Sequence record: SRR20825019_2795
Direction: 5' to 3' (one strand)
Length of the DNA stretch: 52,334 bases
Below, in pieces: positions 1 through 52,334 of this stretch. Positions within the stretch are counted from its first letter, which is position 1; every line of letters begins with the position of its first letter. Under the pieces are notes generated by a model, which saw only the letters and a list, made by a program, of their open reading frames with translations, did not search any database and had not been told where the DNA came from. Both the position numbers and the translations under genes were made by a program.

Positions 1-2012
1 ATTTCGATAGGTTGGGTAAACTCATAATTATTGCCCGGCAGTTGTTTCACTGCAGCTTCAATTTGAGCGATAAGTTCACGCTTGGGCAGGTCCGGCTGTG
101 GCCACTCACTTCTTGGTTTAAGGATCAGGAAAGTATCGGCCACATTCGGCGGCATAGGATCCGTGGCAACTTCCGGTGTCCCCAATTTGGCAAAGACTTT
201 ATCAACTTGCGGGAATTCCTTTAACCGTTGCTCGAGCAGTTCTTGCATCTTAATGGATTGCTCAAGACTGGTGCCGATACTGCGAAGCGCATGCAGTGCA
301 ATATCCCCTTCGTTAAGTTGCGGGATAAACTCAGAACCCATTTTGCTGGCCACATTGATTGATACTGCAACGATAATGGCGGCAACAAGGAGAACGACCC
401 AGCGCAACTTCAGACTGAGCAGCAAGACGGGACGATAAAGCCATTTTGCACCACTGATAAGCAGACTCTCTTTTTCCTTGACCCGGCCTCCCATGAACGT
501 CGCCACGGCAGCCGGCACGATGGTGAGTGTGAAGATCATGGCAGAAACTAGGGCAATAATGACTGTTGCAGCCATCGGTTCAAACATCTTCCCTTCAACA
601 CCAGTGAGGGAAAACAAGGGAATGTATACGACGGTAATGATGGTCACACCGAACAGACTAGGCCGAATTACTTCGTTAGTGGCTTCAAAAACAACTTGTA
701 AACGTTCTTTTAAGGGTAATATTCCCCCAGCCTGTCTTTGTGCGATAGATAGCCTGCGGATCGCGTTTTCAACGATAATCACAGCACCATCGACAATCAA
801 ACCAAAGTCGAGCGCCCCCAGGCTCATCAGGTTGGCAGAAATACCCGCTTGGACCATGCCGGTAAATGTTGCCATCATGGCCAGCGGTATGACGGCCGCA
901 GTAATCAACGCGGCCCGGATGTTCCCCAACAGCAAAAACAACACAACGATGACCAGCAGAGCCCCTTCCAGCAGGTTTTTCTGCACCGTCTTGATAGCCT
1001 TGTCGACTAGTGTTGTGCGGTTATAGACCGCTTCAGCGATGACACCTTCCGGCAGTGAGGATTGAATCGATTTAAGTTCCTTTGCGACTCTCTCAGAAAC
1101 CTCACGTGAGTTTTCACCGACCAGCATCATCACCGTGCCTACAACGGTTTCTTTACCATCACGCGTGCCCGCACCGCTACGAAGCGGCTTTCCAATGACG
1201 ACCTCGGCAACGTCTTTGACTAATACTGGCCGATCGTTAATATTTTTCACCACGACATGGCGAATATCTTCGATAGTCTTGAGCTGTGCCGGTGATCGAA
1301 CCAGAATTTGTTCGCCAAAGCGCTCAATATAACCGGCCCCCCGATTATCGTTATTACGCATTAAGGCCTGTTTCAGTTCACTGAGGCTGACACCAAAATT
1401 TAATAACTTCGTGGGATCGGGCTGAACATGATATTGCTTGTCATAGCCGCCGTTGGTATTCACCTCAGTGATACCTTTAACACGCTCAAGTCGTGGCTTG
1501 ATTACCCAGTCCTGAATCACGCGTAAATCGGTGGCATCATAAGGTGTGCCGTCATCCTGTCTGGCCCCCGGTTCGGCTGTCACCGTGTACATCAGAATCT
1601 CGCCCAGTCCTGTCGCAATAGGCCCCATTTCAGGTTCAAGCCCTTCAGGCAATGAGCCTTTGATGACCGCAAGGCGATTATTGATAAGATTACGCGCGAA
1701 ATAGAGATCCGTTCCTTCCTCAAATATCACAGTGACTTGTGATAGCCCATAGCGGGAGATGGAGCGGGTGTAATCAAGATTTGGCAGACCGGCAATGGCT
1801 CTTTCGACCGGGTAAGTGATGCGCTGTTCTGCCTCCAGTGGCGAATAGCCGGGTGCTTTGGTATTGATTTGTACTTGTACATTGGTGATGTCAGGAACCG
1901 CATCAATCGGCAATTTCTGGTAACTCCATACACCCAGACCGATAATGAGGAATATCAGGGACAACATCAGGCCCCGTCTCTCAATTGAGAACGATAGAAT
2001 TTTATTTATCAT
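1..2012 (-). CDS. czcA: CzcA/CusA family heavy-metal efflux RND permease (5' part; runs off the window edge)
   Basis: Manual minus-strand translation from ATG at 2012 (GGAG RBS upstream): MINKILSFSIERRGLML...LPIDAVPDITNVQVQINT.APGYSPLEAEQRITYPVE, the typical HME-RND N-terminus. Absent from the ORF track because its stop lies outside the window. Confidence 0.93.
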   Translation of the reverse strand, partial: MINKILSFSIERRGLMLSLIFLIIGLGVWSYQKLPIDAVPDITNVQVQINTKAPGYSPLEAEQRITYPVERAIAGLPNLDYTRSISRYGLSQVTVIFEEGTDLYFARNLINNRLAVIKGSLPEGLEPEMGPIATGLGEILMYTVTAEPGARQDDGTPYDATDLRVIQDWVIKPRLERVKGITEVNTNGGYDKQYHVQPDPTKLLNFGVSLSELKQALMRNNDNRGAGYIERFGEQILVRSPAQLKTIEDIRHVVVKNINDRPVLVKDVAEVVIGKPLRSGAGTRDGKETVVGTVMMLVGENSREVSERVAKELKSIQSSLPEGVIAEAVYNRTTLVDKAIKTVQKNLLEGALLVIVVLFLLLGNIRAALITAAVIPLAMMATFTGMVQAGISANLMSLGALDFGLIVDGAVIIVENAIRRLSIAQRQAGGILPLKERLQVVFEATNEVIRPSLFGVTIITVVYIPLFSLTGVEGKMFEPMAATVIIALVSAMIFTLTIVPAAVATFMGGRVKEKESLLISGAKWLYRPVLLLSLKLRWVVLLVAAIIVAVSINVASKMGSEFIPQLNEGDIALHALRSIGTSLEQSIKMQELLEQRLKEFPQVDKVFAKLGTPEVATDPMPPNVADTFLILKPRSEWPQPDLPKRELIAQIEAAVKQLPGNNYEFTQPIE

Positions 2013-2025
2013 GCAGAACTCCGTA

Positions 2026-3174
2026 TTAGTGGGCGTGTGCCGCGCCTTCTTTTTCCAGATCAGCCTTAATGAGGTAGCTGTTCTCTACGACGATTTCATC
2101 GCCTTGCCGGAGTCCGGATAACACTTCGCTGTATCTGCCATCGGAAATACCCAATTTCAGTGGTTTAACCTGATATTTTCCATCCGTTTTGAGAAAGGCA
2201 ACTTGTGAGCCTTCATAGCGTTGAATGGCACTGTTGGGAATTCTGATGTCCACGGTTTCTTGCTGGATAATGACTTGTGCTTCCACTAATAAGCCCGGAA
2301 ACAGGGTTGCTTCTGCGTTTTTAATGGGAACACGGGCAATTCTGTATGGCTGGGCCTGATTACTTGGCAGCAGTTGCTTGATACTGGACTCAAACTTTCG
2401 TTCACCATTCAACAGGTGAACTTTTTGCCCGGCTTTTATTGCAGCAGCCTGCTCAGGGAACACTTTAAGCTCTGCCCACAGTGAATTGGTATCGGTAATG
2501 ATGAACAGGACTTGATCAGTGGCGATTTCGCCTGTGCTGGCTTCTTTTGCTGTAATCGTGCCTGAGATGGGAGCACGCAGGTTGTAGCTCTGCAAACTGT
2601 TATTGGATTCCACACTCGCCAGTAACTGCCCTTTTTTAACCTCATCACCAAAGTTCACATTAACGCGGGTAATTCGGCCAGGAAAACGGGCTCTGACCTG
2701 ACTCACCTGATCAGGTGAAAGTACAATCCTGCCATAGAGCTTGGTCGTCAGTGATACCTCTCCGGCCAGGGCTTTCGCGGTAGCGAGGCCTTGTTGACGG
2801 GCCATCTCATCATCGATTTCAACGTGATTTTCCTCTTCACTTTCATGCCCATGCCCGTGCTCATCCTCATTAGCGGTCGCAGGTGAAGCATGCTCACTGT
2901 GAGATTCAGTTGAATTATGCGTTTGTTCGTCATGCTGATGCTGATCGACACTGTGCGACTTCTCTTCTTTGTGCGAAGAACTCTCAGACGCTGAATCATG
3001 CTTATGGTCAGCCTCTGATTCGTGTTGTTCAGTTTGCTTATCAGCATGTTCATGCTCGTTTTGAGCGATAACAGGTGATGCGGCGGTTATCAGCAACAGT
3101 GCCGACAGGATTGATAGACCGCTGTTCAAGGAAAAGTTAATCCATCGTTTTTCAAACATTTTTTTCTGATACAT
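2026..3174 (-). CDS. czcB: CzcB-type efflux RND periplasmic adaptor with long His-rich N-terminal linker
   Basis: Signal peptide, His/Glu/Ser-rich region, lipoyl-like motifs (RARFPGRI...GDEVKKGQLL, LRAPISGTI), C-terminal AAHAH; lies between the OM factor and the RND permease. Confidence 0.92.
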   Translation of the reverse strand: MYQKKMFEKRWINFSLNSGLSILSALLLITAASPVIAQNEHEHADKQTEQHESEADHKHDSASESSSHKEEKSHSVDQHQHDEQTHNSTESHSEHASPATANEDEHGHGHESEEENHVEIDDEMARQQGLATAKALAGEVSLTTKLYGRIVLSPDQVSQVRARFPGRITRVNVNFGDEVKKGQLLASVESNNSLQSYNLRAPISGTITAKEASTGEIATDQVLFIITDTNSLWAELKVFPEQAAAIKAGQKVHLLNGERKFESSIKQLLPSNQAQPYRIARVPIKNAEATLFPGLLVEAQVIIQQETVDIRIPNSAIQRYEGSQVAFLKTDGKYQVKPLKLGISDGRYSEVLSGLRQGDEIVVENSYLIKADLEKEGAAHAH

Positions 3175-3179
3175 TTTGT

Positions 3180-4478
3180 TTACTCCGTTTCAGCCAGTGG
3201 CTCTGCTGTCAGTTGCTCAATTTCAGCCTCGTATTTGAGCGCTGCTGTGGCAGCCTCGATAACAGCACGTCTGGCGTTGAGCAAATCCTGTCTGACAGTG
3301 AGTAAATCCAGATAACTATAGAGTCCACGCTGATAACCCACGCGTGTCTGCTCCAGGCTGGTGTTAAGTTTGGGGATAATTTGTTGTTGCAGCTTCTGAA
3401 TGCTGGTGATGGCCTGACTACGACCTGAATAGGCGCGATATAATTGCGTATGAAGTTGCAGCAACACGTCCTGACGGCGATAGGTCACTTCATTTCTGGC
3501 GGCCAGTGCTGCTTCTATTCTGCCCTGAGCCCGCTCCTCGCTGAACAGCGGCATAGAAATGCCCGCAACCAGAGCTGAATCGTCTATACCTTCATCTCGA
3601 CGTATCCCGACTGACCAGGTCAGATCAGCAACTTGCTGGGTTCGAGCAAGACGGACTTCGGCATCACGAACCCGCGCCTCGGCAGCAAACATTTCGATCT
3701 GTGGATTTTGTTGTGCTTTAGCGAATAAAGCATCGAATGGCATCGCTTCATTAAAGGAATAGAGTGATCCCGATACTTCATCGAAAGCAGGCTGGTAGCT
3801 GCCCCACAAGTTAGCCAATGCCATTCGGTGCGCCTCAAGCTGTCGCTGCTCTGCAAGCAGGGTCAACTCTGCTTGTTGAACCGCAGCTTCAGCACGGCCC
3901 AGGTCGGCCTTAGGCGCCACGGCAGCACTGACTCGCCGGTTGACTTCTTTTAATGTCGTCTGAGCGAGCTCCAGCCCCACTTCTGCTAGTTTTACTCGCT
4001 CCTGGCTGTTGAGCACGTTGATGAACCGTCTTGTCACCTGACCCAGTAAATCCAGTGCTTTGACCTTGCGCTCAACACGAACAACATCGCTTTGTTGTTC
4101 AACCAAATCGACACGCGACTGGCGTTTACCACCCAGCTCTAACACGGAGGATAATGTGACCCGTGTTTCAAGGGCCTTGATACCGCTTAGCTCCCCTGTT
4201 CCGGCAACATTTTCAACTTCGGCACCGACCACATAGGCCGGTTTAAGGTTGGCAGTTTTTTTCTGCGCTTCCAGTCCCTGCTGGCGTAGTGGAAAAACCT
4301 GTAAGGAAGGATGCCGTTGTAGCGTTTGTTGCATCGCATCTTTCAGACCCAATGCCATTTCTTGTTGCTTGGCATCAGCATTGACCATCGGCGCCATCGC
4401 AGCCAGGAGCAATGAACAAAACAAAGCAGGAACAACTGGCTTACGTGAACTCTGCACGCAATCATATTGCTTTTTCAT
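3180..4478 (-). CDS. czcC: CzcC/TolC family outer-membrane efflux protein
   Basis: Signal peptide, helical repeats, ELGGKRQSR and YQRGLYSYLDLL motifs typical of CzcC; operon position. Confidence 0.9.
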   Translation of the reverse strand: MKKQYDCVQSSRKPVVPALFCSLLLAAMAPMVNADAKQQEMALGLKDAMQQTLQRHPSLQVFPLRQQGLEAQKKTANLKPAYVVGAEVENVAGTGELSGIKALETRVTLSSVLELGGKRQSRVDLVEQQSDVVRVERKVKALDLLGQVTRRFINVLNSQERVKLAEVGLELAQTTLKEVNRRVSAAVAPKADLGRAEAAVQQAELTLLAEQRQLEAHRMALANLWGSYQPAFDEVSGSLYSFNEAMPFDALFAKAQQNPQIEMFAAEARVRDAEVRLARTQQVADLTWSVGIRRDEGIDDSALVAGISMPLFSEERAQGRIEAALAARNEVTYRRQDVLLQLHTQLYRAYSGRSQAITSIQKLQQQIIPKLNTSLEQTRVGYQRGLYSYLDLLTVRQDLLNARRAVIEAATAALKYEAEIEQLTAEPLAETE

Positions 4479-4483
4479 GAGTG

Positions 4484-4551
4484 AAATCCTGTATATCTGT
4501 GAACAACGGACTCAGGTCGAGCCCGCATGAAATGTCAGCAGATCAGGATTT
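4484..4551 (-). promoter_or_regulatory. mRNA hairpin pairing the leader ORF 3' end with the czcC Shine-Dalgarno
   Basis: Top strand AAATCCTG (4484-4491) / CAGGATTT (4544-4551), ATCTG (4495-4499) / CAGAT (4539-4543), inner ACGGACTC / GAGCCCGC. On the mRNA the AGGA RBS lies within the outer stem. Confidence 0.7.
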
Positions 4552-4893
4552 AGGGGGGCGGTACATACTGACTGAGTAGTCAGTGACAGAGGCTAGTTGG
4601 TAGGGGTAAAAAAAGTTATCCGGACTCGGATAAACATCAATGTCTGCACTGGTATTGATAGCTGTAAAGTGCGAACAGTGGCAGTGCATGCAAAAAGCAC
4701 AACCATCTGCAGAGGATGAGTTGTGTTCTCCAGTATGTTGAGCCTGATCTTGCAGACCGTCATTGAGGTCATCATTGTGAAGATGTTGCTCAGGAGCATG
4801 TTCTGGCACAACACTGTGAACGTCAGCCGCAACAATGCCTGATTGAATGACAATCATCAGGATAAGCACTTTGACGAAAGAATGGACTGACAT
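4543..4893 (-). CDS. Small exported Cys/His-rich protein, CzcI/DUF2946-like putative regulatory leader
   Basis: N-terminal hydrophobic signal, His-rich middle, CAFCMHCHCSH motif, C-terminal YRPP; first gene upstream of czcC. Confidence 0.7.
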   Translation of the reverse strand: MSVHSFVKVLILMIVIQSGIVAADVHSVVPEHAPEQHLHNDDLNDGLQDQAQHTGEHNSSSADGCAFCMHCHCSHFTAINTSADIDVYPSPDNFFYPYQLASVTDYSVSMYRPPKS

Positions 4894-5126
4894 GGGTTCA
4901 GGTATTTATGATGGGCACAAAGTTGAAGACAGACTCATTATGAATGAGTTCCAACCATGAATACAAATTTTGGACTTTTACCTGCCTGTTTAAGTTGTGT
5001 ACAAATACACTGGTTTTCAATTCATTGTTTAAATAGACGTCGCGTTCTGAATTTCATTTATACGTCAATAAAAATGGCTTCTGACAACTTCATATGACCC
5101 AGATTGCAATTAATTAAGCTCTCACA

Positions 5127-5163
5127 AAATAAAAAGCTGAGCACCATCAGGGATGGTGCTCAG
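5127..5163 (-). terminator. Rho-independent terminator of the cupredoxin gene
   Basis: 12-bp perfect stem CTGAGCACCATC/GATGGTGCTCAG (5137-5163), followed on the minus strand by a U-rich tract. Confidence 0.8.
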
Positions 5164-5203
5164 ACAAAACCGAGCTTTTGAGCTTCGTTACTTGCGTGAC
5201 CGC

Positions 5204-5656
5204 TCAACGATTTTCAGCTGCTTTGATTGCTTTTCTAGCAAGCCTTCCGGCAGCACCTTTGGCATCAGCATTTTTGATTTGTTCAAGGTTGACTGGTTCA
5301 CCCACAATGATCACACCACCCATACCGGCACCCCAGTGTGGAACACATTTGTATAAGTAAATTCCGTCTTGCGTAAAAGTGCGATCATAATTTTTACCAA
5401 TTTCCGACTCCCAGTGCTCCGCTCCCTCAGGAATCAGACCTTCAAGTGATTTTGTGTTGTGAGTAGGCATATTCCGCCAGGAAACAGTATCCCCATTGTC
5501 GATAGTGACCACCAAAGGCATGAACTTAAGTCCTTGGGCCTTCACAGTGTGTGTTTCTGCCTCAGCAGACTGCGCAGTCACAGGCAACATCAAGGCGAGG
5601 AAAAAAGTGAACACGCTATTTTTAACAAAGTGAATCGCTTTTGATGTTTCAAACAT
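5204..5656 (-). CDS. Pseudoazurin-like type-1 (blue) copper protein
   Basis: Signal peptide; ligands H (PTHNT) and C-x2-H-x4-M (CVPHWGAGM); C-terminal helical extension typical of pseudoazurins. Confidence 0.85.
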   Translation of the reverse strand: MFETSKAIHFVKNSVFTFFLALMLPVTAQSAEAETHTVKAQGLKFMPLVVTIDNGDTVSWRNMPTHNTKSLEGLIPEGAEHWESEIGKNYDRTFTQDGIYLYKCVPHWGAGMGGVIIVGEPVNLEQIKNADAKGAAGRLARKAIKAAENR

Positions 5657-5929
5657 ATTAAGCCTCCTCTTGGATCTAAGTCATAAGTCATTCCCAAAGT
5701 CACCGTAACATGAACTCATAAGGCAAAAAAATAACTAAAGCATCCTAAATGGGTGGAAAATTCAGTTTGATTAAATGCCTCTGAATCAAACCAATCAGAT
5801 TTTTTAATTTTTATTTAATAACGATCTCTTATGATGATCAGTTAATTTTGCTTATCGCTATCCATCAAAGATTATTCAGCGTTTATTGCAGTTCAAAACG
5901 GCGCCAAACAAATCAACTAAACTTAAGAA

Positions 5930-6322
5930 ATGAAAACATCAATAAAAACCTTCCCCCACAAACATACTGGTATACGACGACTCATTTTTGCTTTTTATTA
6001 CTCCATGAAGGGGCTTATGGCTGGCCTTCGATATGAAGCGGCATTTCGGCAGGAATTTTTGTTATTTGCTGCAGTCATACCCATCGTTTTTTTGCTTGAT
6101 TTCACTGTCACTGAACGGCTCGCCCTGATTGGTAGCGTGCTGGCAGTTATGGTGGTGGAACTGGTCAACTCCGCTATCGAATGCACCCTGGACCGCGTCA
6201 GCATCGAGATGCATCCCCTGGCAGGACGAGCCAAGGACTACGGCTCTCTGGCTGTTCTAATTACTTTAATGTTTGCTATCGCTGTATGGGCGTCACTAAT
6301 CTTGCCAAAACTGATTAATTGA
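5930..6322 (+). CDS. dgkA: Diacylglycerol kinase
   Basis: YS.KGL...YEAAFRQE, VELVNSAIE..LDRV, HPLAGRAKDYGS motifs; 3 TM. Confidence 0.95.
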   Translation: MKTSIKTFPHKHTGIRRLIFAFYYSMKGLMAGLRYEAAFRQEFLLFAAVIPIVFLLDFTVTERLALIGSVLAVMVVELVNSAIECTLDRVSIEMHPLAGRAKDYGSLAVLITLMFAIAVWASLILPKLIN

Positions 6323-6326
6323 AAAT

Positions 6327-8327
6327 ATGAAACGTAATATTCTGTCTCTTCTCGGGCCTTATGCAATTCTTCTCAAAATTCTACTGACGGGGTTAGTAGT
6401 CCTTTCCCTGTCGCGCTGGGCATTGGTTGCCTGGCAGTGGGATCGCGTTAGCGAAGCTATCAGCCTGTGGGATATGTTTGTTCAGGGCATCAGAGCCGAT
6501 CTCATCATCATGGGCATGCTCATCGCCCCATTGGCCTTGGTGATGCCTATCCTGGTCAATAAAATTGGCTGGCCGCTGTGGCAGAAACTGGTCTGGCTCT
6601 GGGGTATCGTGATTGTTGTGTTGCTGGTGTTCATGGAATCGGCGACGCCAGCCTTTATTATGCAATACGATCTGCGGCCCAATCGTCTCTTCGTCGAATA
6701 CCTCAATTATCCGAAAGAGGTGTTCTCGACATTGTGGGAAGGGTTCAGAATACCGCTGATTCTGGGGGTCTCACTCACCATTTTCGCCGGCTGGCTGGCA
6801 AACAAAGTGCTTCGCCGCTGGCAGGCGAATGAACAGCTTAACTGGCCTTTCTGGAAAGTCTGGCTCGCCTGGCCGCTGCTTGTGCTGCTTCTGGTTGTCA
6901 TGATCCGATCAACATTCGGCCACCGTCCGGCAAATCCCGCCATGTTTGCGATTACTTCTGACGCCATGGTCAACAGTCTGGTGATTAACTCCAGCTGGTC
7001 AGTGTATTTTGCCATTTACAACATGCAGCACGAGGCCGAGGCCAGTGAGGTCTATGGCACGATGACCGATGATGCCATCATGAAAGAGATGGATGAAAAC
7101 TATCCCTGGCTCAATAGCAATCCCGATGCGCCCTTCCCCACGCTTAACAAGCGGCCTGCACCGGTTGAACGGGACAAACCGCTTAATCTGGTCATTATTC
7201 TTGAAGAAAGCCTGGGGGCAACTTTTGTCGATTCATTGGGCGGTGAATATGCGGTGACCCCTGAGCTTGAAAAACTGAAAAAGCAGGGTTGGTGGTTTGA
7301 GCAACTTTATGCGACCGGCACCCGCTCTGTGAGGGGCATTGAAGCCACCATCAGCGGATTCTTACCCACCCCAGCCAGAAGTGTTGTCAAGCTGTCACTA
7401 TCACAGCAGAACTTTTTCACCATCGCTGATTTGCTGAGTCAAAAAGGCTACCAAACTGAGTTTATCTATGGCGGCGAATCGCACTTCGATAATATGGCTA
7501 ACTTCTTTATCGGTAACGGTTTCCAGTCTGTCATCGATCAGGATGACTATGAAAACCCGGTTTTTGAAGGAAGCTGGGGCGTGTCAGATGAAGATTTATT
7601 CAATAAAGCCCATGAGAGAATTCAGCAGGCCGAGCAATCTGAAGAACCTTACTTTGGTTTGGTATTTACTTCCAGCAATCACTCACCTTACGAGTTTCCT
7701 GATGGCCGTATCGATCTTCATGTACCGGAAAAACAAACCGATCTGAATGCCGTCAAGTATGCGGATTATGCACTGGGCCAATTTTTCAAAAAAGCCAGGC
7801 AGAGTGACTATTGGGACAATACCCTGTTCCTTGTTATCGCTGACCATGATCTGAATGTATACGGTGATGCCCTTGTGCCCATCGAACGATTCCAAATTCC
7901 GGGGCTTATTATGGGTGCAGATATTCAGCCAAAACGGATTAAAACCGTCGCCAGTCAAATCGATATGGCACCGACATTATTATCTTTAATGGGAATCAGT
8001 GCAGAAACACCGATGATTGGTCGTGACTTGAGTCGTCCTGAAGAACAACAATCTCAAGGCAGAGCGCTGATGCAGTTCGCGGATTATTTTGCGCTGCTAC
8101 AAGGAGAAAAAGTCACTGTGCTCCGTCCGCAAAAAGAGGCGCTTGCTGGGCATTACTCTCCCGAAGTTCGACAATTGGAAATCACCGGGCCTGCCGATGA
8201 CGAGGACGCCCATGAGGCCCTCGCGCATGTGCTGTTACCCTCATGGTTATACCGGGAACAACGCTATGATATGCCTTTGGGACACCCGCTGCACAAGAAG
8301 CAAACTGAGACTCCTGCACTAGAATAA
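6327..8327 (+). CDS. LTA synthase family (phosphoglycerol transferase-like) membrane sulfatase-superfamily protein
   Basis: About 5 N-terminal TM helices, then NLVIILEESL, ATGTRSVRG, TSSNHSPY, ADH alkaline-phosphatase-superfamily motifs. Confidence 0.88.
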   Translation: MKRNILSLLGPYAILLKILLTGLVVLSLSRWALVAWQWDRVSEAISLWDMFVQGIRADLIIMGMLIAPLALVMPILVNKIGWPLWQKLVWLWGIVIVVLLVFMESATPAFIMQYDLRPNRLFVEYLNYPKEVFSTLWEGFRIPLILGVSLTIFAGWLANKVLRRWQANEQLNWPFWKVWLAWPLLVLLLVVMIRSTFGHRPANPAMFAITSDAMVNSLVINSSWSVYFAIYNMQHEAEASEVYGTMTDDAIMKEMDENYPWLNSNPDAPFPTLNKRPAPVERDKPLNLVIILEESLGATFVDSLGGEYAVTPELEKLKKQGWWFEQLYATGTRSVRGIEATISGFLPTPARSVVKLSLSQQNFFTIADLLSQKGYQTEFIYGGESHFDNMANFFIGNGFQSVIDQDDYENPVFEGSWGVSDEDLFNKAHERIQQAEQSEEPYFGLVFTSSNHSPYEFPDGRIDLHVPEKQTDLNAVKYADYALGQFFKKARQSDYWDNTLFLVIADHDLNVYGDALVPIERFQIPGLIMGADIQPKRIKTVASQIDMAPTLLSLMGISAETPMIGRDLSRPEEQQSQGRALMQFADYFALLQGEKVTVLRPQKEALAGHYSPEVRQLEITGPADDEDAHEALAHVLLPSWLYREQRYDMPLGHPLHKKQTETPALE

Positions 8328-8498
8328 CGCTATCCTGGAGTCTAGTTTCCAAGTCTGCGCCCATTCTCCAATGACAGTTGTGGGCCATGGTGACGGATTT
8401 TGCTTTGCTGTTTTTGCTGCACTCGCATGCCTGGCTGTTAAACTTGCTGGCTCTAATCCATTTCAACCCTCCCCCCACTTCTGAACCAAGGTCAGCAG

Positions 8499-10718
8499 AT
8501 GTTTCGCAAAACCAAGTTGAAAATTGTTTATTACCTCAACGCGGCCTTGATTATCTTGCTGGTTGGCTATCAGATCTACCTGAACCTCTCAGACACAAAA
8601 TATGCTTCACTGCATCTGTCACAGATTGCTGACATTCAGGCACGTCTCGAAGGAAAAAATGCATTTCAATTTATTGTCGCTGGCAATATCAATAATTCCA
8701 CAAGCATTTTCCAGAAACAGTTTATTCCCGAACTGAACCAGTCAGAAGCAGCGTTTCTGATTTCTGCAGGTAATGCCGTCAGCGACGGTGCCGAAGAGAA
8801 CTATCGCTCCTTAATCAAAATGCTGGCTGGTTTGCAAATGCCCTGGCTGCTCACTTATGGGGAGAATGAAGATAGTGATTTTGGCGATTTTCGTTTCTTT
8901 GAGCACTTCGGCCCGCCATTTTTTTCCTTCAATGCTGCCGACAGCCATTTCATTTTTCTTGATAACACAGGTAATACCCCCTACCAGTGGCAACTTGACT
9001 GGCTGGACCAGGAATTAAGCCATTCCCAGGCACGGAATCGGTTTGTCTTTCTTGGCCTGCCGGTCCACCCACAACTGGAAAACACCTCGGCATTTACCAA
9101 GGATAATTATTTCAACAATGTCGAGATAGGCGAGCAATTACACACGCTATTTGAGAAACATCAGGTTGATGTGGTCTTCTCTGCCAATCTGGCTCTTTAT
9201 GCCGAACAGACAATTGATGGCGTTCGTTATGTCACGACCGGAGGCGCTGGCGGTGTCATTGTTGATGACGAAAACAGCTTTCATCATTACACCATGGTTG
9301 ATGTTTCGGCTGGCGAAATCAATATTGCGCCTGTACGCCCCAGCATCAGCCAATCCTCTCTCCATAGAACGCTGAGCAGTATATGGTCAGCTATCTACAC
9401 CTTTTTTTATGTCAGTTTTTCACGGTTTCTCGTCGTGGTCAGTCTATTGATATTAGTCGGCCTTAAACTACGCGAAATTATCTATGAGGAGCGTGACTTT
9501 TATACCCACTTCACCATTGATGACACGCAGTACCGAAATAAACCCAAGCAGATTGCTTTCTTTACGAATAATTATTTCCCTTTTATTTCAGGCGTCACTA
9601 TTTCAATTGAACGACTGGCTCGCGGCCTGCGTGACCGTGGAAACCAAGTCCATATTTTTGCGCCTGACTATGCCGAGGAGAAAGAGTCCGAATCAAACTG
9701 TACCAGGGTAAAAACCCTGTTTGCCTTCGGTAACAAGGGTGAGTTCAGACTCACTAATCCATTTCAGACATCTATCAGGAAAAATTTTCAACGTTTCGCC
9801 GCTGATCTCATCCACGTGCACCACCCATTCTGGCTGGGCTCGGTCGGCTTATGGCTGGCAAGAAGACATCATAAGCCGATTATTTACACCTACCACACCC
9901 GTTTGGAAATGTATGCCCATTATGTGCCGCTGCCCGGGGCACTATTCCGTAATGTTATTTCTCATCTGGTTGTTCGACGATTTTGCAATAAATGTGATGG
10001 CGTCGTCGTGCCTACTTACTCCACTGAAGAGTATCTGCGTTTGATTGGTGTGAAAAGCCGAATTTGTGTGCAGCCTACTGGAGTTGATTTTGAGCGTTTT
10101 AATGTCCCTCACAAATTAAAGCCTTTGGCACTCAAACAAAAGCTTGGAATTGATAATGAACTGGTCCTAATCACTGTCTCCCGTCTTGGCAGAGAGAAGA
10201 ATATAAAATTTCTGATTGATGCTATAGCCAGTCTGGAATCAGATACCCATAGCAAGATACGCCTGCTGATTGCCGGTGAGGGTGATGACCGTCAGTATCT
10301 GGAAAACCGGATTGCGAACCTGGCTATGCATAACACCATCCAACTGGTTGGTGCCGTGACACCAGAAGATATTCCCGCCTATTATCAAATGGCAGACATC
10401 TTTGTTTTTGCCTCCAAGTCCGAAACCCAGGGTATGGTGGTCCTAGAAGCGATGTCTGCCGGCTTGCCCGTGGTTGCTATCCGTTCCAGTGGTATAGATG
10501 ATGTGATCGTGGACGGACGAACCGGTTTCAAAACATTGGATAATATTGAAAAATGGACCGCTAAACTCGAGTTGCTGATTAAAGATGAGAATATGCGTGC
10601 CACATTCTCTGAGCACGCACTGGAATTTGCTAGGCAGCATGACACAGCAGTGTTTGCCGAGAACATGGATCATTTTTACAGTGAAGTCATGGTAAGCTAT
10701 TACCAGCAAGACAAATAA
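8499..10718 (+). CDS. Fusion of a degenerate calcineurin-like metallophosphoesterase domain and a GT4 glycosyltransferase
   Basis: N-terminal TM; phosphoesterase-like fold (FIFLDN..QLDWLDQEL..VDVVFS..YVTTGGAGG); second TM; GT4 with YFPFISGV, YTYHT, SRLGREKNI, SETQGMVVLEAM. Confidence 0.85.
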   Translation: MFRKTKLKIVYYLNAALIILLVGYQIYLNLSDTKYASLHLSQIADIQARLEGKNAFQFIVAGNINNSTSIFQKQFIPELNQSEAAFLISAGNAVSDGAEENYRSLIKMLAGLQMPWLLTYGENEDSDFGDFRFFEHFGPPFFSFNAADSHFIFLDNTGNTPYQWQLDWLDQELSHSQARNRFVFLGLPVHPQLENTSAFTKDNYFNNVEIGEQLHTLFEKHQVDVVFSANLALYAEQTIDGVRYVTTGGAGGVIVDDENSFHHYTMVDVSAGEINIAPVRPSISQSSLHRTLSSIWSAIYTFFYVSFSRFLVVVSLLILVGLKLREIIYEERDFYTHFTIDDTQYRNKPKQIAFFTNNYFPFISGVTISIERLARGLRDRGNQVHIFAPDYAEEKESESNCTRVKTLFAFGNKGEFRLTNPFQTSIRKNFQRFAADLIHVHHPFWLGSVGLWLARRHHKPIIYTYHTRLEMYAHYVPLPGALFRNVISHLVVRRFCNKCDGVVVPTYSTEEYLRLIGVKSRICVQPTGVDFERFNVPHKLKPLALKQKLGIDNELVLITVSRLGREKNIKFLIDAIASLESDTHSKIRLLIAGEGDDRQYLENRIANLAMHNTIQLVGAVTPEDIPAYYQMADIFVFASKSETQGMVVLEAMSAGLPVVAIRSSGIDDVIVDGRTGFKTLDNIEKWTAKLELLIKDENMRATFSEHALEFARQHDTAVFAENMDHFYSEVMVSYYQQDK

Positions 10719-10736
10719 TGTAATGCTTCTATAAAG

Positions 10737-11474
10737 TTAACGCCCCAGACGTTTCGTCAGCCAGAGCAGGAAGCCGAAAAATAAAGCAATCAGTAGAATG
10801 GCGACAAAAAAAGCAGACCATGAAATATTCTGGTCAGAAACCAGCAACCTGCCTAACTGACCGCCAAATGCTATGACAACAACCAGCCCAGGCAACAAGC
10901 CAATAGAAGATCCCACCATATAGCGCCTGAAATCAAGCTTGAATGCACCTGCCAGCATATTGGTCATGGTAAAAGGCGCAATAGGAAGCAAGTTAATAAT
11001 CACCATACTTTTGAAACTATTGTTTTGAATAAAGCTTTCTGCACGACGCACAACCGCACCACCGTGTTTTTCTATGCTTTCACGCCCTACACAATGTCCC
11101 AAAACATAACTTGCCGCTGAAGACATCAGCGAGCCCAGTAAAGCACAAAATATCGCCCATTCAGTCTGGAACAGCATGCCCGTAGTCACAACTAGTAACG
11201 TGAGGGGAAACATCACTGCAAGTAGCACAGTGTAGAGCAAACAGATAATTAACAATCCCCACAGGGAATACTCGAACTGTTGTGCGCCTTTTGCCAGCTT
11301 CAGAACTGAGGCATTACTAATATAGCCCGCATCAATCAAATACCGCCAAAGCAATGTCATAACAAGCAGTGCAATAAAAATCAGGAGGCTACGTTTAATA
11401 GATTGTGGCATCGATTCTTTAAATTTATAGAGTGAGGATGTTTTTTTACTGAAAAAGCCTTTTGAGGCAGCCAC
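10737..11474 (-). CDS. TVP38/TMEM64 (VTT, DedA superfamily) membrane protein
   Basis: MFPLTLL...GMLF, SYVLG, LLPIAPF..TNMLAG, YMVGSSIGLLPG motifs. Start may be further downstream (MPQS). Confidence 0.85.
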   Translation of the reverse strand: MAASKGFFSKKTSSLYKFKESMPQSIKRSLLIFIALLVMTLLWRYLIDAGYISNASVLKLAKGAQQFEYSLWGLLIICLLYTVLLAVMFPLTLLVVTTGMLFQTEWAIFCALLGSLMSSAASYVLGHCVGRESIEKHGGAVVRRAESFIQNNSFKSMVIINLLPIAPFTMTNMLAGAFKLDFRRYMVGSSIGLLPGLVVVIAFGGQLGRLLVSDQNISWSAFFVAILLIALFFGFLLWLTKRLGR

Positions 11475-11619
11475 TTAGTACCAGCATCAAAAGATTAAGG
11501 TTCGCTTTGATCTGCGACGCCTATAGTCCAAATCTGGTATTGTACTGTCCGCGTCAAATGTACTGCCCATACATTTGGCTAACAACTCCCCTTTTCTAAA
11601 GATAGGCAAGACGAAATTT

Positions 11620-11815
11620 GTGACTATTTTACATACTATCTTGTTGGGACTCATCCAGGGCATCACTGAATTTCTACCCATTTCAACTTCCGCTCATTAT
11701 TATGGCCCTGGCTGCCATTCATTTCTCTCTGAAATGGCTAAATCTTTTCGGCATGTGGCCTTGTGTCCTATAGGGCATCCGTCTGGGCTACCGTAATTTA
11801 TTTTTTATTTATTAA
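11620..11815 (+). pseudogene. uppP: Internally deleted undecaprenyl-diphosphate phosphatase remnant
   Basis: GTG at 11620 gives ILLGLIQGITEFLPISTSAH (UppP N-terminal signature), followed at once in another frame by ALAAIHFSLKWLNLFGMWPCVL*, which resembles the UppP C-terminal helix. Confidence 0.78.
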
Positions 11816-11828
11816 ATAAGGAGAAACT

Positions 11829-12803
11829 ATGACGCTTGCTCTGCTCGCCATTCTGGGCGGTTTTATGTTGCTGGTTTGGAGTGCAGACCGCTTTGTGGAA
11901 GGTGCCGCTGCTACTGCGAACCATGCCGGAATGCCTCCCTTGTTAATTGGCATGGTGATTGTCGGTTTTGGTACTTCGGCACCGGAAATGGTGGTATCCG
12001 CAATGGCAGCCCTTGATGGTAATCCGGATTTAGCGTTAGGCAATGGTATTGGTTCAAATATCGTTAATACTGGACTAGTGCTCGGTTTCACCGCACTGCT
12101 TACGCCACTGGCTGTGCACTCTAAAATAGTTCGTCGTGAACTGCCCTTGTTGATAGTGATTGGATTGTTGGCTGGCGCTGTATTCTGGAACGGTAGTTTT
12201 AGTCGCCCTGAAGCCATTTTATTGCTGATTGGTTTTTTTGCCCTCATAGGGTGGTCCATCTTTTCCGCTATTCGAGGCCATGGTGACGCACTCGAGCAGG
12301 AAACAGAGCAGGAGTTGGCAGCCTATCAAATGTCACTCGCTAAGGCTATGTTCTGGCTGGTGATAGGTTTGTTGCTTCTAATCGGCAGCTCTCGTCTGCT
12401 GGTGTGGGGTGCCGTCACTACCGCCCAAGCGCTTGGGGTCAGTGATCTAATCATTGGTCTGACAATTGTTGCACTTGGGACTTCACTCCCCGAACTTGCC
12501 GCTTCGGTGATTGCTGCACGCAAAGGTGAACATGACATAGCGATAGGTAATGTAGTCGGTTCCAACATGTTTAATCTACTCGCGGTTGTGGGGATTGCGG
12601 GTGTTATCAGCCCCATTCAGCAACTTACATCGGAGATCATGACTCGAGACTGGCCAGTTATGATGGGATTGACCTTTGTCCTATTCTTTATTGCTTTTGG
12701 TTTCCGTCAACAAGGCCGCATTAATCGTGTTGAAGGTGGAATATTGCTGCTTCTATTTGCAGCCTACAATGCCTGGTTAATTACTAGCGTGCTCACTTCA
12801 TGA
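11829..12803 (+). CDS. Calcium/sodium antiporter (CaCA, YrbG-like)
   Basis: Two alpha repeats GFGTSAPE...GNGIGSNIVN and ALGTSLPE...GNVVGSNMFN; about 10 TM. Confidence 0.93.
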   Translation: MTLALLAILGGFMLLVWSADRFVEGAAATANHAGMPPLLIGMVIVGFGTSAPEMVVSAMAALDGNPDLALGNGIGSNIVNTGLVLGFTALLTPLAVHSKIVRRELPLLIVIGLLAGAVFWNGSFSRPEAILLLIGFFALIGWSIFSAIRGHGDALEQETEQELAAYQMSLAKAMFWLVIGLLLLIGSSRLLVWGAVTTAQALGVSDLIIGLTIVALGTSLPELAASVIAARKGEHDIAIGNVVGSNMFNLLAVVGIAGVISPIQQLTSEIMTRDWPVMMGLTFVLFFIAFGFRQQGRINRVEGGILLLLFAAYNAWLITSVLTS

Positions 12804-13022
12804 CCATCATGCTCAGTACACCGACACTTCTTTATGGCTATGGTTTGATTGAATGACATGTCATTATTGATAACTATCCACTTTATATAAAGTCGACTCA
12901 TAGACATCGGTTAATACCCATCAAGCAGTATCTATCTGCCTACCCTAATCCGTCTCCTGATAATGAATTGGAAAGTGTGTTTGGGATATTGAAATCGTAT
13001 CTCTGATACAGTTGAACGGATT

Positions 13023-13400
13023 CTTATTATGGCTTCAAGCCAACTTAATTTAATAAGCCAGAAAGACAATGATGTACTTTACAAGATGCCTATTAAAAGT
13101 TGCTGACTTAAAATTCAAAGAGACATACTTGCCCATTAGGTGAGAGCAAAAGCGTCAGTTATCGAATGGGTAAGTATGTAGGGCTTAGACCTGAAAATGG
13201 GAATTTTCAGTTTTAAGCCCTGTAGTCAGCCATACTTTTCTTGGCATCTTGATATTTGTTTCAAAGTGAGCCTTGGCTTGCCGCTTTCTGTCAAATATCA
13301 GCTCCCTATTCACAGCCAGCCTCAATAATTGTGAGCTGAATAACATGGCTCAAGCCAGCTTTTCACTATGCTGAAGGCAACTTAATTTCAGTGGTTGCTG
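13023..13400 (+). ncRNA. Candidate structured RNA (or folded ssDNA element) upstream of the tyrosine recombinase
   Basis: Nested stems: 13082-90/13243-51, 13095-100/13234-39, 13102-08/13224-30, 13123-37/13165-79, 13180-98/13203-21 (GGGA tetraloop), 13250-58/13292-300, plus flanking hairpins; several G-T pairs that work only on the + strand. No ORF. Confidence 0.6.
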
Positions 13401-13403
13401 ACC

Positions 13404-14261
13404 ATGACGCCGAAGACATCACTTGAATATCAGAAGCTAGCTAAACACTTTTTGGCAACCAAAATTCAGGGGGATCTTGGCATTGATAATATCAAGTCAG
13501 CTCTGATTGAACTCGCCTCTCATTACCGCCCGGCATATTGGCGTCGTCTCCGCTGTGCTATTAAACATGCCTTATTCCTCGCTGGTAAAAAAGAGGCGGC
13601 AAATATCATTGGTAACCTCGAAAATCCATTAACCAAAAAAAATACAGGTAATAGCAAAGACATAAAACCAAAGCAAAAGCGCATCAAGTCTGTGTCATTT
13701 GATGAACACATACATCTGATGAAGCACTTCAGAGCTCGCTGTGATGCCTCCATGCTTGGTGCACTTCAAATTGCCTGGCTGGTTGGGTGTAGGCCTGCAG
13801 AAATGCCCTACATTCGCCTTCATGACAACTGTACGGTGTTTATACCCAGCGCCAAAAAAACCGCCGATGGCAAGCGAGGTTTGGACCGGACCATTTCACT
13901 CAACCAAAAGTCATATGATCTTCTTCGTCATTCTATCGCCCTCTTGCACCAAGAGTTGGACTCGATGACGAAAGATCATGTGAAAGGTATGCATCGTATT
14001 CAGAGACGACTTCAAACAGCGACCAGTAAACTCTGGCCAAAAAAACGATACAACATCACCCTGTATTCATACCGCCATCAGATGGGAAGCGAGCTTAAGG
14101 CTTCAGGAATGTCTCGTGAAGCTATTGCATTGATTATGGGCCATCAAGGTATTAATTCGATCGACAAATACGGTGACCGGCGACTGGGAACCGGCAGAGT
14201 CCTTCCCGTTCCTTCTTATAACCTTACTCAAAAGGCCTCAGCTTCAAGTCTTTCAATCTGA
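13404..14261 (+). CDS. Tyrosine-type site-specific recombinase, short (about 285 aa)
   Basis: Catalytic set: R (GCRPAE), K (SAKK), Y-x-x-R-H (LYSYRHQ), H (IMGHQ), Y (IDKYG). ATG at 13404 preferred over TTG at 13395. Confidence 0.85.
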   Translation: MTPKTSLEYQKLAKHFLATKIQGDLGIDNIKSALIELASHYRPAYWRRLRCAIKHALFLAGKKEAANIIGNLENPLTKKNTGNSKDIKPKQKRIKSVSFDEHIHLMKHFRARCDASMLGALQIAWLVGCRPAEMPYIRLHDNCTVFIPSAKKTADGKRGLDRTISLNQKSYDLLRHSIALLHQELDSMTKDHVKGMHRIQRRLQTATSKLWPKKRYNITLYSYRHQMGSELKASGMSREAIALIMGHQGINSIDKYGDRRLGTGRVLPVPSYNLTQKASASSLSI

Positions 14262-14391
14262 GGCAAGTAGGCAATAAAAGCCTTTGCTTTATACCGCTGG
14301 TAATCATCAGCACTAGCGGCACAAACATCATTAATAAACAAACCGAAACGACATCAACTTGAAAAAAGATGGACCGCGATAATCGTCATTG

Positions 14392-14422
14392 TGCTACATT
14401 GACTGCTACAAAAACTGCTACA
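14392..14422 (+). repeat. Three TGCTACA direct repeats at 12-bp period; probable integrase arm-type sites
   Basis: TGCTACA at 14392, 14404, 14416, about 100 bp from the tRNA 3'-end duplication. Confidence 0.7.
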
Positions 14423-14467
14423 AAGAGTATTTATTTAAAAATTTGGACAGTTAGGAATTTTGTTTAA

Positions 14468-14480
14468 TATCAATAACTTG
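14468..14480 (+). promoter_or_regulatory. IHF binding site within the att arm
   Basis: TATCAATAACTTG fits WATCAANNNNTTR exactly and lies between the arm repeats and the att core. Confidence 0.65.
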
Positions 14481-14515
14481 AACAAATAGTAAGTTGCTAT
14501 CGTGTGTGAGTGTGT

Positions 14516-14539
14516 GTTCGATTCCCACCCTCGGTACCA
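14516..14539 (+). mobile_element. attR core: duplicated 3' end of a tRNA (probably tRNA-Leu)
   Basis: GTTCGATTCCCACCCTCGGTACCA = T-loop, T-stem 3' strand, acceptor 3' strand CCTCGGT, discriminator A and CCA. No D-arm, anticodon arm or 5' acceptor strand upstream. Confidence 0.82.
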
Positions 14540-14812
14540 ACTTTCCTTGCAGTACCCCATTCCTTTACAACAAATCCCCTTAGTCATTAAGCCGGAGCCG
14601 TGGGCGACACTTTTGCTCATCGCCCAACAGAGTGCCGCATATCTGCGCTTGTTGAATTATCTGTACTAGCTTAAACGTGACTTTTCTGAGCACTTTTTGG
14701 CTTCAGAAAATACTGCCTTATAATGAAATCCTAGCCCAGATTTCTGCCTGTAGAGTGGCAAAACTTCGAGTTAGCTAGCTAGTTGGCAGGTAGATTTAAC
14801 AGGGGAAAACCG

Positions 14813-15121
14813 ATGAAATATATCTTTCAGGTTCGCATACAGAAAGGACATAGCGCTGAGGAATATGCGGATGCGTGGGTTCGCGCCAGCGAAATTATCC
14901 AGCAGGCTCCCGGAGCCAGAGGGACGGAGTTGCACCGGAAGGTGGATGACCCGAATCTGTTAATTGCCATTGCACATTGGGACAGTAAGGCAGATCGGGA
15001 TGCCATGGAAGCTCAGCATAATCCCGACGTTGCTCACATCATTCGCAGTGCCGCACCGTTTTGCGAGATTACGCCGCTCGGGGAGTTCGAAGATCCGGAA
15101 TGGGTGGTGATGCCGCGCTAA
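14813..15121 (+). CDS. Antibiotic biosynthesis monooxygenase (ABM) family protein
   Basis: About 100 aa dimeric alpha-beta barrel pattern (APGARGTELHR...IAHWDS); ATG at 14813 with GGGGA RBS. Confidence 0.75.
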   Translation: MKYIFQVRIQKGHSAEEYADAWVRASEIIQQAPGARGTELHRKVDDPNLLIAIAHWDSKADRDAMEAQHNPDVAHIIRSAAPFCEITPLGEFEDPEWVVMPR

Positions 15122-15307
15122 TACTCTTCAGAACGCCTGTCAGGATCTGGTGTTTTAGTATCTCTGGTCCTGAAAGACAATAACCGGGAAAACCCTTTTT
15201 AATCGTTTTACAGCTAGATTATAAAAATCTAGCCAGTTTTCGATTCTCCCCCCTGGGGAGCAAATTTATAGAGGTTGTGAACGCCTATCTGCTTAATCTC
15301 AGGAACA

Positions 15308-15673
15308 CTAGACTTTGATTGATTCCAGAAGACTCATCGGGCTGAACGGTTTGACGAAATAAGCGTCTGCCCCTGCTTCACCGCCGACTCGTATATCTTC
15401 TGTCTGGCCTTTCGCGCTGAGTAAGATGATTTTAATATGTTCAGTTTTGGGGTTAGCTTTCAGTCGGCGACAGACTTCCACACCATCCATATCACCAGGC
15501 ATCATAATGTCCAGGATCATCACATCCGGTTCAATTTCCGCCACCATTGACAGGGCATCATTGGCATTCGTTGCTTCAAACAGCTCAAAGTCACTGAATT
15601 CCAATGTCATTTTCAATAGCTCACGCAACGTATCATGATCATCAACGATCAGTAATTTTTGTTTTTCAGCCAT
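15308..15673 (-). CDS. Single-domain response regulator (REC)
   Basis: LLIVDD, LDIMMPG, LSAK, KPF motifs; 121 aa. Confidence 0.93.
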   Translation of the reverse strand: MAEKQKLLIVDDHDTLRELLKMTLEFSDFELFEATNANDALSMVAEIEPDVMILDIMMPGDMDGVEVCRRLKANPKTEHIKIILLSAKGQTEDIRVGGEAGADAYFVKPFSPMSLLESIKV

Positions 15674-17417
15674 GTGCTCTCAGTTCCACCTTGCTATCCG
15701 CTGTGGGAATCCACAGCGTCACTTGTGTGCCTTGTCCTAACTGACTGGTAATCTCCATGTGACCGTTATGCAATGAGATAATTTCACTGGTCAGTGCCAT
15801 ACCCAGCCCGGTTCCCGGTATGGAACCGGCATTATCTGCACGATAGAACTTTTCACCGACGTGTGCGAGTTGTTCTTCAGTCATGCCTATTCCCTGATCA
15901 GTCACCCGGATACCTAACCAGCTGGAGCCTTGCTCCTGATCTTCCTGCAGCACTGTGTCAACGATCACGATGCCTCCCTCCTGGGAGTATTTGTATGCAT
16001 TGCTGAGTATATTCATCAGCGCCTGCTTGAGCTTATTTGCATCAAACCAGATAGGTGGCCAGGGCGTATCATCAGGTTGGTAGATAAGCTGACATTGTTT
16101 ATCACCACCGGCAATCAGCTCACAGCATTCACTTACAATGGAACCTGGTTCTCCCTTTTCCAGTTGCAGCACACCGTCACTCCGGGCTTCGATTCTGGCA
16201 ATATCAAGCAAGTCATCAACAAGGTGCTTAAGATTCTGCGACTGCCGATTGATGGTCTCTGCAACAAATTGTGTTTTTGCCTGATCATATTCATTCATCA
16301 TCAGCAATTCACTGAACCCCATCACACTTGCCAGCGGCGTCCTGAGTTCATGGGCCGCAGTCGTCAGAAATTCACTCTTCATTCGATCAACTTCACTTTG
16401 GTGGGTGATGTCACGCAGATAGTAAACTTCTGAAAATGTCTGTCTATCAGGGCTTGCAACTTGTTTGCGGATGCATCGAAGTATTTTAAATTCCGGTGTA
16501 TGAACACGAAAATCAGACAGGTCAATCAGGCCATCCAGCAAACTCACATCAGCGTGAACCCGCTTGTCCAACATACTCACTAAAAGCGCTTCAAACTCTC
16601 TGAACGGTTTCCCGCATAGGTTTTGTGCACCTGCCCCCAGAATATTGATCAATGCCGGGTTGGTGTAGGTAATGCGTTTGTTTGATGAGACCAGCAAAAT
16701 ACCATCCGGACTGAGGTTTATGGCTTCATATTTTTCCCGGATCTGCCACATCATGTTTTCAAATGCTCTGCCGGTGGAGGCAATTTCGTCATTGCCTTCA
16801 AGAGGCAGCACAAAATCATCGTCACCTGCGGCAAACCGGTTTGAGGCATGCTCAAGTAAGTGAATTCGACGGGCGATCCTGCCAGCCAGGATCCAGGTTA
16901 CAAGCAAGGCTATCAGAGTCATCACAATAGCAGCGATCGCGAGCTTGCGACTGGCATCCAGCAATAGCGCCCGCTCCTCGTTAATTGAAAAACTCAGCAG
17001 CACTTTCCCAACGGTGGTGCCTTCGATATCAAACAGATAAACAACATCAAAAAAACCATCCCGTGCGTTCATCAAATTTCTGTCTACCCTGAACTGACGC
17101 TCAGGATAATCGGCACTACGCAGCTCAATCAACGGCTCGTCATAAGAATAAACCTGAATATAATCAACCTGTTCTATAGCGAGAATCGAAGATGCCGCAT
17201 CGTTAACTGCCGGTATATTTTCCGACAAGACATTGGGCTTGAGTGTACTTCTGATAAGCTCGGTAAGGCTTTCCGTCTGCACCAGAAACTGTTTGCTGAG
17301 CGAACTGACGAGAATCTTCTGACTGGTGAAGTACAACACCAGGAGAAAGACCATAAAAAGCAGAAAGGTGAGACCCAAGGTTTTGAGGCGAAAAGAGCCG
17401 TTAACTCGTTGCTTCAT
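15666..17417 (-). CDS. Sensor histidine kinase (periplasmic sensor, HAMP, PAS, HisKA, HATPase)
   Basis: 2 TM, DEIA HAMP motif, AHELRTPL H-box, NAYKYS, DQGIG, GTGLG. Confidence 0.93.
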   Translation of the reverse strand: MKQRVNGSFRLKTLGLTFLLFMVFLLVLYFTSQKILVSSLSKQFLVQTESLTELIRSTLKPNVLSENIPAVNDAASSILAIEQVDYIQVYSYDEPLIELRSADYPERQFRVDRNLMNARDGFFDVVYLFDIEGTTVGKVLLSFSINEERALLLDASRKLAIAAIVMTLIALLVTWILAGRIARRIHLLEHASNRFAAGDDDFVLPLEGNDEIASTGRAFENMMWQIREKYEAINLSPDGILLVSSNKRITYTNPALINILGAGAQNLCGKPFREFEALLVSMLDKRVHADVSLLDGLIDLSDFRVHTPEFKILRCIRKQVASPDRQTFSEVYYLRDITHQSEVDRMKSEFLTTAAHELRTPLASVMGFSELLMMNEYDQAKTQFVAETINRQSQNLKHLVDDLLDIARIEARSDGVLQLEKGEPGSIVSECCELIAGGDKQCQLIYQPDDTPWPPIWFDANKLKQALMNILSNAYKYSQEGGIVIVDTVLQEDQEQGSSWLGIRVTDQGIGMTEEQLAHVGEKFYRADNAGSIPGTGLGMALTSEIISLHNGHMEITSQLGQGTQVTLWIPTADSKVELRAHG

Positions 17418-17439
17418 CAACCTCTCCTATTTACGAGGT

Positions 17440-18213
17440 TTAGTCGCCGATCCTGACAGTGCCTTTGACTGATTCCACCTGCACTTGTGAAGCTTTGTCA
17501 GTTTTTTGGCTATCTGCCACCATTGACCCAAGCGTCTCGATAAGCTTGTCCAGAAGCTGTGTGGGTGTGGCCTGAGGATATGTGATTACATAACGATGCT
17601 TGTTACTGGTGCGCCAGAGTATGCTGAATTGCTGATCGTTCTGGTTAAGCTCATTCAGTGGTACCAATCCAGCAACATGCAGCTTCTCGGATATGGACTG
17701 CAGGATTTTTTCATATGACAGCAAATTGTCTCTCAAAGCAGTGACCCCATTGGCAGAGAGAAATTTATCCAGTGCTTTGACGTTGGCTGCTTTTTCATCC
17801 TGTTTGACAGCCAGTAAGCCCCCTTCAAGCTGGCTGATGGCATCTGTACCGGCTCCTGCGACCAACGCCATTTCATTGCTTTCCTGACTAGTTGTCAGTT
17901 CAGCCAGATAGGAAAGCTTGTGTTTCTTCCTGAAAATAGTGAAAAGATACTGGTCCGTGATGACGAGATCATATTCACCGGCAGCAAGGCGCTGATTGAA
18001 CTCAAGTAAATCAGGCGCCGTCGCAAAGCGAAGTGCAATACCACTTTTTGCTTCAAGCTTGTCCAGAAAGGGGATCCAGAACTCCGCCAGAGATACACTG
18101 TTCTCACCGTTGGGTGAAACACCGACTTTTAATGGTGCAGCTTTGGTGGGGAGCGTCGGTAGAGAAAAGGCTATCAGCCCCAGCACCAGAAAAAAATGTA
18201 ACGATCTTTTCAT
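17440..18213 (-). CDS. Periplasmic binding protein, PhnD/SsuA-like fold
   Basis: Signal peptide, LKVGVSP...W.PFLD.L...SGI.LRFATAPD...F...L..GEYDL N-terminus typical of phosphonate-binding-like proteins found next to sensors. Confidence 0.7.
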   Translation of the reverse strand: MKRSLHFFLVLGLIAFSLPTLPTKAAPLKVGVSPNGENSVSLAEFWIPFLDKLEAKSGIALRFATAPDLLEFNQRLAAGEYDLVITDQYLFTIFRKKHKLSYLAELTTSQESNEMALVAGAGTDAISQLEGGLLAVKQDEKAANVKALDKFLSANGVTALRDNLLSYEKILQSISEKLHVAGLVPLNELNQNDQQFSILWRTSNKHRYVITYPQATPTQLLDKLIETLGSMVADSQKTDKASQVQVESVKGTVRIGD

Positions 18214-18490
18214 TCATCCCTCTTCAATCAGCACTTTCTCGAATCACCAAAATAACTCTCTGATACGATGCTTAAAAATTGAAACCTGTCCCGGTGTAAA
18301 AATCTGAGCCGGGGCTGTCAAAGCTGATTGAAAAGAAAATCCATATTCCTTTCCTTCAAAGCATTTGCTGATCTTTAGCTGATTGTCAGATTGAATCAGC
18401 TATAGCTCTAAATTCTGCTGCAAAAGCAGAAATATGACAAGATGAAAAAGATTTAAAAACGGAAATTAGTGAATAAAGTCTCAGATTAGG

Positions 18491-19111
18491 TCAGACTCCA
18501 GTGTTCACATGCTCATTAACAAGACGTTGAATTCGGGCAAAAGGAATGGGTTTCTCTTCAACAATAACGTTGTCCGGCAATTCATAACTCTGATGGATTT
18601 CCTCCTCGTTGAGCCCTGTCACCACCACTATCTGGCAATGGTCCATATCCGGGTTTTGCTGGATAATTTTGATCATGTGGCCGCCGTCCATACGTGGCAT
18701 ACGGAGATCAGTAATGATAATGTCAGGCTTTTTGGAGCCGATTTGCAGCAGGGCATCATAGCCATCATGAGCCAGGAAAACTTCTGTTTTAGGGGTTTGC
18801 CAGCTTTCAATCTGCATCTGATAAAGTTTGAGCAGGTCTTTATCATCGTCAACTATCATCACTCTGACCACATCAGCTGCTGACCTTTCCGATTTTCCTA
18901 CTGAATCAGCCGGGTCCTGGGTCACCTGCTCAGATTTGTTTTTACCCAGTTCACGGGCGAGTCTGTCGACTTCCTGTGCTGTGATGCGGCGATGTCCGCC
19001 CAGGGTTTTGGTCACCCGAATCATGCCACTGTCTGCCCACATCTGAATAGTTCTTGGTGTAACACCAAAAATTTTGGCGACTTTGGTCGTGGTGTAGAGT
19101 TGCTCTTCCAT
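18491..19111 (-). CDS. Response regulator with N-terminal excisionase/MerR-like HTH and C-terminal REC
   Basis: YTTTKVAKIFGVTPRTIQMWADSG...TLGGHRRI; VMIVDD, TDLRMP, EKP. Confidence 0.88.
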   Translation of the reverse strand: MEEQLYTTTKVAKIFGVTPRTIQMWADSGMIRVTKTLGGHRRITAQEVDRLARELGKNKSEQVTQDPADSVGKSERSAADVVRVMIVDDDKDLLKLYQMQIESWQTPKTEVFLAHDGYDALLQIGSKKPDIIITDLRMPRMDGGHMIKIIQQNPDMDHCQIVVVTGLNEEEIHQSYELPDNVIVEEKPIPFARIQRLVNEHVNTGV

Positions 19112-19546
19112 AATTTAGTTTTTACCTTAAAATCTTGCTCGCAACATTTTATAGCGTTTGCCAGCATAATGCCTTAGGACAATTATACGCTCGCAGACAA
19201 ATTTTTTTCTGTTTCTTCTGAATAAGCCTGACCTGGTTCACAGAACAATGTCACGACAATCTCTATGCATTTACAGATTAATGCGTCAGGAAAATGTGAA
19301 AACTGAATAGTTATGATTATTCAATGATAGCCAGTTGTGGGTTCTAACGAAAATAGTGATGCAGTCATTGTTGTACTTCCCAGCTTCGCTGCCAATTCTC
19401 CTACAAAAAGTAAGAGTATAGCAAATTAGAAAGATAAATCAGACAGTTGCATTAAACAGAAAACGATTTTCGGCAGCGGCTTTGCTAATACGTCTGACTC
19501 GCGTAAGCTGAAACCAATAAGGATTTTCTGTCCGGAGGAGACGTTT

Positions 19547-19777
19547 ATGGAGGCGACCTTTCATTCATTGGAAAATCTCTTTCTGCAGCTTGGTCTGGAT
19601 AATGACCCAGCCTCAATCGATGCTTTCATAAGAGAAAATAAACTGGAACCAGGTGAGGCATTGGAAGATGCTCCTTTCTGGACGCCCAGCCAGGCCGCTT
19701 TCATTCAGGAATGCCTGGGGGACGACTCAGACTGGGCTGAAGTGGCCGATCAACTCAACGTTTTACTTCATGAGTGA
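19547..19777 (+). CDS. DUF2789 family protein
   Basis: LF.QLGL....SI..FI...L.DAPFWTPSQAAF.....DSDWAEV.DQLN.LL pattern; GGAGGAG RBS. Confidence 0.85.
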   Translation: MEATFHSLENLFLQLGLDNDPASIDAFIRENKLEPGEALEDAPFWTPSQAAFIQECLGDDSDWAEVADQLNVLLHE

Positions 19778-21131
19778 CGTCACACCTCGGCCAGAGCTCA
19801 CGCTCTGGGGTAAACAAACCGATGCCGCCCTCCACCACTTCCGGGTTGGCCAGGAAACCCTGCCAGCGGTGATGATTCGTGCCTATGGGCTGCTCAAATT
19901 TTGTGCTGCGGATACTCATCAGAAGCACGGCAGACTGGAGCAAACGATTGCCGAGGCGATCAAGCAGGCTGCCCGGCAATTGTTTGAGGGAGACCAGGAT
20001 AATCAATTTCCACTCTCTATCTGGCAGTCCGGTTCCGGAACCCAATCGCACATGAACGTGAACGAGGTGCTGGCAACGCTCGCTACTCAGGCACTGGAAG
20101 GCAGGCAGCGTGTCCACCCCAATGATCATTGTAATCTTGGTCAGTCGACCAATGACAGCTTCCCCACAGCATTGCATATTGCTTGTGTGATCCTGCTGGA
20201 AAATACGCTGCTGTCTTCCCTTAAGCAGCTCAGACAGCGCTTTGAAATACTGGTAGGACGCTGGCAGAACATACTGAAAACCGGCAGAACCCATTTGCAG
20301 GATGCGACGCCGTTATCATTGGGGCAGGAATTTTCCGCCTACGCAGCCCAACTGAGACAGGCCGAACAGCGGCTGGCGGCGGAGCTGCCTGCATTACTGT
20401 CATTAACGATGGGGGGAACGGCTGTCGGTACCGGTATCAATAGCCGATCAGATTTTGCTGCAACATTCTGTTCAGGACTGAATGATCTGACCGGTTTTGA
20501 GTTTACTCCCAGCGAAAACTTTTTCGCAGGACAGGCTAATCATGATGCGATCGTTCAACTCTCAGGCAGCTTGAACACCCTGGCCAGCAGTCTCAACAAA
20601 ATTGCCAGTGATCTGCGCCTGATGGCCTCCGGTCCCCGTTGTGGACTGGGCGAGCTGACATTGCCTGCCAATGAACCCGGCTCATCCATTATGCCGGGCA
20701 AAGTGAACCCTTCGCAGTGTGAAATGCTCAATATGGTTTGCGCCCAGATCATGGGTAATCATCAGACCATTACCATCGCCAATGCGCAGGGGCAGTTTCA
20801 GCTCAATACCTTTAAACCGGTGATCGCGCTCAATATCATTCAATCACTGGAATTGATGGCGGATGCCCTCTCCAGTTTCGATACATTCTGTGTGAGTGGA
20901 CTGGAAGCCAACGAGGAACAGCTACAGAAAACCATGTCACAAAGCCTGATGCTGGCGACAGCACTGACGCCGCAGCTGGGTTACGACAAAGTGACTGAAA
21001 TAGTCCAATATGCCAGCGGACAAAAGCTGAGTCTGCGTGAGGCAGTGATCGCACTGGAAGCGATGAGCGCTGAGGACTATGACAGACTGATTCGTCCTGA
21101 AGAGATGATAAGCCCTCGACAGTGTCCTTAA
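19770..21131 (+). CDS. fumC: Class II fumarate hydratase
   Basis: [48 protein letters not shown]. Start ATG at 19770 overlaps the DUF2789 stop. Confidence 0.9.
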
Positions 21132-21892
21132 TCACTGCCTTTTCTGGCACTCATGGATCTGAGCGCATCAAGCAATTCGACCGGCAGCGGGAACACAATA
21201 GTAGAAGACTTATCACCCGCAATCTCGGTGAGTGTCTGCAGATAACGCAGTTGCAGCGATTGTGGCTGTTTCGCCAGGATTTCGGCCGCCTGTTGCAGTT
21301 TTTCCGATGCCTGTAATTCCCCTTCAGCATGGATCACTTTGGCGCGACGGTTACGTTCTGCTTCAGCCTGCTTGGCAATCGCCCGGATCATACTCTCATC
21401 CAGATCAACATGTTTAATCTCAACATTGGCTACCTTGATGCCCCAGGCATCAGTCTGGGAATCCAGAATTGACTGAATATCGTTGTTGAGTTTGTCGCGC
21501 TCTGACAGCATTTCATCCAGTTCATGTTGACCCAACACCGACCTGAGCGTGGTCTGCGCTAACTGACTGGTGGCATCATAGTATTGCTCAACCTGAATAA
21601 TCGCTTTTTGCGGATCAATGACCCGGAAATAGACAACGGCATTCACGTGCACCGAGACATTATCCTGAGAAATCACATCCTGAGTAGGCACATCCATCAC
21701 AATGGTGCGCAAATCCACCCTCACCATCTGCTGGATAAAAGGAATGATGATGATAAAGCCGGGGCCTTTCACTTTGTAAAAACGACCCAGCAGAAAGACC
21801 ACACCACGTTCATATTCCCGCAAAATACGCACTGCACTGATCAACAACGCAATGACGGCGATGCCTACCACGGCCAGAAATTGTAAAGTCAT
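21128..21892 (-). CDS. SPFH/stomatin-like (slipin) protein
   Basis: [46 protein letters not shown]. Confidence 0.95.
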
Positions 21893-23274
21893 GATGCCTC
21901 CTCCTCTTTTGCCATTGCTTCGACTTCCAGCGTCAAACCCTCCATGGATTTCACTATTGCCTTGTCACCCTTCTGTAACGGCGTTCGGGTTCGGGCGGTC
22001 CAGCGTTCACTGTGAACCCGCACCTTGCCTTGTTCACTGAAACTTTCATCAGCCACACAAACAGCACCTATCATTTCCTCCTGACCGGAAACAATCGGAT
22101 GATGCCGGTTACGCAATACCATGCCCAGTGCCATCAAAAAGAAAGCCACTGTCGACACTGTCACACCGGCAATCACACCAATATTGACGCCATAGCCGGG
22201 TAAATCGGTGTCAATCAGCATCACTGAACCGGCGACAAACGCAGCCACCCCACCCAATCCGAGGACACCGAAACTGGGCTGGAAGGCCTCGGCCACCATC
22301 AGGGCGATTCCCAGCAGCATCAATGCCAGGCCGGCATAATTAATAGGCAGGATCTGGAAGGAAAACAGCGCCAGCAATAAACAAATGGAGCCGATAGTCC
22401 CCGGCACAATGGAACCGGGGTTAGCAAATTCGAATATCAGCCCATAAATACCTATCATCATCAGAATGTAGGCAATATTGGGGTTAGTGATAATTTCCAG
22501 TACTTTGTTGCGCCAGTCGGGGAGAATCTCATTCAACGTCACCGAGTCGGTGTCTAAGGTTATTTCACTGCCCAGTACCTTCACTTTTCTGCCATCGAGC
22601 TGTTGAATCAAATCACGCTGGTTAACGGCGACAATATCAATCACGTTTTGCTTGAGCGCCGCCTCCGCAGTCAGACTGGCCGCGTCCCGCACGGCTTTTT
22701 CTGCCCACTCGGCGTTGCGGCCACGCAGCTCTGCCAACCCTTTAATATAAGCGACCGCATCATTCACTACCTTGCGTGTCATCGCATCACTGTCTTTAGC
22801 TGCTTCTGGTTCGGATTCTTTGTTCTTGTCTTTTTCCGTCTCCGGTAGTGGTGATTTCTCTTTATCCGGTGAAAAACCCGGTGCCATCTGTACTGGTGTG
22901 GCAGCGCCGAGATTAGTGGCCGGCGTCATTGCAGAAACATGACTCGCATAGAGCATATAGGTCCCGGCGCTGGCAGCGCGGGCGCCACCCGGTGTTACGT
23001 AAATAACTACTGGAACAGGTGAAGAAATGATTTTTTTGATCATGTCGCGCATGGACAGGTCCAGCCCGCCGGGTGTATCCAGCCTGACCAGCATAAAGGC
23101 GGCATTCGCCTCCACCGCTTGTTCCAGCGAACGGGAAAAATAATCTGCAGTGGCGGGACTGATAACACCATCAATTTCGATGATGTATACCTGTTGCGAT
23201 TGTGCTGCAGCCGGGTTCAGCGGCCCGAGCAAGCTCAGCATCAGACTGACTAACAACAGCCCTAATCGCTTCAT
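21889..23274 (-). CDS. NfeD family membrane-bound ClpP-class serine protease
   Basis: LDTPGGL, AASAG, N.GAATPV, TM region, C-terminal OB fold (ERWTAR); paired with the SPFH gene. Confidence 0.93.
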
Positions 23275-23319
23275 TCTCCGGCTCCTTTACCTTACCGGTG
23301 TGGCGGCCGGTTTGGTGAT

Positions 23320-24513
23320 TTATCTTATTGAACGGTAAATATGCGGCCGACTACGCTTGCTCAATACCAGCTGCCACAATTGTCCCTGCCGGGCTTTAAA
23401 AAATCCGGCGCAACACAACAAGTAATATTTCCACATCCGGTAAAAACGCTCATCATACTTGTGAGACAGCGTCGGCCAGGCGGCATCGAAGTTTTCCCAC
23501 CAGGCCATCAGCGTGTGGTAGTAGTCATGCCCAAAGTTATGCCAGTCCTCAATAATCAGACGCCGATCCAGCGCCGTGCTGATTTGTTCAGCCGAGGGCA
23601 GCTTGCCGTTACAGAAGATGTATTTATCAATCCAGGGATCAACCCGTTTGGTGGATTTATAGATACCGATGGTATGCAGTAAAAACAGACCGTTGTCTTT
23701 TAGCAGACGGTTCACCGTATCAAAGTAGACGGGGTAGTTTTTCTGCCCGACATGTTCAAACATACCGACAGAGACGATTTTGTCGTATTCACCATCCAGG
23801 TCCCGGTAATCGACCAGTTTGATTTCAACCGGCAGACCGGCACAGCGCTCCTGGGCCAGCTTCTGCTGCTCTCTGGAAATGGTAATGCCGACCACCTCGA
23901 CACCATAATTTTTGGCAGCGAAATGTGCCAGTCCTCCCCAGCCGCAACCAATCTCGAGCAATTTTTCACCTGGCTTGAGTTCTAGCTTGCGGCAGATCAT
24001 ATCAAGTTTGTTGATTTGCGCCTGATTGAGATTATCGGCCTGATGCCAGTAGCCACAGGAATAACTCATGGTCGGGTCCAGCATTGATTCGAAGACATCA
24101 TTACCGATGTCGTAATGTTGTTCACCGACCTGGAAAGCCCGCTGAGAGGACTGCAGGTTGAACACCCGGTGACGCATGACCTGTGAGAGCAAACGCATAC
24201 GGGCCCAGCCACCAAGCTTTTCTTCGATATTGAAACTGAGAATACGGTAGAACAACTGATCCAGTCGCAGACAGTCCCACAGGCCGTCCATATAGCTTTC
24301 CCCGAAGCCGAGAGAACCTTTGCTGAGGATTCGCTGATAGACCTCGTCGCTATGAACCTGAATATCCCAAGGCGCATCGCCATTAAACTGAACGCCACAT
24401 TCAGCTGCGAGTTCCTGTAGTACAGACGGTGGTGAGGGTTGTGTCTGAGCCATCCCCCCCGTGCTGGAATAGGTTTGATCCATTTTTTGCTGGATACGCG
24501 TAAATCTAGCCAT
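23320..24513 (-). CDS. cfa: Cyclopropane fatty acyl phospholipid synthase
   Basis: GSLGFGESYMDG, HYDIGND, LEIGCGWG, SVGMFEHVG, WIDKYIF, RMWKYYL. Start uncertain (possibly 24453). Confidence 0.93.
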   Translation of the reverse strand: MARFTRIQQKMDQTYSSTGGMAQTQPSPPSVLQELAAECGVQFNGDAPWDIQVHSDEVYQRILSKGSLGFGESYMDGLWDCLRLDQLFYRILSFNIEEKLGGWARMRLLSQVMRHRVFNLQSSQRAFQVGEQHYDIGNDVFESMLDPTMSYSCGYWHQADNLNQAQINKLDMICRKLELKPGEKLLEIGCGWGGLAHFAAKNYGVEVVGITISREQQKLAQERCAGLPVEIKLVDYRDLDGEYDKIVSVGMFEHVGQKNYPVYFDTVNRLLKDNGLFLLHTIGIYKSTKRVDPWIDKYIFCNGKLPSAEQISTALDRRLIIEDWHNFGHDYYHTLMAWWENFDAAWPTLSHKYDERFYRMWKYYLLCCAGFFKARQGQLWQLVLSKRSRPHIYRSIR

Positions 24514-24641
24514 GCTGTCCCGTCCCTATTGAGAGTAGCCTGAATAAATTGTTGCAACCTGTTGATATTACGCTACCGCGATTTTTTGCCGATTACAATC
24601 GAAACAATGAATGATTGACCGGCTTTAACCTCCCTAAAAGC

Positions 24642-24673
24642 AAAAACCCCGGATCATCTTCATGAATCCGGGG
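24642..24673 (-). terminator. Rho-independent terminator of bfr
   Basis: Stem CCCCGGAT/ATCCGGGG followed on the minus strand by a T5 tract. Confidence 0.7.
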
Positions 24674-24681
24674 CTTGTTGC

Positions 24682-25161
24682 TTATTCAGCTTCTTTGACA
24701 ATCTGGGCCTGGTGATAATTTTCCAGCCCAACTTTGTCTATCAGACCCAGCTGGGTTTCCAGCCAGTCGACATGGTCTTCTTCTGAGTCAAGGATTTCGC
24801 GGAATAGATCACGCGACACATAATCCCCGACATTCTCGCAATATTTAATGGCTTCTTTCAGATCGGGAATCGCATCCAATTCCAGGGATAAATCACTCTG
24901 CAGCATTTCACGGGTGTTCTCACCGATTCGCAGTGCCCCCAGATCCTGCAGGTTGGGCAAGCCTTCCAGGAACAATATCCGTTCTGTCAGTTTATCAGCA
25001 TGTTTCATTTCATCGATGGATTCGTGATATTCATGCTCATAGAGGTTATGCAGCCCCCAATCCTTATACATTTTGGCGTGTAGAAAATATTGATTAATCG
25101 CAATCAACTCATTGCCCAGGACTTTATTGAGATATTCGATGACTTTGACGTCGCCTTTCAT
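24682..25161 (-). CDS. bfr: Bacterioferritin
   Basis: [31 protein letters not shown] (heme Met), EEDH.DWLETQ. Confidence 0.98.
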
Positions 25162-25480
25162 GGCCTGTCTCCTGTTTTAGTTCAGCTTGAGATGATTATC
25201 GTTTTTTTACTCAAAAAGTCAAAGCTAAGCCACTGATAATAAAATAAAATCGCAACTATTCTCATCTAGATTAGAAACGCTTGTGGAAAGCCGTTCTTAT
25301 TGTCTGACGATGGAAGTTTATCGGGGGATGAAATTGTCTTGATAAAGAGTTGCTTAGCAAAACCCTGCTAAAGATATGGGTTTTAGTCACTGAATGAAAT
25401 CAGGAAAGCGTGGTTGTGGGGGAATGTCTCAGCTTGTGTTGTCGGGTTATGGAATACCGACAATCTTGCGCAAAGAAAAA

Positions 25481-25687
25481 TCAGGAATAGACAGCCTGAG
25501 CAACTGATAACTCACTGGGCTCAGTTTGCTGACGTTCCTGCAAAATACGATTGACCTTGAACTGGCATTTACCGCAACATGCCGCAGCGCCGGTTTCATT
25601 GCGAACAGAATCGATGCAGCAAGCACCCTTATCAACTGCCGCATGGATGGCGTCGGAATTTACGTTGTTGCAGATACAAACGATCAT
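25481..25687 (-). CDS. bfd: Bacterioferritin-associated ferredoxin
   Basis: MIVCIC...CGKC [2Fe-2S] motif; upstream of bfr. Confidence 0.92.
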   Translation of the reverse strand: MIVCICNNVNSDAIHAAVDKGACCIDSVRNETGAAACCGKCQFKVNRILQERQQTEPSELSVAQAVYS

Positions 25688-25713
25688 GAATTGGCTACCT
25701 CACTAATCTTGAT

Positions 25714-25738
25714 GTTAATGATAATAATTGTTATTTAC
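25714..25738. promoter_or_regulatory. Fur box (overlapping pair) upstream of bfd
   Basis: GTTAATGATAATAATTGTT (25714-25732) matches GATAATGATAATCATTATC at 15/19; a second overlapping match starts at 25720. Confidence 0.8.
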
Positions 25739-25776
25739 TAAGTCAACAAGAATTTTACATTCCACCAAAACAATTT

Positions 25777-25810
25777 TTCACATGGTAATCACAGCCAAGT
25801 TCGCTATGCT
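25777..25810 (+). promoter_or_regulatory. OmpR-type direct-repeat box and -10 element upstream of the response regulator
   Basis: TTCAC-atggta-ATCAC (25777-25792), then TATGCT 12 nt downstream. Confidence 0.55.
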
Positions 25811-25840
25811 GTCTGTAAACTTATCCACTGGAGCAATTAA

Positions 25841-26539
25841 ATGAAAATTAACCCGGCAACCGTGCTGATTGTTGAAGACCACCAGGATCTGGCTGCCAAT
25901 ATTGGTGATTTTCTTGAGGCCGGCGGCATGACGGTTGATTTTGCTGCGGATGGCCTGACCGCGGTGCAGCTTTGCAGTCAGCATCGTTACGATGCGCTGG
26001 TACTGGATATCATGATGCCCGGTATTGACGGTTATGAAGTCTGCCGTCGTGTGCGTGAAGATTTGCAACAGGATATGCCGATCGTGATGCTCACCGCTCG
26101 CGATACACTGGATGATAAGCTCACCGGCTTCGAGCATGGCACGGATGACTACCTGCTCAAGCCGTTTGAAATGAAAGAGCTCGAAGCCCGTTTGATTTCA
26201 CATATCCGCCGCCATCGCGGCGAAATGGATAGCAAATCACTACAGGTCGCAGATATTGTGTTCGACCCTAAAACCATGCGTGTTACCCGCGCCGGGGACC
26301 CGATAAGGCTCTCTCCCATCATGCTGCAAATTCTCAGGATCCTGATGCGTGAATCCCCCAACCTGGTCACCAGAGAAAAACTGGAAGCCGAAATCTGGGG
26401 AGAAGACACGCCTGACAGCGATACCTTACGCAGTCATCTATACAACCTGCGTAAACTGATTGATAAACCTTTCCAGCAAAACCTCCTGCACACCATTCCT
26501 GGTATTGGCTACAAGCTCTGTGAAGAGCAGGATCTATAG
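25841..26539 (+). CDS. OmpR-family response regulator, ColR-like
   Basis: LIVED, VDFAADG, LTARDTLDDKL.GF..G.DDYL.KPF, WGE..PDSD.LRSHLYNLRK.IDKPF, as in ColR homologues. Confidence 0.9.
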   Translation: MKINPATVLIVEDHQDLAANIGDFLEAGGMTVDFAADGLTAVQLCSQHRYDALVLDIMMPGIDGYEVCRRVREDLQQDMPIVMLTARDTLDDKLTGFEHGTDDYLLKPFEMKELEARLISHIRRHRGEMDSKSLQVADIVFDPKTMRVTRAGDPIRLSPIMLQILRILMRESPNLVTREKLEAEIWGEDTPDSDTLRSHLYNLRKLIDKPFQQNLLHTIPGIGYKLCEEQDL

Positions 26540-26572
26540 TCGCGATCCTGCTGAAAGACTCAGACAGCCAGC

Positions 26573-27871
26573 TTAGCTTTTCATTAACTGTGACTTGGGG
26601 AAATGGACGCTGACTTCGGTACCGGCCCCGAGTTCACTGGTAATTCTGAGGTGCCAGTTATAACGATTACATAAACGCTTAACGATTGTCATACCCAGTC
26701 CATAGCCATTGTTGCTCGCTGAATCGGCGCGATAGAACGGTTTAAACACTTGCTTAACCTGTTCCGAGTCCATACCAACGCCAGAATCTTTGACGGAAAA
26801 GCCCTGCGGCCAGATTTTGATAAAGATCGCGCCCTTCGGCGTGTAATTGAAAGCATTGCGAAGCAGGTTACCAATCAGAATCTTGAGTACCCGCTCCGGT
26901 GCATTGAGCATCAGGCTGGTTTGCTCATCCACCTCTACACTGATGGCTTTGTCCTGAAACAACAACTTGAGTGTATCGATTTCATCATTTATCAAATCAT
27001 TCACTTCAACCTGACTGATGGGCAGCGTATCTTCCTGCTCACGGGCCAGGATAAGCAGGGTCTCAATCAAAGCCTCCATATCATAGAGCGTGCGGTAGAT
27101 GCGGCGAATGGTCTTGTCGTCTTCAACACCGTAGCGGCGCTCAAGCAGCTCCATCGCACTTCTTAACACCGCGATGGGGGTACGGAGTTCATGGCTGGCA
27201 TCACGGGTAAACAGACGTTCACGCTCGATGAAGTGCTCCAGCCGATGAGTAAACTGATCTAAAGCACGAACCAGGCTGCTCACCTCTTCGTCTGGCATTT
27301 TGCGTAATTCTTCCAGGTCAAGATCAGGCAGATTCCCTTCCCGGATTTCCGCTTCCTCAACCGCTTTGGCCAGTTTGACTATCGGCGATACGGCCTTGTG
27401 TGACTGACGGTAGGTTAACCAGGCCAGCAAATAAAGCGTCACCAGTACTGCCGCCAGCGGCAGAATACCGAAAACCAGTGCCAGTCTGGAGACTTTGACT
27501 TCGTCAAAAACCAGATAAAGCCTGTCATTATTGCGATCTTCGACATAGACAATCGGCTCATCGCCTTCAAAATTAGCCCGTTGCAGACCCGGTGTCAGGC
27601 CCCGCAAAGCCATTGGCACATTGGACATATCATTATCCGGCGCCAGAAAGGCAATCAGGTTCAGCGTATTGGGCAGCGGAAAATCAGGCTGCTTTTCCCG
27701 TAATGTCCAGAAATGTTGGGCTTCACCTTCCAGCGCCTCACGCACCAGAATATCCTCAACCGTGGTTTTTGCAGCATAAATACCGGCAACGGTGACGATA
27801 CTGATTAACAAAATCTGTATCAGGAAAGCCCTGACCAGCTTTGCCTGCAGGTTGGTTCTCGGTTTAGCCAT
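26573..27871 (-). CDS. Sensor histidine kinase, ColS-like
   Basis: 2 TM, short periplasmic loop, HAMP, ERERLFTRDASHELRTP, NLLRNAFNYT, GLG. Confidence 0.9.
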   Translation of the reverse strand: MAKPRTNLQAKLVRAFLIQILLISIVTVAGIYAAKTTVEDILVREALEGEAQHFWTLREKQPDFPLPNTLNLIAFLAPDNDMSNVPMALRGLTPGLQRANFEGDEPIVYVEDRNNDRLYLVFDEVKVSRLALVFGILPLAAVLVTLYLLAWLTYRQSHKAVSPIVKLAKAVEEAEIREGNLPDLDLEELRKMPDEEVSSLVRALDQFTHRLEHFIERERLFTRDASHELRTPIAVLRSAMELLERRYGVEDDKTIRRIYRTLYDMEALIETLLILAREQEDTLPISQVEVNDLINDEIDTLKLLFQDKAISVEVDEQTSLMLNAPERVLKILIGNLLRNAFNYTPKGAIFIKIWPQGFSVKDSGVGMDSEQVKQVFKPFYRADSASNNGYGLGMTIVKRLCNRYNWHLRITSELGAGTEVSVHFPKSQLMKS

Positions 27872-28908
27872 TAATCCGCCGCTTTTTTACTGAACAGGTA
27901 GTGACCGACCAGCCACTCGGTGCCATCACGATAACCGAATAATTCGGCACATGCCATGAAGAACAAGCGCCAGCGTTGCCACCATATTTTGGCCTGATCC
28001 ATGCCATAAGTGTGTTCAAACAAGCGGAGAATCTCAGTCTGGTGTTCATCGCTATTGTCCAGCCAGGCTTCGGCGGTACGCTGATAATGTTTGCCATTGA
28101 CCAGCCATTGCTGCTCAATTTGCAGTTTCTGCTGGAAATGCAGCAGGGTGTCTGCCGACGGCATCAACCCGCCGGTAAAGAAATAACGCCCCATCCAGTT
28201 ATCATCGCCTTCCGTTTCAAACGGATAAACGACACTGCGGTGGCAGAAGATATGAACAAACAGCTTGCCGTCATCTCTGAGCCAACGACCTATCGTATCG
28301 AACAGGCGTTGATAATTACGCATGTGTTCAAACATCTCCACTGAAACAATCCGATCAAACTGCTCATCCAGTGAGAGCTCATTGACATCACAGGTGATAA
28401 CCCGGACGTTACTGAGTCCCCGTTCCCGCAGGCGTCTCTCAATGAAACGCCGCTGCGAACTGGAGTTGGAAACCGCCGTAATACGCGCATAGGGCAGATG
28501 CTCCGCCATGTGCAGTGTTAATGACCCCCAGCCGCAGCCCAATTCCAGAATATGCTGGCCATTTTCCAGTTCTGCCCGCTGCAGATATAAATCCAGCATC
28601 GCCCGCTCAGCGTCATCCAGTGTCAGACAGTCGTTATTCCACAAGCAGCCGCTATATTTGAGATGTTTACCCAGTACCAACTCATAGAAGGCTGCCGGCA
28701 CTTCATAATGCTGCTCATTGGCGGCATCTGTCTCGATCGCAATCGGACTACTGCGCAGCATCTCAATGCAGCTTTGCTTGCGCAGACTGGCCTGCTCGGG
28801 ATCAAAGGCCATTTCATCCTGTAAGCGTTTTTTCAGTAGCTGGCGAATGCCGACTCGAATGACTGAATCGGGCACCATTTTTTTCTCTGCGAATTCAATC
28901 AGTCGCAT
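27871..28908 (-). CDS. SAM-dependent methyltransferase, CFA-synthase/coclaurine N-methyltransferase-like
   Basis: ANEQHYEVP, LG.HLKYS, LELGCGWGSL, EMFEHMRNY, WMGRYFFTGG. Start ATG at 28908 with GGAG RBS. Confidence 0.9.
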   Translation of the reverse strand: MRLIEFAEKKMVPDSVIRVGIRQLLKKRLQDEMAFDPEQASLRKQSCIEMLRSSPIAIETDAANEQHYEVPAAFYELVLGKHLKYSGCLWNNDCLTLDDAERAMLDLYLQRAELENGQHILELGCGWGSLTLHMAEHLPYARITAVSNSSSQRRFIERRLRERGLSNVRVITCDVNELSLDEQFDRIVSVEMFEHMRNYQRLFDTIGRWLRDDGKLFVHIFCHRSVVYPFETEGDDNWMGRYFFTGGLMPSADTLLHFQQKLQIEQQWLVNGKHYQRTAEAWLDNSDEHQTEILRLFEHTYGMDQAKIWWQRWRLFFMACAELFGYRDGTEWLVGHYLFSKKAAD

Positions 28909-29665
28909 GTTTCTTTCTCCAGGGAATAAAGGCACTGGTGGTCTGCTGATACCGACGATAGGCATCTCCGCGACTGCGGATGGCCTGTTGCTCGGTATAG
29001 GGAATGCCGGTAATAAAATAAAGAAATGCCAGCATCACCATGGGGGCCAGCCAAAGCCAGCTACCACCGGCAATACCCATCGCCATCAGTGGATAGCAAA
29101 ACCAGTGCAGCCATTCAAAAAAGTAATTGGGATGACGCGAGTAATACCAGAGTCCGTCTTCGCAGACTTTGCCCTTGTTAGCCGGCTTGCTGCGAAACTG
29201 TTGTAACTGCCGATCGGCCAGTGTCACACCGCTGATGGCAACCAATGCCAGCAATAACGCCAGAATGATAGTGGCCGTGTTATGGCTCTGTGCCTGACTC
29301 AGCCACCAGACCGGCAGCGTGAAAACAAACGCCAGCAAAGCCTGAAACTGAAAAAAGAAAAAATGATTACGATGTGTCTTCGTTCCCCAGTATTGACGCA
29401 AGTAGGCGTAACGGCCGTCCTCCGCTTCAGAAAACACCCGACCACTCAGATGCCAGAACAGCCGCAGATACCAGAGACTCATCAGACCACCGGCGACAAG
29501 TCTTAATAGCCAGTCACCGTCAGCGAGCACGGCATAATAAACCGGCAGAAAAGACATTAGTCCTGCCCACAATACATCCACCACACCGGCATTACAGCTT
29601 TTACCTTCATACAACCAGCCCAGAAACATAACCAGTGAGGCGATAAGCAAGCTACACCAGAGCAT
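28895..29665 (-). CDS. DUF1295 (steroid 5-alpha reductase-like) membrane protein
   Basis: VDVLW, EDGRY, AD.QL..F, GLW.YSRHPNYFFEW, Y..YQ.TTS.FIPW. Start ATG at 29665. Confidence 0.9.
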   Translation of the reverse strand: MLWCSLLIASLVMFLGWLYEGKSCNAGVVDVLWAGLMSFLPVYYAVLADGDWLLRLVAGGLMSLWYLRLFWHLSGRVFSEAEDGRYAYLRQYWGTKTHRNHFFFFQFQALLAFVFTLPVWWLSQAQSHNTATIILALLLALVAISGVTLADRQLQQFRSKPANKGKVCEDGLWYYSRHPNYFFEWLHWFCYPLMAMGIAGGSWLWLAPMVMLAFLYFITGIPYTEQQAIRSRGDAYRRYQQTTSAFIPWRKKHATD

Positions 29666-30185
29666 GGTTGCCCTCCTCTTCCTGTTGATGCCAGAGTCTG
29701 GCAAGACACATTAGCATTGGTACCAGCAGCGCCCAGCTGAGGGATAAAGCCAGCACCGATATACCGGGTTCAAGGAATGTCACCGCGCCCAGTTTACTGC
29801 CTGCCAGATAAGATAAAGGAGCAGCAAAAACCGTCATTATGGCTAGCATCTTGAGCCGGGACTGCAGCCAGCTCAGAGAATGGTTCAAAGTCAGCATAAA
29901 GTTGACCCAGAGACAGCCGATCCACCACGGTGCCAGCCCCCCCAGTTGGCCATCGGCATAGGCAATCCAGCCCAGATTGAGCCAGATAGTATCGAGCATC
30001 ATGCCGGACAGCAGCCCGAGTCCAATCAATTTGATATCGGTCAGTCTCCAGCGGCTGAAATAGACCTGGATGAGCGCAAATGTCGCGGTTGCCAGCAGGG
30101 CATAAGTCAGTTTGTCATTGGCCGCGGCCAGGATGACAATCAGCCAGACCAACTGGAAGGCAATGAAATTCAGTACATTACGCAT
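29652..30185 (-). CDS. DUF2878 membrane protein
   Basis: N.I.FQLVW, P.W...LW..F..TLNHSL.WL, APLSY.AG..LGAV. Start ATG at 30185. Confidence 0.85.
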   Translation of the reverse strand: MRNVLNFIAFQLVWLIVILAAANDKLTYALLATATFALIQVYFSRWRLTDIKLIGLGLLSGMMLDTIWLNLGWIAYADGQLGGLAPWWIGCLWVNFMLTLNHSLSWLQSRLKMLAIMTVFAAPLSYLAGSKLGAVTFLEPGISVLALSLSWALLVPMLMCLARLWHQQEEEGNHALV

Positions 30186-31446
30186 ACTGTGGCAACCATT
30201 GTTCGCTTCTGTTATCCGGCTTGCTGAAAAGCAGATGGACGTCACTGATACTGCGCTCAATAAAGCCGCCTTCGCAGTAGCAAAGATAAAACTCCCACAT
30301 CCGGATAAATCGCTCGTCATAGCCGAGCCGCTTCACCTCATCCAGTTGCGCCATAAACCGTTCACGCCAGGCTCTTAAGGTTGTCGCATAACTGGGGCCG
30401 ATATCTTCCAGATTGGTCAGTTTCAGTTCAGCTTTTGCAGCAGCATCGACTAGCACGCTGACGCAGGGAATAAAACTACCCGGAAAGATATAACGTTTAA
30501 TAAAGTCCACCGATTTGAGCGCCTGCAGGTAGCGATGATCTTCCAGCGTAATAGCCTGAATAATTGCCAAACCTTCAGGTTTCAGCAGTTCACTGCAGCG
30601 CCGGAAATAATCATCGATAAAGTGATGACCGACTGCCTCGACCATCTCTATCGAAATCAGCTTGTCATACTGACCGTTAAGATCGCGATAGTCTTTCAGC
30701 AATACCGTGACTTTATCCTGCAGATCAAGCGCTTGCACCCGTTTAACCGCATACTCATACTGCTCACGGGAAATCGTCGTTGTGGTCACGCGACAGCCGT
30801 AGTGCAGTGCGGCAAATACCGCGCAGCCCCCCCAGCCGGTGCCGATTTCCAGCAAGTGATCATCAGGTTGCAGATCCAGTTTGTCGCATAAACGACCCAA
30901 CTTGTTGAACTGAGCCCGCTCCAGGCTCTCGCCATCCTGATAATAGAGCCCGGCTGAGTACATCATGAAATCACGATCCAGAAACAACTCAAATAATTCA
31001 TTGCCCAGATCATAATGCGCTGCAATATTTTTTCGACTGCCATCCCGGGTATTACGACGCAGCCAGTGGACACCCTGCAACAGCCAGCCGGTGATTCTTG
31101 CCAACCCCTTTTCCATACCGTCTACCAGATCACGATTGCGGACCAGCAGACGGACCAGCGCCGTTAAATTATCACTGTGCCACTCTCCCGCCATGTACGA
31201 TTCAGCCGCGCCGACCGAACCGCCGAAAATGACTGCTTCAAAAAAATGCGGGTCATTGACCACCAGCTTGACCTTGAGCGGATCCCCTGCTTCTCCCAGA
31301 ATGAGCGGTTCATTGTCCCCAATATGCAGAAGCAGACAGCCTTTTTTAATAGCCCCGAGCTGTTTCAGTAGCAGTTGCATGCATAGATTCTGGAACTGTG
31401 ACAGTTTGAGTCGCTCGCAGCTGGCGGTCGAAACAGGCATATTCAT
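30178..31446 (-). CDS. CFA-synthase family SAM-dependent fatty-acyl methyltransferase (UfaM/CfaS-like)
   Basis: [59 protein letters not shown]. Confidence 0.9.
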
Positions 31447-32240
31447 TGGCTGTCCTCACGATGGGTGTTGTTTGTGGATAAAGCCTTCGGATCCTTGCTG
31501 TCCGGGTGACCGTAAAAAGGAACCCGTTTGAGCCAGAGTTTGAGCGCCTGCCAGTAGATTCGTGAAACAACACGCAGAGTCTGTAGGGGGTAGCGCCATG
31601 GTAAAGAAGCCATGCGAGCGTGGGTCAAGGCTGAAGGCTCAAGGGTCATCTCAGCGCTGAATTGTTTTTTATCGTCCTGATACAACTGCATATCTACCTG
31701 CAGCGACTCAGCTTCAAAGCGGAAATCCCACTTGTACTGCATCTCCATCGGCATAAAAGGGGAGATATGAAAGCATTTATCGAATTCGGCATGAATTGTA
31801 TGCGTATCACCCGCATCGGCCTTGAGCAGATAACAGTGGCGCTGATTCCAGGGTGTGTTGTTAATCTCCGCCAGCACATATGCCAGCCGTCCCTGCTCAT
31901 CGATACAGAAATAGAAACTCACCGGGTTGAATACAAAGCCCAGGTAACGTGGATGCGTCAATAGATAGACCTTGCCGCTGAAGCGCTCGCCCAGCTGTTG
32001 ATTAATCTTAGCTATCACGGCGGATTTCAGTGCCATATCACTGGGTCCCAAATAATCCCGGCGATAAAAACTGATCAGGTTGAAGTGTTCCAGTGACCAC
32101 CAACGGTTGTGGGAAAAAGTCTGTTCCAGCTGGTCGATATCAAACATCACCATCGCCAGCGGGTAGCTGAAATGGTGTGGGATCGGCTGCATTCTGTGAT
32201 GCACCACCCTGCCTTGATACAGCGCCGGTTCAAAATTCAT
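31443..32240 (-). CDS. DUF1365 family protein (UfaO-like)
   Basis: [47 protein letters not shown]. Confidence 0.92.
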
Positions 32241-33484
32241 ACCGCACTCCTTAGCTGGTCTACCACCCGCAGGGCACTACTAACACCATCTTCATGGAAG
32301 CCCCAGCCCCAATAGGCACCACAGTAATAGCTGTGCTGTTTGCCGGAAATATCGGCCCAGCGCTGCTGCGCTGCCAGCGTTTGCTCCGTATACACTGGAT
32401 GGGCATAACGACGCTCAACAAAAACTTTATGCGGATCCACGCGATCGGCACTGTTGAGGGACACGATAAATTCAATCGGCGCGTTGAGGTTTTGCAGCGT
32501 GTTCATGTGATAAGAAACCGTGCAACGCTCAGCCGATTCCTCAGCGATATGCACATTCCAGCTGGCCCAGGCTTGAGGATTGGCAGGCAGCACGGATTCA
32601 TCAGCATGTAATTGCATGAGATTGTGCTGATAATGAATACCGCCCAGCACATCGGTTTCCGCCGAGCTCGGATCCGCTAATAACTTCAGCGCCTGGTCAG
32701 AGTGACAGGCAAACACCACCGCATCAAATGGCAAAGATTCGCCACCAACAGATAAGGTCACACCGTTGTAGACACGTCTTACTGACTCGACCGGTGTCGA
32801 AGTATAAACCTTACCGGGAAAACGGTTCAGCAAGGCTTCAACATACTGTCTCGAGCCGCCCTTCACCACGCGCCATTCCGGCCGCTGAGTCAAAGAGAGC
32901 ATTTTGTGGTTACTCATAAATGCCACCAGATATCGCACCGGCATGTTTATCAGACTGTCGCCGGGACCGGACCAGAGCGCACAGGCCATGGGCAGCAGAT
33001 GGTCGTTGATGAAAATATCACTGTAACCATGCGTGTTCAGATACTCTCCCAGGGTCTGTCGATTATCAGCTTCATCCAGGACAGACGGTGCCTCGCGGTA
33101 AAAGCGCAGCAGATCAGCAAGCATCCGATAAAACCGCGGGTTAAGCAGGTTTTTTCGCTGGCAGAACAGTTTGTTAAGACTGGTCGCGTTATATTCCAGC
33201 CCCGAGCTGCTGTTGTGCACACTGAAACTCATCTCAGTCGCTTCAGACTCAACGCCCAGCCCTTCCAGCAACTCACAGAAATGAGGATAGTTCATACGGT
33301 TGAATACGATGAAACCGCTGTCGATTGACCAATGTTTGCCCAGCACATCGATCTGGTGGGTATCAGTATGTCCGCCGATATAATCATTGGCTTCAAATAC
33401 AGTCACCTCAGCCTGCCCATCACTGGCAAGATACCAGGCAGCGGTTAATCCGGAGATGCCCGCGCCGACCACAGCAACTTTCAT
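32237..33484 (-). CDS. FAD-dependent oxidoreductase (amine oxidase family, UfaD-like)
   Basis: [23 protein letters not shown]...[22 protein letters not shown]. Confidence 0.92.
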
Positions 33485-34404
33485 TGAGCCGTCTCCCTGC
33501 TGATTGAGTGTGCATCACGTTTTTCTTTTGCAATACTGCGCACATCCCAGATCAATCCCGCTTTTTCCAAACACCAGAGCAAGTAAAAACTGATATCGAT
33601 TTCCCACCAGTAAAATCCCTGCCTGGCTGACGCGGCATGGTAATGATGATTGTTATGCCAGCCCTCGCCCAGCGTCAGCAGGGCCAGCCAGAAGTTATTA
33701 CGGCTGTCATCCCGGGTTGGATAACGTCGGCTCCCGACCCGATGTGCCAGCGAGTTGATCAGTAAGGTGGCATGGATCAGAACCACAGTGGAAATAAAAT
33801 AGCCCCAGACGACTAATTGCCAGCCACTGGTATTTAACGCTGGCTGCCAGGCTGCCAGAACTTCACCTGTGACATAGAGCAGAACAGCGAGCAAAACCGG
33901 TACGACAATATCGTAACGGTCAAGCCAGCGCAGCTCTGGAAAACGCAGCAATTCCGGGACCAGGCTGAGATCAGCTTTGAAATATTTTCTGCTTAGAAAC
34001 CAGCCCATATGGCTCCAGATAAAACCCTGTCTGGGTGAATGCGGATCGTTGTTTTTATCAGCATGGCGGTGATGTTGACGATGATGAGCAGCCCACCACA
34101 ATGGACCACGCTGTGTGGCGCTGGCACCGATCAGGGCAAACAGGAACTGTAACCAGCGAGAGGTTTTAAAGGACTTGTGGGCAAAATATCGATGATAAAA
34201 AGCGGTGATGGCAAACATGCGCAGCAGATATAGAGCCGCTGCTGTTGCTACTGCAAATGGGGATATTCCAACCCAGATCACAGCAAAACAACCAAGATGA
34301 AGTCCGATAAAAGGAATGATTCTCAGCCAGTCGATGCCTGCCCGGTCAGCATAATTATCCTGAGCCTGCAGATTGCTGTCGAACCAGTAACGTAACGCTC
34401 GCAT
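33481..34404 (-). CDS. Acyl-CoA/acyl-lipid delta-9-type fatty acid desaturase
   Basis: His boxes YHRYFAH, HHRQHH, GEGWHNNHH. ATG at 34404 with GAGAG RBS is preferred because GTG 34428 abuts the predicted -10. Confidence 0.92.
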   Translation of the reverse strand: MRALRYWFDSNLQAQDNYADRAGIDWLRIIPFIGLHLGCFAVIWVGISPFAVATAAALYLLRMFAITAFYHRYFAHKSFKTSRWLQFLFALIGASATQRGPLWWAAHHRQHHRHADKNNDPHSPRQGFIWSHMGWFLSRKYFKADLSLVPELLRFPELRWLDRYDIVVPVLLAVLLYVTGEVLAAWQPALNTSGWQLVVWGYFISTVVLIHATLLINSLAHRVGSRRYPTRDDSRNNFWLALLTLGEGWHNNHHYHAASARQGFYWWEIDISFYLLWCLEKAGLIWDVRSIAKEKRDAHSISRETAQ

Positions 34405-34428
34405 AGCCACTCTCAAAGTGTTTGGCAC

Positions 34429-34512
34429 AGACTAGAGCGCAAAATGTGAATTTGATGTGAAAGCAGTAATAATGCGGCTTCACCCCGATTTCACGATGAT
34501 TGGCGACACAAT
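34429..34512. promoter_or_regulatory. Two back-to-back TTCAC-N6-TTCAC boxes with -10-like elements (divergent promoters)
   Basis: Minus strand TTCAC-atcaaa-TTCAC (34461-34446) with TAGTCT 11 nt downstream; plus strand TTCAC-cccgat-TTCAC (34479-34494) with CACAAT 12 nt downstream. Confidence 0.65.
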
Positions 34513-34586
34513 TATCGTACCTGAAAAATAACCAAAGAACAGGGTAAGTTGCACACCATACAATTTTGAACTGCCGGAGACCAGTT

Positions 34587-35120
34587 ATGATTCGTACTAC
34601 CTGTTTTTTTCTTACTATGTTGCTTACACAGCACAGCCTGGCTGAGACTTTCTCAAGTCACATACAGACTGAACACGGTCAACTCGCAAAATGCAGCCAG
34701 ACTGAAATCTCAGTGATGACCTTTATAGATGTGGCTGATGCAGCACTATACAGCAGTGACTGTGCTCAACTGCCGGCCTTAACAGCCGACTTACAGCTGT
34801 CATTTATCTATCATCGTCATATTGCTGCCGAAGACTTTATTGAAGCAGCTGAAACCTTACTTGAGCGTAACTTATCCGCAGCAGAGTTCAAGCAGATCGA
34901 ACAGGAGCTGACTCAGTTCAATATGGGCTATGAATCTGTTGCTGAAGGTGACCGTTATGACATTCGTCGCAATCAGGATGGACTGTCATTGTTCAAAAAC
35001 AATCGCCTTGTCAGCCAACATGCTTCAGCCACACTGGGGCAGCGCTATTATCAAATCTGGTTTGGCGACAAACCTTTTAATAACAAGCTCAAGCAAGCAC
35101 TGCTTGAACCCGGAAGCTAG
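34587..35120 (+). CDS. Chalcone isomerase-like periplasmic (putative fatty-acid-binding) protein
   Basis: Signal peptide, FIDV..AALY, L...Y.R.I, V.EGD.Y, IWFG..P....LK..LL; GGAG RBS before ATG 34587. Confidence 0.78.
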   Translation: MIRTTCFFLTMLLTQHSLAETFSSHIQTEHGQLAKCSQTEISVMTFIDVADAALYSSDCAQLPALTADLQLSFIYHRHIAAEDFIEAAETLLERNLSAAEFKQIEQELTQFNMGYESVAEGDRYDIRRNQDGLSLFKNNRLVSQHASATLGQRYYQIWFGDKPFNNKLKQALLEPGS

Positions 35121-36484
35121 TCCAAAGATTTCTGTGAAACATAAGCACGGACAGCCTGATTGACCCGTGGAGCCAGAATCAGTGCCGCTGTCATGGTCGG
35201 GATCGCCATCAAGGCATACATCGAATCGACCAGACTGACGACCATCTGTAATGAGGCAACAGCGCCCAATACGACCAGCAAAATATAGATCCAGATATAG
35301 CGATGCTGGTATTCGGCACCGACGAGAAAGCCCAGACATTTACTGCCGTAATACCAGAATGTAAACACGGTACTCAGGCTGAGCATGGTCACGACCAGGG
35401 CCACTATCAGCGCACTACCCTGAGGAAAAAGGGCTTTAAAAGCCATGGCTGTCATGGTAATGCCATCATGATCAGTGCTCTGCCAGACCCCGCTGATCAA
35501 GATCACCAGCGCAGTACAGGTGCAGACAATCAGGGTATCAATCACCGGCCCCATCATCGCGACCATGCCCTCACGAACCGGCTCCCGGGTTTTCGCTGCG
35601 CCATGCGCCATGGCTTCAGTACCGATACCGGCTTCATTTGAAAATGCTGCACGCTGTATGCCGGTCACAATAACCGCGCCAACCACCCCGCCTGCCATCG
35701 CCTGACCGCTGAAAGCATCATGGACGATAAGTTGCAGCGCGGCGGGCACTGCCCCAGCATGGTTGAGTAGAACAGAACCGGTCAGCATCATATAAATCAC
35801 CACCATGCTGGGTACCAGTATGCCGGTGACCTGACCCAGCCGTGGCAACCGACCTAAACCAACAATCAGCACCAGCACCGCTAATAGCAGTCCCACCCCC
35901 AAATCAAAGTTGAAGTGGGCGCCGGGCTCAGTCATACCTGCCGGGATTGCAATTGTATCTCGAACCACCTGAACCAGTTGATTGACCTGAAAAATAGGCA
36001 TGGTGCCTAAAAGGCCGGCGACTGCGAAGAAATAAGCCAGTGGTCGCCAGGATTTTCCCATCCCCTCTCGTATGACATACATCGGCCCGCCCTGCCACTG
36101 GCCTTCAGTGTCACGTCCCCGATACATGACGGCCAGCGTGCAGGTGTAAAATTTGGTGGCTATCCCCACCAGCGCGCTGACCCACATCCAGAACACCGCA
36201 CCGGGTCCGCCAATCGCAATGGCAATAGCCACGCCCGACACATTGCCCATGCCTAAGGTGCCCGACAGGGCAGTGCTCAGGGACTGGAAATGAGAAAGCT
36301 GTCCGGGATCATCCTCATCCTTCTTGCGGAACAGCAAACGAAAACTTTCGCCAAGATAACGATACGGCAGAAAACGCGAGTAAAGCAGAAAGAAAAGCCC
36401 ACCGCCAACCAGTAAAATGACCAGTGGCAGGCCCCAGAGTGAGGCAGCCAGTTGTTGAAGAAAACGTTCTAACTCAGCAATCAT
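35117..36484 (-). CDS. Alanine/glycine:cation symporter family (AGCS)
   Basis: G.GN..GVA.AI.IGGPGA.FWMW, GGPMY, FSNEAG.G, IDT.IVCT.TA. Confidence 0.93.
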   Translation of the reverse strand: MIAELERFLQQLAASLWGLPLVILLVGGGLFFLLYSRFLPYRYLGESFRLLFRKKDEDDPGQLSHFQSLSTALSGTLGMGNVSGVAIAIAIGGPGAVFWMWVSALVGIATKFYTCTLAVMYRGRDTEGQWQGGPMYVIREGMGKSWRPLAYFFAVAGLLGTMPIFQVNQLVQVVRDTIAIPAGMTEPGAHFNFDLGVGLLLAVLVLIVGLGRLPRLGQVTGILVPSMVVIYMMLTGSVLLNHAGAVPAALQLIVHDAFSGQAMAGGVVGAVIVTGIQRAAFSNEAGIGTEAMAHGAAKTREPVREGMVAMMGPVIDTLIVCTCTALVILISGVWQSTDHDGITMTAMAFKALFPQGSALIVALVVTMLSLSTVFTFWYYGSKCLGFLVGAEYQHRYIWIYILLVVLGAVASLQMVVSLVDSMYALMAIPTMTAALILAPRVNQAVRAYVSQKSLD

Positions 36485-36490
36485 CCGGGT

Positions 36491-37912
36491 CTACTCGGTT
36501 CTGACAGCAGCTTTTTGATTGCCTCGCCACCAGAGTACAGACGCGAGAATAATCAGACCACTCATAATGCCCGGTAGCCCTTCATATACCGCTGTGTGCC
36601 ACCCAGCAAAGCGCCAGCTCAGTGCCACCGCGAGGCCGACCAGCATGGCGATCACACTGAGTCGCTGGCCGGGTTTGAAGCCCAGCGATAACACTATCAG
36701 TAGTGGGGCAAAGGCACTGGCCAGACCGGACCAGGCAAAAATCACCAGACTGAAAACACTGTCCGAAGCCGTCAATGCCCAGATTAATGCAATAAAAACG
36801 ATGGCGATGGTCGTCAGTTTGAGATAGAGCGTGTTTTCAATACCACGCGGCAACAAATCGTGAGTGACGGCAGCTGAACAGTTAAGTACCAGTGAATCAG
36901 CCGTCGACATAGTGGCAGCAAAAATACCCGCCAGCACCAGACCGACAAACACCGGAGGCAACAACTCCATCGCCATAGTCGGTAGCGCCAGTTCCGCATC
37001 AAAGCCGGCCGGATCTCCACCCAGATAGACCCGGGATAACAACCCGACCCCGGTCGACATAAAATAAAAGGCGGTGAACCAGAGGTAATACCAGATGCGG
37101 GCACGCACCATTCGTCCTGATTCTGCAAGAGCCATAAACCGTATCATCACGTGCGGCTGCCCGATGACAGAAAAGCCCGCAAACATCCAACCCAGGGCGA
37201 ACATCACGCCACCGGCAATGCCAGGCAATATCAAATCATCGGGGAAAAGGTCGAGAAATCCGTCAACCTTGTCCATCTCATGGATGGCGCCATCTAGCCC
37301 CCCCAGAGACATTGTGGCAATCACCAGCATCACCGCCATCGCAATGATCATTACTACCGATTGCGCCGCATCAGTCCAGATAGACGCCCGGATACCGCCG
37401 GCCATACAATACAAAGCCACCATAATGGCGCCCATGACCGCGCCGGCGTAATAAGGCCAGTCGAGTAATACATGCAGGGCTTTACTGCCGGCGACCAGCT
37501 GGGCGCCGGCATAAGCCATAAGAAAAACAAGGGAAATGAGCGCGATCAGTCGCTGCAAAAGGCGGTCATGTTGTCCATACCAGTTGCTTAACACGCCGGC
37601 GTAGCTTGGCTGTGAAGTATCCTGCGTGGCCTGGCGCAAACGTGAATGGATAAAGGTGGAGGCGATGAAGTCGCCGATAATCCAGGACACCATCAGCCAG
37701 ACTGCGGCAAAACCGGTGGCATAGGTGTAGCCGATGACACCAATAAACATGTAACCACTGTTATTGGTGGCTACTGCTGATAAACCGACCAGGCTTGGTG
37801 GAACGTCACTACTGGCCAGATAATAATCTTTCTTTGTGCCGCGGCTGCGTAATACCGAACTGACGCCGATAGCAACAAAAACGGCCAGAAAAGCAAGAAA
37901 ACTCCAGACCAT
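36491..37912 (-). CDS. Sodium/solute (proline-type) symporter, SSS family
   Basis: DYYLA, LSAVATNNSGYMF.G, GG..ASIWTD, GQPH...RFMA, AA.MSTADS. Confidence 0.9.
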   Translation of the reverse strand: MVWSFLAFLAVFVAIGVSSVLRSRGTKKDYYLASSDVPPSLVGLSAVATNNSGYMFIGVIGYTYATGFAAVWLMVSWIIGDFIASTFIHSRLRQATQDTSQPSYAGVLSNWYGQHDRLLQRLIALISLVFLMAYAGAQLVAGSKALHVLLDWPYYAGAVMGAIMVALYCMAGGIRASIWTDAAQSVVMIIAMAVMLVIATMSLGGLDGAIHEMDKVDGFLDLFPDDLILPGIAGGVMFALGWMFAGFSVIGQPHVMIRFMALAESGRMVRARIWYYLWFTAFYFMSTGVGLLSRVYLGGDPAGFDAELALPTMAMELLPPVFVGLVLAGIFAATMSTADSLVLNCSAAVTHDLLPRGIENTLYLKLTTIAIVFIALIWALTASDSVFSLVIFAWSGLASAFAPLLIVLSLGFKPGQRLSVIAMLVGLAVALSWRFAGWHTAVYEGLPGIMSGLIILASVLWWRGNQKAAVRTE

Positions 37913-37948
37913 GATTTACCTTCTTTCAAACCTGGCTGGGACGCTAGC

Positions 37949-38824
37949 TCAGCTATCGTTGCCAGGTTTGAGTATGTCTTCAATACCGGGGTAGGACTGC
38001 AGCGGCGCCAAGGCCGGGTCGTTCTGGCTTTGCTCACGATAAGTCTCACTGCAGCTGACAGCGCGCTGCAGATAATGTACTGCTTCATCATGTTGAGCCA
38101 GCGCTGTATGCGCACAGGCAAGTTGATAGAAAGCATGACCATTCTCCGGGTCGGACTCCAGAGCCTGATGACAAAGATTGATCGCCCATTGTGGTTCGGA
38201 AATTTCCAGTACCGCGTCGGCTTTGTATGTAAGCGCTTCAGTATCGTAGGGACGAATCGCCATGATCTGATCATAAACAGCGATTTTATTGGCGGGATTG
38301 GTTTCCTGACCGGCCCGCAACCACAGCGACTGGACTTCCTGCGTACGCTCGATTTTTTCCCGGTTTTCTTCAATCTGCTGGGTTTCTTTACTCAGCTGCT
38401 GCTCGATAGCACGCAGACGCTGTTCATACTCAGTCACCAGACTGTTGATTTCCTGGTCCGCCAAAGTATGCACACGCTCTTTGATTTCTCGAATCGAAGA
38501 CCAACCGACGAGAACCAGAATCGAAGAGGCTGCGGCAATCAGATAGAAGAAATAGGTCACCGTATTCGTGGCGTAACTGACCGCTTTATCGACGGCAGAC
38601 AATTCGCGGTCAACCATCATCTGGATCAATTCAGCCCGGTTAGCGGCTATTTCAGTGCGTAGGGATTTCAGCTCATCGAGCACGTAACGCTCAATAAACG
38701 GGCTGTAGAGCGGCTCTTCTAACTGCTCTACCTGCGCTTCCATTTGAACCTGTTCAGCCGTTTCAGCAGCAATTAGCTGAAACGGCAACAGGCTGAGACA
38801 TATCGCAATCAGGATGCGAGACAT
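37949..38824 (-). CDS. Membrane-anchored coiled-coil/TPR protein
   Basis: Signal peptide, one TM (YFFYLIAAASSILVLVGW), coiled coil, C-terminal TPR repeats (AFYQLACA); start overlaps the ask stop. Confidence 0.8.
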   Translation of the reverse strand: MSRILIAICLSLLPFQLIAAETAEQVQMEAQVEQLEEPLYSPFIERYVLDELKSLRTEIAANRAELIQMMVDRELSAVDKAVSYATNTVTYFFYLIAAASSILVLVGWSSIREIKERVHTLADQEINSLVTEYEQRLRAIEQQLSKETQQIEENREKIERTQEVQSLWLRAGQETNPANKIAVYDQIMAIRPYDTEALTYKADAVLEISEPQWAINLCHQALESDPENGHAFYQLACAHTALAQHDEAVHYLQRAVSCSETYREQSQNDPALAPLQSYPGIEDILKPGNDS

Positions 38825-40251
38825 ATGGCTTTACCGTGATCATGAATTTCAACCAGTACACTATGCAGACTTTTGATGGCGTTGTCATAATCGCCTTCAT
38901 CAATAATAAACTGCATATCGACCTGACGCATAGACTGGTGCATAGCCAGCACGGAGATATTCTCTCTGGCCAGCGAGCCTACCGTTTTCGCCAGGATACC
39001 TGGAATTTTCATGTCGCTGCCAATCGCCGAGACGATAGCAACCTTTTGCTGATTAATTTCAGCATCGGCAAAGCGTTCTTCCAGCGCATTACGAATACGC
39101 TTGATAGTTTTCAGGTTGGTGGACAGGTAATGGGTGATGGTATTGGCGTTGATATCCTTGGAAATGATATGCGCCTTGAAGCGGCGGATCATCGCCAGAA
39201 TCTCACGATCATAATCAGCAATATTGCCTGCCATATCCTGATCAAACAATTCAAAGGCATAGACGCCTTTACAACCGGCAATGATCTCCACACAAGGGTC
39301 CACACTGACATAGTCACCGGTGATCAGTGTGCCGGCATGCTCCGGCTCAAAGGTATTACGTACACGCAATGGGATGTCATTGCGGCGCAGCCCTTTCGCA
39401 GCCTTGGGATGAATCGCTTCCATACCCAGATTAGCAAGCTGATCAGCCACATCATAATTGGTACGGCCGATGGGAACTGCATTATCTTCGCCTACCAGAC
39501 GTGGGTCAGCACTGCTCAAGTGAAACTCTTTGTGAATGATCGCTTCATTGGCTTCCGTCAATACCGCAATGCGGCTGAAGGTCATTTCGCTATAGCCTCT
39601 GTCGAACGTCGACATCAGACCATCATCGCTGTGAGCATAGCCGGTCACAATAGGCAGTTGTTTACCTAAGTCGATTTCAGCAAATGCGCGTTTGATGCGT
39701 TCATCCAATGGAATGTGTTTATCTGTCTGCCAAGCTGTTAAGTCAACAAATTTGGCATCGATGCCATCTCGCTGGAGCAGTTGTGCCGTGTTCCAGGCAC
39801 TGTGAGCTTCACCAATACTGGCCAGCATTTCACGCACCGTTTCCAGGTGCATATCCAGCTCGAAATGACCATGTTGGCAAAGTCGGTGCAGGTCCGCCAG
39901 ACAACGCTCGGCGTCATCCAACCGCTCACCGATAAAGTTATTGGCACGCTCAAGGTTGGCTTTTTTCTTGTAAAAGCTGGCATTGATATCAAACATTTTC
40001 TGCTTGAGTTGATGCAAGGCATCGCGCCAGCTGTCATCCTCTTCACCATTCGCAAACAGGCCATAGACACCCGGCTGCCCGCTTTTTTTATGTTCAAGCA
40101 GCATGTCGGTCATGCCGCCGTAGGCAGAGACCACAAAAATTCGGTTGTAGATTGAGTCGTTATGTACCGGTTTGAGAATAATATTATCGCGCACTGCCTC
40201 ATAATCGCTCATTGACGTGCCGCCGATTTTTTCTACCGTGTGAAAACTCAT
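38809..40251 (-). CDS. ask: Ectoine-associated aspartate kinase
   Basis: HTVEKIGGTSM, FVVSAYGG.T..LLEHKK, FDRGYSE, IHKEFHLSSADP. Start ATG at 40251. Confidence 0.96.
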   Translation of the reverse strand: MSFHTVEKIGGTSMSDYEAVRDNIILKPVHNDSIYNRIFVVSAYGGMTDMLLEHKKSGQPGVYGLFANGEEDDSWRDALHQLKQKMFDINASFYKKKANLERANNFIGERLDDAERCLADLHRLCQHGHFELDMHLETVREMLASIGEAHSAWNTAQLLQRDGIDAKFVDLTAWQTDKHIPLDERIKRAFAEIDLGKQLPIVTGYAHSDDGLMSTFDRGYSEMTFSRIAVLTEANEAIIHKEFHLSSADPRLVGEDNAVPIGRTNYDVADQLANLGMEAIHPKAAKGLRRNDIPLRVRNTFEPEHAGTLITGDYVSVDPCVEIIAGCKGVYAFELFDQDMAGNIADYDREILAMIRRFKAHIISKDINANTITHYLSTNLKTIKRIRNALEERFADAEINQQKVAIVSAIGSDMKIPGILAKTVGSLARENISVLAMHQSMRQVDMQFIIDEGDYDNAIKSLHSVLVEIHDHGKAICLAS

Positions 40252-40359
40252 TATTTTCTCTCTGGTTATCCTTTTGTTGATGACCCGACAGATCATGCGA
40301 CCGGACAGCGTCATTGCTGACCGGTCGTCGGGTTTAGCCCGTATTAATGCGGCTCTGGC

Positions 40360-40764
40360 TCAGTCGGCGATAGCATCCGCCGTCAGTTCATAAGCACCAT
40401 CTTTGTTGTGGACTTCGTTACCAATCAATGGTGGGTTGAAGACACAAGCCAGCTTTAACTCTTTGAAAGCACGCAGGGTATGGCGGTCGTGCTTATCGAG
40501 GTTATAAAGCGTGCCAGGGCTGATGGGATATTTTTTCCCGTCATCCAGGGTTTCTACTTCGCCTTCGCCACTGATGCAGTAAACCGATTCCAGATGGTTC
40601 TGATAATGCATCTGAAAATCAGCACCTTCATAAATCGTGGTGATATGGAATGAATATCCCATATTGTCGTCTTTCAGCAGCAGACGGGTACTGTCCCAGT
40701 TACCCTTGGGATCATAGATCTTACGGGTGGTTCTCTCTGCATCCTGAAGTTGTCTGACGAGCAT
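40360..40764 (-). CDS. ectC: Ectoine synthase
   Basis: [39 protein letters not shown]. Confidence 0.98.
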
Positions 40765-40845
40765 GTTTATTCCTCTTAAAGTTGATTATCTATATGAAAA
40801 AGGATGGGGGGCGGGAGACATTGCCCCCCGCCCGGGCAATCATTC

Positions 40846-42180
40846 TTAAGGACGAGCCATCTTCTCGACTTCTTCGCTGACGGAGTAATCGCCTTCAAAG
40901 TAGTCTTTTTCTTCAGGAATCGAATCTGCTTTATCACAGATTTCGCGAATGGCTTCTTCCAGAATATTGATACCTTTTTCCAGATTTTCCTGAGTAATTG
41001 TCAGTGGACACAGGAATTTAACGACATGGTCTTCCGTACCACTGGTTTCAATGATCAGACCTTTCTGGAATGCGCTATGTGTTATCGCGCTGGCCAACTC
41101 ACCGCTGACACAGTTGATACCACGGAACATACCGCGACCGTGTGAGTTGAAGTTACCTTCACCGTATTTCTCAACAATCTTGTCGACACGCTGGGCGATG
41201 TAATCACCTTTTGCCTGAACTTCCTTGGCAAATTTGTCATCTTTCCAGTAATGGTCGATCGCTGCTTTGGCAGTGATAAATGCCGGGTTGTTACCACGGA
41301 AAGTACCGTTATGCTCACCCGGCTTCCACTGGTCAAGTTCCGGTTTCATTAACACGATGGCAAATGGCAGACCGTAACCACTCAGTGATTTGGACACCGT
41401 TACGATATCTGGATAAATACCGGCTTCTTCAAAACTGAAGAAAGTACCCGTTCGGCCACAACCCGCCTGAATATCATCGATAATCAGCAGTACATCGTGT
41501 TTCTTACACACTTCTGACAGACTCTTCAACCAGGTCATCGAGCAGGCATTGATACCGCCTTCACCCTGTACAGTTTCGACAATAACCGCTGCAGGCTTAT
41601 CGACACCACTGCTTGAGTCAGACAGAACTTTGTCCAGATAATTGGTCGTATCGACATCATCACCCATATAACCATCATAAGGCATACGGGTTGCGCCAGG
41701 CAGGCTGATGCCCGCACCACCGCGGTGATGACCGTTACCGGTCACTGCCAGTGCACCCAGTGTCTGACCGTGCCAACCGTTGGTGAATGAAATCACATTT
41801 TCACGGCCGGTGTACTTACGTGCGGTCTTCAGTGCCGCTTCCACCGCATTGGTACCGGTCGGACCGGTAAACATAACGATGTAATCAAGATTACGCGGCT
41901 TCAGAATATTTTCATTGAAACTTTCCAGGAACTCACCTTTGGCACGGGTGTGCAGATCCAGGCCCTGGGTAATACCGTCGTTTTCAATGTATTCAAGCAG
42001 CTTGCCCTTAAAATGGGCATTATTGTGGCCATAGTTGAGTGAACCGGCGCCTGCCAGGAAGTCCAGATAGGCGTTGCCCTCTTCATCATAAACGTACTCA
42101 TCCTTGGCACGGTTAAAAATGCGTGGGAAAGATCGCGCGTATGAACGAACTTCCGATTCAATTTCCTCAAAAATTTTCAT
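40846..42180 (-). CDS. ectB: Diaminobutyrate--2-oxoglutarate transaminase
   Basis: [54 protein letters not shown]. Confidence 0.98.
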
Positions 42181-42236
42181 GGTTTTGATGTCTCCTGATA
42201 ATGGTTTGTCGGTGCCCGATTGCTGTCATGCAAGTC

Positions 42237-42743
42237 TTATTGGATGGGACCGATTCTGACCAGCATTTCCGTTTCGTGCTGGCCTGCAAAATGTTGCTGG
42301 CGATCAAACATCACTGTGTGATTGAGCTCTGCGCCCAGTTTGTTTGCCAGACTTTCAAATAATGCCCATGACGCCCGGTTATCCGGGGTAATAGTGGTTT
42401 CGATAAATTTAATCTGACCTTCCTGTTGCCGCGACAGAATGTCGCGCAACATGCGACCGGCCAGGCCCTGTCCACGGGCTTTTTCACCGACAGCAACCTG
42501 CCAGATAAACAGTGTGTCGGTGTCATCCGGCTGAATGTAACCGGAGATAAACCCAACAATTTCACCGTCTTTTTCTGCGGCCACTGAAGTGGCGGAGAAA
42601 TGGGTGCACTGAAGCAGATTGCAATACATGGAGTTGGTATCCAGTGGTGGGCACTGGGCGATGAGTTCGTACACCGCGGCACCGTCTTCGGCCGCAGGGG
42701 CACGCAAAGTAATCGGGGCAGCGTCAGCTTGTGCGAGATTCAT
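42237..42743 (-). CDS. ectA: Diaminobutyrate acetyltransferase
   Basis: CPPLD.NS.YCN, F.WQVAV...ARGQGLA, ETTIT.DN.ASW.LF. Confidence 0.98.
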   Translation of the reverse strand: MNLAQADAAPITLRAPAAEDGAAVYELIAQCPPLDTNSMYCNLLQCTHFSATSVAAEKDGEIVGFISGYIQPDDTDTLFIWQVAVGEKARGQGLAGRMLRDILSRQQEGQIKFIETTITPDNRASWALFESLANKLGAELNHTVMFDRQQHFAGQHETEMLVRIGPIQ

Positions 42744-42866
42744 TTTATAAATAACTCTATTTATTTATACATCTATTGATTTAAATTCAGAAAAAAAACG
42801 AATAAACAAATTCAACATATTGATATTGAAAACTATTGCAGTAGCCTGGCAAGTTTGATGCCGAGT

Positions 42867-42913
42867 TGTTTAGACGTCTAAATATATAGTACACTAAACA
42901 AATAAAAAGTCCA
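42867..42913 (-). promoter_or_regulatory. ectA sigma70 promoter with tandem EctR operators
   Basis: -35 TGGACT (42913-42908), 16 nt, -10 TACTAT (42891-42886). Operator TGTTTAGT-GT-ACTATATA (42900-42883) is one mismatch from the EctR1 site I recall for Methylomicrobium alcaliphilum; second palindrome TGTTTAGA-CG-TCTAAATA (42867-42884). Confidence 0.82.
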
Positions 42914-42942
42914 GTCCTAACAATGAATCGTATTTACTATAG

Positions 42943-43380
42943 ATGTCAGAACAATTACATAAAGAACAGTGGTTATGCTTCCAGATAGAGGAAGAAACCT
43001 ACGCTCACCCGGTCAACCAGGTCAGGGAAATTCTGGACTATCTGGCACCGGTCCCCGTGCCGGGCTCGCAATCCTGTGTTGAGGGCATCCTTAATGTCAG
43101 AGGGGAAATCGTCACAATAGTCTCCAGCAAGCATTTACTGGGACTGAATCAGGCATCCAGAGACAGTGAACACATTATTGTTCTGGAGACCAGTGCCGGT
43201 CTGGTGGGTATCACAGTCGATGAGGTTGAGAAAATCAGCCTGCTTGCTAACGACGATATGATGCCGGTCGATCGCAACCATACCACCAGCCCCGTCAAAG
43301 GCACGATTAATCATGATGATCAGCTGCTGATTCTGACGGACTTCGAGCGTTGCATTAACGAATTGGAAAATTATGAGTAA
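42943..43380 (+). CDS. CheW-domain protein
   Basis: WL.F....E.YA..V..V.EI, VPG....VEG.LN.RG.IV, G..VD.V pattern. Confidence 0.85.
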   Translation: MSEQLHKEQWLCFQIEEETYAHPVNQVREILDYLAPVPVPGSQSCVEGILNVRGEIVTIVSSKHLLGLNQASRDSEHIIVLETSAGLVGITVDEVEKISLLANDDMMPVDRNHTTSPVKGTINHDDQLLILTDFERCINELENYE

Positions 43381-43963
43381 AACTATCGGCTTAAATCTGG
43401 ACGCGGTTTATAATCTCGATCTGAATAAAGAACAAAAGGATCACCTGTTGAACCAGATTGAAGAAGTGTTGATTGCGCTGCGCCGGGTTATCCGGGCCAC
43501 TGATCTGCACTCTAAATACCTCGCCAAGACCACCAGCCTCACTGCGCCCCAGATATTGCTATTACAGACCCTGCGCGATAAGGGTCAGATCACCATTGGT
43601 GAACTGGCACAGGAGGTCAGTCTGAGTCAGGCCACCGTAACCACGATTCTGGATCGGCTGGAAAAACGAAAACTGGTTTACCGGCAACGTTCTGAAACCG
43701 ATAAACGTAAAGTGCACGCCTATCTGACCGATGCGGCGCTGGAGATCCTGAAAAACGCCCCCATTCCACTGCAGGAGCAGTTTACCCGCCAGTTCGGTGA
43801 TTTACAGGAATGGGAGCAGACCATGATTATCTCCGCACTCAAACGGGTAGCGCAGATGATGGATGCCCAGCATATCGACGCATCACCGGTGCTCGATATC
43901 GGCTTGCTTGACCGTCAGGATACCGTGGTCGAAAAGCACGCTGCCTATGCGGATGATGATTGA
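43373..43963 (+). CDS. ectR: MarR-family repressor of the ectoine operon
   Basis: VLIALRR.IRATDLHSK.L, LT.PQ, SLSQAT.T.ILDRLE, D.R.V, LQEQF; divergent from ectA. Confidence 0.9.
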   Translation: MSKTIGLNLDAVYNLDLNKEQKDHLLNQIEEVLIALRRVIRATDLHSKYLAKTTSLTAPQILLLQTLRDKGQITIGELAQEVSLSQATVTTILDRLEKRKLVYRQRSETDKRKVHAYLTDAALEILKNAPIPLQEQFTRQFGDLQEWEQTMIISALKRVAQMMDAQHIDASPVLDIGLLDRQDTVVEKHAAYADDD

Positions 43964-43969
43964 TACACT

Positions 43970-46069
43970 TCAAGCCCGGGTCAGTAATTCGCTGACCTTG
44001 GCAACCGGCATCGGTCTATTGAAATAAAAACCCTGAAACTCTTCACAGCCCATCTTTAACAACAGCTCAGCCTGCGCCTGAGTTTCCACGCCTTCAGCAA
44101 TCGTCGATAAATTGAGATTATTGGCTAACTGCACAATGGTTTGTGCAATAGCAGCATCTTTGCGATTAAACACAATATCCTCAACAAAAGAACGATCAAT
44201 TTTCAGCGTATCAATCGGGAAATTCTTTAGATAACTCATCGAGGAATACCCGGTACCGAAATCATCTATCGCCAGGCGAACCCCGGTTTTCTTCAGTGCA
44301 AACAGTAAAGGGATGGTCTCGGCCACATCACGCAGCATCGCCGTTTCGGTAATTTCCAGTTCCAGAGTTTCTGCAGGTAACTGTGTTTGTTCCAGTGTTT
44401 TCCTCACCCGTTCAGGCAGATAGTTCTGATTAAACTGGAGCGCTGAGAGATTAATTGCCACCCGGTACGCGCAACCCAGATCCACTTGCCACTGATGCAC
44501 CTGCTGACAGGCCTGCATCATGACCCAGTCCCCAATCGGCAGAATTAAACCGGTGGACTCGGCGATATCGATAAAACTGTCCGGCGTCAGTAATCCTTTT
44601 GCCGGGTGGCGCCAGCGCAGCAAAGCCTCGAAACCGACTATCTTCTCGCTACGGGCATGATACTGAGGTTGATAATAGAGCTCGAACTGCTGCTCTTTAA
44701 GCGCGATACGCAGATCATGTTCCATCTCCATTCTGAGCTTGAGATAGTTATTCATGCTCTCGGAGAAGAACTGGTAATTATTTCGCCCCACTTGCTTGGC
44801 ATGATACATCGCCACATCCGCATGCTGGAGCAATACCTGGACGTTATGGCCATCTGTCGGGAATACCGTAATGCCGATACTGACAGTGACATAAAGCGGT
44901 GTATCACCAATCACAAAGGGCTGGGAGAATGTCTCAATAAGGCGGTTGGCAATATCGGCGATATCATCGACTTTATCTACGTCATCCAGCAGTACAGTGA
45001 ACTCATCACCGGCCAGGCGGGCAACGCGATTGTCACTTTCCAAACTGAGTTTGGCCACCAGATCCGAATCACGGACGCATTCACGAATTCTGGCAGAAGC
45101 CTGACACAATAACTCATCGCCGACATGATGGCCGTAGGTGTCATTAACGTGTTTGAAACGGTCCAAATCCAGGAACATCAGGGTAAAGCGCCGCTGATGA
45201 CGTCGGGCGCTGGCAATCGTCGTTTCCAGTTGTTCGATAAATAAACGCCGGTTGGGCAGGTCAGTCAGCGTGTCATAGTAAGCGTAGTAAGTGATTTCCT
45301 GTTCAGACTGTTTGAGCGCGGTAATATCATGCAAGGTACCGACAATACGCCACTGGCCGAATTCGAAATTGATGTCGGTCTTTTCGTTGACAAACAACAT
45401 ATGACCGTCAGGACGCTGCACGCGATATTCAATGTCATAGGGCTTTTTATCCTTTATCGCCAGCCGCACGGTTCTCATAAAACGACTGCGATCATCAGGA
45501 TGTATTAAAGCCAGCAAACGTTTCAGTGTCAGCTTGCCCAGCCTTGGCAGCCCCAGCATATCGAACATATCCGCGGAGCAGTCGATATACTCAGACTGAT
45601 AATCCCACTCCCAGTAAACCAGATGAGCGATTGACTGTGCCTTGGCCAGCTTATTTTTGTTCAGGCTGAGTTCCTGGAGGGTTCGGTTGGCCTTGAGAAT
45701 GTATTTGACGCGGTGATTGAATAAAGGCCATTTAAGCGGCTTGGTCATAAAATCCGTGGCCCCGACCTGAAACGCCTGCTCAATATCCTCGACCTCGTCC
45801 AGCGAGGTGACCATCACGATCGCACAGTCCTGCCCGCGGGGCAGCTGCCGTAACTTCTGGCAGCATTCAAACCCATCCATGCCCGGCATAGAGACATCCA
45901 GCAGCGTCATATCGGGGTTGTATTGATTAAACGCGGCAAGGGCCTCAAGACCATTACTGGCCTCGTGAATATCAAGCTCAATCGTTCTCAGCGATTGTCG
46001 CATCAGCATCCGGGTCACGGGATCATCATCCACGATCAGAACGACTGATTTTCTCGCCGCTTCCTCCAC
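43970..46069 (-). CDS. REC-PAS-GGDEF-EAL c-di-GMP metabolising response regulator
   Basis: VLIVDD...LDVSMP, PAS, D.LT.LPNR, RLAGDEF, FEALLRW, DDFGTGYSS. Confidence 0.93.
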   Translation of the reverse strand: MEEAARKSVVLIVDDDPVTRMLMRQSLRTIELDIHEASNGLEALAAFNQYNPDMTLLDVSMPGMDGFECCQKLRQLPRGQDCAIVMVTSLDEVEDIEQAFQVGATDFMTKPLKWPLFNHRVKYILKANRTLQELSLNKNKLAKAQSIAHLVYWEWDYQSEYIDCSADMFDMLGLPRLGKLTLKRLLALIHPDDRSRFMRTVRLAIKDKKPYDIEYRVQRPDGHMLFVNEKTDINFEFGQWRIVGTLHDITALKQSEQEITYYAYYDTLTDLPNRRLFIEQLETTIASARRHQRRFTLMFLDLDRFKHVNDTYGHHVGDELLCQASARIRECVRDSDLVAKLSLESDNRVARLAGDEFTVLLDDVDKVDDIADIANRLIETFSQPFVIGDTPLYVTVSIGITVFPTDGHNVQVLLQHADVAMYHAKQVGRNNYQFFSESMNNYLKLRMEMEHDLRIALKEQQFELYYQPQYHARSEKIVGFEALLRWRHPAKGLLTPDSFIDIAESTGLILPIGDWVMMQACQQVHQWQVDLGCAYRVAINLSALQFNQNYLPERVRKTLEQTQLPAETLELEITETAMLRDVAETIPLLFALKKTGVRLAIDDFGTGYSSMSYLKNFPIDTLKIDRSFVEDIVFNRKDAAIAQTIVQLANNLNLSTIAEGVETQAQAELLLKMGCEEFQGFYFNRPMPVAKVSELLTRA

Positions 46070-48373
46070 TTAAATATCTCCCAACCGGCTCTTGAGGTCG
46101 AGCCTGGCTTGTTCATAGCTTTCCAACAGTGTATCCAGATGTGGGCGAACATGGTCAACCCGGTTATGTCGACCCAGTTTTTCAAGCTGGCGGGCAATTT
46201 CACTGACCCTGACAGCACCGATATTGGCGGAACTGGATTTCAGTGCATGTGCTGCCCGGAAAACCCGATCTGCATCACCATTACGGGCACCATGCTGAAT
46301 ATCATCAATCAAATCCGGTGTTTGTTGCAGGTATAACTCGACTATATTATTAATCAGCGCCGGTGCCTCAGCACCTGACATCCTTCTGATTTCATCCAGT
46401 ACTGCCTCGTCGATGATTAGTGTGTGTTTTGTCTCGGCCTCAGTTTTATGGAGCCAACGGCCGACAATGTCACTCAACTGCTCCAGACTGAAAGGTTTAA
46501 TGAGAAAATCATCGGCACCGGCATGACGAAAATCAGCTTCAACGCCATCCTGAATATCGGCCGTCAGCGCCACTATAGGTGTTTGGCTGTTGAGCCCCTG
46601 GCCGGTACTGTCGCGGATCAGTGCAGTGGCTTCCAGTCCGCCCATCCGGGGCATATGATAATCCATCAGAATCAGGTCATAACGCGCTTTGTTGCATTCA
46701 TTAACCGCCTCAAGCCCGTTACTGACGATAACCACACGGCAACCGAAATTTTCCAGCATGCCCGCAGCGACTGACTGATTAATTTCATTATCCTCAGCCA
46801 GCAAAATCAGATTGCCACTGGCTTTCCCAGTCCTGGCAGGCTTTGTTTGCAACTTTTTAGGTGGCTCAGCCGCATCCAGTGCTTGCATCGGTATTTTGAA
46901 CCAGAACACACTGCCCTGCTTTTCTTCACTTCTGACCCCGTAGTGGCCTTTCATCAGTTTGATCAACTGAGCGCAGATGGCCAGCCCAAGACCCGTTCCG
47001 CCATATTGCCGGGTGACCGAACTATCTGCCTGTGCAAAGGGAGAAAATATCGACTGCAGTTTGCTTTCAGCGATACCCGTACCGGTATCTTCAACTTCAA
47101 AATTCAGCCAGCTTTCCGTTTCCGTCTGCTCGGCAACCAGGCTGACTTTTACAGTGCCTTTATCGGTAAACTTGATCGCATTGTCTAGAAGATTATTAAG
47201 TACCTGGCGTAAACGCAGTGGGTCACCTTGGAAATCCGCGTTGCATTCCTGCAGGCTCAACTCCAGTTTAAGCCCTTTCCGCTCTGCTTTGGCACGATTG
47301 GTTTCCACCACTGACTTCATAAAGCCAGCCATGTTCATTTGCTGTTTTTCCAGTTCGACCTTATCCGCATCCAACTTGGAAAAATCGAGGATCTGATTGA
47401 GCAAGGCCAGAAGAGCCTGAGCAGAATCATTGAGCAGCTGTACATTCTCCCGGGCTTCGTTATCCAGATCATTGAGTTTCAACAACTCGGCAAAACCAAT
47501 CACACCATTGAGCGGCGTTCTGACTTCATGACTCATCATCGCCAGAAATTGTGACTTGGCGTGGTTAGCTTCATTCGCCAGCTCCAGAGCAGTTTCCAGT
47601 GCTTCCGTTCTGGCCTGAACCCGCTGTTCCAGTTCCGCATTGATGGTTTCAAGCTGCTCACCACGCCGTTCGATCTCACTGATCATCTGATTAAAGCTAT
47701 CGGCCAGCTGATTGAATTCAACAGTGACAGCTTTCGGTGCACGGCGTTTGTAATCACGGTGGATGGTAATATCCCGTATCGTCGCCAGCATTTCATTCAT
47801 CGGCTTGGTAAACAATGACACCAGCCACAACATTGCCAGCAAACTGGCAAAAAATGCCACTACCGCTGTCAGAGCCACGACACGATAAAACTCAGATAAT
47901 TGCGATCTTAGTGCGGCCAGATTATCCAGTAGATACAATGTCCCAATCACCTCACCGTGACTGATCATTGGCATTATCACGTGCAGCCCATCCTCATTCT
48001 CGATAAAAACGGGCTCACGGGTACGCATCACCCGTCGAAGTGAATCGGTGTCAGGCAGACTCCGGCTGTTGTCATTTTGATAGCTTGCAAACAGGCGGGC
48101 ACGATCATCAAAGATACTGACCTGACTGATATCCTGTCTTATGCGTAATGCCTCCAGGGTTTGTCGTGCCGAGGAGGCATCATCGAACAAAACGGCGGTC
48201 AGGGTATTGGTCACCAATAACTCCGCGAGCGCTGTCGAGTCCTGACGTGCCTGTTTCTCAATAGCCTGGCGCTGGTTGCTGATAATCGAGATAGAAATAA
48301 TGAGAATAGTCAGCAGCACCAGCCCCATCATGGTCATAATCAAACGAAACTTGAGCGTCTTAATCCATTTCAT
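46070..48373 (-). CDS. Hybrid sensor kinase (periplasmic sensor-HAMP-HisKA-HATPase-REC-Hpt)
   Basis: 2 TM, MSHEVRTPLNG, NAIKFT, GGTGLGL, LLAEDN..N, MD..MP, AHALKSSS. Confidence 0.94.
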   Translation of the reverse strand: MKWIKTLKFRLIMTMMGLVLLTILIISISIISNQRQAIEKQARQDSTALAELLVTNTLTAVLFDDASSARQTLEALRIRQDISQVSIFDDRARLFASYQNDNSRSLPDTDSLRRVMRTREPVFIENEDGLHVIMPMISHGEVIGTLYLLDNLAALRSQLSEFYRVVALTAVVAFFASLLAMLWLVSLFTKPMNEMLATIRDITIHRDYKRRAPKAVTVEFNQLADSFNQMISEIERRGEQLETINAELEQRVQARTEALETALELANEANHAKSQFLAMMSHEVRTPLNGVIGFAELLKLNDLDNEARENVQLLNDSAQALLALLNQILDFSKLDADKVELEKQQMNMAGFMKSVVETNRAKAERKGLKLELSLQECNADFQGDPLRLRQVLNNLLDNAIKFTDKGTVKVSLVAEQTETESWLNFEVEDTGTGIAESKLQSIFSPFAQADSSVTRQYGGTGLGLAICAQLIKLMKGHYGVRSEEKQGSVFWFKIPMQALDAAEPPKKLQTKPARTGKASGNLILLAEDNEINQSVAAGMLENFGCRVVIVSNGLEAVNECNKARYDLILMDYHMPRMGGLEATALIRDSTGQGLNSQTPIVALTADIQDGVEADFRHAGADDFLIKPFSLEQLSDIVGRWLHKTEAETKHTLIIDEAVLDEIRRMSGAEAPALINNIVELYLQQTPDLIDDIQHGARNGDADRVFRAAHALKSSSANIGAVRVSEIARQLEKLGRHNRVDHVRPHLDTLLESYEQARLDLKSRLGDI

Positions 48374-48900
48374 TTAACTTCCACTGCCAGCTTCAGCACC
48401 TGAGAGCTCATTTTCAGATTGGATGACTGCATTTTCGACATATTCACTTTAAAGCGGAATTTATTGTCGCGCTGGATGATTTCTATCATGCCGCCATCAT
48501 CAACAAACCCGGCAATATCGGAAACTGTCAGCACAGGCTTGTCACGCAGATAGACAAACAAGCGCTGCAGAATACGCCGTTCACTGCGGTCAATGTACAC
48601 CAGGTGACATCGACCTGTCTGCTCAACATCGTTGATCTGTCGGGTGCTGACCGGCTTATCGAATATCGCCTTGTCGTGCAGTTCGGTAAAACTGTTTTTA
48701 AATGAATCAGTGAAATAGCATAAGTCAATCGACTCGGCATGCGCTTCACCGGGCCAGTCCGCATATTTAGCAAAATTGTAGTTGAGTGCAGCGATCAGAG
48801 AACGCGGATCCGGTGGGTCAGCTACAGCAACCGCTGTCTGAGCACTATGGCTCAGCATTAAGATCATTAGCAGGAAAATTTTTATTTTATGCCTGTTCAA
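48370..48900 (-). CDS. YfiR family (DUF4154) periplasmic protein
   Basis: Signal peptide, A...YNFAKY..WP, C....C pair, PVLTVSD...F...GGMI, F.VN, L..SS.VLKLA. Confidence 0.9.
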   Translation of the reverse strand: MNRHKIKIFLLMILMLSHSAQTAVAVADPPDPRSLIAALNYNFAKYADWPGEAHAESIDLCYFTDSFKNSFTELHDKAIFDKPVSTRQINDVEQTGRCHLVYIDRSERRILQRLFVYLRDKPVLTVSDIAGFVDDGGMIEIIQRDNKFRFKVNMSKMQSSNLKMSSQVLKLAVEVK

Positions 48901-48904
48901 TGCC

Positions 48905-50962
48905 TTAATACTCCAAGGTCAGTCGGCCAAAGTAACTGGGTTCCACCCGGTAAGGAATGGAAAACAGCTCGGCTTTGTACTCAACATGAGAGCTGTAAAA
49001 CAGGTTTCGTGCAAAAGCGGACAGTTTCAGTTTGGGTGTCAACTGCCAGTTAATACCCAAATCCACACCCTGATAAGCATCAACTGTCTGCTTATCCACC
49101 TGGACAGGATCAATCGATTGGCTGGTGTCCACATAACGCCAGCTTGCAGTCATATCCAGATCACGGGCAATCCGCCAATTGACCATCAGTGAGACAAGCT
49201 GCTCCGGTGCATCTGTGTTCTGAGGTTGGCCATCACTGAAATTACTCTCGATATAGGTATAGTTGAGCCGGAGTTTCAGCTTTTCGCTCAGTAACCAGTT
49301 AGCCGACAGTTCCAGGCCGTAGTTATGACCGTGGCCGTCGTTGTCAAAGGCTGACTGGGTAGTCAGATAAGCTGGCAAAGTTGAGAAATCAGTATTGCTT
49401 ATACTGCTGCTGCGTAAATCATCATAGTCATTATAAAAAATCGCCGTATCCAGACTGAACTGATTGCCACTGGCATATCGGTAGCCGGCCTCGATGCTTT
49501 TGACGACCTCGGAGTCATAGTCTGAATTACCCTGCAGTATGAGCCGGTTAACAAAAGCGGTTGGATTGAATTCTGACATCGGCGCCAGATTGCCGACATT
49601 GATAAGATATTCATTCTCAGCCTGTGAAGGAGTTCTCACTGCCCGCGATAAAGCGGTCCAGAAACGGTGCCGTTCCCATGGCTGCCAGCTGAGCCTGATG
49701 GTCGGTTGCCATTCGAAATCGGTATAAGAATGATGCTCAAAGCGTGTTGCCAGTGTCAGCCATAAGCTATCTGGTTGCAGTGTGATCTGATCCTGAACAA
49801 ACAGGCTCCAGAGGTTGGTGCTCTCATTACTGCCCTGAGCATCTATAACCGATTGATTGGTATCCAGCTCGTTATTGATATGTCGGTACCCCACCCCCCA
49901 TAACAATTCATGCCGTTGTCCAAGCTCAACATGATGGGACAGTTCAATATCTATCGTATCGCGGCTGAAACCGAAGAAAGATTCATCGCGCTTGGCATGA
50001 TCAAAATAAGCCTTCATGTTCAGTTGTGAATCGGCAGCCAGTGCCCGGGTGTAATCGCCGAGAACATGCCAGCCACGGGACTCGCTATTAATATTGGGGT
50101 AATCGATATAGGGCGTTGTCAATGTCGGTACTGTGACAGACTGATTCATCATGCTGTCATAAGCTGCACCACTCAGGGTCAGCGTGGAGGCAGGCCCCAG
50201 ACTCATATCCAGTCGCCCTCCCATCTGCTGCTTCCACCAGTCGTTGTCGGTACCAGATTGCTTGATAAGGGAAGCTGTAGCGGGACTGGCATCAGCTGAA
50301 TCAAAGTCCAGATCATCGCGCTTGAAGGCCTTCACATAAGCGCGCCCCGTCAATCCCGGTGCCAGACGGCGACCGTAACGGAAACCGGTAAAAGCCTGTT
50401 GATAATTACCCGCCCCGAGTTCAGCATAGCCGCCCAGCGTATCGGCGCTGTGTCTGGTCATAATGTTAATGACGCCATTAACGGCATTGGCACCCCAGAT
50501 TGCCGCGCCCGGTCCACGAATCACTTCAATCCGGTCGATATCGGCCATCAGCGTGTCCTGAGTTTCCCAGTAGACGCCGGAAAATTCCGGGGAGTAAACG
50601 CTGCGTCCGTCTATCAGCACCAGCATCTTGTTGTTGTAACGGCCGTTAAATCCACGGCTGCTCACAGCCCATTTCTGAGAGTCAATCTGGGCGACATGCA
50701 ATCCCGGCACGTCTCTCAGAGCCTGAGGAATAGACTGGAAGCCATGCTGCCGAATCTCCTCACCAGTGATGACATAAATGGCAGCAGCAGCGCTGGACAG
50801 CGATTCTGATTGTCTGGAAACCGAAGTGACCTCAATCTCAAGTAGTTCCTGCAGGCTGAGATCAAGCGGTGAGGATGACGGGTCGGAATCAGCACGAGCA
50901 GCAGTCAAACATGACAACAGGCAACCCAATGTCCACAGTCTGACCATGCCGGTTTTCTGCAT
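48905..50962 (-). CDS. TonB-dependent receptor
   Basis: LSLQELL.IEVTSVSR, plug motifs (LVLIDGR, IDRIEVIRGPGA..WGANAVNGVINI), beta-barrel, C-terminal aromatic residue. Confidence 0.93.
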   Translation of the reverse strand: MQKTGMVRLWTLGCLLSCLTAARADSDPSSSPLDLSLQELLEIEVTSVSRQSESLSSAAAAIYVITGEEIRQHGFQSIPQALRDVPGLHVAQIDSQKWAVSSRGFNGRYNNKMLVLIDGRSVYSPEFSGVYWETQDTLMADIDRIEVIRGPGAAIWGANAVNGVINIMTRHSADTLGGYAELGAGNYQQAFTGFRYGRRLAPGLTGRAYVKAFKRDDLDFDSADASPATASLIKQSGTDNDWWKQQMGGRLDMSLGPASTLTLSGAAYDSMMNQSVTVPTLTTPYIDYPNINSESRGWHVLGDYTRALAADSQLNMKAYFDHAKRDESFFGFSRDTIDIELSHHVELGQRHELLWGVGYRHINNELDTNQSVIDAQGSNESTNLWSLFVQDQITLQPDSLWLTLATRFEHHSYTDFEWQPTIRLSWQPWERHRFWTALSRAVRTPSQAENEYLINVGNLAPMSEFNPTAFVNRLILQGNSDYDSEVVKSIEAGYRYASGNQFSLDTAIFYNDYDDLRSSSISNTDFSTLPAYLTTQSAFDNDGHGHNYGLELSANWLLSEKLKLRLNYTYIESNFSDGQPQNTDAPEQLVSLMVNWRIARDLDMTASWRYVDTSQSIDPVQVDKQTVDAYQGVDLGINWQLTPKLKLSAFARNLFYSSHVEYKAELFSIPYRVEPSYFGRLTLEY

Positions 50963-51104
50963 GTTTTCCCTCCCTCATTGAAACTGAAGACGGGCTGAAC
51001 TCCTTATGTCAAACCGCCAGAATCAAGAGATACAGGAATCGCTCTAAAAATGCCACCCATATCACAGTTTTTTTGCTGATACAGGGGTGGCTTATTGCGG
51101 CAAG

Positions 51105-52148
51105 TCAGGGAGAAGGATTGGGATAACGTCGGTGAATCGCTTCAATCTCATCCAGCACTTCCTCACTGAGGTCGAGATCAATGCTGGCAATATTGTTTTT
51201 GAGCTGCTGCATATCAGTGGCGCCAATAATATTGGCTGAAAGGAAAGGGCGGCTGTTGACATAGGCCAATGCCATTTGTGCCGGATCCAATTGATGCCGA
51301 TGGGCCAGTTCCACATAGTCACGGGTAGCCGAGACGGCCTGTTCATTGCTGTAGCGGGCATAATGCGGCCAGCGTGTCAGTCTGGCACCTGCCGGTTCGG
51401 CGTCCAGATACTTTCCAGTTAAGACACCGAAACCTAGTGGTGAATAGGCCAGTAAACCTACGCCCTCACGGTGGCTGATTTCAGCACAGCCGACTTCATA
51501 GGTCCGGTTCAACAGACTGTATGGGTTTTGCACCGAGACAATCGCAGGCAAATTGAGCACGCGTGCCATCCATAAGAACTGCATCATGCCCCAGGGCGTT
51601 TCGTTAGACAGACCGATGTAACGGATCTTGCCAGCACGTACTTCTTTTTCCAGCGCCTGCAAAGTTTCGTAAACGGGCGTCAGTGCCGCTTCGCTGTCAT
51701 CAGCCTGATAGCCGAGCTTGCCGAAATAATTGGTCTTACGCTCGGGCCAGTGCAGTTGATACAGGTCGAGGTAATCCGTCTGCAGTCGCTGCAGACTATC
51801 ATCAAGCGCGCGACTGATATTGCTCGTATCAAAGCGGGTATGACCACCACGGATATGCGAGACCCAGTCCGGTCCAGGACCGGCAATTTTACTGGCAAGA
51901 ACGATGTCATCACGTCGACCGCGTTTTTTCAACCAGCTGCCGATTACCCTTTCTGTGGCACCGTAGGTTTCACCGCGAGGGGGAATCGCATAAAGCTCGG
52001 CCGTATCAATAAAATTCACGCCCTGCTCCAGCGCATAATCAAGCTGCTGGTGTCCTTCCTGCTCGGTATTCTGCTCGCCATAGGTCATGGTGCCCAGACA
52101 AATCCGGCTGACGTCAATATCGCTTGTTCCCAATTTATTGTATTTCAT
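51105..52148 (-). CDS. tas: NADP(H)-dependent aldo-keto reductase (Tas-like)
   Basis: ICLGTMT.GEQN, N.IDTAE.Y, SL.RLQTDY.DLYQ.HWP.R, IGLSNETPWG, QNPY.LLNR. Confidence 0.9.
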   Translation of the reverse strand: MKYNKLGTSDIDVSRICLGTMTYGEQNTEQEGHQQLDYALEQGVNFIDTAELYAIPPRGETYGATERVIGSWLKKRGRRDDIVLASKIAGPGPDWVSHIRGGHTRFDTSNISRALDDSLQRLQTDYLDLYQLHWPERKTNYFGKLGYQADDSEAALTPVYETLQALEKEVRAGKIRYIGLSNETPWGMMQFLWMARVLNLPAIVSVQNPYSLLNRTYEVGCAEISHREGVGLLAYSPLGFGVLTGKYLDAEPAGARLTRWPHYARYSNEQAVSATRDYVELAHRHQLDPAQMALAYVNSRPFLSANIIGATDMQQLKNNIASIDLDLSEEVLDEIEAIHRRYPNPSP

Positions 52149-52165
52149 GGTTCCTGTCCGTTAAT

Positions 52166-52190
52166 AAAAAGCCCGCGGTGAAAGCGGGCT
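52166..52190 (-). terminator. Terminator-like hairpin just upstream of the aldo-keto reductase
   Basis: Stem AGCCCGC/GCGGGCT followed on the minus strand by a T tract. Confidence 0.55.
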
Positions 52191-52227
52191 CTACCCCAGG
52201 GCTTGTTGAACTTTCATCTCCACCTCT

Positions 52228-52326
52228 GTTGTGACTGAAAAAGCGTCAAACTAGGCGCAGAGCGTGAAGTGTAGCCACCCTACATGAGCGCTTTGCAACG
52301 CCGGGTGACGCTTTTTCAGCCTCAAC
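52228..52326. repeat. About 100-bp imperfect palindrome, MITE/REPIN-like intergenic repeat (may continue past the window end)
   Basis: Arms GTTGTGACTGAAAAAGCGTCA (52228-52248) / TGACGCTTTTTCAGCCTCAAC (52306-52326), 19/21 complementary; inner stems GCAGAGCG/CGCTTTGC and TGTAG/CTACA. Confidence 0.65.
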
Positions 52327-52334
52327 CCGCAGGG

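Follow-up and report, generated by a model that had tools for sequence, protein, structure and literature searches.

The stretch of DNA analysed here (the window; 52,334 nucleotides of sequence record SRR20825019_2795) carries a dense set of inverted repeats directly ahead of a short gene resembling that of a tyrosine recombinase, which raises the question of what such a structure does beside such a gene. An earlier note on this DNA had proposed a structural or guide RNA, a folded single-stranded DNA substrate or an elaborate 5′ UTR regulator. We studied the element, the encoded protein and their relatives, and propose, with a probability of roughly 60%, that the element is a transfer origin (oriT), with the hairpin P3 and a nick site near 13178–13184, and that the gene encodes its relaxase. 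The features concerned are the following.

13082–13251, + strand: whole structured element, a three-way junction in which closing stems P1, P1b and P2 enclose hairpins P3 and P4; candidate oriT
13123–13179, + strand: hairpin P3, with outer arms CATACTT (13124–13130) and AAGTATG (13172–13178); putative relaxase-binding inverted repeat
13178–13184, + strand: P3/P4 junction (AAGTATG followed by TAGGG), place of mosaic breakpoints and presumed nick or crossover position
13180–13221, + strand: hairpin P4, with a G-rich 5′ side and the loop GGGA
13231–13237, + strand: third copy of CATACTT, directly 3′ of P2
13404–14261, + strand: MobK-related tyrosine-recombinase-like gene (285 aa; Pfam, AlphaFold and hhalign); candidate relaxase

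All main repeats lie where the earlier note had placed them. P1 pairs CAAGATGCC (13082–13090) with GGCATCTTG (13243–13251), P1b pairs AAAAGT (13095–13100) with ACTTTT (13234–13239), and P2 pairs GCTGACT (13102–13108) with AGTCAGC (13224–13230). The P3 arms (13123–13137 and 13165–13179) are 15 nt long and 93% complementary, with a single G–T pair, and the P4 arms (13180–13198 and 13203–13221) are 19 nt long and 89% complementary. The outlying hairpins that had also been noticed are present but weaker, 13020–13070 being 75% complementary and 13250–13300 having a 9-nt arm. When folded as RNA, 13015–13405 reached −125 kcal/mol versus −93.8 ± 5.9 kcal/mol for 100 shuffled sequences, and the z-score was −5.31 on the + strand versus −3.76 on the − strand. 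The exact sequence AAGTATGKRGGG occurs once in the window and at most once in each of five genomes.

The ORF starts at 13395 (TTG) or 13404 (ATG) and ends at 14261, encoding 285–288 residues. The product matched Pfam Phage_integrase weakly (27.2 bits; cut-off, 27.1), and its AlphaFold model (pLDDT 89.6) predicts an N-terminal four-helix domain (helices at residues 3–70) followed by the catalytic domain. This predicted two-domain fold matches Cre and XerA (full-length superposition on Cre, TMq 0.57–0.60), shows the core-binding plus catalytic arrangement of the Cre/Xer type and lacks an arm-binding domain. The earlier remark that this protein of about 285 aa has no arm-binding domain is thereby borne out, as is Y in place of H in the HxxR box, the sequence at the usual H-x-x-R position being YSYRHQ. 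The protein has 283 relatives. Across 40 sequences, R130, K151, Y221 and H247 never vary and R224, H225 and Y256 hardly ever do; the catalytic pentad R-K-(H/Y)-R-H and the tyrosine nucleophile are present, and Y256 aligns with the Tyr in SYG of MobK.

When a 40-member profile was compared by hhalign with a 243-aa protein (L160:1218–1949) encoded by a pIGRK-type plasmid, Col(IRGK), the probability of homology was 99% (E 2.2e-18, 163 columns). The two have in common the blocks GCRP.E, KKLWPRK..YS(Y/F)RH and IMGH.S..S...YG, the last of which holds the catalytic Tyr of MobK. By tblastn, the pIGRK-type protein was matched at E 1e-9 with 29.8% identity over residues 120–257, and among 72,556 plasmid records no more than 12 were matched at E ≤ 1e-8, five of them of the pIGRK type. 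Judged by sequence similarity, the catalytic domain of the 285-aa protein is homologous to MobK of pIGRK, which has been shown by experiment to be an oriT-specific nickase required for mobilization (PMC8152469). Tyrosine-recombinase-derived relaxases have been studied by experiment in three cases, which are said to have neither a core-binding nor an arm-binding domain (PMC8152469). Because the 285-aa protein does have an N-terminal core-binding-like domain, absent from MobK (243–244 aa), we call it MobK-related rather than a typical member. A phage family was considered and rejected because viral contigs gave only one weak match.

A covariance model of P3 plus P4, designated as R1, matched the window at 13122–13224 (25 bits, E 0.0014). 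At E ≤ 0.01, R1 elements accompanied homologues of the gene in 58 of 88 sources, and all seven matches in 37 whole Methylophaga genomes adjoined the gene, these seven representing four places, some matched on both strands. The element occurs in one copy per genome, always beside the gene of a MobK-related protein and on the same strand as that gene. Among 58 placed rows (52 of the 58 sources at E ≤ 0.01 and six weaker matches), it lies within 600 nt upstream of the gene in 48 and 135–198 nt downstream in seven; in compact plasmids, 20–54 nt separate it from the start codon. The conserved core is P3, with its CATACTT/AAGTATG arms, directly abutting the G-rich P4. The window has a simple form of P4 without P4b, whereas most relatives have a branched P4/P4a/P4b domain instead.

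The pairing is supported by covariation: both partners had changed in 17 of 23 pairs, 92.8% of cells were paired, and the covariation score was 0.415, compared with 0.05–0.10 in slid controls and with no equally high score in 500 shuffles. Among relatives, changes on both sides were seen in six of seven P4 pairs and in all four P4b pairs. In P3, compared over 35 unique sequences out of 47 loci, the seven outer pairs are Watson–Crick in 242 of 245 cells and T–G in the remaining three; the inner stem covaries, with inner pairs of many types, and distant homologues have compensated arms (TTTACTT/AAGTAAA, GTTACTT/AAGTAAC and TATTCTT/AAGAATA). Compensatory differences also distinguish P4 of the window from that of L076 and extend to the closing stems in the Methylophaga group, where a P1 pair is CG in four and AU in four of eight sequences and P2 reads either GCTGACT/AGTCAGC or GGCAACT/AGTTGCC. 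Non-Watson–Crick cells comprised 18 G–T and no A–C; in P3, the corresponding counts were eight and two. Taken together, the fold is conserved, covarying and specific to the + strand, and the structure exceeds chance because it is conserved. A conserved and covarying structure beside homologues, on which the earlier proposal depended, is thus present.

In the earlier note, G–T pairs within the repeats had been taken to favour an RNA read from the + strand. An element acting mainly as RNA would be a leader controlling the gene, or a small RNA either required, as sgm-sRNA is, or used as a guide. Besides the sense-strand folding with frequent G–U and no A–C pairs, several features would suit such an RNA. 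P4b has conserved unpaired purines, conserved purine-rich linkers (GGAGAA), a conserved 5 × 5 internal loop (CGUAG/GGAGU) and a G–U closing pair that 16 of 42 sequences retain, and looks as RNA-like as DNA-like, which counts against an oriT. The P4 loops are GNRA-like in the window group, one subgroup has a covarying hairpin ahead of the start that presents the Shine–Dalgarno sequence, and co-transcription with the gene is probable in compact plasmids because the gap to the start codon is so short. There is also a precedent, since SGI1 requires sgm-sRNA, which is encoded between oriT and mpsA in the same direction, as shown by experiment (PMC9299015). We nevertheless consider a mainly RNA element quite unlikely. 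In seven loci it lies downstream of the gene, which makes the pure 5′ UTR regulator of the earlier note unlikely; the sequence of the P3 arms is conserved and recurs in direct copies, like a protein-binding DNA motif; DNA mosaic breakpoints fall inside the element; and P4b is absent from the element of the window. An unsystematic look revealed no variable loop matching flanking or target DNA. In Rfam 15, no family reached its gathering score in the window and nothing relevant appeared at E ≤ 10, in agreement with the earlier note, which had recognized no named RNA family; in 20 related loci, Rfam detected tRNAs only. As for an IS110-like guide RNA, we found nothing in its support: IS110 recombinases are DEDD/RuvC-like, whereas the present protein has a tyrosine recombinase fold, and no RNA-guided tyrosine recombinase was found in the literature searched. 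The possibility that CATACT is a general −10 box was rejected, because a 4/6 match to TTGACA at 16–18 nt exists in only 5 of 37 sequences and no conserved sequence lies upstream of P3.

The junction of P3 and P4 is also where related sequences part. The window and L076 are 93–100% identical per 30-nt interval until this junction and ≤70% identical thereafter, while L083 and L084 are unrelated leftward and 90–100% identical from the P3 3′ arm rightward. Breakpoints at the P3 3′ arm in these two independent pairs are the trace expected of transfer that starts at one oriT and ends at another. A boundary between L097 and L100 coincides with the 5′ edge of P3 but was left out of the count, since the portion that the two have in common reaches no more than about 75% identity. 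L102, considered as a heterodimer of two plasmids, proved to be a repeat of a single unit. In the contigs of four DNA runs, no joint was found at the element.

Sharp breakpoints at the site would also suit an autonomous site-specific recombination system comparable to Cre/loxP, ResD/rfsF or TnpI/IRS, in which the protein would be a true two-domain recombinase and P3 the crossover site at which multimers of small plasmids, and of the island once excised and replicating, are resolved. Given the N-terminal domain and the full-length superposition on Cre, the protein could still be a true recombinase. loxP and IRS are inverted-repeat sites adjoining their recombinase genes, as P3 adjoins its gene. 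The recombinases of phage P1 (Cre) and Tn4430 (TnpI; PMC2847244) resemble the present protein in having two domains and no arm-binding domain. The inverted heptamers of 14 out of 37 unique P3 sequences are separated by 7–8 bp, the classical spacing of a crossover site, which argues against an oriT. Each replicon has a single site, and many replicon types carry the system. Some members have extra direct copies of the arm motif, which resemble accessory sites in L123/L109 (four direct heptamer repeats at a spacing of about 23 bp), L088, L138 and L140; L158 also has extra heptamer copies. However, in many relatives as well as in the window, 19–78 nt lie between the arms, a distance too great for classical strand exchange; in a Cre/Xer-type core site, the inverted arms are 6–8 bp apart, whereas the two heptamers of the window are 41 nt apart. 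Unlike loxP and IRS, moreover, P3 is flanked by a strand-specific covarying structure, and neither the covariation of P4/P4b nor the 18:0 bias towards G–T is expected of a duplex site. The protein is closer in sequence to a relaxase, its nearest characterized homologue being a relaxase and not a resolvase. We regard such a recombination system as unlikely, with a real if small chance of being correct.

The proposal of a folded single-stranded substrate fared better, in that the strand-specific covarying fold is real, but an oriT for a relaxase is favoured over an integron- or Xer-like recombination substrate. Like P3, integron attC sites have conserved 7-nt outer arms and a variable palindromic centre, and the 3′ base of their hairpin is the place of exchange, as presumed for P3. 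The folding of one strand is a further likeness (PMC4792948). In contrast to integrons, genomes of the present family contain a single site and no array of cassettes, and IntI4 was matched only at E 0.8.

The replicons that carry the family bear on its function. The gene was found on 10 circular contigs of 2.9–3.9 kb with Rep_1 or Rep3, on pPS1M3 (RepL) and on a P. syringae plasmid with a "replication initiation factor" gene, so that the carrier plasmids have four kinds of replication genes; typing software scored them as non-mobilizable. The gene family is also present in islands, next to integrases of the DUF6538 type, P4-like integrases or others, and tRNA-Leu islands carry integrases separate from the MobK-related gene. 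The window itself shows two features of an island to the right of the gene.

14392–14425, + strand: three direct repeats of TGCTACA, lying between the gene and the end of the island
14509–14540, + strand: tRNA-Leu(CAA) 3′ fragment, the right attachment site and right island end

No tRNA gene was found in the window, but 14509–14540 is identical to the 3′-terminal part of the tRNA-Leu(CAA) gene in G001:C4. The near-identity of the window to G001 stops at 14550, and an intact tRNA copy lies about 33 kb away on one X5 contig. The best reading is an island of about 33 kb inserted at tRNA-Leu(CAA) of a Methylophaga. The TGCTACA repeats are likely arm-type sites of the large integrase of the island, a function suggested by a similar block between the intact tRNA-Leu and a DUF6538-type integrase in G001:C4; nothing on DUF6538 tyrosine recombinases was found in the literature searched. 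We rejected the 285-aa protein as the integrase of the island, since the attachment core is the tRNA-Leu fragment without P3 and separate integrases exist.

Most carrier plasmids have rolling-circle-type Rep genes (Rep_1, RepL or "replication initiation factor"), and the element might be a single-strand origin or priming signal (sso/ssi) of such plasmids, tied to the gene by modular inheritance only. ssoA likewise is strand-specific folded DNA on small plasmids, and TAGCG(T/A), its CS-6 consensus, is apical in many P4b hairpins (PMC4598088); GCGAAGC/GCGTAGC mini-hairpins are also present. However, the RSB sequence given in PMC4598088 is absent and the CS-6-like motif is limited to part of the relatives, the element of the window having neither CS-6 nor P4b, and an ssoA-type origin was rejected. 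The element is also found on Rep3 plasmids and chromosomal islands, and its tie to the gene and to the strand of the gene holds on these non-rolling-circle replicons too. We consider an sso/ssi highly improbable.

An oriT with its relaxase is our preferred reading because the catalytic domain is homologous to MobK, because the element follows the gene, occurring on either side of it, and because one strand folds, with covariation. The gene product is best read as a tyrosine-recombinase-related relaxase of the MobK/TcpM/MpsA kind, for which the name MOB_M was given in a 2026 preprint (10.64898/2026.01.13.699239); according to that preprint, they are the commonest of all relaxases in chromosomes, are usually mislabelled as integrases and lie near an integrase in 96% of cases. 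Since the family is spread over many small plasmids and islands with integrases, the element and the gene most likely form the mobilization module of an integrative mobilizable island.

The closest parallel is pIGRK, whose oriT of 186 bp lies directly upstream of mobK and contains three inverted repeat pairs, direct repeats, AGCGA motifs and a G-rich tract (PMC8152469). The present family likewise has a candidate cis site directly upstream of the gene with inverted and direct repeats and a G-rich tract, in addition to the homologous catalytic domain, and is likewise carried by tiny plasmids with little besides a replication gene and typed as non-mobilizable. Differences are that the accessible text of PMC8152469 describes no covarying multi-helix fold and that R1 found no match in the pIGRK-type oriT region (best, 2.4 bits); because of the latter, the oriT assignment draws on position and analogy. 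SGI1 offers a second parallel, a recombinase-like relaxase (MpsA) on an integrative mobilizable island with its own integrase (PMC9299015). By its description there, oriT, a functional non-coding stretch and the gene follow each other in one direction, comparable to P3, P4 and the gene here. In SGI1, a protein of its own, MpsB, supplies the core-binding-like part, which is fused in the 285-aa family.

We infer the relaxase activity, the nick position, the transferred strand and the role of P4. The protein would bind the conserved P3 arms and nick the + strand at or beside the P3/P4 junction, and the nicked single strand would be passed to the conjugation pore of a helper. P3, P4 and, in the window, P1/P2 would fold on the transferred single strand, and the hairpin beside the nick would be recognized again so that the circle is closed. 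P4 might signal priming or coupling, or it might be a source of RNA like sgm-sRNA of SGI1. Because of the sRNA requirement of SGI1, met from between oriT and mpsA, we keep the idea, doubtful as it is, that P4 is transcribed into a structured RNA needed by the relaxase family for DNA processing or transfer.

No description of the structured P3–P4 element was found in the literature searched. If the oriT/relaxase reading is correct, it would add a large set of natural variants to the tyrosine-recombinase-derived relaxases, including a relaxase that still has a core-binding domain and is thus a possible link between recombinases and relaxases. The element would be the first transfer origin of this kind with a covariation-supported fold, and its predicted nick position would be open to direct test. 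Many 3-kb marine plasmids now held to be non-mobilizable, and likewise a metal-resistance island of Methylophaga, would be reclassified as mobilizable. Whether the need for an RNA in SGI1 is general could be examined concretely at the P4 domain. If P4 does yield an RNA, the conserved CGUAG/GGAGU loop would be a protein- or DNA-contact site, and sgm-sRNA would be the first example of an RNA–relaxase partnership widespread in marine plasmids and islands.

All the inverted repeats that the earlier note had listed were found in the window, and RNA folding of 13015-13405 predicted a three-way junction. The folding energy was -125 kcal/mol, compared with -93.8 ± 5.9 kcal/mol in shuffles, and the z value was -5.3 on the + strand versus -3.8 on the - strand. 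The stems obtained by folding and the adjacent gene are as follows:

13082-90/13243-51, + strand, closing stem P1
13095-13100/13234-39, + strand, closing stem P1b
13102-08/13224-30, + strand, closing stem P2
13123-37/13165-79, + strand, hairpin P3
13180-98/13203-21, + strand, hairpin P4
13404-14261, + strand, ORF of 285 aa with a borderline match to Pfam Phage_integrase

P3 and P4 abut in the window, with zero linker. No named RNA family had been recognised from the sequence, and an Rfam search of the window likewise gave no match; tRNA genes were also looked for in the window, and none were found.

The 285-aa protein has 283 relatives at E <= 0.001 in a large protein collection, mostly from marine metagenomes, and 80 metagenome loci were fetched for comparison. 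Of 37 Methylophaga genomes, 14 carry the family, as do 6 of 400 genomes sampled from the class. Despite the absence of BLAST-level similarity upstream of the homologues, the same architecture recurs there: P3 has the outer arms CATACTT/AAGTATG, and the G-rich strand that opens P4 begins 0-4 nt further on. Counted over 35 unique P3 sequences, 242 of the 245 cells in the seven outer pairs are Watson-Crick, and the other three are all T-G with a changed 5' arm; the inner pairs are of many types, and the distance between the heptamers ranges from 7 to 78 nt. Homologues with 29-35% protein identity carry arm variants that are compensated. Origins of the RSF1010/R1162 type classically place a hairpin on the 5' side of the nick, its outer arm conserved and its inner stem needing only to pair, and the layout of P3 resembles theirs. 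P4 is branched in most relatives: its outer stem (GGGGYNY/RNRCCCC) is joined by a variable hairpin, P4a, and by a hairpin P4b in which the 5x5 internal loop (CGUAG/GGAGU) is conserved and the tip is often GCGAAGC or GCGTAGC; a purine linker (GGAGAA) comes after P4b. The window's subgroup has a simple, unbranched P4 together with the additional closing stems P1 and P2, both kept by compensatory changes between two subtypes.

In 37 unique elements (e.g., window 13131-13171), the heptamer distance is quantised (7/8, 19, 30, 41/42, 54/55, 67/68 and 77/78 nt; exceptions, 15 in L139 and 20 in L026), with steps of about 11 and a stem/loop split that varies within one class. This hints at a constraint on the linear or helical distance, which the hairpin model alone would leave unexplained. 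Just upstream of P3, two loci (L138:2409-2500 and L140:1000-1091) have another P3-like hairpin, identical in its arms and with 67-68 nt between them.

The structure supposed in the earlier note proved to be conserved and covarying beside homologues. In a MAFFT alignment of 14 sequences with the structure set by hand, 91.5% of the cells were paired and both sides had changed in 14 of 23 pairs; 0 of 500 shuffles reached the observed values, a statistic inflated by related sequences, and slid controls gave 0.06-0.12 versus 0.44. Non-Watson-Crick cells comprised 18 G-T and no A-C. A covariance model built from this alignment matched the element in 58 of 88 sources at E <= 0.01, and the window's element scored 25 bits (E 0.0014). 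Among 42 model-aligned matches, both sides had changed in 17 of 23 pairs and 92.8% of the cells were paired, in an alignment that leans to the model. When 37 whole Methylophaga genomes were scanned, every match at E <= 0.01 adjoined the gene, and the exact P3/P4 junction motif occurred once per genome. On this evidence the + strand folds as a single strand, and P4 is not accounted for by a palindrome that binds protein only as a duplex.

Placement relative to the gene was assessed at 58 matched loci (52 sources at E <= 0.01 and 6 weaker matches). The element lies up to 600 nt upstream of the gene at 48 of them and, at seven, 135-198 nt downstream of it and upstream of a VapE-like primase gene; of the remaining three, one is 1.4 kb off, another belongs to a concatemeric contig, and the third overlaps the called start codon. 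The seven downstream cases speak against a role only as the gene's leader, and the element is a partner of the gene. In this group, P3 is preceded by four direct repeats of the 3'-arm motif with a spacing of about 23 bp (CGTAAGT(A/G)(C/T)G in L123:3461-3540 and L109:4000-4075), and five other sequences have additional heptamer copies close to P3, one of them at window 13231-37. The P3 arms thus behave as a sequence-specific protein-binding motif would. Several loci (L080, L091, L096, L017-L020, L025, L092 and L117) also have a Shine-Dalgarno sequence (AGGA) in the loop of a small hairpin right before the ATG, within 20 nt of the start codon, with compensatory stems (TGAGA/TCTCA, TGGAG/CTCCC and TAAGA/CTTAT).

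An AlphaFold model (40-sequence alignment; pLDDT 89.6) predicted an N-terminal set of four helices ahead of a catalytic domain. Foldseek matched XerA, Cre (TMq 0.57-0.60, full length), the Tn1549 integrase and the lambda Int core, and a sequence profile searched against solved structures matched XerA only (E 4e-4). Twelve of 72,556 plasmid records matched at E <= 1e-8, five of them 2.3-kb Col(IRGK) plasmids; the family profile aligned with their 243-aa protein over family residues 96 to 260 (probability 99%, E 2.2e-18), in blocks including KKLWPRK..YS(Y/F)RH and IMGH.S..S..YG.

MobK of pIGRK is described as a tyrosine-recombinase-like relaxase whose Tyr179, together with Mg2+, is required for oriT-specific nicking and mobilisation (PMC8152469). 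The minimal oriT, 186 bp just upstream of the mobK promoter, contains three inverted-repeat pairs, two direct repeats, AGCGA motifs, and a G-rich tract required for transfer but not for nicking (PMC8152469). In SGI1, MpsA has the corresponding role and MpsB is a separate core-binding-like protein (PMC9299015). The present protein departs from the three members described so far (MobK, TcpM and MpsA) chiefly by its fused N-terminal domain. This fusion and an arm spacing of 7-8 bp in 14 of 37 P3 sequences would suit a Cre/loxP-like resolution site, a role that we consider unlikely. SGI1 transfer requires an sRNA, the functional part of which is encoded in the interval from oriT to mpsA (PMC9299015); this precedent and the RNA-like features of P4 are consistent with an RNA role, which is improbable as the main function of the element, and a bolder version, with an RNA on which the relaxase depends, is doubtful.

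Identity shifts between related loci were located within the element. Window 11846-13230 is 95% identical to L076 over 1386 nt, at 93-100% per 30-nt window up to AAGTATGTAGGG, beyond which P4 is about 70% identical with compensatory differences and the remainder is unalignable; the proteins share 50% identity. Between L083 and L084 the situation is reversed, with unrelated left flanks, 63-67% identity inside P3, and 90-100% identity from the P3 3' arm through the gene. The 3' base of P3 is therefore the site of two independent exchanges. Homologous recombination inside the short conserved patch may also account for them.

Window 1-3568 and 4952-14550 are 99.96-100% identical to G001, the nearest genome; right of 14550, the identity falls to only about 85%. 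Two features mark this end:

14509-14540, 32-nt copy of the tRNA-Leu(CAA) 3' end, at the right end of the identical block
14392-14425, TGCTACA direct repeats matching those 3' of tRNA-Leu in L072 (G001:C4)

G001 has an intact tRNA-Leu(CAA), followed by TGCTACA direct repeats and a DUF6538-type integrase, and both island ends lie about 33 kb apart on one assembled contig of the sequencing run X5. The identical block ends at the tRNA-Leu copy, the repeats are shared, and the X5 contig spans both ends, so the gene and the element lie at the right end of an island of approximately 33 kb that is inserted in tRNA-Leu. Cargo genes found in the window include RND efflux genes, a plastocyanin-like copper-binding protein, a sulfatase-family protein, a glycosyltransferase, DedA and a Na/Ca exchanger. 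Because the island encodes its own large integrase, the small protein need not be one; the attachment core contains no P3-like sequence. The near-identity of the island (window 1-14550; G001:C17, C18 and C4; X5) against a chromosomal flank of about 85% points to recent horizontal spread from one Methylophaga lineage to another. The TGCTACA repeats lie inside both island ends, flanking the attachment core in the circular form, and L017 has CTGGTACA-like repeats at the corresponding place; such repeats are probably arm-type sites of the DUF6538-type integrase. Directly outside the right end is a 763-bp segment (14541-15303) with an ABM-domain ORF (14783-15121), replaced by 33 bp in G001 and 41 other letters in the X5 contig.

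Other carriers are diverse. Terminal k-mer overlaps gave circles of 2.9-3.9 kb for 10 of 36 whole contigs tested, and neighbour clustering with Pfam placed rolling-circle Rep_1 genes, as well as Rep3 genes, near the family and, in island contexts, three kinds of larger integrase. The order in L017 and L018 is tRNA-Leu(CAA), DUF6538 integrase, element and small gene. Both gene and element occur on two sequenced plasmids, pPS1M3 (Pseudoalteromonas, RepL) and a 3.2-kb Pseudomonas syringae plasmid. On many small plasmids, a conserved ORF of about 220-300 aa, with coiled-coil Pfam matches only, runs divergently from the element (19 loci, including L105:1462-2208 and L138:1505-2329, both - strand); its product could be an accessory relaxosome protein.

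Taken together, the module is best explained, with a probability of roughly 0.6, as an oriT with its relaxase. This would account for the presence of the module on unrelated small replicons as well as in islands that have an integrase of their own; for the fixed adjacency, fixed strand and single copy; for a conserved arm beside a hairpin whose inner stem only needs pairing; for the strand-specific fold; and for hybrid elements joined at one point. That the element is instead a single-strand origin, the weakest rival, is highly improbable. Tyrosine-recombinase-like relaxases such as MobK and MpsA are named MOB_M in a preprint, where they are reported to be the commonest relaxases in chromosomes, to be usually annotated as integrases, and to lie near an integrase in 96% of cases (10.64898/2026.01.13.699239). 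The small plasmids NZ_AP022627.1, NC_019333.1 and NZ_AP022507.1 are typed as non-mobilisable by a plasmid database, although plasmids of the pIGRK type are experimentally mobilisable (PMC8152469); the marine plasmids identified in this analysis may be a similar case.
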